A stretch of DNA of 64,000 nucleotides from an uncultured Gammaproteobacteria bacterium (GTDB taxonomy: Bacteria; Pseudomonadota; Gammaproteobacteria; SZUA-229), in contig CAVRHW010000034.1 in assembly GCA_963721085.1 (NCBI GenBank), positions 2,675 to 66,674 on the forward strand, written 5' to 3'. Numbering within the stretch: the first letter of the stretch is position 1; the number at the start of each line of letters is the position of its first letter. Below are positions 1 through 64,000 of the stretch, one piece after another. The position numbers and the translations under genes are program-made. The notes under the pieces were generated by a model that was not told where the DNA came from, ran no database searches, and worked only from the letters and a program-made list of their open reading frames with translations.

Positions 1-89
1 TGCCCTTCGTCGCCGCCGACATCGTGCGGCTGGCGCTGCTGATCATTTTCCCTGCCATCGTGCTGTTCCTGCCGCAGACCATGAAATAG
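1..89 (+). CDS. 3' end of a TRAP-type transporter large permease (DctM-like), truncated by the window edge
   Basis: Frame 3 reads PFVAADIVRLALLIIFPAIVLFLPQTMK* with TAG at 87-89. This is a hydrophobic terminal helix of the kind seen at DctM C-termini. The fragment is very short. Confidence 0.4.
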   Translation, partial: PFVAADIVRLALLIIFPAIVLFLPQTMK

Positions 90-193
90 TCGGACAGGAA
101 CCACGAGCAACGTTGGCCAGAGACGCCTGGTTGAGACGCTCGCACTCGACGGTGTTTGACAGGACGACTACCTGTCGCTTGTCGAAAGGCCGA

Positions 194-2029
194 TCAGTTC
201 TTCTCCAAGCTCTTCTGCCTTTCCCCGTTGCCGAACTGGCGCGCAAGGAGTTCCATGCCGATCAGGTGCAGGCGCGCAGTGCCTTCTGTCGACGCGTATT
301 CGACCATGTCGTCAAGCTCTTCGCGACTCCATTCCAGAATGTGGGCAAGCCAGCCGCCGAGCAGTATCTTCTCACATCCCTGTGTGTAGGAATACGTCAA
401 GGGAAACCCCAGTTCGGTGCCGTGACGTTCTGCTTCGGCAGGTATTTCTTGGCGACGGACCGCAACAGCCATTTCGATTTGCCCTTCCTTATTTTGTAGC
501 GGGAAACAGATCCAACGCGAAATCGATGATGTCGTTTTCAAGGAACGGGACCCGCAGTTCGACTGAGGCGGCCATGCTCAACCTGTCATGGCGATATAAA
601 AGGTTCTGCAGATGCATCTGGAGATCGTAAAGCCCCGCTGTCGCCGCAGCGCGCTCATAATGGCGGGGAACGGCTCGGAAATGTTCCATCAATCGCGACG
701 GAACGAAGTTCAAGCGAGGCGAAAGTCCGCGTAGAATAGCATGTCGCTCACCGTGATTGGCCGAACCCATGGAATGGAAGAGAGGTGCGAACGCCAGCCG
801 GTTGCGAACTCTTCTTTGTCTACGGGTGCTCATAAGGATACGCCACGGATAATCAGCCTTCTCCAGGGTTTTGCGGACTGCGCGTGCCATCCATATCCAC
901 CGAACAGCTCGTCGGAGCCCTCCCCCGTCAGCAGGACCTTGATGCCGTCATGTTTGCACTGCTGCGTCACCTCGTACAGGGCGGGTGTGCTGACCAAACC
1001 GATGTTCAACTCCATATGGAAGACACAATTCGGCATGTTGCGCAGATAAATTTCGCGATTGATGGATACCGGTCGGATCTCCACATCGGCACAGATCCCG
1101 GTCCGTTCGGCAGCTTCCCGCTCATTGACGCCGGTATCCGGATCGACAACGTATCCATGATAATCTGGAACGTGCCGTTTTGCGAAAACCGTAACCAGAC
1201 CGGAATCAATTCCTCCGCTGCACGCTGTGGCCAGCGGTGCGTCCGATATGCAGTGGATTGCGACGCTGTGCTGCAGGAGGGCGTCCAGTTTCTCGATAGA
1301 ACATCGGTGCGTTCGTCGTCCGCAAGCCTGTCCGGATCGACATCGTCAAACACGCTCCAGAATGATTTCTCTTCAATGCCGCTGGATGTAATCTTCCAGC
1401 AGCTTCCGGGTGGAATACGCCTGATTCTGCGGAAGACACCGGAGACGCTGTCGGAGCTTTGTGCCAGGAGTTTCAACGTTATGGAACGGGTCGAAAGCTC
1501 CACCGGAAAGGAATCGACCGCGAGGATACCCTTGTCTTCGGATGCGAAATAGAAACTGCCGGCGTGTTCCGCACAGGAAATCGTCTTGATCCCCAGCCGG
1601 TCCCTCGCAATCCACAAGGCGTTGTGCCTGCGGTCAAAATACGCGAAGGCGAACATGCCGTCGAAGCGGCGGAGCTGAATTCGACACCCCATACATGCAG
1701 GGCGTTCAGCACGACTTCCGTATCGCAATGTCCAGTGAAGTGAACGCCCTCTTTCTCAAGGTCAAGGCGCAGTTCCCGGAAGTTGTAGACCTCGCCGTTG
1801 TAGACGATAATTCCGTTTCCGTCGGCTGTCCGCATGGGTTGGCTGCCGCGTTTGGATGGGTCAATCACCGCCAGTCGGCAATGCCCGAGAAAGCCAGTCG
1901 ATCTTCGTGATGGTAACCTTGTCCATCGGGTCCACGGTGTTCGATTGCGGCGACCATTGCCCTGACGTCAGCCAGATCCCGTTCACTGACCTGCCCATCA
2001 AAACGCCAGACGCCGGCGATCCCGCACAT
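194..2029 (-). pseudogene. Glutamine-hydrolysing asparagine synthase (AsnB family, EPS-cluster type), broken into six frame segments
   Basis: Minus-strand pieces starting at 2029 (MCGIAGVWRFDG..., Cys2 nucleophile), then 1868-1479, 1728-1006, 1084-830, 890-489 and 541-194 lie in different frames. Together they read one AsnB: VYNGEVYNFRELR, FDGMFAFAYFD, LLTGEGSDELFGGY, DRLSMAASVELRVPFLE. At least 5 frame changes. Confidence 0.85.
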
Positions 2030-2644
2030 CTAGCAACGTCCTTTGTCAGCCGTTGCGCTATAGCCAATCGGTTTCGACAGCGACACAGCGTCCCGGACTG
2101 TAAGATGAAGCTTTGCAACTGGCGGAGCTTCGAAATACCGGAGACAAGTGGCAATCGGTTATGAATGGCATGTGGAAACCGAAACCTGGGGTGCAATGAC
2201 ATCTGTTACTGTGTACCTACAGTATTGTTTGTGCCTGGTGCATGACATGAAGCGCACATCATCACCTATCGGGATGCAGGGCAAGTCATTGAACCGATTG
2301 CCTTGCAATAAACGGTATTTGACTGCTGATTTATCTGGAGACCGGTGGGCCACGAGCGCCAAAGTCATGCCTCGAACATCTTCGATTTCCTCAAGATCGG
2401 AACATGCATCGCCCAAATCGAGCTGGTTTCCGTTCGATGCAACGGACTACTCACCACTTGCCACGGTTTTGTGACTGTTGTCGACCTGGGCGCTCTGCCA
2501 CCGACAATTCGTGCATCATTCATCGAACGATCGAGACTTCTCCGAATTCGGGCCGGACCTGTATTGAGAGCAGAATGAAGTCGTATGGACGATGAACGAC
2601 ATCCTGTCACAACCGGATAATGCCAGAGGCTCTTCAGGATCGCG

Positions 2645-2863
2645 TTGGAAGGATGCCTTGGCAAATACGGCCCTAATGCGCTGCCGGAGGCCGAGGCCCC
2701 CTCAGTTGCAATGGATTTCCTGCAGCAATTCCTCTGTTCCCTGATCTTCATACTGCTTGCCGTCACGTCATCCATGCTCACTGCCATGGAGTTCGAGAAT
2801 GGTGGAACAAGCGCAGGTCAGCCGGTAGACGAACTACATAGCGTAGTTCGTCAGTCCGGCTGA
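2645..2863 (+). pseudogene. Possible remnant of the N-terminus of a P-type cation-transporting ATPase
   Basis: The ORF reads ...KYGPNALPEAEAPSVAMDFLQQFLCSLIFILLAV..., which resembles the conserved YGPN-L-E...FL-QF...LI-ILL segment before TM1 of P-type ATPases. The rest of the protein is absent. Confidence 0.3.
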
Positions 2864-2878
2864 CGGTACTGCTGTTGA

Positions 2879-3926
2879 TCATCTGAATTCGGCAATGAAG
2901 CGGCCAATGGCAACATTGAGATGGTGGCGGCGATCACCATTGACCCGGACCGCGACCACAACAACAATCCTCTCGGGATCGATGCTGCCAGCAGCATTGC
3001 CGACTTGACGAGACGACGAGCGTGCTGGCCGCATCCGGCGGCGCCTCCTGTCTATCATTGCCGAGATGGCGCCTTCTCGCCGGCTTCTTCGACCTAGCCA
3101 GGCGGTTGCCGTGCGGTTTTCGGGGATCGTCTCGTAGACGGGAGCTTGACGGCACCAGGCGAAGAGGAACCCCTTTTCCCGGCATCGCTGTAGAAATCCG
3201 CATCGCCGCCTCCGATGAAGTCGAACTTCGGATCGAGATGCGGCCGCGGCATTACCTCGATCACATTGCAGCCGATCATCACATTGCCGGACGAATAGAG
3301 GATGGGAACGATCCCGGTTTGGTCATAGGCGGCATGAACACTGGATGCTGGCGCCAGCGATCGAGTTCCGGCGCAGGAAAGACGGGCAGTTGCGGTGCGC
3401 CGACGATATCGGCCTTCAGAGCAAGCGGTATCGAGAAGTTCTCAGCCGATCGGGATCGGCAATCTCGTCGTCATCGATCACGGCGATCTGATCGAGATGG
3501 GGAAAGACGTCGAGAACGGTTTGCCAACCGGCATTGTAGGCGTGGCAGTTTCCGCGCCGATGGGCAAGCACGACGAGCCCTGGCATGCCCGATCGCCCTA
3601 GAAGAGCGTTGCTGCGTCCGCACCTGCTTTCCTTCGACATCATTTTCCATGACGACGATCGCAAAAGCCTCGTTCAGGCGCTGCTGTTCCAGCGATCGCA
3701 GGGTTCTATCCAACTGGTCCGGCCTTCGGAAGGTAGGGATCGTGACGACGGTCTTGAACCGGTCCCGATCCGATGGTAGCCCGTCATATGCGATGCTGAC
3801 ATCGATGTCGTCGTACGGACCATTCGGCGGTAAAGTGCGGCTGGTGTCCTGCAAAGGCATTCCCGATGGTTTGAGCTGGACATGTAGTTGTCCGGCATAT
3901 TGCAATATTGCGGCCCTGCGATCCAT
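2879..3926 (-). pseudogene. Family-2 glycosyltransferase, frameshifted (at least 3 frame segments)
   Basis: Four segments read one GT2: 3926-3471 (VVTIPTFRRPDQLDRTLRSLEQQ, FAIVVMENDVEG), 3664-3416 (AHRRGNCHAYNAGWQ..IAVIDDDEIADPD), 3282-3094 (FDFIGGGDADFY), and a further frame (GFLFAWCRQAPVYETIPENRTATAWL) running to TGA at 2881-2879. Confidence 0.7.
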
Positions 3927-4098
3927 ATCAGCGTTCGAGAACTAACAAGCCGCCGTGAAACCGCATGAATTGTTCCGCTGTACGCTGGAACCCGAAATGC
4001 GACAACCGGCCGTTCATAATTGACGGATAATCTTGCCGGAAGCCAAATTCGTACCGGTTTGCCGAATTCCGACCAACTTTGAACGATGGAAGTCAACG

Positions 4099-5172
4099 AT
4101 GCGTTTGATATTTCTGACATCGCTTCTGCCGGTCAGAAATCCGGGTTCCGGTTTTGACATAGCCAATCGGGTCATCGTCGATCTGATCGTCGAATATGGG
4201 GCAGACATACGACTTGTGGGCTATGCGACGCCGGGGATGCAACTCGCTTACCCGGAGCGTTCCATTGTCCTTGGTGTCCAGGACATCACCAATGCACGAG
4301 CCAGCGCAATCAGCAAACTTGCCTGGATTGCGACCGCATTTGCAAACCGCACGACAGTCTCTTCTGCCAAGATGCTGGCTTGCGGCGCACAGGTCGTTCG
4401 CGAAGCTCTGGAACGGTCAGGAGAGGTCGATGGGGTCATCCTGAACTCGGTTCAGTTGCCGGGGGCGTATCCAGATCTCGTTGCGCGGTTCCCCTCGATA
4501 TACATAGCCCATAATGTCGAATGGCGAACCGCCCTGGAAAACGCCCGGTTCGCCGGCAGTCCGGTGGAACGTTTTCTGTTTCGTCGCGAATCCCGTATCC
4601 TGAAGAAGTTCGAACGCCATTTGTGCGATACGGCGCGCTTCGTGTGGACGCTTGCCGAGGATGATCGCCGCTTGCTGGGTATCGATGCCGACGACATATC
4701 CGCCTTCCTTCCCCTGGTAACCAGAACGGCACCTCCGGACGGTCCGGTCGCGGCACGTACGGTGGTTTACGATATCGGGATGATCGGAAACTGGAGCTGG
4801 CAGTCCAACCGTATCGGTCTTGAATGGTTCCTCTCCGAAGTTGCACCTCTGTTGCCGGCCGATTATTCGATCGCCATCGCCGGTGAAGCCGCGAAACCGC
4901 CGGAAATACCGCATCCCGGCGTAGAGTTTCTTGGCCGTGTAGCAGACGCGCGTAATTTCGTTTGCAACTCGTCCGTAATGGCTCTGACCAGTCGAGCGGG
5001 CACAGGCGTGCAATTGAAAACGATCGAGACCTTCGAACTCGGTCTGCCGAGCGTTGCCACCCGGTCCGCCTTGAGGGGTATTGCGGAGGTGCCGGCCAAT
5101 TGCATTGCTGCGGACGAACCGGTTGCGTTTGCCGCAGCACTCGTTTCCAGGTTGAAGAAGCCAGGCGCATAG
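4099..5172 (+). CDS. Family-4 (GT-B) glycosyltransferase
   Basis: Intact ORF. The likely start is ATG 4099 (MRLIFLTSLLP...). The C-terminal half carries the GT4 pattern ...VMALTSRAGTGVQLKTIETFELGLPSVAT... Confidence 0.7.
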   Translation: MRLIFLTSLLPVRNPGSGFDIANRVIVDLIVEYGADIRLVGYATPGMQLAYPERSIVLGVQDITNARASAISKLAWIATAFANRTTVSSAKMLACGAQVVREALERSGEVDGVILNSVQLPGAYPDLVARFPSIYIAHNVEWRTALENARFAGSPVERFLFRRESRILKKFERHLCDTARFVWTLAEDDRRLLGIDADDISAFLPLVTRTAPPDGPVAARTVVYDIGMIGNWSWQSNRIGLEWFLSEVAPLLPADYSIAIAGEAAKPPEIPHPGVEFLGRVADARNFVCNSSVMALTSRAGTGVQLKTIETFELGLPSVATRSALRGIAEVPANCIAADEPVAFAAALVSRLKKPGA

Positions 5173-5484
5173 GTTTCGCCACTGCTGACGGCAGGCTTTT
5201 TCACGCTGCACAGATACGGAATATGAGGGGTTCACTTGCGCGTGGGCTTGCGCGTTTGGGCAGTCGGGCCTAAACGAAACTGCGGCATATTAAGCTGTTG
5301 GCTAATTGTTAACACATTTTCATTTTTATTAGATCGTTAACATTCCCATATGGTAGTCGGGTCCCTATATGGGGAACTGATCTAATCGGAACACCAAAGC
5401 CGCAAACCTGATTTATGGCTTGTCCTCCGAGTGGAGACATGTAATCGCCGTCGGTGAAAGCCGGCCAATCCGGGTTTTGCCGCT

Positions 5485-6297
5485 ATGCTGGAGAGCTGTG
5501 AATCGATGATGCGGGAGATCGAACTCTTCCCGAGCATGGACATCAACGGCATCGAAGTTGCCGAGATGGATCGGGATTTTGCTATGGATTTCCTGCGTCG
5601 GGCCGTGTTCGGAGAGCGGCAGACACGGGTCGCCTTTCTGAACGCCAACAATTCGAATCTGGCAACCGGAGACTTCCGTTACCGACAGGCGCTGGGTGAC
5701 TGTACGATCCTGTCCGACGGAGTCGGCGTCGACCTGGCGGCGAAGTTTCTTCACGGCAGGCCTTTTCCTGCCAATCTCAATGGTACCGATCTCATTCCCG
5801 CAATGCTGGCCTTCATCGACAAACCGCTGCGGGTAGCCCTCGTGGGCGGGCGTCCAATCGTGCTGAAAAAAGCTCGGCAGGCGTTCTCGACGCTTGCGCC
5901 TGTTCATGAGTTCATGGCAGTGACGGATGGTTTTTTTGGTGTCGATGATACCGGAACCGTTCTGCAGAAGCTGGCCGCGGCACGCGCCGATATCGTGCTG
6001 GTTGCCATGGGCAGCCCGCTTCAGGAACTTTGGATCCACGATAATATTCGCGCCGAACACGGCAGGTTGATTATTGGTGTCGGAGCGCTCTTCGATTTTG
6101 TCGCCGGGGTGGTCCCCAGGGCTCCGGAATGGACGCGCAGAATTCGCTGCGAGTGGGTATTCAGGTTGCTGCTCGAACCGAAACGCCTGTGGCGCCGCTA
6201 TATCCTCGGCAACCCCAGGTTTGTATTCAATACCGTACTCTATAAATACGCCGGGCGGCGCAGACCATGCGGGACTGCGGCGGCTGATTCGACCTGA
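5485..6297 (+). CDS. WecB/TagA/CpsF-family (GT26) glycosyltransferase
   Basis: Intact 270-aa ORF with family hallmarks: DGVGVDLAAKFLHG, VALVGG, VAMGSPLQELWI, IGVGALFDFVAG, PRAPEWTRRIRCEWVFRLLLEPKRLWRRY. Confidence 0.85.
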   Translation: MLESCESMMREIELFPSMDINGIEVAEMDRDFAMDFLRRAVFGERQTRVAFLNANNSNLATGDFRYRQALGDCTILSDGVGVDLAAKFLHGRPFPANLNGTDLIPAMLAFIDKPLRVALVGGRPIVLKKARQAFSTLAPVHEFMAVTDGFFGVDDTGTVLQKLAAARADIVLVAMGSPLQELWIHDNIRAEHGRLIIGVGALFDFVAGVVPRAPEWTRRIRCEWVFRLLLEPKRLWRRYILGNPRFVFNTVLYKYAGRRRPCGTAAADST

Positions 6298-6552
6298 GCG
6301 ATTTTCCGCAATCGTCCCAAGAACACCTATCAGGTACCAGTGCTGGGTCGCTTCCTGCTGAAAGCAGAATTGCACGTCTTCCACATTGAACTCGCCCGTA
6401 TTGCGCAGTACACAATCATTCGGCTGGCCGTATTTGGCTTTGTGATACGAATGGTGGAATTGGAGTTCCAGAGGTTACCGAGATATTTTCTCTGAGGAGG
6501 TCGGGGTCAGCGGAATTGTCCACGCATCAAGTAATGGAAACGAAAGTCTCCA

Positions 6553-7443
6553 ATGGGGCATAACAAGCGTACGGCAATTGTCACACCATCCTATAGTGGT
6601 GACTTTGAGCGTTGCAAATTGCTTTGCGAAAGCATCGACGTCAACATGCTCGGCGAATGGAGTCACTATATCCTCGTCGAAAGCGGGGACATGGACCTTT
6701 TCCGCGAGCTGGATTCCTCAAGACGGCACATCATCGATGAACGCGAGATACTTCCGGGTTGGCTCCGTGCTTTCAACGATCCTTTTTCGGGAGGAAAGCG
6801 TCGAGTGTGGCTGAGCCCCTTTACACCACCGCTACGCGGTTGGCACGTCCAACAGCTGCGAACTCTGGGTATCGGCCGCCTGATCGACGAAGATCTGATC
6901 CTGAGTGTAGATTCCGACGTCGTGCTCGTCAGAAAATTCGATCCCGTTTTGATGTGGGCCGGCGACACAATGCGTTTCTACCGGCGCGACAATGCGATAA
7001 CAGCGGGTATGGAGGAGCATGTCGGATGGTGCCGACGTGCCGCCCGGATTCTCAAGTTGGAAGACATCAGTGGCCCACCGCCTTTCCACGATTACGTCAA
7101 CACGCTGATCGGTTGGCGTCGTGAGACACTCAACGATATGCTCGACTACATCGAGAAGGTGAATGGGACGAGTTGGGTTCGGGCGATCGCCCGACGTCGG
7201 AATTTTTCCGAATGCATCATCTACGGTCGCTATGTCGATGAAGTTCTGGGTGGAGCCGGGCACCGGCCGGACCCTCGACCATTGACGCATGTTTTGTGGG
7301 GTAAGACAGGTGATGGAGAAACGCCAGTGGGTCTCGGGGACTTCATCGCCGGTTTGAATCCGGGACAGGTGGCCATCGGAATCCAGTCTTTCATCGGGCA
7401 TGACATCAATGACATACGGCGTCTGCTGGAGAGCAACGCCTAG
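6553..7443 (+). CDS. Conserved hypothetical protein of the EPS cluster (DUF6492-like, putative nucleotide-sugar transferase fold)
   Basis: Intact 296-aa ORF with codon bias like its neighbours. The N-terminal TPSY..DFERCKLL and DSD motifs resemble the GT-A-like DUF6492 family. The function call is weak. Confidence 0.5.
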   Translation: MGHNKRTAIVTPSYSGDFERCKLLCESIDVNMLGEWSHYILVESGDMDLFRELDSSRRHIIDEREILPGWLRAFNDPFSGGKRRVWLSPFTPPLRGWHVQQLRTLGIGRLIDEDLILSVDSDVVLVRKFDPVLMWAGDTMRFYRRDNAITAGMEEHVGWCRRAARILKLEDISGPPPFHDYVNTLIGWRRETLNDMLDYIEKVNGTSWVRAIARRRNFSECIIYGRYVDEVLGGAGHRPDPRPLTHVLWGKTGDGETPVGLGDFIAGLNPGQVAIGIQSFIGHDINDIRRLLESNA

Positions 7444-7447
7444 ACAC

Positions 7448-8719
7448 TCATATCACTCGGCGTTCCGGCTTCCGCAGGTATAGATAGGTCAAGATGAAGG
7501 ATACCAGATAGACGGCCAGGAATATGCCGTTCAGAAGCCGGATCCAGATCTCGACCTCGGTGTTGTACAGCAGTACCAAGGAAAGAAGCCCGCCCTTTAC
7601 CAAACCGATTATGGCCATGTTGACGGTGCGGCGGACGGTCTGGCCGGAGGCGTAGAGCAGTTCGGATTGATATTCTGTGAGGTTACGCAGGGCCGGGACC
7701 GCAAAAACGAGGATCAGTAGCGGAGACACGACCGAAACGTTCGATCCCAGCGCATTGGGATATATTGACAGAAAGCCGGCGAGCACGAGCAACGCTGCCG
7801 TCGAAATCGCGGCGATTGCAATCTCGATCGACAGGCGCGTACGTATTGTGGCCAGCGTGTCCCACGAACGCATCACCGCCTGCACGAGCATCATGTTGAA
7901 GGAGCGTATGGGAAGCGCTGTAAGGTCCACGAGCCGCATGATGATGGCATAGATACCGGCTGTTTCCGGGTTGCTCAGAGACAGCATCAACAGCTTGTCG
8001 AGCTCGGACTGCAGGTAGAATAGGATTTCGGCTGCCGCCACCGAGACAGAATCGCGCCAGCGGCGCATATAGAGCGCCGGATGCCACCTCAAAGGCTGTC
8101 TGGGATAAAACAGAGCGACGGCGAGGATGGCGATCACGCAATTGGCAGCGAAATAGTACCAGACCCAAATCGCAAGCGTCGTTGTCGCACCGAGCGAGAA
8201 GACGACTGCTGCAACTGCCCGAAGTGCGGAACCGGCGACAACGAGAATGGCGGCTTTGTCAAAACCGCCCATTCCGTTGCGCACGATCATGACGACTTCG
8301 GCGGTACGCCACAGATAGACTTCGGCGATGATGATGACGATGAAGGGCCCGAACGAAAGGTCGCCGCGAAAGACAAGGAAATAAAACATTGCCGCCGCGA
8401 TGAGAACCACTGGTATGGAGATAATGACGGCGGCGAGATAGCCTGCCGTATAGACGCCGATCAGTCTCGGTTTGACTGTCGCTATCCGGTAAAGGGGCGA
8501 CGTGAATCCAAAACCGGCGATCCGCGACAGCACCATGCCGGTGGCCGTTGCAGTCGCGAACAGGCCGAATTCGGCTATCGACAAAGTATTCGCGATGGTC
8601 ACGAAATAGACCAGGGATATGACAAGACGGCCCGCGGAACCTCCGAGTGCCCAGAAATAGCCGCGAAGAATACCTATGTGACGCGAAATAAACTCAAGCC
8701 AGCGATTGGGCACGGACAT
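7448..8719 (-). CDS. Polysaccharide flippase / oligosaccharide translocase (MOP superfamily, Wzx-like)
   Basis: Intact 423-aa ORF. It is very hydrophobic, with about 12 predicted helices, and sits inside a glycosyltransferase cluster. Confidence 0.7.
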   Translation of the reverse strand: MSVPNRWLEFISRHIGILRGYFWALGGSAGRLVISLVYFVTIANTLSIAEFGLFATATATGMVLSRIAGFGFTSPLYRIATVKPRLIGVYTAGYLAAVIISIPVVLIAAAMFYFLVFRGDLSFGPFIVIIIAEVYLWRTAEVVMIVRNGMGGFDKAAILVVAGSALRAVAAVVFSLGATTTLAIWVWYYFAANCVIAILAVALFYPRQPLRWHPALYMRRWRDSVSVAAAEILFYLQSELDKLLMLSLSNPETAGIYAIIMRLVDLTALPIRSFNMMLVQAVMRSWDTLATIRTRLSIEIAIAAISTAALLVLAGFLSIYPNALGSNVSVVSPLLILVFAVPALRNLTEYQSELLYASGQTVRRTVNMAIIGLVKGGLLSLVLLYNTEVEIWIRLLNGIFLAVYLVSFILTYLYLRKPERRVI

Positions 8720-8775
8720 TCACCAGTAGCGGTTGTTTCAACCTCTGTCGAATGCAAAGGCTAGCGTAGGAAACC

Positions 8776-9852
8776 ATGCGGGATTGTCTCACTCATTCCT
8801 TAACACGCCGTTCCGTGCTCAAGGCTACGGGCGCGGCCGTTGTTGCGGGATTGAGTCCCGTATCCGCGCCTTCGGCTGAACGCAATCACCGAGTGCCGTT
8901 CGGTGCTGCTTTGGAATATTCGCACTTTCTCGAGGATTCCGACTACACGGCACTATTCGTGCAGTATTGCGATCTTATCTTTCCAATGAATGCGTTGAAG
9001 TGGGATCAGATCCACTACGAGGAGGAATCATACAATTTCCTGCCTTCCGAAGGGATCGTCGGATTTGCCGACCGACTGCAACGCGGTAGCTACGGCCACA
9101 CCTTCGTATGGTGGAATGCCATACCTCCCTGGGTGGAAGCAATATCCTCGCGGGCCGATGCGGAAGCGGCTCTGGTCGGACACATTCGATCGGTTGCAGG
9201 CCATTTCTCGGACCGCGTTTCCGCTTGGGACGTGGTCAATGAGGTCATCGCCCATGATCCGCGTGAAGACGGCGTGTGGCGGGACAGTGTCTGGATGCGG
9301 CTGCTCGGTCCCGAGCACGTCGACATCGCCTTCGCGGCCGTGGCCGAGGCCGCACCCGGCGTGCAGCTCAACATCAACGACTATGACCTGGAAGGGGAAG
9401 GACCGCGTTACGATGCTCGGCGCGCCGCGATACTCGATCTCGTTCGTCACCTTCAGAAGAGAGGATCGCGGGTCGATGCCGTCGGACTGCAGGGGCACCT
9501 CTATCCCGAGGTTCCGATTGATGCCAAGGGATTGGGGCGGTTCATTGCAGATCTGCAGGCGCTTGGCGTAAACTATCGCATCACGGAACTCGACGTCATC
9601 GACTGGAAGCTGCCTGCCGATATCGGTTTGCGGGACGAAATGGCCGCCAAACATGTGGACCGGTTTCTCGATGCCGCATTTTCAGCTGCACTGCCGCTAT
9701 CCGTCTCGACCTGGGGTCTTTCGGATCGCTATTCCTGGGTTGGTCAAGCCATGCCACACCGTGGCGGCGTGGCCAATCGTCCGCTGCCCTTCGATGTCGA
9801 CCTGAAACCGAAGCCGATGTTCGGGGTCATTGAGCGGTATGTGAATGCGTGA
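8776..9852 (+). CDS. Tat-secreted glycoside hydrolase family 10 (endo-beta-1,4-xylanase-like glycanase)
   Basis: Twin-arginine leader (SLTRRSVLKATGAAVVAG). GH10 acid/base motif WDVVNE and nucleophile motif ITELDV are both present in the intact 358-aa ORF. Confidence 0.8.
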   Translation: MRDCLTHSLTRRSVLKATGAAVVAGLSPVSAPSAERNHRVPFGAALEYSHFLEDSDYTALFVQYCDLIFPMNALKWDQIHYEEESYNFLPSEGIVGFADRLQRGSYGHTFVWWNAIPPWVEAISSRADAEAALVGHIRSVAGHFSDRVSAWDVVNEVIAHDPREDGVWRDSVWMRLLGPEHVDIAFAAVAEAAPGVQLNINDYDLEGEGPRYDARRAAILDLVRHLQKRGSRVDAVGLQGHLYPEVPIDAKGLGRFIADLQALGVNYRITELDVIDWKLPADIGLRDEMAAKHVDRFLDAAFSAALPLSVSTWGLSDRYSWVGQAMPHRGGVANRPLPFDVDLKPKPMFGVIERYVNA

Positions 9853-9943
9853 ACCAATTTCGTGTTAACCAAATGTTTTCCATGTCTGTTTACCTTGTAT
9901 TCACCAAAGAGTCTCAATTCCTTCCGCATACGGATACAGGCCG

Positions 9944-12103
9944 ATGTTCGACCCCGAAACGGGCAGAAAGAAAAACCGGAACCGGTCGCTTCTCAACCTT
10001 TCTGACGAAGGCGGCGACCGGGCCGGACATGTGTATCCGCATAGCGAGGAGAAGTCAGAATCAACGTCCGGCGAAACGCGTTTCGAAGACCATTCGGTGG
10101 AGAATGTGCCGGCTGAAAATCCGGGTGATGACGGCGACCGGAGTAATAATGCCCCGATTTCGGACGACGATGAGCCTCAACCCGGTCGCCGGTGGTGGAT
10201 TGGCAAGCTGACCGGCCGTCGCGCCAAAACTGCGGGCAACCGTGATCCCGAACCTCCATTGAATGCGGATGCCAAACACAATAGATTGAGCGGGTATGGT
10301 CGCCGATTTCCGCAGTATCAGCGAGAAATGGCGTACGGCGCAAATATTCCCGGACAATCCGTTGAGTCCATGACGCAATATGGCAATGCCAGACCGGCGA
10401 CAGGCGAGTCGCCTCTCGTCAATCCGGCTGTTCTGCTCGGAACGGTTTGGCGTTTGCGTGTCTTCATCGCCCTGACGACCGTTCTCGGCGCAATCGTCGG
10501 TGTGATGGTGGCGCTGGCGACGCCGCACGAATATCTGGCAATCAGCCAGTTTGTCTATGACCCACGACAGCTGCGGCTGACCGATACGGATTTCCTGCCG
10601 CCGTCCTATTCGTCCGAATCGACATTGGCGCTGGTGGACAGCCAGGTTCGCATCGTTGATTCGGTTCCAGTTTTGGAAGCTGTCATCAAGCAACTGGACC
10701 TGACCGACGATCCGGAATTCAACGGCAGTTCGGAAGCCGGTCTCGGCAGCCTTCTCGGGCTCGCCGGGACGATTTTCACGGGTTCCGGCGACGAAGGAGA
10801 AGACCGGAAGATCGTGACGGTGCACAATCTGGCGCGTGCTGTCGACGTCTACAGGGTTGAAAAGACATTCATCATCCAGATCACGGTAAAAACGCGGGAT
10901 CCGGTAAAATCGGCGAACATCGCCAACAGCATTCTGCATGTCTATATCGACCAGCAGAATCAGACGCAATCCGCGCTCTATGAACGAACGGCGGAATTGC
11001 TCACGCTCCAGCTTGATCAACTGAGGCGCGACGTCGAAAAGGCCGAGCAGCGTGTCGAAAAGTACAAGGCCGAACATGATCTGGTCGATGCCGGCGGCAG
11101 CCTTATTGACGACGAACAACTGGTCAAGCTCAACGAGCAACTGTCCGAGATTCGGGCCCAAAAGGTGGAAATTCAGTCCAAGGCGGAAACGGCGCGCAAG
11201 CTGAATGTAGACGAAATCCTGTCCGGCACGTCGGCGGAAATACTCAAATCCTCGACCATCGGCGAATTGCGGGCCGAATACGCCACCGCCAAGCGCCGTT
11301 TCGATACGCTTGCAACGAGCCTTGGACCACGCCATCCAGAACGGATTGCAGCCGCCGAGGCAGTTAAATCCGCGAAAACAGAAGTCAGCAACGAGTTGCG
11401 ACGCATCGTCGCCTCCACACAGACGGAACTGAGGCGCATCGTTCAGACCGAGCAGCAACTCGCCGCCGATCTTGCGGTGATGAAAAGCAGGCAGATGGAC
11501 ACGTCCGCCGATTTGGTGCGCCTGAGGGAACTGGAACGCGAAGCCAATGCAACCTCGGCAATCTACGAGTTGTCTCTCAAGCGCACCCGCGAGACCCGCG
11601 AACAGCAGAAGATCAGCACCAACAATATCCAGATCGTGGCCGAGGCGACAGCGCCACTGGAACCGGCCGGATCCTCCCGAAAGCTGATCGCCGCAGCCGG
11701 TCTGTTTGGCGGATTTGCGTTCGGAATGGGTATTGCCGTACTGCTTGGACTGTATCGGGGCTTCCTGGCCAACAATACGGCGTCTCGCATGTCGCAAAGC
11801 AGGGCCGAATCACGCCGCAGGCAGCAGGCGCGGTTTGACGAATTGGATGTGGACCCTGACCGGCTCGAGTTGGAGGAAGAGCAGGAACAAGGGGCTGAAA
11901 CAGGAATTGACGAGGAGGCAGAACGAGCACGATCCGATACTCTTGCCGAAGAGACCGGCTTCGAAACTGATGCTCTCGCAGAGGATTGGCAAGACGATCC
12001 CGATAAGATCCGCGAGGATATCCGCGATCTCAAGCGCACCGTCGAACGGTTTCGCAAGGCGCGCGAGGAAGCAAGGCGGCACCGCAGGACTCTGCCTTTG
12101 TAA
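9944..12103 (+). CDS. GumC/ExoP-like polysaccharide co-polymerase (chain-length determinant) without a tyrosine-kinase domain
   Basis: The 719-aa ORF has, in order: a low-complexity N-terminus, a first TM (LRVFIALTTVLGAIVGVMVAL), a Wzz-like segment, a long coiled coil, a second TM (LIAAAGLFGGFAFGMGIAVLLGL) and an acidic tail. There is no Walker A/B. The true start may lie downstream of 9944. Confidence 0.75.
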   Translation: MFDPETGRKKNRNRSLLNLSDEGGDRAGHVYPHSEEKSESTSGETRFEDHSVENVPAENPGDDGDRSNNAPISDDDEPQPGRRWWIGKLTGRRAKTAGNRDPEPPLNADAKHNRLSGYGRRFPQYQREMAYGANIPGQSVESMTQYGNARPATGESPLVNPAVLLGTVWRLRVFIALTTVLGAIVGVMVALATPHEYLAISQFVYDPRQLRLTDTDFLPPSYSSESTLALVDSQVRIVDSVPVLEAVIKQLDLTDDPEFNGSSEAGLGSLLGLAGTIFTGSGDEGEDRKIVTVHNLARAVDVYRVEKTFIIQITVKTRDPVKSANIANSILHVYIDQQNQTQSALYERTAELLTLQLDQLRRDVEKAEQRVEKYKAEHDLVDAGGSLIDDEQLVKLNEQLSEIRAQKVEIQSKAETARKLNVDEILSGTSAEILKSSTIGELRAEYATAKRRFDTLATSLGPRHPERIAAAEAVKSAKTEVSNELRRIVASTQTELRRIVQTEQQLAADLAVMKSRQMDTSADLVRLRELEREANATSAIYELSLKRTRETREQQKISTNNIQIVAEATAPLEPAGSSRKLIAAAGLFGGFAFGMGIAVLLGLYRGFLANNTASRMSQSRAESRRRQQARFDELDVDPDRLELEEEQEQGAETGIDEEAERARSDTLAEETGFETDALAEDWQDDPDKIREDIRDLKRTVERFRKAREEARRHRRTLPL

Positions 12104-12122
12104 CACGACTGTCGACAGAGTC

Positions 12123-12581
12123 TCAGCCGCGGTGCCGGCCTGCGATAAGGAAAAGCCCGCCGAGCAACAGGGCCGCGCCGAGCAGATCGCGCAGACTTAT
12201 GCGCCTGAGTTCCATGCCGAATGCGCCGAAATGGTCATAGGCTAGTGCTGCGGCAAGTTGGCCGCAGACGACAGCCGCCACGAAGGTGGCGACACCTATT
12301 TTCGGAATTGCATGGATCGACAGAAGCACCATCGCCATGCCGATCAGACCACCGGCCCAGATCCATCGCGGCATGGCTACTATGCCGGAGACACGCGGCA
12401 ATCCGATGCCGGTCAACACCGACAGCACCGACAGGGCTGCAAGTGCTACAGCAAAGGCAAAGAGGGCGGCCTGCAACGGTCCGCCCAGATAGGTGGCTGA
12501 TTGCGAAAAGATCGGGCCCTGGGCCGCGAGCAGGGCGCCGCCGGCCAGGGCAAACAGGACGAGAACGGCCTGCATCGTCAT
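12123..12581 (-). CDS. Small DMT-superfamily membrane protein (DUF606/YdcZ-like)
   Basis: 152-aa ORF made of four to five hydrophobic helices. It overlaps the upstream GNAT gene by 4 nt. Confidence 0.55.
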   Translation of the reverse strand: MTMQAVLVLFALAGGALLAAQGPIFSQSATYLGGPLQAALFAFAVALAALSVLSVLTGIGLPRVSGIVAMPRWIWAGGLIGMAMVLLSIHAIPKIGVATFVAAVVCGQLAAALAYDHFGAFGMELRRISLRDLLGAALLLGGLFLIAGRHRG

Positions 12582-13105
12582 AGCGCCTTATACATGATCG
12601 TCGTGGGGTGGAGCCGGTCCTCGATCGGATCGAGGCAGAAATCGGGGATGATACCCACTGTCCGGTATCCCATCGAACTGTAGAGCAGTTCTGCCTTGTC
12701 TCCCGTGCGCGTATCGAGTGTGATCAGCGCCCTGCCAAGGCGCCGAACCTCATTTTCGAGTTCGCCCATCAACGTACGGGCTATGCCGCGGCGACGAAAA
12801 TCGGGATGGACCATCAGCTTGGCGACCTCCGCACGATGGGGCTGATTCGGCGGCGTGTCGTAGTCCAACTGGACGGAACCGGCAATTCGTTCGTCTGAAA
12901 TTGCCGTCCACAGGACGCGTTTGCCGCCGTACAGGGCTGGGAGAACCTTTATCCTCCAGAACGCTTCGCCATCTTCCTGTTCGAATGGCAGGACGAAGTT
13001 GATATTGGCTCCGGCATGGACGCAATCGCGCAGCAGCGCGCCGAGCGCCTGGACCTGGCCGTCCAGTTCATCTGCGCCGATCGTCGTGATTGTCATCCCA
13101 GTCAT
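12578..13105 (-). CDS. GNAT-family N-acetyltransferase
   Basis: The acetyl-CoA binding core reads LMVHPDFRRRGIARTLMGELENEVRRLGRALITLDT. Confidence 0.8.
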   Translation of the reverse strand: MTGMTITTIGADELDGQVQALGALLRDCVHAGANINFVLPFEQEDGEAFWRIKVLPALYGGKRVLWTAISDERIAGSVQLDYDTPPNQPHRAEVAKLMVHPDFRRRGIARTLMGELENEVRRLGRALITLDTRTGDKAELLYSSMGYRTVGIIPDFCLDPIEDRLHPTTIMYKAL

Positions 13106-13114
13106 CGTTCGGTC

Positions 13115-13687
13115 TCAAACAACAAAAATCAGATATTTTGCGCCCTGATCGACCGGCGTCGTGAAGGTGTTGGGACCGAAGAGCTGGAACCGCAGGCAGT
13201 CGCCAGCGCACAATCGGTGGGTCCTGCCGTCGACCGTCACCGCCAACTCGCCTTCGCACATCACAATGTGCTGTTCCAGCCCCGGCCGTGCGGGACCGTC
13301 ATAGGCGATGCGTGTACCGGGATCGATCTCGCACTCCAGCACCTCGCCGGTAAGCGCCGTGGCAGGTGGAGACACCTGGCGTCGCCGGAAACCGATTTCC
13401 GGATCCTTCCAGACCGGCTGTTCATTTCTGTGGAGGAGTGGCTGGAACTCGTCCTCGACCATCATCATGAGCCGCGACATTGTCAGGCGGTAGGCCGAAC
13501 ACAGCCTGCCAAGTACGCTTGTCGTCGGGCTGACATCGGCTTTTTCAAGCCTGGACAGGGTGGCCCGGCTCACCCCGCTTCGCTCGGCCAGTTCGTCCAG
13601 CGACCAACCGCTTTCGCTCCGCAGAGCCTTGAGTTGCCGAGCGATCCGCAGGTCGATGGCCCTGTCATATTCGATGATATTTTCCAT
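13115..13687 (-). CDS. XRE-family HTH regulator with C-terminal cupin domain
   Basis: The likely start is ATG 13687 (MENIIEYD...). HTH: WSLDELAERSGVSRATLSRLEK. The beta-rich C-terminal half reads IAYDGPARPGLEQHIVMCEGELAVTVDG... Confidence 0.8.
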   Translation of the reverse strand: MENIIEYDRAIDLRIARQLKALRSESGWSLDELAERSGVSRATLSRLEKADVSPTTSVLGRLCSAYRLTMSRLMMMVEDEFQPLLHRNEQPVWKDPEIGFRRRQVSPPATALTGEVLECEIDPGTRIAYDGPARPGLEQHIVMCEGELAVTVDGRTHRLCAGDCLRFQLFGPNTFTTPVDQGAKYLIFVV

Positions 13688-13793
13688 ATAATAGAGATTT
13701 TCTCGAATATGAGAATATGTCAAGTGGGATTCTGGTGGTAAACCTCCGGCGTCAACCGGATTTAGAAGTCCCGTCAGCAGGCTGCGGTCCTGC

Positions 13794-14000
13794 CTACGAG
13801 AGGTTACCTGCAGATTTTTCAAGGATGTTGGCGACGTGCCATTTCACCGTGTGTGAGAGCAGCGAAATCTTGCGCGGAATCAGCTTGTTGCTGTCGCGTT
13901 GTGAAAGCAGGTCGAGTATTTCGACCTGGCGGGCGTACAGGTCAAACTGCAATTCCGGCTTGGTGGAGGCCGCCCGGCATTTGTACAGGCGTTTGGCATT
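13794..14000 (-). pseudogene. Orphan LuxR/FixJ-type HTH domain remnant (no receiver or ligand domain, no start codon)
   Basis: The open frame after an in-frame TGA reads ...LYARQVEILDLLSQRDSNKLIPRKISLLSHTVKWHVANILEKSAGNLS*. This is a complete GerE-type HTH only, with no ATG/GTG/TTG upstream of the HTH in frame. Confidence 0.45.
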
Positions 14001-14032
14001 TCACTGCGTTCATCGTCGGTGATCTCCATCAC

Positions 14033-14302
14033 ATGAGCGACAAAGAAACCATCCCGCAGCCGGTCCCGTGGGAATTCTATGACGAAAATGCGTTGGACGT
14101 GATCGAACATGGGATCTTCACGTCCATCCCGCCTGGTGAAATGGGAAAGACAATGGCCCCCTATGATTTTGACCATGAAGCAGCCGGAGCGTATCGATCA
14201 GCTGACGGCCATGAGGTGGGAATTGCTCGTCTGCATCTTCAACCAATTGACGGACAAGGTCGTCAGCACCAATGTCTCTCCCCTCGACTGGACTCATCTT
14301 GA
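14033..14302 (+). CDS. Hypothetical protein (possibly frameshifted; alternative C-terminus in the frame ending 14336)
   Basis: ATG 14033 (MSDKETIPQPVPWEFYDENALDVIEHGIF...). The overlapping frame 14109-14336 reads more protein-like at the end (IDQLTAMRWELLVCIFNQLTDKVV...). I recognise no family. Confidence 0.3.
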   Translation: MSDKETIPQPVPWEFYDENALDVIEHGIFTSIPPGEMGKTMAPYDFDHEAAGAYRSADGHEVGIARLHLQPIDGQGRQHQCLSPRLDSS

Positions 14303-14525
14303 CAGCCATATGAATCGGGAAGCCGTTGCAGTCTGACCGGCGGTAACAAGCACGCCGTTCATGGCGGTGTCCACAAAGCGCCATCGCGCAGATTGATGTG
14401 CGGCTGATCCGTCGAAACACGGTTCCGCTTAAGATATGAGTCAAGTTGCCTGTCGCCATCATCGACGGCATCCGGTACCCTGCTGTCTCGCAAAAACTCG
14501 GAAAATCGAAAGAGGCACGAGGCAA

Positions 14526-15143
14526 ATGGAGTTGCTGGCGAACAGCGAAGAGCGTCCTGAAATGGATGGTGATCGGCTCCAGGGGATCATCGATTTTCTG
14601 CAGGCCGCCGAGCGGCTGAAGGATACGCTGCGAAGTGGTGTAACCTCGAAAGGCCGCCCGGAAAGTACCGCCGAGCACACCTGGCGTCTCTGCCTGATGG
14701 TCATGTTGTTCAGTCGTGAACTGGAAGGCTGCGATATGCTTCGCCTTCTCAAGCTGTGTATTGTCCATGATCTCGGCGAGGCGATTTCAGGCGACGTACC
14801 GGCTATCCACCAGACTGGCGATGACGGAAGGGCCGCGCGCGAGCGGATAGACCTGACAACCCTGTGCGAGCCCCTGGCAGATGACTTGCGCCGGGAGATC
14901 ATCGAACTGTGGGACGAATACAATGAGGCCTCCAGCCGAGAGGCCGTTTACGCCAAGGGTTTTGACAAGCTGGAGACCATGCTGCAACATGTCACGGGCA
15001 GGAATGCCCCGGACTTCGACTACGAATTCAACCTGTCTTACGGGCAGCAGCAGACCCGGAGACACCCACTGCTCAGGCAGATCCGCCGGCTGGTCGACGC
15101 AGCCACACTCGCACGTATGGTCGAACAGCAGGGGCCGGAGTAG
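14526..15143 (+). CDS. HD-domain phosphohydrolase (YfbR-like 5'-deoxynucleotidase family)
   Basis: The likely start is ATG 14526. The H..HD metal motif context reads ESTAEHTWRLCLMVML...IVHDLGEAISGDVPA. Confidence 0.75.
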   Translation: MELLANSEERPEMDGDRLQGIIDFLQAAERLKDTLRSGVTSKGRPESTAEHTWRLCLMVMLFSRELEGCDMLRLLKLCIVHDLGEAISGDVPAIHQTGDDGRAARERIDLTTLCEPLADDLRREIIELWDEYNEASSREAVYAKGFDKLETMLQHVTGRNAPDFDYEFNLSYGQQQTRRHPLLRQIRRLVDAATLARMVEQQGPE

Positions 15144-15167
15144 TCTTTAATGCCTGCTTGCCACGGT

Positions 15168-16692
15168 TCAGTACCAGGCATCAGGTAGTTCGCGCTTGCG
15201 CCGCTCGACATAGTCTTGCAGTGCTTCGTCCGTTGCGGGATCTATGAATGGGGCTTGATAGCTCTCAAGCAGGCTGTTCCAGCGCTCGAAGGCGCGTGTC
15301 TGCATGTCCTTCGAGCCGCGTTCTTCCCAGCTTTCCACGTTTTCGCTGTCCGACAATGCGGAATCGTAGAAGGCTGTGCGATAGTTTGCCATCGTATGTC
15401 CGCAACCGAGAAAATGCCCCGCCGGCTCGACTTCGCCATAGGCGTCACGGGCTAGTGCGTTGTCGTCGACATTCAGACCGGCGAGCAGTAGTTGGTAGGC
15501 GCCGAGTTCGATCGGCATCCATCACCAACTTCTCGAAACCGGTACAAAGGCCGCCTTCCAGCCAGCCGGCCGCATGCAGCACGAAATTAGCGCCAGCGAG
15601 CGCGGTGGAATGCATGGAATCGGCACTTTCATAGGCCGCCTGGGCGTCGGCAATCTTGGAGGCCGTCAGCGATCCGCCGCAGCGGAATGGCAGTCTCAGG
15701 CGCCGGGCGAGTTGACCGAAAACGTAATTGGACAGAACCGGTTCAGGCATACCGAAGGTCGGCGCGCCCGATTTGAGGCTCATCGAGGACAGGAAATTGC
15801 CCAGCACGAAGGGTGAGCCCTTGCGCACGAGCTGGCTGTAGGCACAGCACATCATTGCTTCAGCGAGCGCCTGGGCGATTGATGCAGCCGTTGTAACCGG
15901 TCCCATCGCGCCGGACAGAATGAACGGGGCGACTATGATGCCCTGGCCGGCGCCGCAATACACTTGGATCGCCTCGGTGACGACCCTGTCCACGAGGAGC
16001 GGCGAATTGGTGTTGACGTTGCCGAGGATGACGCAATTACTGTCAAAGACGGCGTCCCCGTGAAGTATACGTGCCATGGCGACGGAATTGACCGCCCGAT
16101 CCTTCTCGGTGATGGCGCCGAGATGCGGTTTGTCCGAATAGCGCATATGGCAATAGAGCATGTCGAGATGACGCTTGGAGACAGGCACGTCGCAGGGCTC
16201 GCAGGTCACGAAGCCGCCGTGGTGGAGGCTGGGTAGCCGGCTGGTCAGCTTAACCAGCTTTTCGAAATCGTCGATCGTTCCGTAGCGCCGCCCGCCTTCC
16301 AGGTCCCGGACGAAGGGCGGACCATAGACAGGAGCAAAAACCTGGCCGGATCCGCCGATCAAAACACTGCGCTCGGGATTGCGAGCGATCTGGGTAAAGG
16401 TGGATGGCGCGGTTGAACACAGGTTTCTGATGAGTTGGGCATCGGCACGTACGCGCGTCTCACGGACATCCGCCCCGGCTTCCTTCCATGTCACCAGTGC
16501 CTTTGGATCTTCGCGGAATTCGACACCGATTTCCTCGATCAGCCAGTCGGCCTGGTTTTCGAGCCGAACCAGGGATTCCTCATCGAGAATTTCGAAATAG
16601 GGAATCGCACGGCGAACATAGGCCGTTGTGGGCTGCGTTTCGTGAATACCGGCGCCGCGGTTTGAACGTCGGTGGCCTCTTCGTCTTGACAT
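15168..16692 (-). pseudogene. MttB-superfamily (non-pyrrolysine) methyltransferase, one frame change near 15,510
   Basis: 16692-15445 reads a typical MttB-family protein (MSRRRGHRR..., ...NVNTNSPLLVDR..., GFEKLVMDAD). The conserved C-terminus (ELGAYQLLLAGLNVDDNALARDAY...FLGCGHTMANYRTAFY) continues in another frame at 15518-15168. Confidence 0.85.
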
Positions 16693-16937
16693 TGCATACC
16701 CTCAAGCAAGCCGTCGGCTGACTATATTCGACCGCTTCGGACGCGTAACCGTAAAAAAACTTTGCGGTCGGGATAGTTCAGTTCATGTCTGGGTAGAGAA
16801 ATCCGAATACAAAATGCCGTTCGCGGGCCAGTCACCCGTGACGGAATCTGCACACTGTGGCTACGCGCGGGGTTGACGTGGCTGGAGCCGGACTACAAAG
16901 CGACGCATGATTTGACGTATGGAATTGGGAGATCTTC

Positions 16938-17837
16938 ATGGTGACTGTGATCGATGGCAAGGCTGCGGCTGAAAAGGTTTTGGAAAAGGTCAAGGAAGCG
17001 GCAGCGACCCTGAAGGCCGAAAGTGGAGTGACACCTGGTATCGCGGTTGTCATCGTTGGCGAGGACCCGGCAAGCCAGGTCTATGTGGCGTCTAAGGGTC
17101 GGACGGCGAAAGAATGCGGCTTTCACTCGATCGAGCACCGCCTGGCCCAAACGACGTCGCAGACCGCGTTGTTGAAACTCGTTGGCGAGCTCAACGACGA
17201 TCCCTCGATCCACGGCATCCTGGTCCAGCTTCCGCTGCCCGACCATATCGACGAAGGCAAGGTGATCGAGGCGATCAATCCGGACAAGGACGTCGACGGT
17301 TTCCATGTCATCAGTGCTGGAAGGTTGGCCGTTGGCGCGATTGATGAGGCATTCGTGCCCTGCACGCCGGCGGGCTCCATGTTGCTCATCGAGCAGGTTA
17401 AAGGGCATGATCTGTCTGGTCTCAATGCTGTCGTTATCGGCCGCTCCAATATTGTCGGCAAGCCGATGGCCATGCTCCTGCTTGCCGCCAACGCGACCGT
17501 TACCATTGCCCATAGCCGCACCCCGGATCTGCCGGCTACCTGCCGCAACGCCGACATCGTTGTCGCTGCGGTTGGCCGTCCGGAAATGGTCAAGGCCGAC
17601 TGGATCAAGCCTGGTGCGACGGTGATTGACGTGGGCATCAACCGGCTGCCGGCACCCGAGCGCGGCGAAGGCAAGACGCGGCTCGTAGGCGACGTCGACT
17701 TCAAGGCGTGTTCCGAGGTAGCCGGTGCGATCACGCCGGTGCCCGGCGGCGTCGGCAAGATGACCATAGCCATGCTGATGGCGAATACGGTGATTTCGGC
17801 CTACCGCGCGGCAGGCAAGACACCGCCGCATTTCTGA
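16938..17837 (+). CDS. folD: Bifunctional 5,10-methylene-THF dehydrogenase / methenyl-THF cyclohydrolase
   Basis: Intact 299-aa ORF with [34 protein letters not shown] and [11 protein letters not shown]. Confidence 0.95.
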
Positions 17838-18395
17838 TCACCCTGCGCTCCGTGTCGGGAACTTCGCAGCAAAAGGTTCGTTTTCGAGCCGGGCGACGTT
17901 CGCCACGAAGCTGACTGTGTTATAGGTGCCGCAGAGCGCCAGGATTTCCAACTGCTGCTCTGCGGTCCAGTCGGTTTCGAATTGGACCAGTGTCTTGCCG
18001 GACAGCATGCCGTCCCGGCACAACTGATCGATTGCTTCGATCAATGTTGCCTCCGTTTCGCTCCACAACGACCTGCAGATCGAAGGCTGACGCGTCGCGT
18101 TTATCTGTGCGTCACTAAGCCTCGCCTTCATCGCGAAAATAGTGACGTGCACGCCCCATTCATATTCGCAATTGCGATTGGCGGTCGTGCGCAGAATGAC
18201 GATCTCTCTCAAGCGCAGGGGAAGTGGACTATCGCGGTCCAGCAGATTGGGCACGCCCTTCGAAAGGAAGCGCCTGCTGTTGGCAAATGTGCGAAACAGC
18301 GTCAGCAGATAGCCGTCCTGTCTGGGGTAGTTCTCCAGGATTTCGGCGATGTCCGGCGGAAAGGGTTCCGAGAGCGGTACAAGTTTATTGGTCAT
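17838..18395 (-). CDS. Carboxymuconolactone decarboxylase (AhpD-like) family protein
   Basis: 185-aa ORF with CMD-family core ...ILRTTANRNCEYEWGVH... It is divergent from the HxlR regulator gene. Confidence 0.7.
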   Translation of the reverse strand: MTNKLVPLSEPFPPDIAEILENYPRQDGYLLTLFRTFANSRRFLSKGVPNLLDRDSPLPLRLREIVILRTTANRNCEYEWGVHVTIFAMKARLSDAQINATRQPSICRSLWSETEATLIEAIDQLCRDGMLSGKTLVQFETDWTAEQQLEILALCGTYNTVSFVANVARLENEPFAAKFPTRSAG

Positions 18396-18408
18396 GGTGT
18401 TGCTTGAT

Positions 18409-18452
18409 GCTACAAAATACGTAGCGAATTCGTACGCTACATTTTATGTAGC
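18409..18452. promoter_or_regulatory. Two GCTAC...GTAGC inverted repeats in the CMD/HxlR divergent promoter (candidate operator)
   Basis: GCTACaaaatacGTAGC at 18409-18425 and GCTACATtttATGTAGC at 18436-18452. Both lie between the two divergent start codons (18395 and 18471). Confidence 0.35.
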
Positions 18453-18470
18453 GTCAATGGAGAATGTGCG

Positions 18471-18812
18471 ATGAGTAAAAAACCCGGAAGCCCTGTGAGA
18501 GGATCGACAAGCGGGCGACCGATTATGGTACTGCTCGACGTTCTCGGACAGCGATGGACCTTGCGTATTCTCTGGGAGCTTCGCCTCGGCCGTGCAAGCT
18601 TTCGTGATCTGCGTAGGCGTTGCGATGACATTTCACCGACGATATTGAATGGCCGGCTGAAACAGCTGCGGCGAATGCAGCTTGTCGACTTGACCGAAGA
18701 CGGTTACGGCTACACGAAACAGGGGCGGCAATTGAGCGAACAATTCGTTCAGTTGGACCAATGGGCAGAGAAATGGGCTTGTAAGCTATCCGCTCCCCCG
18801 CCATCTCAATAA
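18471..18812 (+). CDS. HxlR-family winged-helix transcriptional regulator
   Basis: RPIMVLLDVLGQRWTLRILWELRLGRASFRDLRRRCDDISPTILNGRLKQL is the HxlR signature. Confidence 0.85.
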   Translation: MSKKPGSPVRGSTSGRPIMVLLDVLGQRWTLRILWELRLGRASFRDLRRRCDDISPTILNGRLKQLRRMQLVDLTEDGYGYTKQGRQLSEQFVQLDQWAEKWACKLSAPPPSQ

Positions 18813-18870
18813 ATCAGGCTGGAACCCTGACCGGCCGGGCCCGCCACAATGCAGCGGGCCTGGGTATTTC

Positions 18871-20670
18871 CTAACTGAGGTGATGCACGGCTTGGAGCCC
18901 GTAGACGGGTGTCGGGATGCCTTCCATCCGGGCCTTGATCTGCAGCGAGAGAAACTGCGAATAGTGCCGTGACTGGTGCAGGTTGCCACCGTGCATCCAC
19001 AGTGCTTCTTGCTGTGTGGGTTTCCACATATTGCGCTCTTCGCCTTCCCAGGGGCCCGGGTCCTTTGTTGTGCCGGAACCGAGTCCCCAGACTTTCCCGA
19101 CCTTGTCCGCCATGTCTTGTCCCATGAGGTCCGCGACCCAGCCGTTCATCGACCCGTAACCCGTGGCATAGACGATCAGATCGGCGTCGAGGTGCGTGCC
19201 GTCGTCCAGAACGACGCCGGTCTCGTCGACTTCGGTCACTTGTCCGCGTTTGAGCTTGATCTTGCCATCGATGATCAATTGGCTGGCACCGATATCGATG
19301 TAGTAGCCCGAACCACGACGGAGGTATTTCATGAACAGCCCCAAATCGTCGTCGCCCCAGTCCAGCCAGAAACCTGCCTTTTCCAGCCCCTCGTAGAAAT
19401 CCTTGTCGCGCTCTTTCATTTCGGCGTAAGCGGGAATCTGGAACTCGTGCAAAATTCGGTAGGGCAAGGAGGCGAAAATCAAATCGGCCTTCTCGGTCGT
19501 TACGCCAGCCTCAACGGCCTCTTCGGAATAGAGTGCTCCCAAGCCGACTTCCATCAGAGTGTCCGATCGTACGATATGGGTGGAAGTACGTTGCACCATC
19601 GTTACATCCACATCGTTTTCCCAAAGCGCCGAGGCAATGTCGTGGGCTGAATTGTTGGAACCGACCACTATGGCTTTCTTGCCCCTGTAAGCATCGGGAC
19701 CCGGATGCTTCGAGGAATGGTGCTGATCTCCTTTGAATTTTTCCATGCCGGGAAAGGACGGCACATTCGCCTTGCCGGACATGCCGGTTGCCATGACCAG
19801 TTGTTTTGGTTTCAGGACAACCTCCTCGCCGTCCCGATCCACGACAACCGTCCACTCCTTGGTTTTGTCGTCAAAGCTCGCGGCCTTGGCGGTGCTGCGG
19901 GTCCAGTAGTTCAGTTCCATCACTCTGGTGTACATTTCGAGCCAGTCGCCGATCTTGTCCTTGGGGCTGAAGACAGGCCAGTTCTCCGGAAACTTGATGT
20001 AGGGAAGATGATCGTACCAGACGGGGTCGTGCAGGCAGAGCGACTTGTAACGATTGCGCCAGCTGTCACCGGGTCGGTCGTTCTTTTCGACGATAATCGT
20101 CGGCACGCCGAGTTGACGCAGCCGTGCCCCGAGTCCGATTGCGCCTTGTCCGCCGCCGATGATGACGCAATAGGGCTGGGTCTTGTAACCGAGTTCTGCC
20201 TTTTCCCTTTCACGCTCCTCTTTCCAAGTCATCCGGTGCTTGCCCGCCCCGTGCTTTGCGCCCAGGGGCCGAGAGAACCCTTTGTGCTCCTCGTACCCTT
20301 TGAGTTCGACCATCGTCGTCAGGAGCGTCCATATCTTGCCCTCCTTGAGGCGGATCAGACCATATCCCCGGCCAGCCCCGGTTTCGAAGCTGATCCACGC
20401 TGTAACCACGCCGTCTTCCTTGGTCGGCACCTCTCCCTCGGCGAGTTGCCAGTTGGCCGGTTTGATGGCAGCAAGCTGATGCTCGAGCATGTCGCCGATC
20501 TCGTCCCGACCTTCCATGGTCTTGAGATTCCACGTGAAACTGACCAGGTCGCGCCAGTAACAATCCTGGAGAAACATGTCCTGCACGGCAGCGATGTCTC
20601 CGGCTTCAAGGGCGCGGTTGAATTGATCCAGAAATGTCTGTGTCTGGCTCACCAGTGGAGTATCGAGCAT
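18871..20670 (-). CDS. Flavin-dependent (FMO/Baeyer-Villiger-type) monooxygenase with an NTF2-like N-terminal domain
   Basis: The likely start is ATG 20670, preceded by GGAGGA. Dinucleotide motifs VIIGGGQGAIGLG and AIVVGSNNSAHD are present. The first ~130 aa look SnoaL/NTF2-like. Confidence 0.75.
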   Translation of the reverse strand: MLDTPLVSQTQTFLDQFNRALEAGDIAAVQDMFLQDCYWRDLVSFTWNLKTMEGRDEIGDMLEHQLAAIKPANWQLAEGEVPTKEDGVVTAWISFETGAGRGYGLIRLKEGKIWTLLTTMVELKGYEEHKGFSRPLGAKHGAGKHRMTWKEEREREKAELGYKTQPYCVIIGGGQGAIGLGARLRQLGVPTIIVEKNDRPGDSWRNRYKSLCLHDPVWYDHLPYIKFPENWPVFSPKDKIGDWLEMYTRVMELNYWTRSTAKAASFDDKTKEWTVVVDRDGEEVVLKPKQLVMATGMSGKANVPSFPGMEKFKGDQHHSSKHPGPDAYRGKKAIVVGSNNSAHDIASALWENDVDVTMVQRTSTHIVRSDTLMEVGLGALYSEEAVEAGVTTEKADLIFASLPYRILHEFQIPAYAEMKERDKDFYEGLEKAGFWLDWGDDDLGLFMKYLRRGSGYYIDIGASQLIIDGKIKLKRGQVTEVDETGVVLDDGTHLDADLIVYATGYGSMNGWVADLMGQDMADKVGKVWGLGSGTTKDPGPWEGEERNMWKPTQQEALWMHGGNLHQSRHYSQFLSLQIKARMEGIPTPVYGLQAVHHLS

Positions 20671-20914
20671 CTTGTCCTCCCTACGTCGAAGTCGATTCCC
20701 CAAGCGTCGCAGAAAAGAACCGGTTGCGCTAGAAATTTCGCCGGGGCAGATCTCGATACGTCTGGTCTTTGTATTGAAAACCGGGTTCGTCCCGGCAAAC
20801 GCATGACAAATGTCGACCGGATCATGCGGACGCACGTATTTCGGCAGAGACCCTCAGATGCAAACGGCAGTCCTCCGGAACCTGAGCAGTGCCGCTCCCG
20901 GGGGCAGTTCCGAT

Positions 20915-22732
20915 TCAATAGAGCACGCTGGCACCCTGGTCGGCCGGCCCGGCAACGGCCCTGAAATTGGCGAACAGTTCCCGACCCATGCCATGGTGGC
21001 TATCCGTGAGGTCGATCGTGGCCGGTTCACGGGCCGCGAACGCCTCCTGATCGATCAGCACCTCGATCGTGCCGGCCTCGGCGTCGAGGCGGATCGGGTC
21101 TCCGTCACGCAGACGGGCTATCGGCCCGCCATCGGAGGCTTCGGGTGTCATGTGGATCGCTGCAGGTACCTTGCCTGACGCACCGGACATGCGGCCGTCT
21201 GTCACCAGAGCGACCCGGAAGCCGCGGTCCTGCAACACACCGAGTGTCGGTGTGAGCTTGTGCAGTTCAGGCATGCCAATCGCCTTGGGTCCCTGGAAGC
21301 GGACTACGGCGATGAAGTCTCCGAGGAGTTCTCCTGTCTTGAACGCATCCAGAAGCGCCTGCTGACTGTCGAATATCCGGGCCGGAGCCTCGACGATCCG
21401 GCGTTCGGGCTTAACCGCTGAGACCTTGATCACGGCCTTGCCGAGGTTGCCGGTGAGAATCTTCAGGCCGCCATTGGTCTGGAAGGGCTTGTCGATGGTC
21501 GTCAGCACCTTGTCGTCGGCGCTTCTTGCCGAAGCCGGATCGCGAACGACGCTGCCGTCGTCGGCAAGCTTCGGCTCGATGGCATAGGCCGCCATGCCTT
21601 CACCCCACACGGTCCGAACATCATCGTGCAACATTCCTTCCGAAAGCAGTTGCGAAACCAGGAAACCCAGACCGCCGGCGGCATGGAAGTGGTTCACGTC
21701 GGCCGGACCGTTGGGATAGACGCGGGCGAGCAGCGGAACGATGTCCGACAGGTCCGAGATATCCTGCCAGCTCAACCGGATTCCGGCGGCCTGAGCCATT
21801 GCGATCATGTGCATGGTGTGATTGGTCGATCCGCCGGTCGCGTGCAACCCGACCAGACCATTGACCACGCTGCGTTCGTCGAACATGATTCCGGCGGGCG
21901 TATACTCGTTGCCGAGCGCCGTGATTGCTAGCGCCCGCTTGGCGGCTTCCCTGGTGAGCGCATCGCGCAGCGGCGTTCCCGGATTGATGAAGGATGCGCC
22001 GGGCAGGTGGAAGCCCATGATCTCCATCAGCATCTGGTTCGAATTGGCAGTGCCATAGAAGGTGCAGGTTCCCGGCCCGTGATAGGATTCGGATTCGGCC
22101 TCGAGCAGTTCCGCCCGCCCGGCTTTTCCTTCGGCGTAGAGCTGGCGGATCCGGACCTTTTCGTCATTGGGCAGGCCCGATGTCATCGGCCCTGCAGGAA
22201 TGAAGACCGCCGGAAGGTGGCCGAACGACAGAGCGGCAATCACGAGGCCGGGCACGATCTTGTCGCAGACGCCAAGGAAACAGGCCGCATCGAACATGTT
22301 GTGCGACAGGCCGACAGCCGCCGAAAGGGCAATCACGTCGCGTGAGAACAGCGACAGGTCCATGCCGTCCTGCCCCTGGGTGACCCCGTCGCACATGGCC
22401 GGTACGCCTCCGGCTACCTGTGCTACACCACCGGCCTCGCGAGCTGCGGTGCGGATGAGGTCGGGGAAATGCTCGAAGGGCTGATGTGCCGAGAGCATGT
22501 CGTTATAGGCCGTGATGATACCGAGATTGGGGACGACGTCACCGGAGAGTGCCGTCTTGTCGGCAATGCCGCAGGCGGCGAAGCCGTGGGCAAGATTGCC
22601 GCAGGACAGTGTTGCGCGATGCGGTCCGGCACCGGCGGCCCTTTCGAGTCGTTCGAGATAAGGTTGGCGTGTTGGTTTCGAACGCTCCACGATGCGCCCC
22701 GTGATGGCTTCGATGTCGCTTCTCGCACTCAT
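20915..22732 (-). CDS. edd: Phosphogluconate dehydratase (Entner-Doudoroff)
   Basis: The likely start is ATG 22732. IlvD/Edd motifs are present: [33 protein letters not shown]. Confidence 0.95.
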
Positions 22733-22757
22733 TTCTTGACTGCCTTTCGATATCGGA

Positions 22758-23459
22758 TCAGGGAGCCCAGAAGATCTGGACCGGTTGCGTCGCCTTTTTA
22801 AGGATAGCGCGGACTGGATATTCGTCGACCGGTCCCTCCCGCAGCGCCGCATCGAGTGTCGCCTTCTTGCTATATCCCTCGATGTGCAGGACGACGAGGC
22901 GGGTGCTGGCCAGGATCGGCAATGTCATTGTCAAACGCGGCTCGGGAACCCCTTCGCCTTCTGACGCCATAACCGAATAACTCTGGTCGGCGGCGGTCAG
23001 TTCCGCCAGGTGGCCGTTCCCCGGAAACCAGGATGCCGTATGCCCATCCTCTCCCATGCCGAGTATCGCCACGTCGAACGTGCCTTCGAGTCCGTCGATG
23101 GTTTCCGATGCCAGTTTCGCGGCTTCTGCCGGGGTCTTGTCGACACGGAACAGCGGAATGAAGACTGCAGCAGACGCTGCGTTCTGTAGCAGATGGGCGG
23201 CGACCAGACGATGATTGGAGCGTTCGTTCGAGGGGGGTACGAACCGCTCGTCGACCAGGGTTACGGTTACCTTGTCCCAGGCGATGGGTTTGTCGCTCAA
23301 TACCTTGAACAGGTTTTTCGGCGTCGAGCCACCCGATACAGCGATCATGGCCCTACCGCGCAGTTCGATGGCATCCGCAAGAGCCGTCGCGATTCGGTCT
23401 CCAAGGTCGTCGACCAGTGCCTCACGGCTGTCAAAGACGTACAGGACGGGTTCTTTCAT
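22758..23459 (-). CDS. pgl: 6-phosphogluconolactonase
   Basis: [19 protein letters not shown] and [13 protein letters not shown]. The gene lies between zwf and edd. Confidence 0.9.
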
Positions 23460-23466
23460 CGGCTGA

Positions 23467-24845
23467 TCAACTGCTCTCGTGCCAGGTCCGGCCGTCCCTC
23501 TCGATCAGCGCGATCGATTGTGACGGGCCTTGGGTCCCGGCCGTATAGGTGTTGGCCCGCTGCGCGGTATCCTCCCAGGCCTTGAGAATGGGGTCGATCC
23601 ACTGCCAGGCTGCTTCCACTTCGTCACGGCGCATGAACAGAGTCTGGTTGCAGCGTATGACATCCATCAGAAGGCGTTCGTAAGCATCCGGATTACGGAC
23701 GCCGAAGGCTTCCGCGAAGCTCATGTCTAGCGGCACGTGACGCAGCCTCATGCCGCCCGGACCCGGATCCTTGATCATGATCCACTGGCGCACGCCTTCG
23801 TCCGGCTGCAAACGTATCACCAACTGGTTGGCGATCACGCGTCCGGCGCTGCTGTCGAAGATCGAATGCGGTATCGGTTTGAAGGCCATGACGATTTCGG
23901 ACACACGCGAAGCCATACGTTTGCCGGTACGCAGATAGAACGGTACGCCCGCCCAGCGCCAGTTGCGAATCTCCGCCTTGATGGCGACGAAAGTTTCCGT
24001 GTCTGATTGTCCGTCGCCAAGCTCGTCGAGATAACCCTTGACCGCCCCGCCCGATGAGGCGCCGGCACGGTATTGGCCGCGCACCGTCAACCTCTCGGCA
24101 TTTTCCTCGGTTATGGGGCTGAGCGCGCGCAGCACCTTCAGCTTCTCGTCGCGTACAGCCTCGGCCTGGATCGAGGTCGGCGCTTCCATGGCAACGAGAC
24201 ACAGCAATTGTAGGATGTGGTTCTGCACCATGTCGCGCAGTGCGCCGGCCTTGTCGTAGTAGCCGGCCCTTCCTTCAAGACCAACCTCCTCCGCCACGGT
24301 AATCTGCACATGGTCGATATGGGCGGAATTCCACAACGGCTCATAGAGCGCATTTGCAAAGCGCAACGCCATCAGGTTTTGGACCGTCTCCTTGCCGAGA
24401 TAGTGGTCGATGCGAAAAATCTGCTCCTCGGGGAATACCCCGCCTATGGTGTCGTTGAGCACGCGCGCCGTAGCAAGATCGCGGCCGATTGGCTTCTCGA
24501 CCACGACACGGGTTTGGTCGGTTACCAGGCCGTGTGTCTGAATGCGTTCGCAAATCTCGCCGAAGAGGGAGGGTGCGACGGCAAGATAGAATGCCCGCAC
24601 GCGATGTTCGCCTTCCTTCAGGATCACGCCCAGATCGTTCCAGCCCCGGTCGGAATTGGCATCGATCGAAACGTAGTGCAGCCGCTCCAGGAACCGTGCG
24701 ACTTCCCGCTCGTCGAATTCTTGGGGTTTCAAATATTCGGCGAGCGCCTCGCCGGCGAAATTCCGGTATTGTTCGTCATCGAGTTCAGATCGGGAGGCCC
24801 CGATGATACGGGTGGGTTCCGAAAGCTGACCGGCAATCTGTCCTC
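23467..24845 (-). pseudogene. zwf: Glucose-6-phosphate 1-dehydrogenase, 5'-truncated at the chimeric junction
   Basis: The frame is Zwf-like from ...GQIAGQLSEPTRIIGASRSELDDEQYRNF... through RIDHYLGKE and EKPIGRDL to the stop at 23467. The first ~45-50 codons, including the GxxGDLA NADP motif, are missing and are replaced by unrelated sequence at ~24,845. Confidence 0.9.
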
Positions 24846-25217
24846 CACACCACTACAAAATCTCCGCTGGCCGTCCATTGCAACGCTGGGTGCTGTTTGA
24901 GCAGCGGTCGTCCAGGTATTGACCTGAAACTCATTACCCGCTGTCGTGCCGTCAGCATTGTAACGTTGAGCGAAGATACCGGCTGAATCACCGTCCTCGC
25001 CACCATAATCTGCCCACACCACCACATAATTGCCGCTCGCGTCCATGGCGACATGGGGGAATCTCTGATTTAGCGATGTGTATGTATTGACCTGAAACTC
25101 AGTACCGGCTCTCGGGCCAGTGGGAGCCGGAGTAGCACTGGCCACCGGGCTATAGAGCGGGCTATTGAGCGCAAGCAGCAGGGCGGCCGCCAGAGGGGTC
25201 CGTTTGATTGGGTACAT
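24846..25217 (-). pseudogene. N-terminal fragment of a secreted repeat protein (FQVNT..VAMD..G-[FY]VVVW..GIFAQRY units), 3'-truncated at the junction
   Basis: A GGAG lies 6 nt before ATG 25217. Signal peptide: MYPIKRTPLAAALLLALNSPLYSPVASA. Two repeat units follow. The second carries one extra G (VAMD-G-ASGDFVVVW) and stops being interpretable at ~24,846, where zwf sequence begins. Confidence 0.6.
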
Positions 25218-25443
25218 TTGCATCTCCATGAGGGGCTGCGGCCCCAACATGGGTCAAGCGCACAGCGGACTAAAATATAAAGACTGATAATACCTGAATT
25301 CCCCAACCCTGACGACAACCGCTTATCGTCTGACAGGAGCTATTCATCCTCTCTTCGCCTTTAGATTCAATCAATTATGACTGTCGCTAAATCACAGGCA
25401 TATCCCTGGCCATCCCTGTTCATGGCACATTCCAGCTATCATG

Positions 25444-27485
25444 CTATCGTTCCAGCATGGTATGCACACTTGCGACAAAATCGTCCACTGCCTGCTGATC
25501 TTCGAACAAGGCCTCGCAGCCTTTGAGCACGGCCTGGCTAGCTTGCTGACGCAAGGTTTCATCACTGGCAAGTGCGATGGCTTTGTTTACATAGTCATCC
25601 CAGTTTTCCGCCACCAGATCCATATAACCCATCTGTTGATATGCGGCACAGGTATAGCGGCCACGATGCATGACTGACGGCCAGGTGACGACCGGCGTGC
25701 CTGCGGCAAAAGCATCGTAATTGGTATTGGCGCCGCCGGTGTAATGAAAGGTATCCAGAATAACATCGACGATTTTTACCAGACCAAGATATTGTGCTGC
25801 AGGCATACGACCGAGAAAACGCAGACGCTCTGAAACATCCGGCATGTTGTTTGTTAATCGCTGTTGCAAATGTTGCGTGACTGTTATCTGCTTATCATGA
25901 ATGAATATAATGATCGCCCTGTCATCTTTGAGCAAAAGCTGTTTGAACACTTCATCCATATCCGGGTGGACCTTGCGCAGGTTTTGCGTACAAAGATACA
26001 GGTGGTCGTGTTCATTAAAGCCAAACTGTGTTCTGTCAAAATCGCCATTCCGGCACCGGCGGACGATAATAAAATACCGGCAATCTTGGCAGCATATACA
26101 ATTGTTCGCTATAAAATGCCTGTGCATTTTGTGTTTCAAGATATTTGCAGGACAAATAATAATCCATCTCTGCGATACCTGACGTTACCGGCCAGCCCCA
26201 GAAGCCAACCTGCAGGCGCGCAGCTTTGAAAAACGGTAAAAAATAATTCAGGCTATCGGTGCCCGCTTCCCAGTAATAGAGTATATCGAGTTCAAGTGCA
26301 TGAATTTGAGTGGCGGCAGTTTCGAGATCCGGGTCGAGTTCGACAAACATCGCATCGGGCAGTTCTTTTGACAGAATGTGTTTTCCATTGGGTGCAACAC
26401 ATAGCACGCGCACATCAAGCGAATCCGGCAATTGCCTGATCAAGCCTGCCATGCATTTTAAAAACACACCTTCATGACCGCGTGTAACAATAAAACCAAT
26501 TTTGGGTTTTGCGCCCTGCTCTCTTGCTGGCAATGCCGGCAGGGGTTGAATCACATGATCGAATAACTCAGCAAAGCGCTCTCTCAGCTCGAGATCATGC
26601 TCGCCGTAATACGCCATAATTGAAGGTGGCGTAAGGTCATACTTGATTGTTTTTTTCAGATCGAAAATCTGGCCAGTCACTTCATCGAGCGTAGCGGACA
26701 GGTTTTGCATCATATCCGCAATCTGCTCTTTACTTTCGGGTATAAGCGGAAACACGGTCGCCCGTTTGAGAATTAAATGAATACAACCGGGATTGAGCGC
26801 CTGCAATGTATCAATACACTGCAGCGCCTGTTCGCGCAGGTCCTGAGATTCATACAGCTGAAACAGATTATGGTATGCGTCTGCAAAATCAGGTTTGAGT
26901 TCGACCGCCTTTATATAATGTGCCAGTGCATCGTCAAAGCGGTCCCATTCCTTGAGCACAACACCAAGATTATTATGTGCCTGCGCATTATTGGGATCGA
27001 TGCGTAGCGCTGCTTCATAGGCGTCGATCGCGGTGCGATACCGCCCCGCCGCCTGTAGCGCATTACCGTAATTATAATGGTAGCTCGCATTGTCAGGCAT
27101 CAGCGCTATCGCGCGCTCATAATGTTGCAGCGCTGCCTGCAAATGATTCTTCTGTTTCAGCACATTGGCCAGATTAAAATGCACCAATGGTGAATTCGGC
27201 TGCGTCTGCAGTACCGCTCTGAAATTCGTCATCGCTTCATCCAGAAGCTCGGCCTGCACCTGCGCCTGGCCGAGATTAATCAGGTAATGTGGATGCTGAG
27301 GCTGCAACGCCAGCGCATGCTCAATATAAGCAATGCCCTGGTTGACGCGCCCATCCTGACTGCACAGCGTGCCAAGCAAATTCAATATATCAGCATGTTC
27401 CGGAAATGATTCCAGCGCCTGGACGATAAATCTGTTCAGCCTGCGCCAGCTGGCCTTGCTGATGTAGACGCACAGCGTTCTGCAT
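25444..27485 (-). pseudogene. TPR-repeat protein fused to a SPINDLY/OGT-like (GT41) glycosyltransferase domain, two frame changes
   Basis: N-terminus at 27485 (MQNAVRLHQQGQLAQAEQIY). 27385-26036 carries about 6 TPRs (AIALMPDNASYHYNYGNALQAAGRY...) and the start of the GT41 domain. 26139-25444 carries its end (FHYTGGANTNYDAFAAGTPVVTWP..HRGRYT). Frame shifts lie near 27,400 and 26,050-26,140. Confidence 0.75.
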
Positions 27486-27516
27486 ATGGCGATTCAGTTC
27501 ATCGGGTGTCACTGCT

Positions 27517-28002
<486 letters not shown>

Positions 28003-28113
28003 TTAATATTACCAGCGAAACTGACATCACGCGGAGATCGCAAAGAAAATAATGTGGACGACCCGCTTTCTGACATGTTTAAGCTTTAACTGCTTATTTG
28101 AAAATACAGGCGT

Positions 28114-28136
28114 AAAAAAAGCCCGGCTTGCGGGCT
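28114..28136 (-). terminator. Rho-independent terminator downstream of the 55-aa ORF
   Basis: On the minus strand, AGCCCG-caagc-CGGGCT is followed by a U7 run (plus-strand A7 at 28114-28120). A second 9-bp hairpin, GCTGCGCGA...TCGCGCAGC, lies at 28151-28179. Confidence 0.6.
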
Positions 28137-28187
28137 CTTCAGATCCAGTCGCTGCGCGATCCCGGCAGGGTCGCGCAGCTGACTGTC

Positions 28188-28355
28188 TTATGGCTTCTTG
28201 GGAGTCTGGTATGGTACTTCTTTCTGAAAAGATTTCCAGGTAGTTTCATAACCCACAAAAAACTGTCCAGGCGTAATGGTTTTCTGTGTGGTTGTTACAT
28301 ATTCTGTCTTGCCTTCAGGAACCTGAGGTCTTGTAAATACTGGCTTGTCGCTCAC
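28188..28355 (-). CDS. Small hypothetical protein (55 aa), below the ORF-track cutoff
   Basis: A GGAG lies 8 nt upstream of GTG 28355. The ORF reads SDKPVFTRPQVPEGKTEYVTTTQKTITPGQFFVGYETTWKSFQKEVPYQTPKKP*. Two hairpins and a U-run follow the stop. Confidence 0.4.
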   Translation of the reverse strand: MSDKPVFTRPQVPEGKTEYVTTTQKTITPGQFFVGYETTWKSFQKEVPYQTPKKP

Positions 28356-28432
28356 AATTATTACTCCTAATGGTTGAAAACGGGAGGAAATTCAACAGGG
28401 TTGTCAGCCCCTCCCAGTTAAACTGGCTGATA

Positions 28433-28849
28433 TTATACTACCTGACGCGTGTAATGTCCCTTCTTCGTCACATGTCTCACCCCTCCCTGGGGGTTCTCAA
28501 CATCGCCCCTGTAGCGGGGAATGATGTGAATATGGACATGCATGATGCTCTGCCCGGCTGCCGGCCCTATATTAACGCCGATGTTGTAGCCGTCAGGGCT
28601 GAACTCCTGATCCAGCAGCTTGCGCTCCTCAAGGATCAGTTCCATGCAGGCGCTGACCTCGTCGGGCGTCAGGTCGAAAAAGCTGGCCACATGGCGCTTC
28701 GGAATGACCACCGAATGGCCCGGGCTCGCCGGATAGGTATCGCGGGCGCTGTACGCAAGCTCGTTTGTCAGGGACACGCCCTGTGGATCTGTGCAGAACA
28801 GGCAGGGATTATTGGGGTCTCGCTTTTTTTCCTGTTTTTCTCTGGACAC
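28433..28849 (-). CDS. HIT-family (histidine triad) nucleotide hydrolase/transferase
   Basis: The histidine triad HVHIHIIPR is present in a 138-aa ORF. Confidence 0.85.
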   Translation of the reverse strand: MSREKQEKKRDPNNPCLFCTDPQGVSLTNELAYSARDTYPASPGHSVVIPKRHVASFFDLTPDEVSACMELILEERKLLDQEFSPDGYNIGVNIGPAAGQSIMHVHIHIIPRYRGDVENPQGGVRHVTKKGHYTRQVV

Positions 28850-29086
28850 CAGTTAATACCCTTCATCTAACTCAGTCTATTTGCCATTGATTTCAGCAAC
28901 CAGGGCCGCCGGTTAGTGACCAGAAGCCTGCAATCTCGATAAGCTGTAACTTTACCGCTTTCAAGGCATAAACATAATAGGTTACAGATATAATATTTTT
29001 TTAACCCGGTATATCGATATCTAATAGATGATCGTTTGCAGGGTCATTCTCCATGCTCTGTGGCAAGAGAGCTGGCCCGATTTGTC

Positions 29087-29587
29087 ATGGATTCCGCAGC
29101 GGAGCCCGTCATACGGTATAATCCAGCATTGTCCACAATCACTGATGAGGTAGCTATCTTGACACCTAATAAAGGACGAGCTTACTTCGGACTCGTTGGT
29201 TACCACTTTAATCCTGACGATATTACACGTCAGCTTGGTATAGAACCCACCTCAAGCAATAATGCAGGGGCATACGGCACCCTGGATAAGCCGGTGATCA
29301 GTTCCTGGGAATTTTCAACACCCACGATCACTTCGGAAACTCAGGAAATCGATATTTACAAACTCATTGATGATGAAATTCTTAAAAAAATCGAGCCGGC
29401 CAAACAGAAAATTATCGATATCTGTAAAAGCCATAACCTGTCACCAAGAATCGGCGTCGTCCTGACCCTGTCTATTGATAAGGATGAAACGACTCCAGAT
29501 GTCGGTTTCGGTGCACGAGTGATTAAATTCTGTTCCGAGATTGGCGCATTCATTAACGTGGATTACAAACTTTCCGAGCGGATTTAG
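29087..29587 (+). CDS. DUF4279-like hypothetical protein in an AT-rich pocket
   Basis: The ORF is open from 29036. The pattern YFGLVGYHFNPDDITRQLGIEPTSS...SSWEFST resembles the DUF4279 N-terminal signature. The start is uncertain. Confidence 0.45.
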   Translation: MDSAAEPVIRYNPALSTITDEVAILTPNKGRAYFGLVGYHFNPDDITRQLGIEPTSSNNAGAYGTLDKPVISSWEFSTPTITSETQEIDIYKLIDDEILKKIEPAKQKIIDICKSHNLSPRIGVVLTLSIDKDETTPDVGFGARVIKFCSEIGAFINVDYKLSERI

Positions 29588-29686
29588 GGAAACACCGGTT
29601 AATTCAGGGTTTCCGCGACACATCCATCTCGTGCCCTGAGAATTCATGGATGAATTATTCAGAGCCTCCTGGTAAACCTTGTTCTT

Positions 29687-30721
29687 CTATGCCTGGCCGC
29701 TAATAGCGCCTGCCAGAGAGAGCGCTTTGTTACGCTGCTCTTCGCAGTGTTTAACGCACAGCGGCTGCAAAGCGTGCGGGAAACATTCCATAATCACTTC
29801 AAATTCATCGGCAACATCTTCTGCCAGTGCGGCATCATTTGTTAACGCCGCCAGCTTGCCTCGCGCAGTTACCTTGTTTACCCTGCAGAGCACAGACAGG
29901 TGCACCGGGCGTTGCTGCTCCATACAAACTTTCCAGGCAGTTTCGTAGGACCTTGCCGCCTCTTCAAAGCGATCAGGATTTTCTTCTGATTCAGCCAGGT
30001 TAAGTAACACTGCCCCGCAATTATTATGTGCAGCTGCAAGCTCAACCGGGTAATTATCAGCATCGAGCTCTGAAATCGCATTTTTATAGGCGACAACCGC
30101 CTTCTGAAAAGTACGATTACCTTTCAGCAGTGTCCCGTAGGTATGAAGGGTCATGCCCAGCTGCAGCATGATCAATTTCCATTCTTCCGGTGTTTCTTTT
30201 TTCGTATACACCAGTAACGCCGCGGTATAGGCATCAACCGCATTATTCAGTGCCTTGGCATCTGATTCGAGTCGACCCAGGGCGTGTAGCGCCGTTGCCA
30301 GGTTTGCCTGCATTGCAGCCCATTCTAACGGTGAGTCTTCCTGCTTATATTCCTGCAATGCAAGCGTAAAACACTCAACAGCCTTCTGAAAGACACCGGA
30401 ATCGTGCCGCTGTTGTCCGATGGCGCCAAGAATATTTCCCAGGCGGTTTTGCGTTTCAGCCCAGGCTACTGGATCCTGTTTACGAAGTTCATCTGTCAGC
30501 GACGCCTCAAGCGCATCACGTAAATTTTCAAATACATTTGCACTGAAAATATGCTGCTCAAAATTGCCACGCGTATAAAGAAAATTATCTACGACCGGTA
30601 CACTTCTGTCAGGCGTAGCAAGTTTCAGCATTTCTTCATCAAGCAAGCCAAGAGAACTCGCCACAGCGCGTTCGAGTACGCGGTTCACAGGGTATAAGAT
30701 GTATGGCTTTGAATAATTCAT
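29687..30721 (-). CDS. TPR-like helical-repeat protein, translationally coupled to the upstream FKBP gene
   Basis: 344-aa ORF with repeated W-xx-Q-xx-LG-x-L / A-V-x-AY-x-AL helical pairs. Its ATG overlaps the FKBP stop (ATGA at 30718-30721). Confidence 0.65.
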   Translation of the reverse strand: MNYSKPYILYPVNRVLERAVASSLGLLDEEMLKLATPDRSVPVVDNFLYTRGNFEQHIFSANVFENLRDALEASLTDELRKQDPVAWAETQNRLGNILGAIGQQRHDSGVFQKAVECFTLALQEYKQEDSPLEWAAMQANLATALHALGRLESDAKALNNAVDAYTAALLVYTKKETPEEWKLIMLQLGMTLHTYGTLLKGNRTFQKAVVAYKNAISELDADNYPVELAAAHNNCGAVLLNLAESEENPDRFEEAARSYETAWKVCMEQQRPVHLSVLCRVNKVTARGKLAALTNDAALAEDVADEFEVIMECFPHALQPLCVKHCEEQRNKALSLAGAISGQA

Positions 30722-31227
30722 TCTGCTCGCGCGAGTATTTCGTTTAAGTCCGGGTTGGCGTCAATGGGACCACCATGCTCGATTTCTTCATCAGTAGCGT
30801 CACGTATCAACAACACTTCCAGCACGAAGGTAACATCTCTGCCGCAAAGTGGATTATTACCATCAACGGTCAAGGTCTTGTCATCAAAGCGTGTAACGAT
30901 GAAATTTTTCATTTCACCCTTTTCATTTTCCATAGTGATGGTCATGCCAATCTCCCGGTATTCCTCTGGCACGTTTTCGATATGGTCGGTAAATACCAGC
31001 GACTCGTCTCTTTCACCATATAACAGCGTGGTATCAATGGGCACTTCGATGACATCACCCACTTTCTTACCATAAAGATGTTTTGTCACATCTTCTGACA
31101 TCACATCATTAGCACCATGAACATACCCCAGGGGGTAGTCCACCGTAACAAGTATATCGCCGGTTTTATCATCGACGACCTTATAATTGAGTTCAACGAA
31201 TTTTCCGTCTTCAATTGTATCTGACAT
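30718..31227 (-). CDS. SlyD-like FKBP-type peptidyl-prolyl cis-trans isomerase
   Basis: VELNYKVVDDKTGDIL...YPLGYVHG...LYGERDESLV...VDGNNPLCGRDVTFVLEVLLIRDATDEEIEHG matches the FKBP plus insert-in-flap layout of SlyD-type chaperones. Confidence 0.8.
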   Translation of the reverse strand: MSDTIEDGKFVELNYKVVDDKTGDILVTVDYPLGYVHGANDVMSEDVTKHLYGKKVGDVIEVPIDTTLLYGERDESLVFTDHIENVPEEYREIGMTITMENEKGEMKNFIVTRFDDKTLTVDGNNPLCGRDVTFVLEVLLIRDATDEEIEHGGPIDANPDLNEILARAE

Positions 31228-31259
31228 ATTGAATCAACCTGTTTATTACTAATGATGTT

Positions 31260-31610
31260 TTAAAATAACGTTGCACCGAAAATCCTTACCTTCTCCTTTT
31301 CATAGCCCAGCACCAGCCTGCCCAGCCATTCCGCTTTGGTTTTTTTATTAAGCACCTTATAAAGCACAGTGACATATTCACCTCGGCGTATCATGCCGAG
31401 ATAGGTATAATCTTCCGACAGGTTCTTAGCTAAATCGCTTCTCGCAAACTGTTTACCCATCTCAACTTCGTTTGCGCCCTGCATGAACGAAGATGAAAAG
31501 TTACGTGTAAAAGCACCGTAATTGCCTTCATTAGAGTACTTGACCAGATCCGCCCACATTGGGTTGGCAAGCTCCAGAATCTCTTCATCTGTTTTTTCAA
31601 TTATATTCAT
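31260..31610 (-). CDS. Hypothetical protein (116 aa) immediately downstream of aprA
   Basis: Intact ORF in the same orientation as aprMBA and the FKBP/TPR pair. I recognise no family. Confidence 0.55.
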   Translation of the reverse strand: MNIIEKTDEEILELANPMWADLVKYSNEGNYGAFTRNFSSSFMQGANEVEMGKQFARSDLAKNLSEDYTYLGMIRRGEYVTVLYKVLNKKTKAEWLGRLVLGYEKEKVRIFGATLF

Positions 31611-31724
31611 CGTGTAACTCCATTAAAAAAACATGATCGTTTTTTAATATTAAGCTTTAATCTGATATTCAAATCTAAAGATAAAAAAAGGACCAACATT
31701 TTTACATGTCAGTCCTTCTTTAAG

Positions 31725-31768
31725 AACAAATATTGCCTGACTGGCTCAGAAGACCAGGCCAGTCAGGC
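31725..31768 (-). terminator. Strong hairpin 10 nt downstream of aprA (terminator or attenuator)
   Basis: Perfect 11-bp stem, GCCTGACTGGC (31735-31745) / GCCAGTCAGGC (31758-31768), with a 12-nt loop, followed on the minus strand by AAUAUUUGUU. Confidence 0.55.
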
Positions 31769-31778
31769 CTATATTTGT

Positions 31779-33671
31779 TTAGTGCTCACCACCAGCTGGT
31801 TTTTTCTCTACATCACCAACCAGGTGATACAAAGGCGCCTTCTCCATGGTGTATTCGCCAGTCTTAGGATCACGACGAGAAACTGTCAGCACGTGCCAGT
31901 TCGCATCATCCAGTTTCATGGCATCACCACGATAGTAGTAACCCGGCCAGCGTGTTTCCTTACGGAACAACGTATGCTGGAACACACTTTCAGAAGTCAA
32001 CCAACGATGCTTCAGCTCCCATGCACGCAGCAGTTCGTGAATATCTGAAGCCGCAACCTTGTCCAGGTCTTCACCCAGGATTGCCATCTTCTTCAGACCG
32101 ATGCTCAGCAGCTTGTCATTGGTCATGTAGTTAACACCAAAACCACCACAATACTCATCCATCAGTTTCTGCAGACGATCCAGACCCTGACGTGGGTTGA
32201 TGAAGTTAGGATTAACCGATCCAGCAACGACTTCGTTACTATAAACACGATATGTTTCCAGTGGCTTGTAGATTTCTTCTCTACGACGGTTAATCTGCGC
32301 ATCAGACACGCGAATGCCTTCAGCCTTGCCATCATCGATATACTGACATGCGGCTTTAGCAGCCAAACGGCCTTCAGTAAAAGAGCCCGATGAGAATGCA
32401 TGTGGTGTACCGCCTACGGCGTCACCTGCACCGAACAGACCTTCGACAGTCGTCATACGGTTGTAGCCCCAGAAATATTCTGGTGGTGATACGTCTTCAG
32501 GACCTGAACACCATGCGCCACAACCGGTTGCATGTGAACCCATAACATAAGGCTCGGAAGTTGTCAGCTCAGGGTTTTCGTACTTGGGATCAACGTCAGT
32601 TGCCGCCCACAGTACCGCCTGACCAACAGTCATACCCAGGAAGTTGTGCCAGCCAATTTCCTCAAGATGCGGATCCTGGAAGGCTTCCATGGTCACCATG
32701 TGAATAGGACCACGACCTGCATTAACCTCGTTGATAATTGCGTGGTTACGCAGACAGGTCGGAATTGGACGATGTGTTCTATGGGAAACTTCCGGGTCCA
32801 GATATTCCTTGCCTACCATTTCCTGCAGGGCCGGGAACCATTTGGATTCGTACTCTTCACCGTAAGCATTCTGAGTATAGGTTTTCAGATGCAGGAAGTA
32901 AGCACCAACAGGGCCGTAACCATCTTTGAATCGAGCCAGTACGATACGGTTTTCCATCTGGGTCATTTTCGCGCCGGCTTCGATCATCAGACCATAAGCA
33001 GAACCTGATGACCATGGAGCGTACCAGACACGACCGGCACCTTCACCAACCGAACGTGGTTTAAAGATGTTAGAAGCACCACCAGCACCACAGATCACAG
33101 TCTTGGACTTGAATACGTGGTAGTTACCAGTACGGACGTTGAAACCAACAGCACCCGCTACGCGGTTCTCTTTGGATTCATCCATCAGCAGATGAGTCAC
33201 ACAGATACGGTTGAATACCTTGTCTGCTGATTTTTTCGCAGCTTCTGCAACGATCGGCTTATATGATTCACCGTGAATCATGATCTGCCAGCGACCTTCA
33301 CGCAGATACGCACCGGTCTTGGTGTTGCGCATGATGGGCAGGCCCCATTCTTCAAACTGGTGCACAGCGGAGTCAACGTGACGTGCCATATCAAAGGCCA
33401 GGTCTTCACGTACCATACCCATTAAGTCGATACGCGCATAACGTACGTGATCTTCAGGATTGTTTTCGCCGAAGCGTGTGCCCATGTAGCAGTTAATTGC
33501 ATACAGGCCCTGTGCTACCGCACCAGAACGATCGATGTTTGCTTTTTCTGCAATCACAATCTTCTTGTCTTTGCCCCAATATCTTGCTTCGAAAGCAGCA
33601 CCGGTACCACCAAGGCCCGCACCTGCAACCAGGATGTCGATATCGTCTTCAATAATTGTCTTGTAGCCCAT
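31779..33671 (-). CDS. aprA: Adenylylsulfate (APS) reductase alpha subunit
   Basis: 630-aa flavoprotein with FAD motif ILVAGAGLGGTGAAFE. The remaining sequence is typical AprA. Its start overlaps the aprB stop (TGATG). Confidence 0.95.
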   Translation of the reverse strand: MGYKTIIEDDIDILVAGAGLGGTGAAFEARYWGKDKKIVIAEKANIDRSGAVAQGLYAINCYMGTRFGENNPEDHVRYARIDLMGMVREDLAFDMARHVDSAVHQFEEWGLPIMRNTKTGAYLREGRWQIMIHGESYKPIVAEAAKKSADKVFNRICVTHLLMDESKENRVAGAVGFNVRTGNYHVFKSKTVICGAGGASNIFKPRSVGEGAGRVWYAPWSSGSAYGLMIEAGAKMTQMENRIVLARFKDGYGPVGAYFLHLKTYTQNAYGEEYESKWFPALQEMVGKEYLDPEVSHRTHRPIPTCLRNHAIINEVNAGRGPIHMVTMEAFQDPHLEEIGWHNFLGMTVGQAVLWAATDVDPKYENPELTTSEPYVMGSHATGCGAWCSGPEDVSPPEYFWGYNRMTTVEGLFGAGDAVGGTPHAFSSGSFTEGRLAAKAACQYIDDGKAEGIRVSDAQINRRREEIYKPLETYRVYSNEVVAGSVNPNFINPRQGLDRLQKLMDEYCGGFGVNYMTNDKLLSIGLKKMAILGEDLDKVAASDIHELLRAWELKHRWLTSESVFQHTLFRKETRWPGYYYRGDAMKLDDANWHVLTVSRRDPKTGEYTMEKAPLYHLVGDVEKKPAGGEH

Positions 33672-34153
33672 CAGTATTGCACCCCTTCTTTAATTTCCAG
33701 GCCATTTGATTCCAGTGTATGCAAACCACCTTCATCCATACGAATGTACTTGGGCTCGTTAAACAGGTACTGACTGCTACGCATGTCATTGCCTGGTGCT
33801 GCTACGTCAGATAGCTGTGGAATAAACTTGCCCCATGGCTTGGTTGTAATAGGCGCCAGAAGCTCCATGTCTTTTTTACCGTTGCGGAACTTGATGCGCC
33901 ACGCAATCGTGCCTTTTTCTTCATCACGGTGTACTCGTACCGAGTGACCCAGTGGAGCGAAATCTGCATAGCCACGCACGTCAATCGCGTGATGAGGGCA
34001 GGCTTTTACACAGGAATAACATTCCCAGCACATGTTAGGTTCGATGTTGTAAGCACGACGAAGAGCTTTATCGATGTGCATGATGTCAGATGGGCAGATA
34101 TCAACGCACTGCCCACAACCATCACATCGAGTCATATATACAAAAGTTGGCAT
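33671..34153 (-). CDS. aprB: Adenylylsulfate reductase beta subunit (2x[4Fe-4S])
   Basis: MPTFVYMTRCDGCGQCVDICPSDIMHID...CWECYSCVKACP, plus the AprB-specific C-terminal tail. Confidence 0.95.
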   Translation of the reverse strand: MPTFVYMTRCDGCGQCVDICPSDIMHIDKALRRAYNIEPNMCWECYSCVKACPHHAIDVRGYADFAPLGHSVRVHRDEEKGTIAWRIKFRNGKKDMELLAPITTKPWGKFIPQLSDVAAPGNDMRSSQYLFNEPKYIRMDEGGLHTLESNGLEIKEGVQY

Positions 34154-34191
34154 AATATTCTCTCTTTAAATAATTGTTATTAACTTAAATG

Positions 34192-35031
34192 CTAGTAATG
34201 GCTTGCAGGCTCGCGACGGATACCTTTACCCATGTATTCCGGCTTCTTGCCCATATATTCTGGGATATCCGGGAATTTTGCCTGTACTGCAGGATCTGTC
34301 AGATCGTATTCAAGAGGCAAATTCTCTCTTGAACCATCGGCTCTGGTAACTTTTTTCTGGAAAGCTGCTGCAGGCTTGAAGAACATGTGTGCGAACTTGG
34401 ACCACAGCACAGTGCTGAACAGTATTGTACTTGAAAGAACGAACAATACGAACCACAGGCTGATACCACCACCAGTAAACGACCAGATCAATGCGAAAGT
34501 CGCGGTAGAGATAAGACCAATGATGAAGACATCTCCACGGCCTTCGAAGCGGTACCATGAAAGACCTTCCGCAGATACATCAACGCGGATGAAGAACCAG
34601 AACCAGTATCCACCAAGACACAGCATCAGCGCACCAATATGCCAAAGCGCAGGCAGGATCGTTGGTGTGGCAGCGTCTGCGCTTGCATAACCAAAAATCA
34701 TAATGGCAGTAGTAGCAACAAATATAATGAAGCCATACATGGTCAACAGATGAGAAAGTCTGCGTCTTGTATTGCAGAATTCAGAAGAAGTTAATACTTC
34801 GCTCGCGACCGTTGAAATTGCAAGACTCGCTTTCTCTCCTGCACTTACTGATCGTTTTGCATTCGCCTGTGCTTTTTTCGCGTTTTCGAAAAAATACTGC
34901 GCGCTTTTCTTATGGATCATGTCAAGCACTGTTCCGCCGATCACCAGCAGAACCATTAGGATGACATACCCCTGCATGATGTCAGGTGATATTGATGCAG
35001 AAAGCTCGGAAAAAGGATTACTCGTAAACAT
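34192..35031 (-). CDS. aprM: APS reductase membrane anchor
   Basis: 279-aa ORF with about 5 TM helices and a cytoplasmic tail. It lies directly upstream of aprBA, as in aprMBA operons of sulfur-oxidising Gammaproteobacteria. Confidence 0.75.
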   Translation of the reverse strand: MFTSNPFSELSASISPDIMQGYVILMVLLVIGGTVLDMIHKKSAQYFFENAKKAQANAKRSVSAGEKASLAISTVASEVLTSSEFCNTRRRLSHLLTMYGFIIFVATTAIMIFGYASADAATPTILPALWHIGALMLCLGGYWFWFFIRVDVSAEGLSWYRFEGRGDVFIIGLISTATFALIWSFTGGGISLWFVLFVLSSTILFSTVLWSKFAHMFFKPAAAFQKKVTRADGSRENLPLEYDLTDPAVQAKFPDIPEYMGKKPEYMGKGIRREPASHY

Positions 35032-35952
35032 TTGATTCTCCTCGAATCTCGAATTTTTAGTCGTTAGATTATCCTTAAGTCGGTGTCAGACGCCGAGTTC
35101 ACAAAGAACCGGGCGGGACACACAGGGGTAATCCGCCGCGTAATATAACATTTTTAAGCGCTTAGGTGGTATTTCACAGGCAAAAACCAGCATTTACCTG
35201 CGAACCCATTCAAATTCTCTACTGTACTGATTTCAGGTGGTTAGATGAGAATCATACCTGCAGGCACAATCCGCCCTGTACAGAACAGCGAGGCGTACTA
35301 TACAGCTTTCAGTAGGGTTTCTCTATAAGAGGCAAAGCGCACTGACAACGATTTTTTCTATCTGTCGATAGAATTCGCTTATGGAATCGTCAGCATTCGA
35401 TAAAGAAGAAATATAGTTAAACGGACTGTTATCAGCCTGACCGCCCAGCTCAGATCGAGCCCGGCCATGACTGAGCAACTGTGTGCTGAGCATTTGCCTG
35501 GCATCGACCCAGGCCTGCCCGACCGTGAAGCCAGCCTGGCCGGCCAGCTGGGCAAATTCAGCGAAGCGGTTATTTGCAGGAGGTGGTTTTGGTGTGACGC
35601 GCCTGTGCAGCATTGCATAAAGCGTGATGGGAAGGCCGTAATTGCCCGCTCTGCAGCCAGTTCGTCCTGCATGCGCTGCAACAGATTGAGATTGAATGCC
35701 GCTGTCACACCCACTGTATCCGTAGTAAGCCAGGTCGAGGACCGCTCTGGCTTTTTTAAGATCAGCACCGATCAGCGCAATACAGACATCCAGTAATCGC
35801 TATTCCTGGCCGAGAAAACCAGGCTGAAATTGAAAATAAAGTCGGGTGCGAATCACATCGTACCGGCATCGTGTCGCACAAAGGCCGATTCAAAAATCCG
35901 TCTGAGGGGCAGGAAGCCAGCGACCGCACAGTGACCCCGTTGACCGTGTTGT

Positions 35953-36279
35953 TCAATCGCTGAACTTCACCATGCGGGTCACCTGAATATCCGAGATAAA
36001 CACAACCCCGGAGTGCTCATTATAGAAAGGCGCAAATCCCTGCAGGATCGGGTTCACCAGGTGCTCCGGCACGGCGGCGATAATCATGATCAGTACATCA
36101 TCTTCATTGAACATTATGTGGCCGTCGTGAAAACCATGGCGGCCCTTGCCCGACAGATTATTAATAATGGTATACCCTTTGACTCCGATACGATCCAGCA
36201 GATCGGTCGCGAATGCCTGGTGCTCGCCTTCCAGAATAATTTCGAGTTTTTTGATCGGACTGAACTTCAGGTTTTTCAT
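35953..36279 (-). CDS. P-II-like signal-transduction protein associated with the DAB/carboxysome locus
   Basis: 108-aa ORF. KLEIILEGEHQAFATDLLDRIGVKGYTII...GKGRHG...VLIMIIA has the P-II beta-alpha-beta layout with a T-loop-like GKGRHG. It overlaps the dabA stop by 4 nt. Confidence 0.75.
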   Translation of the reverse strand: MKNLKFSPIKKLEIILEGEHQAFATDLLDRIGVKGYTIINNLSGKGRHGFHDGHIMFNEDDVLIMIIAAVPEHLVNPILQGFAPFYNEHSGVVFISDIQVTRMVKFSD

Positions 36280-39200
36280 GATGCAATCACCTCCTGCTCT
36301 GCCACCTGACTGGCATTAGATTGAATACGCTGTTCTTGCCATTGCCCTTTGCAATGAATGTGAATTTTTCGGGTTTCAGGATCGATCACCATGACGCGAA
36401 TCCAGCCGTTGTTCAGCAAACGCCGAACCACCGAAACCCGATCGATAGCGGATAACACCTGCTGGAACGGCGCTTCGATAACGGTCATCAACCGCATCGG
36501 TTCATGGTACGGCCGTCCCTGTGCCAGCACTGTCTGTGCAGGCAGTCCGGTACGCAGATCGCTGAGGTTACCCGTCATCACACCGAAGCGACCGGCAACA
36601 TTGTGATACACCTTGCTGCCGCTGCCGTAGTGTTCGTTATCGACCGTAGAAAAATAATGTTCCATGTTGATCCACTGCCCCACTACCAGCGGACCGGTCA
36701 TAATGTTTTCCAGCAAGCGCTGTTTTTTGTCTACCCGGTAATCGTAGGAATGCAGAAAAGCGCGCCCATCCAGTGAAAACTGATCGGTCAGCGCACGACG
36801 CCCGATAATAAAATAGGCATTACCCGACAATCCCCACTCGGGTCGCACCTGTGACCAGTCCATCGCATTACGCAATGCACGCTTGCCCGCTTCTGCGGGA
36901 CTGATGCTGGTGACTTCCGATTCCAGGGTGGGCAGTCGTTCCTGCGCGCACAAACGACTCGCCGCAGTAAGACCGCTTTGCAAACGATCCAGATAGACCG
37001 GGTGCGATGATGGCAGGCGATCAAGATCATGCAGACTGACTTCATCGGTGGTCGTGTTGTGCAGTGCCGGCATGAACCAGGCATCATCCGGAATGTGAAT
37101 ACCCTGTTGTTGCAAACGTTGGCGCACAGCAGGTTTGTTCGCCATGCTGGCAAAAATGCGCGCACTGGTCAGACCCAGATTACCGCCACAGGCACCACAA
37201 TCCAGCGCCGATTCATACGGATTGTTTTCAGACTGGCTGCCATGCCCGACAACCAGCACAAAACGGGAAAACTCGTTGGTCATGCCGATGGCGCTCAGCG
37301 CCTGCGACACAAATACCACCTGCTCATCCAGTGAAAAACCGATGCGTCCCAGTCGTTCCATCTGCAACCTGGCGTCAGACGTGTTGATACGATACGCCAG
37401 ACGCAAACGCTGGATAAATGCACTGGCCTGCTCGGCAGTGAACTGCAGTTGCTGTTGCAACAAAGGTGTTGATCTTCGGTATGGCCCAGCGCGGCTTCAC
37501 GCAGTTCGCGTATCAAGCTGTCATTGATGTTTTCCGGTGGAACCTCCAGTTCATGTTCAAGCGCTTTCGCAATCACTGCGCGTTGCACCGCGCGCACAAT
37601 GGAATCGGCCTGTTCACGACTGAGTTTGTCGATCAGCAAATGTGAATGCGTCTTATGATTATGCAGCTTCGAACGCCAACGATTATAGGCACTGGGCGCC
37701 AGCGTCTTACCCACCATGTCCAGACCGAACAGCAAACCGATCGCCTCAACCGTGACAAACGGAGTGAGTACCGATTCCTTTAAGTTCGTGCAAGCGCCTT
37801 TTCCATGGCAGACACGGCAACCGGATCATGAGTCTCCTTAACCGACATTTCCATTACCAGATTTTTCGGTGTCAGCAGTACCGGGCATAGATGGGTTTCG
37901 CTGCCCTTGCCCAGTTCCATGAAGCTGACAGGCACACCGAAGAAACCGGCAATACCGAAAGTTTGATAATCGCCCACACCTTCCAGGTGACGCCGCAAAC
38001 GTTCCGAACGGGTATCGATGCAGAACAAGGCCTGGGCAAAGGGACGCTTTTCGCGCGGCACAGGTGGTTCGAGATGAACGCTCTGCAGCAAGCGATCCAT
38101 GGCCGATCGCTTCCATGGCTTCCAGCCACAGCATGCCTTCGCTCTGCTCGCAGGCATGCATCGTGTCGATCAGTCGGACAGCGCGTCATCAGACATATTC
38201 TTCCAGCGCTGTAGAAGCACCGGCGCATTCGGCAAGCCGTTGCAGCGACGACTGCCTGCGCAGTGGCATCGCGCTCGGAATTTCTCCTGCCGGTACGCCA
38301 GACACAGCTGTTCGATCCTGTCGATGCTACGCCGAGCAGTAACACGGACTCCACCCGTTGCGCCCATGCCGGCAGAATCTGCTTGCCATAAAACTCGATA
38401 ACGCAGATAGGCCTCCATCGGGATGTTGCCGGATAAAGGTTCCAGTTGTTCGGTACTGTATGAGGGATGCTGTCGCGCCCGCGTTCACGAATCATGGCAA
38501 GTGCCAGTGTCAGTCGGATGGCGAGAAAATCAACCAGGTCGCCGGGATAACGACGTCCCTGATAATAATGCCGCGCATTGGAACGCCAGCGGATAAAACC
38601 AGCCCAGCCATGCAGACGCGCCAGTTCATGGCGGAAATATTGCATCCAGTGATCATGAGGAATCCCCAGGCATTCCATGACATGCACGATGATGCCTTCA
38701 GGTTCTTCCATCGACCGCCAGCGTTTCGCGTATCTGGCGCCCACGCAGAAACAGACGCGCATTTCGCCGTGCGACTTCGCGCCAGGCGCGAAAGAAGCCT
38801 TTCTCGCGTTCCGGCATTCCCCATACCGACTGGCCTTCATCAAAAAAGTCCAGGCAACTCTTGATCACCAGTTCATCCAGTTCTTCACCGATACCTGTTC
38901 CGCATAACAGATCCAGTGCTTCATACACGGGACGGTCATTCAGCAGGGGCTCGCACATCTGATCTGCCAGTCGTGTCAGGATCGCTATCGTCCTGCGCAT
39001 CCTGCACCGGTTCATGTCGCAGCGCCGCGCTGATATCGCTTACTGACCGTTCAATCGGAACTGGAAATATGGCGCGTCCATTTTCGTCAGCATTTGTCAA
39101 CCAGTGACTGCAGATCGATACCTTCGATAGCGGGCCGTTGTTGTCAGAAAGCCTCGATGCTTTCGTTAAGCGCCTGCGGATCGATCTTGCCTTGCTGGTA

Positions 39201-39411
39201 ATAGCGCTGATATTCCGACACGCGGCAGAAAACCGGCACCATGAAACAGACCGTTGCCCTTCCGCGACCGCCTCTCGAATGACAGTTGTTCCAGTCCATG
39301 CAGAGGGTTATGATGAATAAAAGCTCGCATCGGCCAGAAATTCGGGATCGGTTCTCCGGCCACAAACACCATGGAACGGATCTGCGTTTTCATACCGAGT
39401 GAAAGACTCAT
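36276..39411 (-). pseudogene. dabA: DabA (DUF2309) subunit of a DAB inorganic-carbon pump, heavily frameshifted in this assembly
   Basis: Start ATG 39411 (MSLSLGMKTQIRSMVFVAGEPIPNFWPMRAFIHHNPLHGLE). The fragments 39365-39144, 39015-38698, 38843-37872, 38157-37780 and 37735-37295, plus the intact C-terminal 395 aa at 37463-36276 (GHGSQSENNPYESALDCGACGG...), together read one DUF2309 protein across many frames. Confidence 0.85.
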
Positions 39412-40222
39412 AACAGCACCCCCGACAGATACAGGCCGGCAACAAGCAATACCACCAGTAACAGCGATATAGATCGTGGTGATACCGCGACTGAGATCGT
39501 CACCCGAGCTGATGTACGCCGGCCCGACCAGTATGTCCTGTAACAATCGCGCACCTGACCAGCTCCACAACAGCCAGACGGCCGCCACACCGACTGCCGC
39601 GCAGGGCACGACTCCGACCGCACGCGTCACATTGCTCAGCATCGAAAAAAAGCCTGGAAACAACGGGCTGCCTATAACCGCCAGCATCGTGATCACCAGC
39701 ACGCCGGACAGCCTTGGCTGGGCCTGCGCGACGCCACTGACAATGCCGGCGAACGCAGATTCATAACGCTGTTCAAGTTCGGCCACCAGACAGGCAGCAG
39801 GACCAGTGGCAGACTGAATGCCAGCACATGCAACACCAGTTGATTCGGCTTCACCCCAACTGCCAGTGCAATCCAGATCAGCGACCAGGCCGAGGTGGCC
39901 ATGAAACCTGTCCACACTTCTAGATTCGCTCACCACGACCGCTCTGAAGCCATACAGCAGCGCACTGCAACAGACGACCACAGGACTATTGCAGTTCGAG
40001 ACATCAGGCTGGCGCAGTATGCAATAGCCCCACACCCGGCAACGGCCAGAGCAGTAACAGCGAGGCACGCTGCCAGGCATTGCGCAACCGTTGAAACACC
40101 ACATTGAACACCATTCCCAGCGGGAACAACGGCAGAAACAGGCCTGCGATTATCCAGCTCTGTATCTGGCATATCAAACCCACCTCAGCCAGACATTCAA
40201 TCGTGTCGCCGAACAGTTCCAT
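39408..40222 (-). pseudogene. Additional small NuoM/N-like (proton-antiporter-type) membrane ORF between dabB and dabA, frameshifted
   Basis: ATG 40222 (MELFGDTIECLAEVGLICQIQSWIIAGLFLPLFPLG...). Later fragments read WSLIWIALAVGVKPNQLVLHVLAF and VITMLAVIGSPLFPGFFSMLS...WSGARLLQDILVGP. The last frame ends LLLVVLLVAGLYLSGVLL* with its TGA overlapping the dabA ATG (ATGA). Confidence 0.5.
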
Positions 40223-40272
40223 TCGCCGAGTCAGCCAGATGTATAGATCGCTGACATAAAATTCACGCGAGA

Positions 40273-41857
40273 TCAGCGCATAGAAACCCAGCCATAACGG
40301 ATGTAAAGCGTCTTATCCTGGCGTCGACCATTGCGTTCGCTGTAATAGGTGCGCAGCCAGCCTGCGACAATAATTGCTGTGACCAGCACGACCAGCATAT
40401 CGAACCAGTGACACATTGATACCGGCCGCAGCATAGATACGTGACCGGAATGCAACATCGGGATACAGGAACAGATCAAAAGCATGGCTGATCAGGGTGT
40501 AACCCACGACCACCACCGTAAAGGACACAATGACCAGGGTGAACAGCCGACCAAGATTCTCGGTGTGCATACGATAGGTGGCGAAAATCAGTTGCGCACC
40601 GGTGACCCAGCCGAAGAACAGCAATACTATTGCGCCCTGCTTCTGGTAAAATTCTTCGCTACCAGCCAGTGCGCGAGCACCAGAATCACTGCTGGCACCA
40701 GCAGTGTCATCATCGCCATCAACAGCCAGGGCTTGCGACTGCGAGCCGGGCGTTTTTCAACCACAAAGTTGTACAGCGGATCCTTGGGCACGCCGTCGTC
40801 CTTGCGTGCTTCACCAATCACGCCGCCTGCACTCAGAAACAACGTGCCTTTAAATACACCATGCGCGATCAGATGGTAAATCGCCAGTGAAAAAGCGCCG
40901 ACACCGCATTCCATGATCATGAAACCCATCTGGCCCATGGTGGAATAACCCAGCGCTTTCTTGACATCGTTCTGGGTCAGCATCAATACAGAACCGAACA
41001 CCGCGGTTACCAGCCCGACAATGAACACCCAGTGCAGCACGCCACTGGTTTCAACGAACACCGGTGCGAAACGATTGATCAGGAAACCACCCGCATTCAC
41101 GATCCCGGCATGCATCAGCGCCGATACCGGCGTCGGACCGCTCATGGTATAGGGCAACCAGGTATGCAACAGAAACTGCGCGGAACGCGCGAAGGCCGCA
41201 AGCGCCACCAGCGCACCCACCACTTCGACCAGAGGCAAACCGAGTACTGTATGCGCATCAGGTGTGGCCGCGAGGCGTTCGAAAATAATACTCAGTGACC
41301 AGCTGCCGTAGGCCTGATACAACAGACCGGCTGCCAGCAATAATGGAAGATCACCAAAGCGGTAGGTTATCCATGTCCAGAAAGCATAGCGCGATGCCGG
41401 CCGACTTCGCGTGTCATACCCCAGCAGAAAATACAGCATGATTCCGACCAGATGCCAGGCCACCAGCAAGGTAATCAGATCGCCTGCCGTCACCATCAAC
41501 AACAAGGTGCCGGCCATGATATCCAGCAGCATGAAGAACCGTCCATAGCCAGGCTCTTCTGCCATGTAACGAACCGAGTAAAGATGCACGATGAGACTGA
41601 TCGATGTAATCACCATACACATCAGCGTACTCAACGAGTCGAAGCGAATAATGCTCCAGCCGTGCAACAATGTTAAGTCACGAGAACCGGCACCGGACAA
41701 TGACAACCATAGTGTCACAATGGCAAGCGCGAACATGGCCCAGCTGAACGCAACACTGACAGCGGCGATACGCTGACCCGGAACGACGGGGTGATAACTG
41801 TGTGATAACAGCAGAAATAAATGGCAGCGCTATCACCAGCAGGATCAACTGTTGCAT
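40273..41857 (-). pseudogene. dabB: DabB (NuoL/MrpA-like proton-conducting membrane subunit of the DAB pump), frameshifted
   Basis: A GGAGGA lies 11 nt before ATG 41857 (MQQLILLVIALPFISAVI). The main body 41736-40627 carries WLPYTMSGPTPVSALMHAGIVNAGGFL and GYSTMGQMGFM. The C-terminal pieces lie at 40624-40313 and 40485-40273. Confidence 0.85.
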
Positions 41858-41918
41858 GTTTGAATTCGTCCTCCTCTGCGAATGCCAGCAGAATCTCTGC
41901 CATCACCGGCATCCATCA

Positions 41919-41939
41919 TTAACCAATGTAATCTGTTAA
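41919..41939. promoter_or_regulatory. LysR-type T-N11-A box (TTAAC-N11-GTTAA) upstream of dabB
   Basis: TTAACcaatgtaatctGTTAA sits about 60 nt upstream of the dabB start, in the AT-rich dabB/csoS1D divergent region. cbbR is encoded nearby. Confidence 0.35.
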
Positions 41940-42214
41940 TCGATTCGCGATATGCGCAAGATTCAAGTGTGAGGAGTATCGAAAATTAATCGACAGGGAA
42001 CCACTCAATTTTTTTTAACAAATAGATTACCTTAAGGTTATAGGTACGAATTCAGACCAGTAAACCTGGGCCCAGATCGGGGCATTACAGGTTTATGTCA
42101 TCAGCCAAAGCAACCAATAGATAGTTATCTATAGGTGGAATCAAAAACTTCTCTTTTTAATAAGGAGTAAAACCGTCTATAAAGGTCACCTGTTATTTAA
42201 GTTGTACAGACCGG

Positions 42215-42829
42215 ATGATCTCACTCAGAACCTACGTTTATATCGATGCTCTGCAGCCGCAGCTGGCCGCTTATATGGCCACTGTCTCCCAGGGCTTTTT
42301 GCCCATTCCGGGTGACGCCTGCCTCTGGGTGGAGGTCTCACCCGGTATGGCGGTGCATCGCCTGACCGATACCGCCCTGAAGGCGACACGCGTGCATCTG
42401 GCACAGCAGGTCGTCGAACGCGCCTACGGTTCGATGGTGATTCATCAACGCGATCAGAGTGATGTACGAGAAGCCGGCAATATCCTGTTGTCCAATATGA
42501 ACGCCAGCGTCCATGACCGGCAAACCTGCCGTGTTGCCTGGAGTGAAATCATCCGTGGCATGACACCCGATCACACCGTGCTGATCAACCGCCAGGACCG
42601 GCGCGGATCCATGATCCTGCCGGGACAGAGCATGTTCATTCTTGAAACCGAGCCCGCGGGTTATATCGTCTATGCGGCGAACCAGGCGGAAAAAGCTGCC
42701 AGCATCACGCTGATTGACGTGCGCGCGGTTGGCGCTTTCGGACGTCTGATTCTTTCTGGCCGCGAAGGCGATGTTGATGAAGCTGCAGCCGCAGCGATCG
42801 CCGCGGTCGAAAATCCCTCGGTCACCTGA
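42215..42829 (+). CDS. csoS1D: Tandem-BMC-domain (BMC-T) carboxysome shell protein, CsoS1D-like
   Basis: [49 protein letters not shown]...[55 protein letters not shown] matches my recollection of CsoS1D double-BMC proteins. Confidence 0.75.
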
Positions 42830-42844
42830 ACCCGGGAGTACACC

Positions 42845-43408
42845 ATGCATCGACAGGAACTGTTATCGCTACTGCAACGCTACCAGTCACCGTTCAATAC
42901 CGAAGCCGGTTACGTGGCGCGTACGCGACGTTTTGTTCAGCAACACGAAAACTGTTTTGACCGTGAACTGTGGCCGGGGCACATCACCGGCTCGGCGTGG
43001 GTGGTCAATCCAGCACGCGATAAAGCACTATTGCTGCATCACCGCAAACACAACCAGTGGTTTCAACCGGGTGGTCATGCCGACGGTGACGCTGACATAC
43101 TGCGGGTAGCGTTGCGTGAAACACATGAAGAAACCGGCCTGCCTCTCGATAAGATTCATCTGGTCGATGGCGAGATTTTCGACGTGGACATTCATACCAT
43201 CCCGGGTGGCCATTACGGTCCGAAACATCAGCATTACGATATCCGTTTTCTGGTCGAGATCGATGATCGCCTGCCTGTCCCCGGTAATGATGAATCTCAC
43301 CAGGTGCTATGGCTGCCGCTTGAAGTGATTTCTCGCTTCAACAACAACCTGTCCACCTGGCGCATGCTGGAAAAGACCCGGCGTATGCGCGACGCCGCAT
43401 ATGCCTAA
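42845..43408 (+). CDS. NUDIX hydrolase
   Basis: The Nudix box reads GGHADGDADILRVALRETHEETGL. The gene starts 16 nt after csoS1D. Confidence 0.85.
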   Translation: MHRQELLSLLQRYQSPFNTEAGYVARTRRFVQQHENCFDRELWPGHITGSAWVVNPARDKALLLHHRKHNQWFQPGGHADGDADILRVALRETHEETGLPLDKIHLVDGEIFDVDIHTIPGGHYGPKHQHYDIRFLVEIDDRLPVPGNDESHQVLWLPLEVISRFNNNLSTWRMLEKTRRMRDAAYA

Positions 43409-43416
43409 GCCAGGCT

Positions 43417-44451
43417 TCAGCCTTTCGCTTTTGCTCTGGCTTTAGCTTTGGTTTCAATTCTGGTTGAAGCCTTGGCCGCCGGTTCCGCGGATGCCAGCGC
43501 GTCTGCCATCCCCGGCCACTGGTTCATCATCTTTTCTCGCATCCGCGGTTCCACGTCCAGCGAATATTCGAGGAAGGCCTCGGCCACCAGTGACAGTTCC
43601 TTGCCTTTGGGGAACACCAGATGCCACTGACGCATGATCGGAAAACCTTGAACATCGAGCAGTTTCACCGGACCTTCCGGCCCTTCCAGTGACAGCGTAT
43701 GCAATGACAGTACCGCCACCCCCAGTCCGCCGACCACGGCATGCTTGATCGCTTCGTTACTGCCTAGTTCCATACGCACTTTGGGTACCAGCCCTTCTCG
43801 CTCGAACAAACGCTGGGTGGCATCACGGATACCGGAACCCGGTTCACGCAGGATCAGCGGTTCTTCGGCAATACGCGATAATGGAATATTTTTCTCACCG
43901 ACCAGAGGATGATCCTGTGGCGCCATCAACACCAGCGGATTGGGGGCAAAAGGATATGACTCGATTTCCATAATATCCGTCGGCGCCTGTCCCATGATGT
44001 ACAGATCGTCTTCATAAGAAGTGAGTCGTTCGATGATGCGATCACGATTAGATACTTTCAGCGCAACATCGATGCCGGGATAAAGACGGCAAAATTCACC
44101 CAGCGCTTCCGGTACAAAATATTTGGCGGTCGTCACCACGCCCAGGCGCAGGCGTCCACGCTTCATGCCTTTATGTTCGGAAATTTTCATTTCCAGATTG
44201 GCGAGATTTTCGAAAATACGCCGGCAGGATTCGTACAGTTCGCGCCCGGCTTCGGTCGGCCTGACATTGCGTCCGATCTGTTCGAACAGGGGCAGGCCCA
44301 GCGCATCGGCCAGCTTCTTGATCTGCATCGAAACTGTCGGCTGGGTGACAAAAAGCTCTTCTGCCGCGCGCGAAAAATTACCCAGCCGCACACTGGCTTC
44401 AAAAATCTGTAATTGCCTCAAGGTCGCATGCCGGATCAGGTATTCCGGCAT
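43417..44451 (-). CDS. cbbR: LysR-family transcriptional regulator, CbbR-like
   Basis: The likely start is ATG 44451. HTH: LRQLQIFEASVRLGNFSRAAEELFVTQPTVSMQIKKLADALGLPLFEQ. It is the last gene of the carboxysome gene string. The C-terminal tail is Lys/Ala-rich. Confidence 0.8.
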   Translation of the reverse strand: MPEYLIRHATLRQLQIFEASVRLGNFSRAAEELFVTQPTVSMQIKKLADALGLPLFEQIGRNVRPTEAGRELYESCRRIFENLANLEMKISEHKGMKRGRLRLGVVTTAKYFVPEALGEFCRLYPGIDVALKVSNRDRIIERLTSYEDDLYIMGQAPTDIMEIESYPFAPNPLVLMAPQDHPLVGEKNIPLSRIAEEPLILREPGSGIRDATQRLFEREGLVPKVRMELGSNEAIKHAVVGGLGVAVLSLHTLSLEGPEGPVKLLDVQGFPIMRQWHLVFPKGKELSLVAEAFLEYSLDVEPRMREKMMNQWPGMADALASAEPAAKASTRIETKAKARAKAKG

Positions 44452-44638
44452 TGCGGACGGCGGCGTGTATCCAGGTTCACTGAAAGGAGGTGGCATTAGT
44501 AATCTCTCTATGGTTATTCAGGAACTGTCACGCTGTAAGCCCGGATCTTGCAACCCGTCTGTCTCACAGTACCTTGCTTCAATTGTTAGTCCCTGTCGTT
44601 TCCCTTAATTGTCTATCCAGGTTCCATCCAGGAGATAC

Positions 44639-44830
44639 TCAATCTGGCCACACGCGACGCCCGTGACTGAAACCGTCACGGCGAGACTGGTTTTTGCCGG
44701 ACTCTGTCACACCTGTTTCGGGCGTATGGCTCGATTCTGATGGCGGCGCAGTCTTGCTCGCAACATTACCAGATTTACTTTTTCGGATGGAAGCGACCAG
44801 TTTGTCGCCGGTTTTGTTTTTAGTCGTCAC
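44639..44830 (-). CDS. mcdB: Candidate McdB (carboxysome-positioning adaptor): small, disordered, C-terminal WPD
   Basis: 63-aa GTG-initiated ORF overlapping the mcdA stop by 11 nt. It is S/T/K/G-rich and low-complexity (MTTKNKTGDKLVASIRKSKSGNV...) and ends ...GRRVWPD*. A conserved Trp within the last few residues is the McdB hallmark. Confidence 0.5.
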   Translation of the reverse strand: MTTKNKTGDKLVASIRKSKSGNVASKTAPPSESSHTPETGVTESGKNQSRRDGFSHGRRVWPD

Positions 44831-45455
44831 GATCAGTCACCAGTTCGTCAATCAATTGTTGGATTTCTTCGGCCGCGCCGCTGGCCGACACACCGGCATC
44901 CAGCACGCTGCGGCCCTCGAGTATGGCATTGCGATAGGCCATGCGCCGCCTGATCGCGGTTCTGGCCACCGGAAGTTCAATTTCAGCCAGCGCATCACCC
45001 ATCAGTCGTGACAGACGGGTGCGCGGCTCCAGCTGATTGACCACCAGCATTGCCTGGATACCAGGATTCATCCGGCGCGCCTGTTCCAGCTCCTGCTCCA
45101 CGTGCACGCTGGCCCACAGGTCCAGCGGTGATGGCAGCACCGGTATCACGGCGATGTCACAGCAGGACAGTGCCCGTCGCGTTTGCTCTGAATGTACAGA
45201 TGGCGGGCAGTCGATCACCAGGTAGTCATAGCTATCCCGATACGTCTGAACCGTGGTCACAACATCTTCGAACGCATCGACCACATCGACCAGATCATCG
45301 CGTTCTGAAATATCGCGCCATTGCAGAGAAGAGCGTTGTGGATCGGAATCCAGTAGCAGGGTGGAAAAGCGCCGATGCAGACCACAGGCGAGATTTATGG
45401 AGAGCGTGGTCTTACCCGCGCCACCCTTGTTTCCGATCAGAGCGATGACCGGCAT
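44820..45455 (-). CDS. mcdA: ParA-family ATPase, McdA-like (maintenance of carboxysome distribution)
   Basis: The deviant Walker A reads IALIGNKGGAGKTTLS. The protein is 211 aa and lies inside the alpha-carboxysome gene string after acRAF. Confidence 0.8.
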   Translation of the reverse strand: MPVIALIGNKGGAGKTTLSINLACGLHRRFSTLLLDSDPQRSSLQWRDISERDDLVDVVDAFEDVVTTVQTYRDSYDYLVIDCPPSVHSEQTRRALSCCDIAVIPVLPSPLDLWASVHVEQELEQARRMNPGIQAMLVVNQLEPRTRLSRLMGDALAEIELPVARTAIRRRMAYRNAILEGRSVLDAGVSASGAAEEIQQLIDELVTDRDD

Positions 45456-45468
45456 GGTCAGTGTCCTC

Positions 45469-45732
45469 TCAGACCTTCTCAGCCGAATCTAGCGAATCGA
45501 GCAATCGTGCAAATTCGCGTTGCTTCGTTGTCAGTTCGGTAGCGCCTTCGTCAGCGTGTATAGTGAAATTGGCATAGGTACGACCAAAACCAATATCCGG
45601 ATACAGTCCCTTTTGTTCAGACAAGTCCGCAGCACTGTCCAGAAAAACGCGCAGCGCTTCATAGTCATCGAACTCATAACGTTTTTCCAGGCGTGACGGA
45701 CGATTCCGTTCCTGCCATTGCTGTAAAGTCAT
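45469..45732 (-). CDS. Pterin-4a-carbinolamine-dehydratase-like protein (acRAF-type RuBisCO assembly factor)
   Basis: A GGAGG lies 8 nt before ATG 45732 (MTLQQWQER...). The PCD fold pattern reads YEFDDYEALRVFLDSAADLSEQKGLYPDIGFGRTYANFTI. Confidence 0.75.
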   Translation of the reverse strand: MTLQQWQERNRPSRLEKRYEFDDYEALRVFLDSAADLSEQKGLYPDIGFGRTYANFTIHADEGATELTTKQREFARLLDSLDSAEKV

Positions 45733-45778
45733 AGCGTTCACCTCCAACCTGCTGTCAACGTGTCAGGTCATGCGTTGC

Positions 45779-46250
45779 TTATCGGCTGCCGTGCATGCGC
45801 TGTTGCGGTGTTTCCTGCAATCGACGCAACCAGGCATCGAGTTCAGCCAGATGCTGTTGTTCTTCCCTTGAGCAGCTCTTCGAAAAACACGCGGCTATCG
45901 TGGTCACCCACGCTGGCACAATAACGTGTTGCCGTCTGATACATCTGTATCACCTCTGCTTCGAAAACCTGGTCAAACCGCAACAACGCGGACAGGTCCT
46001 TTGCAAGCCTGACCGGTCGCAATTGCGATCCTGCAGGCGCTGCACCTACTGCCAGCATACGTTCAATAATCCTGTTCGCGTGTCGCAGTTCTTCCTCGGA
46101 CTCTTTACGAAAGCTATCGGCAGCCTCGCCCAGCCCCCAGGACGCGACCAGTCGCGCCTGGGTACTGTATTGCTGGACTGCAGACAGCTCGAGACTGAGA
46201 GCCCTGCCGAGGTAACCCAGAATTTTCTGATCAGGTCGTGCCGCTAACAT
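45779..46250 (-). pseudogene. Ferritin/bacterioferritin-like protein of the carboxysome operon, one frame change near the 3' end
   Basis: LGYLGRALSLELSAVQQYSTQARL...EEELRHANRIIERML is ferritin-like. After ...FFEELLK the conserved continuation EEQQHLAELDAWLRRLQE... lies in another frame. The shift is at a C3 run on the plus strand (45865-45867). Confidence 0.7.
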
Positions 46251-46280
46251 CTGACTACCTGTCTAAAAAGACTGTTTTTC

Positions 46281-46598
46281 TCAGGCCGCGGCCTTTGATG
46301 AACCGATGTTACCAGTCGGCAGAACCGGTTCAACTTCTTTGTGCGGACGTGCAATGATGTGTGCTGCCACCAGTCCATCACCAACGCGTTCACATGCGTC
46401 GGCACCGGCACGAACAGCTGCATTCACAGCACCCGTTTCACCACGAACCAGAACGGTAACATAACCGCCACCAACAAACTCACGACCGATCAGGCGTACT
46501 TCAGCAGCCTTGGTCATGGCATCTGCCGCTTCGATGGCAGGCACCAGTCCCCGTGTTTCGATCATACCCAGAGCAATACCGTAATTTTCATTCGCCAT
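46281..46598 (-). CDS. csoS1: Carboxysome shell hexamer protein CsoS1 (BMC-H)
   Basis: ALGMIETRGLVPAIEAADAMTKAAEVRLIGREFVGGGYVTVLVRGETGAVNAAVRAG. Confidence 0.92.
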   Translation of the reverse strand: MANENYGIALGMIETRGLVPAIEAADAMTKAAEVRLIGREFVGGGYVTVLVRGETGAVNAAVRAGADACERVGDGLVAAHIIARPHKEVEPVLPTGNIGSSKAAA

Positions 46599-46659
46599 TG
46601 TTGTATCTCCAATATGTAAATAAAAAAATCAATTAACTCGACCACGCTGGTCGCGTTTG

Positions 46660-46965
46660 TTATTTCATGCTGTTACCACTGTTGTCCAGCACCGGTTCAA
46701 CTTCTTTATGTGGACGAGCAATGATGTGTGCAGCCACCAGGCCATCACCCACACGTTCGCAGGCATCTGCGCCAGCACGAACGGCTGCATTTACTGCGCC
46801 GGTTTCGCCACGGACCATTACCGTGACATAACCGCCACCCACAAACTCACGACTGATGAGTCGTACTTCCGCGGCTTTGGTCATGGCATCTGCCGCTTCG
46901 ATGGCGGGCACCAGCCCGCGCGTTTCAATCATACCCAGTGCGATGCCGTAGTTTTCACTTGCCAT
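46660..46965 (-). CDS. csoS1: Carboxysome shell hexamer protein CsoS1 (BMC-H), second paralogue
   Basis: The core is nearly identical to the neighbouring csoS1. The C-terminal tail differs. Confidence 0.92.
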   Translation of the reverse strand: MASENYGIALGMIETRGLVPAIEAADAMTKAAEVRLISREFVGGGYVTVMVRGETGAVNAAVRAGADACERVGDGLVAAHIIARPHKEVEPVLDNSGNSMK

Positions 46966-47044
46966 CTTTATGTCTCCTGTTGACTACATTGTTTAAAAAA
47001 ATTCATTTCTACCTGCTGGTTGCTACCTGCCACCAAATAACGTC

Positions 47045-47290
47045 TTACGGTTCCCAGTGATCGATAATGCCGCCGATCGTAAGATCCGTGAGAATTCCAA
47101 AATCACCCGTTGCATAGCGCGCTGCCGATCCGCTGACGGTGTATACCCAGTTACCTTCGCGGGCCCCGACCGGGTCGACAGCGACCTGCTGTTTGCCACT
47201 TGGCGAGCGCAGCACACGCAAACTGATCGCTTCCAGTCCGGCTACGCGGCGCGTGCATACCAGTGGCGCTTCTACCTGCAAAATTTCCAT
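47045..47290 (-). CDS. csoS4B: Carboxysome vertex pentamer protein CsoS4B (BMC-P)
   Basis: 81-aa EutN/CcmL-fold protein (MEILQVEAPLVCTRRVAGLE...). It is the second of two BMC-P genes after csoSCA. Confidence 0.85.
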   Translation of the reverse strand: MEILQVEAPLVCTRRVAGLEAISLRVLRSPSGKQQVAVDPVGAREGNWVYTVSGSAARYATGDFGILTDLTIGGIIDHWEP

Positions 47291-47571
47291 CAGGCTGCAC
47301 CTTTTTTCTGTGTGGCTGCCGTATTTTCAGATGGCGGCCAGTGATCGATAATGCCAACGATGGTCAAATCGCTCGGATAATCCTTGCTACCGGCTGCTTC
47401 GCGTGCGGCGGAACTGCCTACGCAAATCACCCAGTCACCCGGTTTACATCCAACCGCGTCGACAGCCACCGCCGAAGTGTTACCGTCACGCACTACCTGT
47501 AAATGCTTGTGTTCCATTCCAGGGATGCGATTGGTCGCAACCAGTGGACGTTCAACCTGACAGATCTTCAT
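47290..47571 (-). CDS. csoS4A: Carboxysome vertex pentamer protein CsoS4A (BMC-P)
   Basis: 93-aa EutN/CcmL-fold protein (MKICQVERPLVATNRIPGMEHKHLQVV...). Its start overlaps the csoSCA stop. Confidence 0.85.
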   Translation of the reverse strand: MKICQVERPLVATNRIPGMEHKHLQVVRDGNTSAVAVDAVGCKPGDWVICVGSSAAREAAGSKDYPSDLTIVGIIDHWPPSENTAATQKKGAA

Positions 47572-49079
47572 CAGTGCCCTCCCGCTGCAACGTTATCAAC
47601 GGTGCATGAAAAAACTTCCAGCGGGCCATTGTCATCACAATCACGTGCCACCTGCAAAATATGCAGCATGCCCTGTCGATACAATTCGTCATAACGTTCG
47701 GTCATCGCATTCGCAACACGACCGCAGCGCTCTACTGCGCGCTCACGCGCACCCGGAACATCGCCGTGATAGTCAAAACGAACCACCACAGGTACCGGCA
47801 AACCGTGCGAAACGTTAAGACCGGTAAAAATCTTTATCCCGACATCCATATCTGCCGCACCTTCCTCAACCGTGTTGAGGTATGCAAAGTACATCAGGTT
47901 ACGCAGCTGGATTTCTTCGAAACCCACACCGGCCCCGATAAAGCGCTCGGCATGACCAATGTCAGGATAACGCTCGCCATGATGATTGAGCACATAATCA
48001 ATCTGCGACATATTGTTCTCTATCAGGCGTGCAATAAACTGCGCCATACCTGAAGTCACATCTGGCGAACATGTCTGTATCGATTCCTCGATTGCACGTA
48101 TTGCATCCGATGCTTCCAGCCGTGCTGTCTCGACATAAATATCCTGGGTATCGACATAACGCTCAAAATCTATCTCACCATCAGCGTCCGGTACGTGTAC
48201 ACGTATCGAATCGGTATCGGTATCTACACCGATCAACAACAGATCGATCGAGGCGCCGCAACAAAAACTGTTTTCGATCGCCGTGCGGAAACTGGTCAAA
48301 CGTTCCATTGCAGCCAGTGCCGCCTTGCGCGTATCTGAACCATGCGCAGCACAACCTTCATGCTCGGGATCGCCGCTGCTGAAATGATAAGCCACCATTT
48401 TCAGATAACGTGTCGCTGCGTCGGCCGCATTCGGCTTCGCTTCGCGAAAGCGCTGCAATTCAATTTCAGTCCATTTATTAACACTGTCCTCGATATCGAA
48501 CATCGCACCGGCATAAGATTTACGTCGTACTGCACGTGGCGAAAGCCGCAATACATATCGCACCAGGTGCGCCAGACGACCATCTGCACATGGCGTAATA
48601 TCCAGGCTGTGAAAACCACAGCTCTGCAAAAAACTTTCAAACTCTTCAGCGGCGCCGGTTGGCTTTGCGCTGAAGAAATCGTCACAAAAACGACGATAGG
48701 TCTGGAACACACACCATGCGAACAGACGGCGCATATCCAGTTGTTCTACCCAGGCATCGGCCAGGATGTTTTCCGGCAATTCGAAACCCAGTCCATCGCG
48801 TGCAATCTGCTGCGCGCGGGATTCAAAATCCGCTTCGTGCTGAATGGCTGAAATCTCTTTCAGTGTCGGCACAATCACAGCAAACGCCTGTTTAATTCTG
48901 TCTTCGTATTCATGCAGACGCGCATTCTCATCGGCACGAGACAAGGGATGCCCGATCTGACCAAACCTGCTACGCGCAGTGCTCGCAGGCGCAACAGCCA
49001 CCGCACCCGGACGACGCAAAGGCGCGATACCGGCTGTCCGGTGTCTTGCTTGTTGTTGTCGAGCTGTGCGTAGCATCAT
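47571..49079 (-). CDS. csoSCA: Carboxysomal carbonic anhydrase CsoSCA (CsoS3)
   Basis: 502-aa ORF between csoS2 and csoS4A. The CADGRLAH...HFSSGDPEHEGCAAHGSD region resembles the beta-CA-like catalytic domain of CsoSCA. Confidence 0.88.
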   Translation of the reverse strand: MMLRTARQQQARHRTAGIAPLRRPGAVAVAPASTARSRFGQIGHPLSRADENARLHEYEDRIKQAFAVIVPTLKEISAIQHEADFESRAQQIARDGLGFELPENILADAWVEQLDMRRLFAWCVFQTYRRFCDDFFSAKPTGAAEEFESFLQSCGFHSLDITPCADGRLAHLVRYVLRLSPRAVRRKSYAGAMFDIEDSVNKWTEIELQRFREAKPNAADAATRYLKMVAYHFSSGDPEHEGCAAHGSDTRKAALAAMERLTSFRTAIENSFCCGASIDLLLIGVDTDTDSIRVHVPDADGEIDFERYVDTQDIYVETARLEASDAIRAIEESIQTCSPDVTSGMAQFIARLIENNMSQIDYVLNHHGERYPDIGHAERFIGAGVGFEEIQLRNLMYFAYLNTVEEGAADMDVGIKIFTGLNVSHGLPVPVVVRFDYHGDVPGARERAVERCGRVANAMTERYDELYRQGMLHILQVARDCDDNGPLEVFSCTVDNVAAGGH

Positions 49080-49116
49080 GTGTATCCGTTAAGTATTTGC
49101 CTGGCCTTACGTCGCG

Positions 49117-51441
49117 TTATCCGCGCGCACCACCAGAGTAAGTAATCATTGCGCCTTTATCAGTATTACCGCTGCCACCTGTGACCTTGCTGACTGGCAC
49201 CGGTATTTGTTCGGGGCGAATCATGTCCGCGCGCGTCTGCATTGGACTTACTGGCCCACCTCGTAATGACGGGTTGCGACGTCTGGCAGATGCACCTTCG
49301 GTACCGGTTACACGATCGCCGCGTTCCCAGTCATCACCGGTAATCCTCTGTCCACCATCCATACCTTCGCCAGTAATGCGCGACTTGACACGACCGTCGA
49401 CACTTTCAGCAGTCATCGGTATCGGTGCTTCTGGCGGTGTGCGATCAAAGCGCGCCTGTTCAGTGCCTGTCACTTTTCCTGTGGCCATGCCGAACGGACC
49501 GGTAATGTTTCCGCTTTCGTACTGTGCAGCCCGTGACATTTGCAGGGCTCATGTCGTAGTGCGCAGCATGCGCTGGCGGTGTAACACTGAAATCTTCCCA
49601 GGGCGCCTGTCCCAGTGACTGCGGAAAATCGGCACTGCCCGGTTCTGCTGCGGTTGCAGGACATGCTGCAGCTGCCTGATCGGCACCTACATAAGGTGTG
49701 CCTGTGAGCGGTTCGCACGCACCCTTGTTCGCACCCGTCAGGTGTCCTCCGATACCGGGCTGCTGGCCTGTCATCGGTTTACCCCAGCGACGTGTTGCAG
49801 GTTGCATGCGCGCCTGTGCTTCCGACGATTGTGGCGCTTCGCAAAATTGCTGGTACTGGTCGCCACCGGCATACGGGGTGCCGGTCACAGCCTTGCAGGT
49901 ACCGGGCTCATCGCCGGTGACCTGGCCCGAACGTCCCGCCAGGCTGCCAGTAACAAACTGGTTTGCCATCGTGCTGGAAACATTGACCTTGCGATCTTTC
50001 GGTTCGGGTGTCGCTTTACAAAAACCGCTGTACTGTTCTTTGCCAACATAATCATCGCCAGTGACATTGCGACAGCTGCCCGGTTCATCACCGGTCATGC
50101 GTTCACGACGACCGATCATGGTGCCGGTGACACTGCCACCGCGCAGCGTGGCACTGGTGCCAACCTTGGACGGCGCACTGCCGATGTCCTGTGCTTTGCT
50201 GTATTGCGTACCGGTAAGATTCTTACGCATACCGTATTCATCGCCCGTTACCATTTTCGAGCGACCAACGTTATTGCCGGTCACCGTTTTACCTTTCATG
50301 GTTTCAGCCATGGAACCTTTGCGCGGTGATTTTTCAGCGAATTCACCGCAGTAACCCTGTGTCTGTTCAGCACTCACATATTGAGCACCGGTCACACGCT
50401 TGCAGGTGCCCGGCTCATTGCCGGTCACATTGCTGCCGCGTCCCAGGCGGTTACCGCTGACAGAGTTGCCATGCGATGTCGTGGTCACGCTGACTTTTTT
50501 CGCGGTCGTCGCTTTCGCATCGCTCTGGCAGAATTTATTGAAAATATCTGCGCCCAGATATTCGGTACCGGTAACCGTGCGGCAGGTACTCGCCTCATCA
50601 CCGGTCGTATTGTTATGACGACCGACCATCGTGCCCGTTACGGTCTGGCCGCTGGTGGTTTCACTGGCGCCCACTTTCCACGGCGCATCCTGTGCAGCGC
50701 CCACAGTATTGTTTCCTGTGATTTACGCATCTGGCGACTTGGGCGACCGCAGGGCGCAGATTTTTTCTGACCCGCACCACCTCGTTTGCTGCGCTGCTCG
50801 CGCACTACCTGCGCCAGTTCGCGACTGGTCATTTTCGGGTTGCTCGCGCGAACCACCTGGGCTTCACTCATCGAGTTTTTATCCAGTCCTGCCTTGCCGC
50901 GAGAAGACAAAGCCTTACGACGTGCCAGTGCGGCAGACTTTGCAGTACTGGATGCGGTTTGCGGACGACGAACCACACGCGATCTCGGCCGCAAACCTTT
51001 ATTGGAAGACACAGTCGCCTCAGGACGGCTGGATGGAACAACCGTCTCGAGACGACTGGTCTTATCTTTCGCTTCACCGCCGCATCCGCATCCACAATCT
51101 GTGTTCGGACGTTCAGCAGCGTCTGCATTTACTTTTTTCGGTTGCGAGCTTGATCCACCGCGAACACGGTCTTTGGTATCCAGTGCAGTTTTACCCTGGG
51201 TGGACATTGCCTTGCGACGTGCCAATGACGCAGCGCGCGCACTTCCGCCCTCGGCACGACTGGCCGCGGGCGTTGCAGAACCCGATGTCGAAGCACCGGA
51301 ACTTGCACTACCCGATGCTGCGCCAGTTCTACCTGCGCTTTTTATCGCTGCCTTGCCACCACTCGACAAAGCCTTGCGTCGCTCAAGTGCGAACGCTCTA
51401 CTGCTGTGTGCGTGTGCGTTTGCCGTTGCAACTTGTGACAT
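49117..51441 (-). pseudogene. csoS2: Carboxysome scaffold protein CsoS2, read in three frame segments
   Basis: N-terminal domain 51441-~50712, with repeated ARRKA[LM]S..GK RuBisCO-binding motifs. Middle region ~50712-~49540, with VTG repeats and Cys pairs. C-terminal domain 49539-49117, ending ITYSGGARG*. The N-terminal and C-terminal domains share one frame and the middle region is offset by one. Confidence 0.9.
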
Positions 51442-51507
51442 GATTCATCCCACCTTTTACCGTTGTTCGTTAAAAGATCAATATCGATAACCGTTAAACC
51501 GTTCGCC

Positions 51508-51849
51508 TTATACCGCGCGTCCTTCGTGCACGACGAAGCAGACGCCCTGGCTCTGACTGTAATTGTCATAACCGATAAGACGAATATGATGATCCGGATA
51601 ACTGCGACGGCAGGCTTCAAGCTCTTCCATCACGCGCACTGGATCGGATTCGCCAAACATGGGCAGTTTCCACATGGTCCAGTAATGATCGCTGGCAGCA
51701 CTGGGATGCTCATGCTCGATAGCGGGCGTCAAGCCCATCGAAACCAGGTATGTAATCTGGTCATAAACTTCGTCCTGTGTAAGCTTGGGCAGGAAGCCGA
51801 AAGTTTCCAGAGTCTGTGAAGTTTGGTAATCGCCTTGTTGATTGCTCAT
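51508..51849 (-). CDS. cbbS: RuBisCO small subunit (form IA)
   Basis: [33 protein letters not shown]...[11 protein letters not shown]. Confidence 0.95.
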
Positions 51850-51908
51850 TACGCTTTCCTCTAAATGTATCTGTGTTTAGTGTTCAGTGATGTTTGCGAT
51901 GTATCAGA

Positions 51909-53330
51909 TCAACCAACGTCCAGTTTGTCGACAGTGTCGAACTCGAACTTGATCTCTTTCCAGGTTTCCATCGCAATCGCCAGTTCGGGACTGTGTCGCG
52001 CTGCTTCAGAAAGGATGTCGCGTGCTTCTTTCTCGATCTCACGACCCTGGTTACGTGCCTTAACGCTTGCTTCAAGCGCAACACGGTTAGCAGCAGCACC
52101 CGCAGCATTACCCCATGGGTGACCCTGAGTACCACCACCAAACTGCAGAACAGAGTCATCACCGAAAATGGTGACCAGCGCAGGCATGTGCCATACGTGG
52201 ATACCACCGGAAGCGACTGCAAACACACCCGGCATTGAACCCCAGTCCTGATCAAAGAACACACCGCGTGAACGATCTTCAGGAACAAACGATTCGCGCA
52301 ACTGATCAACAAAACCCAGTGTTGATGCACGGTCACCTTCCAGCTTACCGACCACAGTACCAGTGTGCAGGTGGTCACCACCTGACAGACGCAGACACTT
52401 GGCCAGTACGCGGAAATGAATACCGTGTTTCGGATGACGGTCGATTACCGCGTGCATTGCACGGTGAATGTGAAGCAGCATGCCGTTCTTGCGGCACCAG
52501 TTAGCGAGACCGGTGTTCGCTGTGAAACCACCAGTGAGGAAGTCATGCATAATGATCGGGCAGCCAACTTCTTTGGCGAACTCAGCTCGCTCGTACATAT
52601 CTTCAGGCGTCGCAGAAGTAACGTTCAGGTAATGGCCTTTACGTTCGCCGGTTTCACGTTGCGCCTTGTCGATCGCTTCGGCAACAAACTCGAAGCGATC
52701 GCGCCAGCGCATGAAAGGTTGCGAGTTAACGTTTTCATCGTCCTTGGTCAAATCCAGACCACCGCGCAAACATTCGTAAACTGCACGGCCATAGTTTTTC
52801 GCGGACAGACCCAGTTTAGGCTTGATGGTCGCACCCAGCATTGGACGGCCATACTTGTTCAGACGATCACGTTCAACCTGGATACCAGCCGGCGGGCCAC
52901 CGCAAGTTTTGATATAAGCGATCGGGAAGCGAATGTCTTCCAGACGCAGATGACGCAGCGCTTTAAAGCCGAATACGTTACCAACCAGCGAGGTCAGTAC
53001 GTTTACCACCGAGCCTTCTTCAAAAAGATCGATCGGGTACGCAACAAAAGCGTAAAATGATTCGCTGTCGCCCGGCACATCTTCGATGCGGTAGGCACGA
53101 CCCTTGTAGTATTCAAGGTCGGTCAGCAATTCTGACCACACGGTACTCCAGGTACCCGTGGATGATTCAGCAGCAACGGCAGCAGCGACTTCTTCGCGCG
53201 GCACGCCAGATTGCCCTGTACACTTGAAACATGCAAGTAAGTCGGTGTCCAACGGAACATAGTCCGGTGTCCAGTACATATCACGATATTCTTTGACGCC
53301 TGCGTCATAAGATTTTGAGGCCATGGTCAA
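51909..53330 (-). CDS. cbbL: RuBisCO large subunit (form IA)
   Basis: 473-aa ORF with [34 protein letters not shown], the HIHRAMHA-type motifs and [12 protein letters not shown]. Confidence 0.97.
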
Positions 53331-53984
53331 CTCCTTCTAAGAGAATTAATTAGCGAATCAGAAATAACTTCTCGAGTTGGCGAAAGTCTAGAAACACATT
53401 GACATCATTACTAATTGATTTTGCTTTGGCATTGCATAGACGCTGGCTTATAGATCTTCAGCGTTACTACTCCAGCGTTTAATACATGCGACCTGCCGGC
53501 AATCAGCCCTCAAAAAGCACGTCCACCACGGCCAGGCGGGGCATTCAGATACAAAAAATCGTCGTGCTATCTCGCAGACAGATCAAGGTGAGTGTTGAAA
53601 AATAGCGGGATCACTGAAATCAACGTTTAGCCAGGACAGCAATTCATGGCAGCGAAAGACTATTAGCAATAGCTCAGGCAGCTGGCTGCTATAACTTCTT
53701 ATGCCAGCTTTATGGAGAAATGGATAACGAATAAGGTAAAACTGGGTAGAAAATGATCCTTCCGTCACATTTTAGATGCTGTTCGCAGAAACCGGATGTT
53801 GAGCCCTCTGGTGGCGCAGCTGTTACTCTGGCCCTAAATAGTCTTTGATTTAAATCAAGCATTTATGCTGAATCTATTTTAACTCTGTTGACTCTGTATT
53901 AGATTACATCCAGACACCCATTGAGAAATCTCAGGGGTGCCCGTTGTATATAAAACATCATTCCTTTATGCAGGGGTTATAGAT

Positions 53985-54401
53985 ATGAACAAACATTTAC
54001 CTATGTTAGTCGGGATCTGTCTCGGTTTAACGCTGACATCGCCGATTGTACTGGCGGCGGATCAGGACCGCGACCAGCTTCAGACTCAGGATCAATCAAG
54101 AGACCAGGATCGTATCTATGGCTCACAACTGATGACCGCACAGGAACGCACCGAATTTCGCAATAAAATGCGCGCCGCCAAAACCGCAGAGGAACGTGAG
54201 CGCATCCGCGAGCAACACCACAAAGAAATGCAGGAACGTGCCCGCAAGCAAGGCGTAGAACTACCGGACATGCCTCCGGCACGCGGAATGGGTGGCGGTA
54301 TGGGCCCCGGTGGTGGCATGGGACCTGGGGGCAATATGGGACCCGGCGGTGGCATGGGGCCTGGCGGTGGCATGGGCCCCGGCGGCAGACCTAACCGTTA
54401 A
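53985..54401 (+). CDS. Secreted protein with a C-terminal (GMGPGG)n Gly/Met-rich repeat
   Basis: ATG 53985 and signal peptide MNKHLPMLVGICLGLTLTSPIVLAADQ. A charged helical middle (ERTEFRNKMRAAKTAEERERIREQHHKEMQERARKQG) is followed by GMGGGMGPGGGMGPGGNMGPGGGMGPGGGMGPGG. Confidence 0.6.
   Translation: MNKHLPMLVGICLGLTLTSPIVLAADQDRDQLQTQDQSRDQDRIYGSQLMTAQERTEFRNKMRAAKTAEERERIREQHHKEMQERARKQGVELPDMPPARGMGGGMGPGGGMGPGGNMGPGGGMGPGGGMGPGGRPNR
54285..54386 (+). repeat. 18-nt-periodic coding tandem repeat (GMGPGG units)
   Basis: ATGGGnCCnGGnGGnGGC-type units are repeated about 5 times inside the 53985-54401 CDS. Confidence 0.8.
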
Positions 54402-54463
54402 GCAACTACACTTTAACTCTCCATTAAGCCAGGCCTGCCACTTTCCTCTCCTCCAGAAGTGGT

Positions 54464-54485
54464 AGCAGCCTGGCTGCTTTTTTTC
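54464..54485 (+). terminator. Hairpin plus T-run after the Gly/Met-rich gene
   Basis: AGCAGcctggCTGCT is followed by TTTTTTT. It lies between two convergent genes (guaA ends at 54534). Confidence 0.5.
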
Positions 54486-54533
54486 CTCACGCCTTAATCA
54501 GTCGCATGAAAGCCCAGCACATGCGAAGGCGGC

Positions 54534-56105
54534 CTATTCCCACTCGATAGTCGCCGGGCGGTTTACCGGAGATATCATAAGTCACGCGCGAGATACCATC
54601 GATCTCGTTGATGATGCGACGTGAAACATGATCAAGAAACTCATAAGGCAGGTGCGCCCAGCGCGCGGTCATGAAGTCGATGGTTTCCACTGCGCGCAGC
54701 GCGACCACGTAATCATAACGACGGCCGTCACCCATGACACCCACCGAACGCACGGGTAAAAATACCGCGAAGGCCTGGCTCACTTTATTGTAAAGATCGT
54801 GCGCGTACAGTTCTTTGATAAAGATGTCGTCGGCGAGTCGTAACAGATCGGCATATTCTTTTTTCACTTCACCAAGAATACGTACACCCAGGCCGGGGCC
54901 GGGGAACGGATGACGGTAGACCATTTCAGATGGCAGACCCAGTTCGACACCGATCTTGCGCACTTCGTCCTTGAACAGTTCGCGCAATGGTTCGACCAGT
55001 TGCATCGTCATGTCTTCGGGCAGGCCACCAACATTATGATGCGATTTTATAAGGTGTGAATTTTTGCTGCCGGCAGACTCGATCACATCAGGATAAATCG
55101 TGCCCTGTGCCAGCCAGTTGGCAGTGGTTAATTTATTCGCTTCTTCCTGAAAAATATCGATGAACACGCGGCCGATGATTTTGCGTTTTTTCTCGGGATC
55201 GGCTTCGCCTTTGAGTTCATCCAGAAAACGTTGTTCGGCATCGACACGGATCACTCTCACGCCCATGTTCTGCGCGAACACCGCCATCACCTGGTCGCCT
55301 TCATGGTGACGCAACAAACCGTTATCGACAAACACGCAGGTAAGCTGGTCACCGATCGCGCGATGCAACAAGCGCAGCGACCACAGAAGAATCGACACCA
55401 CCGGAAAGACCCAGGATCACTTCGTCGCTACCCACCTGCTCGCGCACGCGTGCGATACTGTCTTCGATAATATTATCCGCTGTCCACAGATTGGCGCATT
55501 CACATATCTCATGCACAAAACGTTCGATAATGCGTTGCCCCTGCTTGGTGTGTGTCACTTCGGGATGAAACTGCACACCATAAAAACGCAGGGTTTCATT
55601 TGCCATCGCCGCATTGGGCGCACTGTCGGTGCTGGCGATGCAGAACAAAGCCTTCTGGCAATTCATCGACGCGATCACCGTGTGACATCCAGACATCGAG
55701 AAACGCATGGCCCTCGTCATTAACATGATCTTCGATTTCGTTGAACAACTTGCTGTGATTGCGTGCGCGCACCTGGGCGTAGCCAAATTCACGATGCGTC
55801 GACGCACCCACCTTGCCACCGAGCTGCGCTGCCATGGTCTGCATGCCGTAACAGATACCGAGCACAGGAATACCCAGATCGAAAACGATCTCGGGTGCTT
55901 TCAGGGTATCGGTAGCGGTAACCGATTCCGGTCCGCCGGAAAGAATAATGCCGTTGGGATTAAAATTGGAAATATCTTCGTCATCGACATCACTGGGATG
56001 AATTTCGCAATACACGCCGGCTTCGCGCACACGCCGCGCAATCAGCTGTGTGTACTGCGAACCAAAGTCGAGGATCAGGATTTTATCGGCGTGAATGTTT
56101 TGCAT
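54534..56105 (-). pseudogene. guaA: GMP synthase (glutamine-hydrolysing), three frame changes
   Basis: GATase part 56105-55596 ([20 protein letters not shown]..., GICYGMQ). 55819-55349 carries FHPEVTHT...[12 protein letters not shown]. 55401-54487 carries [20 protein letters not shown].... The true end GKPPATIEWE* is reached only after one more shift, with the stop at 54534-54536. Confidence 0.9.
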
Positions 56106-56122
56106 AGTTGTTATTCAGTTGA

Positions 56123-56275
56123 TTAAAAGCATTTCACCACAGAGACACAGATGGACACGGAGAATAAATATTATTAAGTCACGAACCTATCAGTCAGTAG
56201 CGCTATAGAAAAGCACATACAAAACACATATAGTTTTTCCTCTGTGTTCTCTGTGCCTCTGTGGTAAAGGTTTTT
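56123..56275. repeat. Composite inverted-repeat element, copy 1 (guaB-guaA spacer)
   Basis: Left arm TTAAAAGC..CCACAGAGACACAGATGGACACGGAGAATAA (to 56167). Right arm TTTTCCTCTGTGTTCTCTGTGCCTCTGTGG (56235-56264). The central part is about 67 bp and unrelated to the other copies. Confidence 0.75.
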
Positions 56276-56290
56276 ATAAAGTTTTTAATC

Positions 56291-57748
56291 TTAAGAGCTT
56301 CGGTAGTTCGGTGCTTCTTTGGTGATGGTGACATCGTGCACGTGCGATTCAGAGACCCCTGCACCCGAGATACGAACAAAGCTGGGCTTGGTGCGCATTT
56401 CATCCAGCGTGGCGCAGCCGACATATCCCATGCTGGAACGCAGCCCCCCCATCATCTGATGCACGATGGCATTCATTGGGCCTTTGTATGCCACACGACC
56501 TTCGATGCCTTCGGGTACCAGCTTGTCGCTGCCTTCCGAGCTATCCTGGAAATAACGATCGCTGGAACCCTGCTTCATCGCACCTAATGAACCCATGCCA
56601 CGGTAGGATTTATAGGAACGGCCCTGGAACAAAATTTCTTCGCCCGGTGCTTCTTCGGTACCGGCGAGCATGCTGCCCACCATGATGCAGTAACCACCTG
56701 CTGCGATCGCTTTGGCCATGTCACCCGAATAACGAATACCACCATCCGCGATCAATGGCACGCCTGTTCCTTCGAGCGCTTTGGCGACATAACTGATCGC
56801 CGAAATTTGTGGTACACCGACGCCCGCGATAATGCGCGTGGTGCAGATCGAACCCGGACCGATACCGACCTTGACGCCATCCGCACCAGCTTTGACCAGT
56901 GCTTTGGCAGCATCGCCAGTGGCGATGTTGCCGCCAATCACCTGCACTGGATAATGTTTTTTCACCCAGCTAACACGATCCAGTACTGCCTGTGAGTGAC
57001 CGTGCGCAGTATCGACCACGATCACATCAACACCCGCAGCCACCAGCAGCTCGACGCGTTCTTCTGTGCCCTCACCTGTGCCGACCGCAGCACCCACGCG
57101 CAGACGACCTTGGCCATCTTTGCAGGCATTGGGATAATCGGTGGATTTTTGAATATCTTTTACCGTGATCATGCCACGCAGCTCGAAACGATCATTCACC
57201 ACCAGAACGCGTTCGATGCGATGTTTGTGCAGCAGGCTGAGCACTTCTTCTTTCGAAGCGCCTTCTTCCACGGTGACCAGTTTTTCCTTTGGCGTCATGA
57301 TCGCGGATACCGGCTGATCAAGACGGGTTTCGAAACGCAGGTCGCGGCTGGTAACCAGGCCGACCAGTTCCTGGCCACGCGTGACCGGGACGCCGGAAAT
57401 GTTATGTTGCTTGCGCAGTGCCAGCACTTCGCGAATGCTCATTTCCGGTGGCACCTGCACCGGGTCGGTAATAACACCGCTTTCGTATTTTTTTACCTGA
57501 CGGACATTGTCGGCCTGTTCGGCAGGGCTGAGGTTTTTATGAACAATGCCAAGACCGCCTTCCTGCGCCAGCGCAATGGCCAGACGCGCTTCGGTCACCG
57601 TGTCCATGGCGGCTGAAAGCAGGGGGATCTTGAGCTCGATATCGCGGGTGACCCGGGTGGTCAGGTCAACATCTCGGGGCATTACTACAGAATGCGCTGG
57701 AACCAGTAAAACGTCGTCAAATGTGAGGGCTTCCTCGATTATGCGCAT
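56291..57748 (-). CDS. guaB: IMP dehydrogenase
   Basis: 485-aa ORF with the CBS pair, [11 protein letters not shown] catalytic loop and GGIRYSGD. Confidence 0.95.
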
Positions 57749-57910
57749 GTGGGTTCCTGCTGTGCCTTGGTGAATGGTAAAGGCGCCTAATTATAGGCTT
57801 CTGCTCCTCCCGGGTAAACAAGCAAGCTTTTCTCCGCGTTAAATATTTCGTAGGATGGTACCTCCTTCAAGAGGCATAACTAGACAAAATAACAAAGTGA
57901 GAGGATATCT

Positions 57911-58216
57911 ATGAAATTACGCAATATAACAACCGCTTTGGCATTCAGTGTGGTCCTGATCGCGCCCGCGATAGCGACCGCAGGTAACTCAGGCGAGTTC
58001 GACCAGGCCGTGAAACAAGCGACAGCCGCAATCGACAAGGCCAAGGCCGCCCACTACGAGTGGCGTGACAGCAGGAAGATTCTGAAACAAGCCGAGAAAG
58101 CGGAAAAAGCCGGCGATCACAAAAAAGCCATGGCTCTGGCCAACGAGGCAAAGGAACAGGGTATCATTGCAGTGGCACAGTCCAAACGATACGCCCACCC
58201 CACCATGCGAAACTAG
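57911..58216 (+). CDS. Small secreted helical protein (101 aa), unknown function
   Basis: Signal peptide MKLRNITTALAFSVVLIAPAIATA, then a Lys/Ala-rich helical region. A clean terminator follows. Confidence 0.55.
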   Translation: MKLRNITTALAFSVVLIAPAIATAGNSGEFDQAVKQATAAIDKAKAAHYEWRDSRKILKQAEKAEKAGDHKKAMALANEAKEQGIIAVAQSKRYAHPTMRN

Positions 58217-58236
58217 GCCTTTGGTCCGAAGAGATA

Positions 58237-58261
58237 AGCCGGGGTAACCCGGCTTTTTTTA
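58237..58261 (+). terminator. Rho-independent terminator abutting the xseA start
   Basis: AAGCCGGGgtaaCCCGGCTT is followed by a T7 run that extends to the xseA ATG at 58261. Confidence 0.7.
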
Positions 58262-59604
58262 TGATGACAGCAGAACGAACCGTCTACAGCGTCAGCGAAC
58301 TCAACCGGCAGGTCGCCGCCCTGCTCGAACAGGAATTCGCCTGGGTCTGGGTGGAAGCCGAAATCTCCAATCTCGCCCGCCCCGCGTCCGGCCACATTTA
58401 TTTCACCCTGAAAGACGATAACGCACAGATCCGCTGCGCCATGTTCCGCAGCCGCAACAAGGATCTGGGCTTCGCGCCGGATAACGGCCAGCAGGTGGTG
58501 GTGCGCGGCAAGATCAGCCTGTACCAGCCGCGCGGCGACTACCAGCTGATCGTCGATCGCATGGAAACCGCCGGCGAAGGCGCCCTGCGCGCGCGCTTCG
58601 AAGCGCTGAAAAACCGCCTCGCCGCCGAAGGCCTGTTCGCTGCCGAGCACAAATATGAAATCCCCGAGCTGCCGAGCTGCATCGGTGTGATCACCTCCAA
58701 CAGCGGTGCCGCCATCCGCGATGTGCTGAGCGTGATCGGCCGCCGTTTTCCTTCGATTCCGGTAAAACTGTTCCCGGTTCATGTACAAGGAGATGCTGCA
58801 GCGCCCGCGATCTGCAAAGCGCTTGAACTGGCCGAATCCATGGCCGAGTGCGATGTGCTGCTGCTGGTACGCGGCGGAGGCTCGCTGGAAGATCTCTGGG
58901 CGTTCAACGAAGAGTCGGTGGCACGAGCAATCTATGCCTGCGATATCCCGGTAGTCAGCGGTATCGGCCACGAAACCGATGTCACCATTGCGGATTTTGT
59001 CGCCGACCTGCGTGCCGCCACCCCCACCGCGGCGGCCGAGTCGGTCACCCCCGACCAGAACCACTGGTTGCGCAATCTTGCTGCCGGTCACCGCAGGCTG
59101 CTGCAGCTGATGCAGGAAGCGCAGAAACAGCGCCAGCAGGAACTGAACTGGCTGAAAGCCCGTCTTGTCCAGCAACACCCGATGGCGGTATTGCAGGCCT
59201 GGGCCCAGCGTCTGGACGATCTTGAACAGGGATTGCTGCGTGGCTGGCGAATGCGATTGCAGGACTGGCAGCACCGCCGGCAACAGCTCGCCAGTCGACT
59301 ACTGGCACAGTCACCGCGCCATCGCCTGCATCAGGGACAGCAACGCCTGCAGCTGCTGACATCACAGATGCAGCACCGGGCGCAGACCAGACTGGAGAAA
59401 ACCCGCGCCCGGCTCGAACGCCTGGCCAGCACCCTGAACGCAGTGAGCCCGTTGAATACCCTGGCGCGCGGCTACTCGATCACCAGTGACAACCAGGGCC
59501 GCACCCTGAACGATGCCCGCCAGGTAACAAAAGGCGATTCCATCACCAGCCGTCTGCACAGTGGACGCCTGATCAGCAAGGTCATCGAACAACTGGACGA
59601 CTAA
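58261..59604 (+). CDS. xseA: Exodeoxyribonuclease VII large subunit
   Basis: VYSVSELNRQVAALLEQEF..VWVEAEISN...SGHIYFTLKD (OB fold), GVITS..GAAIRDV, RGGGSLEDLW. Confidence 0.9.
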   Translation: MMTAERTVYSVSELNRQVAALLEQEFAWVWVEAEISNLARPASGHIYFTLKDDNAQIRCAMFRSRNKDLGFAPDNGQQVVVRGKISLYQPRGDYQLIVDRMETAGEGALRARFEALKNRLAAEGLFAAEHKYEIPELPSCIGVITSNSGAAIRDVLSVIGRRFPSIPVKLFPVHVQGDAAAPAICKALELAESMAECDVLLLVRGGGSLEDLWAFNEESVARAIYACDIPVVSGIGHETDVTIADFVADLRAATPTAAAESVTPDQNHWLRNLAAGHRRLLQLMQEAQKQRQQELNWLKARLVQQHPMAVLQAWAQRLDDLEQGLLRGWRMRLQDWQHRRQQLASRLLAQSPRHRLHQGQQRLQLLTSQMQHRAQTRLEKTRARLERLASTLNAVSPLNTLARGYSITSDNQGRTLNDARQVTKGDSITSRLHSGRLISKVIEQLDD

Positions 59605-59747
59605 TTCCGCCATTGACCCCATGAATAAACCCTCATAAAAACAACGATATCCGTTGCCACCGATAATCCGAGTTGCGCCTGCAGTGACTTTTATGATAAA
59701 TAGTCGCGCTCTTTTAGAAATCCTCAGGTAATACTGGAGTTCAATCA

Positions 59748-60182
59748 ATGCCAAGTAGCGCAAAAATACCCGAACATACATTCAAACCCTATAAAGCAAA
59801 AAAGGGTGAGGAATACATGAGCGATGCCCAGCTCGCGCACTTTTCAGAAATGTTGAACACCTGGAAAAACGAACTGATGGCCGAAGTTGACCGCACCGTA
59901 GGCCACATGAAAGACGACGCCGCCAATTTCCCCGATCCCGCTGATCGCGCTACTCAGGAAGAAGAATTCAGCCTCGAACTCCGCGCCCGTGATCGTGAAC
60001 GCAAGTTAATCAAAAAAATCGACGAATCCCTGACCAAGCTATCTAACGGTGATTACGGCTACTGCGAAACCTGCGGTGTCGAAATCGGCCTGAAGCGCCT
60101 CGAAGCCCGCCCAACAGCAACACAATGTATCGATTGCAAAAGCCTGGACGAGATCAAGGAAAAACAGACCAAGGGCAAATAA
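59748..60182 (+). CDS. dksA: RNA polymerase-binding transcription factor DksA
   Basis: Coiled coil carrying the DxxDxA tip ([12 protein letters not shown]) and the C4 zinc finger CETCGVEI...CIDC. Confidence 0.9.
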
Positions 60183-60207
60183 AGCCTGTAGTACTGTTGT
60201 ACAAAAA

Positions 60208-60231
60208 AGCCGGAACTGTTCCGGCTTTTTT
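60208..60231 (+). terminator. Rho-independent terminator of dksA
   Basis: AGCCGGAACtgTTCCGGCT flanked by A6 and T6 runs (bidirectional shape). Confidence 0.75.
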
Positions 60232-60248
60232 ATTGGCTGGCTAAAACA

Positions 60249-60414
60249 TTAAAGCTGAACCACAGAGACACGGAGAACACGGAGAAAAGCATTTTATTGT
60301 TTCGTCATCCCCCGACAGAATCACTCGGGGATAACAAACAAGGTGGCGTCATGGTTTTAACAAAAGATTTGTTTTTCCTCTGTGTTCTCCGTGTCTCTGT
60401 GGTTCAGTTTTTAA
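60249..60414. repeat. Composite inverted-repeat element, copy 2 (dksA-gluQ spacer)
   Basis: TTAAAGCTGAACCACAGAGACACGGAGAACACGGAGAAAA (60249-60288) is the near-perfect inverse of TTTTCCTCTGTGTTCTCCGTGTCTCTGTGGTTCAGTTTTTAA (60373-60414). The centre is about 84 bp. Confidence 0.85.
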
Positions 60415-60453
60415 CGTTTATAATCTTTTGTTTGCGGTTAATATTGATCCCCC

Positions 60454-61345
60454 ATGAACAATATACCCTACATCGGTCGTTTTGCGCCCTCGCCTACCGG
60501 GCCCTTGCATTATGGAACCATGATCGCAGCGGTCGCCAGTTTTTTGCAGGCGCGCGCGCATCATGGGCAATGGTTAGTTCGTATCGAAGATGTCGACACA
60601 CTGCGTCGGGTTCAAGGCGCCGATACACAAATATTAAAAACACTGGAAGCCTTTGCCATGCACTGGGATGGCGAAGTGGTTTATCAATCACAACGCACCG
60701 ACCTTTATGAACAGGCACTGTCGGCACTCAAAGACAAACAGCTGATCTATCCCTGTACCTGTTCACGCAAACAACTGCTCGAAGAAACTGGCACAACATC
60801 ACCGATTTATCCGGGCACCTGCAAACAGATGACAGACTGGTCCGGTGATGATTATGCCGTCAGACTAAAAGTAGCCTGATGAAACCATTGTGTTTAAGGA
60901 TGCGGTGTATGCTGCGCAACAACAAAACCTTGCGCATGAAGTCGGTGATTTTGTTATCAGGCGCCGCGATGGATTATTCGCCTATCAACTCGCGGTCGTG
61001 GTCGACGATGCCGGGCAAAAAATTACCGAAGTCGTGCGCGGCGCAGATCTGCTCGATTCCACCGCACGCCAGATTTACATACAACGTTGTCTCGGCTATA
61101 CCCAGCCCGACTACTTGCATCTACCATTAGCGATCGACGAATCCGGCAGCAAACTCAGCAAGCACACCGGTGCTGCCGCCATCGCAGACAGCGATCCGTG
61201 TACCAGCATCATCAGCATTCTGAAATTTCTCGGCCAGGATGTTTCACCAGAACTTGATCAGGCCTCGCTAACAGAGCTCTGGCACTATGCCATCGAACAC
61301 TGGAACCCTGACAGTATTCCAATGACTAACCGTCAAGTTGGATAA
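60454..61345 (+). pseudogene. gluQ: Glutamyl-Q tRNA(Asp) synthetase, one frame change at ~60,875
   Basis: 60454-60879 carries GRFAPSPTGPLHYG (HIGH-type) and ...YPGTC. The continuation (PDETIVFKDAVYAAQ...FVIRRRDGLFAYQLAVVVDD...KLSKH) lies in the next frame, 60890-61345. Confidence 0.85.
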
Positions 61346-61358
61346 AAGCTTAAAAACT

Positions 61359-61529
61359 TTAAAGCGAACCACAGAGGCACAGAGAACACGGAGAAAACAT
61401 TTATTTATAAAAGCCAGGCATCGATTTTCCTGGTACAGATATCAGTACACGATTACCAACAAATATTTCTGTTTTTAAACAAAAATATGTTTTACCTCTG
61501 TGTTCTCTGTGCCTCTGTGGTTTCGCTTT
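61359..61529. repeat. Composite inverted-repeat element, copy 3 (gluQ-acs spacer)
   Basis: TTAAAGCGAACCACAGAGGCACAGAGAACACGGAGAAAA (61359-61397) is inverse to TTTTACCTCTGTGTTCTCTGTGCCTCTGTGGTTTCGCTTT (61490-61529). The centre is about 92 bp. Confidence 0.85.
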
Positions 61530-61660
61530 CGATTTCATTTTTGTTTTCATAGAATAAACCGCGCTTGCGAAGTGCCCGCCGGTTTGCGTTATACTACAGA
61601 CCACGGCTTCGGCCACTATCAGAACACCGCCTCAACCCATTGAATAAAAAGGATAAAACC

Positions 61661-63625
61661 GTGTCTGACAATGATATCAACTCCATCCTGATTGAAAATC
61701 GCCAGTTTCCTCCTTCTGCAGAATTCGCCGCACATGCGCGCATAAAGCCAGCCGATCTCGCCGCACTGCATAAACAAGCCGCCAGCGATTACGAAGGTTT
61801 CTGGGCTGAGCAGGCGCGCGAACATCTGGACTGGCACAAAGCGTTCACACAAATACTGGATTCATCAAAAGCACCGCACTTCGCCTGGTTCGCCGATGGT
61901 GAAATCAATGTCTCGTATAACTGCATCGACCGTCATCTGGCAAAACACGCCAGCAAAACCGCCATTATTTTTGAAGGTGAACAGGGCGACACGCGACATA
62001 TCAGCTATCAGGAGCTGCACGATGAAGTCTGCCAGTTTGCCAATGCGCTGAAAGCGCGCGGTATTAAAAAAGGTGACCGTGTTGTCATCTACATGCCTAT
62101 GACGCCCGAAGCGGTGGTCGCGATGCAGGCATGCGCGCGTATTGGTGCTATTCATTCCGTAGTGTTCGGTGGTTTCTCGGCGGAATCATTGCGCGATCGT
62201 ATTAACGATGCGGGTGCAGTGATGCTGATTACTGCGGATGGCGGTCATCGCGGCGGCAAAATCGTCGAACTCAAAATCGCAGCTGACAAAGCGATACAAG
62301 CCGGCTGCCCCACGATTAAAAATGTGATCGTATATAAACGTACTGGCCATGACATCAAAATGCATGATGGTCTCGACCACTGGTGGCATGATGTTGTCGA
62401 CAGCCAGTCCAGCGACTGCGAACCTGAATGGGTCGGTGCCGAACATCCATTGTTTCTACTCTACACATCAGGCTCGACCGGTAAACCCAAAGGCATACAG
62501 CATTCCAGCGCTGGTTACCTGTTAAACGCCATACTCACGAATTTATGGGTGTTCGATTTACAGGACAAAGATATTTTCTGGTGCACCGCCGATGTCGGCT
62601 GGATCACCGGCCATACCTATGTGGCTTATGGCCCACTCGCTGCTGCCAGTACTATTGTGATCTATGAAGGCGCACCGACAGTACCCGACTATGGTCGCTT
62701 CTGGAAAATCTGTCAGGACCATAAAGTCAGCGTGTTCTACACCGCACCCACCGCGATTCGCGCACTGATGAAAATGGGTGATGGTTTCCCTAATGCCTAT
62801 GATCTATCTTCGATACGGTTGCTCGGCACGGTCGGTGAACCGATCAACCCCGAAGCCTGGATGTGGTATCACACCGTAATCGGCAAGGAACGCTGCCCGA
62901 TTGTCGATACCTGGTGGCAGACCGAGACAGGCGCCAACATGATCACCCCCATTCCCGGGGTCACCAGCACCAAACCGGGTTCATGCACCAGGGCCCTGCC
63001 CGGCATCATTGCCGATGTGGTCAACGAACAAGGTGAGTCGATCACAGAAGCCAACAGCGGCGGCTACCTGGTGATCAAAAAACCGTTCCCGTCCATGCTG
63101 CGTACTATCTGGGGCGACGACCAACGTTATGTCGATACCTATTTCGGAAAATTCGGCGGCAAATATTATCTTGCTGGTGACAGCGCCCGCAAAGATGAAG
63201 ACGGTTATTTCTGGATCATGGGCCGTGTCGATGATGTGATCAATGTTTCCGGCCATAGGCTGGGCACCATGGAAGTCGAATCCGCACTGGTGGCACACGA
63301 ACGCGTGGCAGAGGCCGCAGTCGTTTCGCGTCCACACGATGTCAAAGGCGAAGCCATCGTCGCTTTCGTTATCTGCAATGGTGAACGTCCCACCGGCGAT
63401 GAAGCAGAACGCATGGTCAAGGTATTACGCGACTGGGTCGGCGAACAGATCGGCGCTATCGCCAAGCCCGATGATATCCGCTTCGCCGAAGGTCTGCCGA
63501 AAACCCGCTCTGGCAAAATCATGCGGCGTTTGTTGCGCACGATTGCGCGGGGTGAGGAAATTACGCAGGATATTTCCACTCTGGAAAATGAAGGCGTGGT
63601 CTTGCAGTTACAGGGAAAAGCATAG
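61661..63625 (+). CDS. acs: Acetyl-CoA synthetase (AMP-forming)
   Basis: The likely GTG start at 61661 is preceded by AAGGA. Motifs present: [11 protein letters not shown], the WWQTETG-type motif, and [16 protein letters not shown]...[11 protein letters not shown]. Confidence 0.95.
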
Positions 63626-63714
63626 CGTGCAGCCTGGAAGAGAACATGTGAAGCCCAGCATTCCAGATAAGGCAGACAACATGTAGATACCGGCTCATTT
63701 TGAGGAATCAGAAA

Positions 63715-63942
63715 ATGCCGTACAAAGTAATATCGGAACTTCCAGAAAGTGTAAAAAATAATCTACCAGAACATGCCCAGGAAATTTACCTGGCAGCATT
63801 CAATAATGCCTGGAAGCAATACCGCAAAACCAGTGACCGCCAGGGCGATAGTTCACGTGAGGAGACCGCGCACAAAGTCGCCTGGTCTGCAGTCAAGCAA
63901 CAGTACGAGAAGCAGGGCCAGAAATGGGGAAAAAGTAAGTAG
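63715..63942 (+). CDS. chaB: ChaB-family protein
   Basis: A GAGGAA lies before ATG 63715. MPYKVISELPESVKNNLPEHAQEIYLAAFNNAW...AHKVAWSAVKQQYEK is the ChaB signature. Confidence 0.75.
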   Translation: MPYKVISELPESVKNNLPEHAQEIYLAAFNNAWKQYRKTSDRQGDSSREETAHKVAWSAVKQQYEKQGQKWGKSK

Positions 63943-64000
63943 CTTCGCTGGCAACATCGTTTAACGAAAAGATCAGTCCAGGCTTCTTGACGATGTATTG

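Follow-up and report, generated by a model that had tools for sequence, protein, structure and literature searches.

Results

Left-hand block and the zwf remnant

The stretch of DNA analysed here (64,000 nucleotides, referred to as the window) holds two gene blocks, the first of which occupies positions 1-24842 and comprises an EPS cluster, an mttB-family gene, folD, an FMO-like gene and an edd-pgl-zwf group. The edd gene (20915-22852, minus strand; true start probably near 22744) is intact and matches TIGR01196 with 1040 bits; pgl (22758-23459, minus strand) is also intact, an identical Pgl protein being encoded on a Logan contig from another sample (L001); zwf (23467-24842, minus strand) is truncated at its 5' end, with codons 39-496 kept according to protein and contig alignments and to the TIGR00871 profile. 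Domain and profile matches agree with the initial annotation in placing an EPS cluster and zwf-pgl-edd on this side. Among GTDB species representatives, the best 80 Zwf loci listed all belong to Hyphomicrobiales, the top matches (86%) being those of Flavimaribacter sediminis and Hoeflea sp. CAU 1731, and the order glnA-like-zwf-pgl-edd-folD-HD-HTH-GNAT...exoP-like recurs in both of these cultured Rhizobiaceae relatives (L165 and L166), whose synteny with the window extends from 24840 to about 11165. Zwf relatives, synteny, near-identical contigs and composition together point to an alphaproteobacterial, Hoeflea/Flavimaribacter-like (Hyphomicrobiales) source for this block.

The zwf-pgl-edd region of the same species is present in two other samples. 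A Logan contig (L001, SRR10447620) is 99.38% identical to positions 21437-23529 of the window, and a JGI contig of 4020 nt (L002, 3300037398) is 99.36% identical, with 0 gaps, to positions 22971-24842; the other 2148 nt of L002, on which zwf is full length, carry the zwf 5' end together with YunG, RidA and glnA-like genes and have no match in the window. The 25 differences between the window and these two contigs are all substitutions, nearly all of them at third codon positions, and none falls within 328 nt of the joint; they represent genuine variation between strains of an existing species whose zwf is intact.

Near the joint, the translated minus-strand Zwf frame reads ...GGQIAGQLSEPTRIIGASRSELDDEQYRNF..., and reading of the three minus-strand frames of 24640-25260 gives ...WCGGQIAGQLSEPTRIIGASRSELDDEQYRNFAGEALAEYLKPQEF... 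for the Zwf frame, in which a TAG stop (24855-24853) lies four codons upstream of the joint. A protein search retrieved a full-length Zwf of 496 aa (P0001) that is 100% identical to the remnant over all 459 residues, its first 39 residues, MRDKTMSSQTIPVDPFDYVVFGGTGDLAERKLLPALYHR, being the part without counterpart in the window; the NCBIfam TIGR00871 (zwf) match starts only at profile position 30. The missing part of zwf is 38 codons and 1 nt long, or 33 codons should translation begin at the second Met, and it includes FGGTGDLAERKLLPALYHR. The earlier reading had the start of zwf cut at about 24,845 with 45-50 codons gone; the truncation and the loss of the NADP-binding GxxGDLA motif stand, but alignment to P0001 and L002 puts the number of missing codons at 38.

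Right-hand block

The second block extends from 24843 to the end of the window at 64000 and comprises a repeat-protein gene, a GT41 gene, tadA, a HIT gene, aprM-like/aprB/aprA, dabAB, cbbLS with an alpha-carboxysome, guaAB, xseA, dksA, gluQ and acs. Between guaA and tadA lie cbbLS, the alpha-carboxysome genes (CsoS2, CsoSCA, CsoS4, CsoS1), dabAB and aprBA with a QmoC-like membrane subunit, so that the assignment of aprMBA, DAB and an alpha-carboxysome to this side is upheld, the gene called aprM being QmoC-like. AprA was dropped as a taxonomic marker because the apr block is common to very diverse taxa at 73-83% nucleotide identity, and for that reason GuaB and backbone synteny were taken as markers instead. 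The best 80 GuaB loci listed come from Gammaproteobacteria, except for one MAG of the Burkholderiales, formerly Betaproteobacteria, at 69% and three labelled to phylum only; the top identities are 82-88%, and Thiolinea stands at 76%. The order acs-gluQ-dksA-xseA-guaB-guaA is shared with MAGs that carry a Gammaproteobacteria or Thiotrichaceae label. The best-match taxa of the two flanks, which had been attributed to different classes on gene content, do differ, Zwf pointing to Hyphomicrobiales and GuaB mainly to Gammaproteobacteria.

Closer to the joint, tadA (27517-27975, minus strand), a tRNA adenosine deaminase gene by its Pfam match, adjoins the GT41 gene in the ENA contig L084 and guaA in a further relative (L085), and the latter arrangement ties the DNA near the joint to the gammaproteobacterial backbone. 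The gene next to it (25435-27512, minus strand) encodes a SPINDLY-like TPR/GT41 glycosyltransferase whose tblastn matches fall in three frames owing to two frameshifts (at about 27422 and 26040). Its closest full-length relatives, on ENA contigs L083 and L084, share 83% and 77% of their amino acids and are 692 and 680 aa long, respectively, and both contigs have the order tadA - GT41 - large secreted repeat protein. Exact-protein look-ups of tadA, aprA and HIT returned no record, and no contig of the same species was found for this side. On the evidence of GuaB relatives, core synteny, domains and composition, the block derives from a gammaproteobacterial sulfur oxidiser nearest to Thiotrichaceae-labelled MAGs, and these 39 kb are one gammaproteobacterial core-chromosome segment, not an island.

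The truncated repeat-protein gene

Between the GT41 gene and the joint lies a secreted repeat-protein gene (24845-25217, minus strand) that is truncated at its 3' end and has orthologues on L083 and L084. Its ATG is at 25217, with GGAG 8 nt upstream, and the public gene call P0121 starts at the same codon. The part kept encodes a signal peptide followed by two repeats of 56 aa of the form FQVNT.T...Q..P.VAMDASG..VVVW (period of 168 nt in the DNA), the protein breaking off after ...ASGDFVVVW at 24845. The bases immediately upstream of the zwf remnant are thus, as first proposed, the middle of the second repeat of an unrelated secreted protein with its own SD, ATG and signal peptide at 25,217. 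The orthologues are 594 aa (L083) and 732 aa (L084) long, are 66% and 55% identical to it over the signal peptide and the first two repeats, and contain about eight repeats, a CLIPPER domain and a PEP-CTERM-like tail. L083 aligns to the window DNA from 27961 to 24845 at 77.8% identity and then continues with 1.4 kb more of the repeat gene that is absent from the window, indicating that only the first ~126 of ~600-730 codons (~20%) are kept and ~80% of the gene is missing. A homology search with the N-terminus of the repeat protein found no relative above 64% identity besides the contig's own call.

About 30 nt from the joint, near 24873 in the second repeat, a 1-nt insertion shifts the frame; it is evident both from the spacing of the internal DNA repeats (168 vs 169 nt) and from one extra base in 'GACGGCCAGC' in the alignment with the L083 orthologue, and it accounts for the dot in the string 'SVAMD.ASGDF' of the initial annotation. 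Because of this insertion P0121 (162 aa, 24729-25217, minus strand) runs out of frame from the repeat gene over the joint into zwf DNA as far as 24729, and its crossing of the joint means that the joint exists in the contig as deposited (116,808 bp). Once corrected for the insertion, the repeat frame meets a stop 57 nt beyond the joint, within zwf DNA. The join makes neither an in-frame nor a functional fusion: the corrected repeat frame ends at that stop, and the zwf remnant lacks a start codon, a promoter and the dinucleotide (NADP)-binding motif.

Position and make-up of the joint

An abrupt alpha/gamma junction had been placed near 24,845; alignments to L002 and L083 refine this to a breakpoint between 24,842 and 24,843, at which two cut genes on the same strand meet mid-gene against mid-gene. 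In the base-level alignment to L002 the last common base is 24842: the native contig reads ...CTATCACC followed by GACAGATTGCC, and the window reads ...GTGTGGAG followed by GACAGATTGCC. Identity to L002 begins at 24842 and homology to L083 ends at 24845, which confines the switch of source to about 24,843 with an uncertainty of at most 2 nt, the left edge being set by identity to L002 and the right edge by orthology only, the nearest relative there being ~78% identical in nucleotides and not of the same species. The two intervening nucleotides, 24843-24844 (minus-strand AG), agree with neither native zwf nor any alignable orthologue. They are the only bases that fit neither source, and the description of two genes abutting without intergenic DNA is borne out; the window sequence has no spacer, adapter or run of N at the joint.

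No other protein spanning the joint was found by homology search besides P0121. The 27-mer that flanks the joint on its right side had 0 exact matches in GTDB species-representative genomes and 0 in JGI metagenome contigs, and these searches lend no support to both flanks being contiguous loci of one genome. As a separate observation, the hexamer CAGATT comes after the VVVW of repeat 1 and is met again on the zwf side of the joint; microhomology at the joint through this hexamer is speculation on our part.

Composition across the joint

Overall G+C is 0.578 in the left-hand block and 0.520 in the right-hand block, and 0.606 against 0.495 in the 5 kb on each side of the joint. Earlier hand counts (about 55-75% vs 45-55%) therefore had the direction of the difference right but overstated the left side. 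Mean GC3 of genes is ~0.68 on the left vs ~0.55 on the right (Mann-Whitney p = 5e-5), and the tetranucleotide profiles of the two sides correlate at 0.64, whereas 4-kb windows on the left correlate with their own side at 0.94-0.955. Fourth-order Markov models trained on positions 1-20000 and 30001-64000 were used to score the withheld stretch 20001-30000; there the cumulative log-likelihood ratio reaches its maximum at 24,885, some 40 nt from the joint as defined by homology. G+C, GC3, tetranucleotide and Markov results agree on a shift of composition at the point where the content changes; GC skew has no informative break at the joint.

Mobile elements, repeats and frameshifts

Searches for tRNAs, repeats and domains bear out the earlier statement that no IS end, tRNA, att-like repeat or integrase marks the joint. 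No tRNA or tmRNA occurs in the whole 64-kb window, and the ORFs within 5 kb of the joint encode no integrase or transposase domain. At the joint itself there are no terminal inverted repeats, target-site duplication or IS end, nor any inverted or direct repeats other than the internal repeats of the repeat gene. The hallmarks of an IS or transposon junction (transposase, terminal inverted repeats, target-site duplication) and those of a genomic-island boundary (integrase or recombinase, tRNA/att site, direct repeats) are accordingly lacking there, and in the place of accessory cargo the right-hand block has guaA, guaB, xseA, dksA, gluQ, tadA and acs in backbone order. The longest match between the two halves spans 19 nt and includes one mismatch; it is no better than expected by chance and lies well away from the joint, and a shared repeat as cause of a misjoin in the assembly graph was rejected on that account.

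Genes in both halves of the window contain frameshifts, at least 16 in total: at least three in the asnB-like gene and one in mttB on the left, and, on the right, one in the repeat-protein gene, two in the GT41 gene, at least five in dabA, one in csoS2, two in guaA and one in gluQ; the apr block, compared with three relatives, has none. Their occurrence in essential genes such as guaA argues for consensus indel errors, not decay, and their presence on both halves means that the assembly as a whole is indel-prone. The sites are not in long homopolymers and follow no clear homopolymer pattern. Near the joint, the 3.4 kb to its left contain no indel and the 2.7 kb to its right contain 3, a difference that is not significant (estimated p ~0.09). 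Frameshift density as a proxy for a step in coverage was rejected, frameshifts being found on both halves.

Discussion

The change of source in the middle of this contig can be placed to within two nucleotides and is seen in several independent kinds of evidence, and we consider it very probable that the contig is an inter-class chimera, an artefact of assembly or library preparation that would combine a Hoeflea-like alphaproteobacterium with a Thiotrichaceae-like gammaproteobacterium. The flanks are assigned to different organisms by several genes (Zwf and its synteny on one side; GuaB, synteny and GT41/tadA on the other), the composition switches at the same coordinate (Markov peak at 24,885; GC3; tetranucleotide correlation of 0.64), and each of the broken genes continues elsewhere in DNA that is absent here, on the left in the same species (L002) and on the right by orthology only (L083, L084). 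The initial annotation had preferred a chimeric contig, and, as far as sequence can tell, its preference is supported by taxonomy, by the continuations elsewhere, by composition and by the lack of any signature of mobility. DNA of two co-occurring organisms would have been joined into one contig of 116.8 kb, either through a chimeric molecule or read (by ligation or template switching) or through a misjoin by the assembler or scaffolder. With so many frameshifts in each half, the assembly is indel-prone and was probably made from long reads, perhaps with incomplete polishing; in such an assembly one chimeric read may have bridged two low-coverage contigs; the end of the right-hand fragment within a gene of 168-nt tandem repeats would be a typical break point of an assembly path.

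A related possibility, which we regard as unlikely, is that two finished contigs were pasted end to end without Ns when they were scaffolded, binned or submitted. Each of the two genes just breaks off, as genes do at contig ends; the right-hand end in the tandem repeat and the left-hand end beside the most conserved part of zwf are both typical break points; and there is no demonstrable microhomology. However, pipelines normally insert Ns, and the 64-kb window contains no second joint of this kind, both blocks being internally collinear with their relatives. Since such a concatenation would still be an artefact, the practical conclusion is the same.

A joint that exists in a living cell is a far less probable explanation. 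It would require that at least 39 kb of gammaproteobacterial chromosome entered the zwf gene of a Hoeflea-like host by illegitimate recombination, or the reverse, and we judge this very improbable. A clean joint between two genes on the same strand is compatible with such an event, and the occurrence of apr genes in some Hyphomicrobiales MAGs, with AprA identities of 88-89%, implies that sulfur-oxidation modules can cross classes. Against it, the foreign block would be core chromosome in gammaproteobacterial order and no accessory island, its composition would be entirely unameliorated, and both genes at the joint would have been destroyed with integrase, tRNA, inverted repeat and target duplication all absent; moreover, the zwf locus of the same species is intact in two other samples, and the joint recurs in no other contig searched and comes from an error-prone assembly. 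Rearrangement within one genome by an IS, transposon or integrative element is effectively refuted, because the flanks belong to different classes and no transposase or integrase within 5 kb, terminal repeats, duplication or tRNA accompanies the joint.

If the chimeric reading is correct, any bin or MAG that contains this contig inherits false gene content. The alphaproteobacterium would falsely appear to possess a carboxysome, RuBisCO, DAB and APS reductase, and the sulfur oxidiser would falsely appear to possess an Entner-Doudoroff operon and a rhizobial EPS cluster, while the spurious 162-aa P0121 is already in protein databases; a split at 24,842/24,843 would therefore be needed before metabolic inference or inference of HGT is drawn from it. 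Were the joint real, it would represent a striking, recent transfer of core chromosome between classes, in which the host would carry unameliorated core chromosome of another class and a complete set of alpha-carboxysome, DAB and apr genes within zwf; nothing in the sequence favours this.

Compared with known systems, the contig most closely resembles the chimeric contigs of metagenomes, with which it shares two unrelated taxa, an abrupt switch of composition, cut genes and the lack of a biological junction signature. Misassembly between species or genomes is a recognised class of metagenome error that is targeted by metaMIC (10.1101/2021.06.22.449514), DeepMAsED (10.1101/763813) and MetaPlatanus (PMC8682757). 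A genomic island would likewise present a large block of atypical composition against native DNA, but the present block differs from an island in its core housekeeping content and backbone synteny, in having no integrase, tRNA or direct repeats, and in that the boundary genes are destroyed. Chimeras formed in vitro, by ligation in long-read libraries or by template switching in MDA or PCR, join unrelated molecules directly, at arbitrary positions and with 0-2 untemplated bases. The present joint, which is direct and without a spacer, may be of this kind, although no adapter remnant lies at it. Short-read chimeras, in contrast, usually form at shared k-mers or repeats, whereas here the halves have no common sequence longer than 19 nt, and the joint has more in common with one made by a chimeric read or by scaffolding in an indel-prone assembly.

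Results and discussion

In the relative L085, guaA and tadA adjoin each other (3442-3932), whereas in the window they lie 26.5 kb apart (27975-54553); the autotrophy and sulfur genes are thus an insertion within the gammaproteobacterial backbone. Besides cbbLS with an alpha-carboxysome and dabAB, the intervening DNA carries the apr block (28186-35085), which comprises genes for HIT, DUF4279, 344-aa and FKBP-like proteins, aprA, aprB and a QmoC-like aprM; it is collinear, at 73-83% nucleotide identity, with loci of very diverse taxa, including Gallionella, Sideroxydans, Thioalkalivibrio, Sedimenticola and Hyphomicrobiales MAGs, and its G+C content of 0.42-0.50 falls below that of the remainder of the right half. 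The block resembles a horizontally mobile module. A 55-aa ORF (MSDKPVFTRPQVPEGKTEYV...; 28188-28355, minus strand), for which NCBIfam returned no match, is conserved beside the apr loci of dozens of fetched genomes, at amino-acid identities of at most 84% (tblastx).

Numerous genes are disrupted by frameshifts, in the left and right halves of the window alike. On the minus strand these are an asnB-like gene (197-1967, at least three frameshifts), mttB (15171-16701, one), the TPR/GT41 glycosyltransferase gene (25435-27512, two), dabA and dabB (36279-41829, at least five in dabA, with dabB also broken), csoS2 (49463-51444, one) and guaA (54553-56126, two); on the plus strand gluQ-RS (60466-61342) has one. 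None of the frameshift sites falls within a long homopolymer. Since the load in dabA far exceeds the expectation from the average rate, this gene may represent a genuine pseudogene or a stretch left locally unpolished.

In the alphaproteobacterial half, an FMO-like monooxygenase gene and one for a CMD-family protein lie between edd and folD (17838-20835), and the mttB-family methyltransferase gene (15171-16701) between folD and the HD gene, all of them additional by comparison with the cultured Flavimaribacter and Hoeflea sp. CAU 1731. Within the mttB-family gene lies a match (15577-15669, minus strand; 39.1 bits, cutoff 38 bits) to Rfam PYLIS_3, the pyrrolysine insertion sequence of mttB; because no in-frame UAG is present at that site, the match probably reflects coding-sequence conservation in a non-Pyl MttB homologue.

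The secreted repeat protein truncated at the joint has full-length orthologues encoded on two contigs from gammaproteobacterial relatives, L083 (4495-6279) and L084 (9263-11461). In addition to a CLIPPER domain, these orthologues contain about eight FQVNT...VAMD..GDFVV.W repeats; their terminal hydrophobic stretch, followed by an Arg-rich tail (e.g. ...LLFAIPLWLRRRWLR), resembles a PEP-CTERM/exosortase sorting signal.
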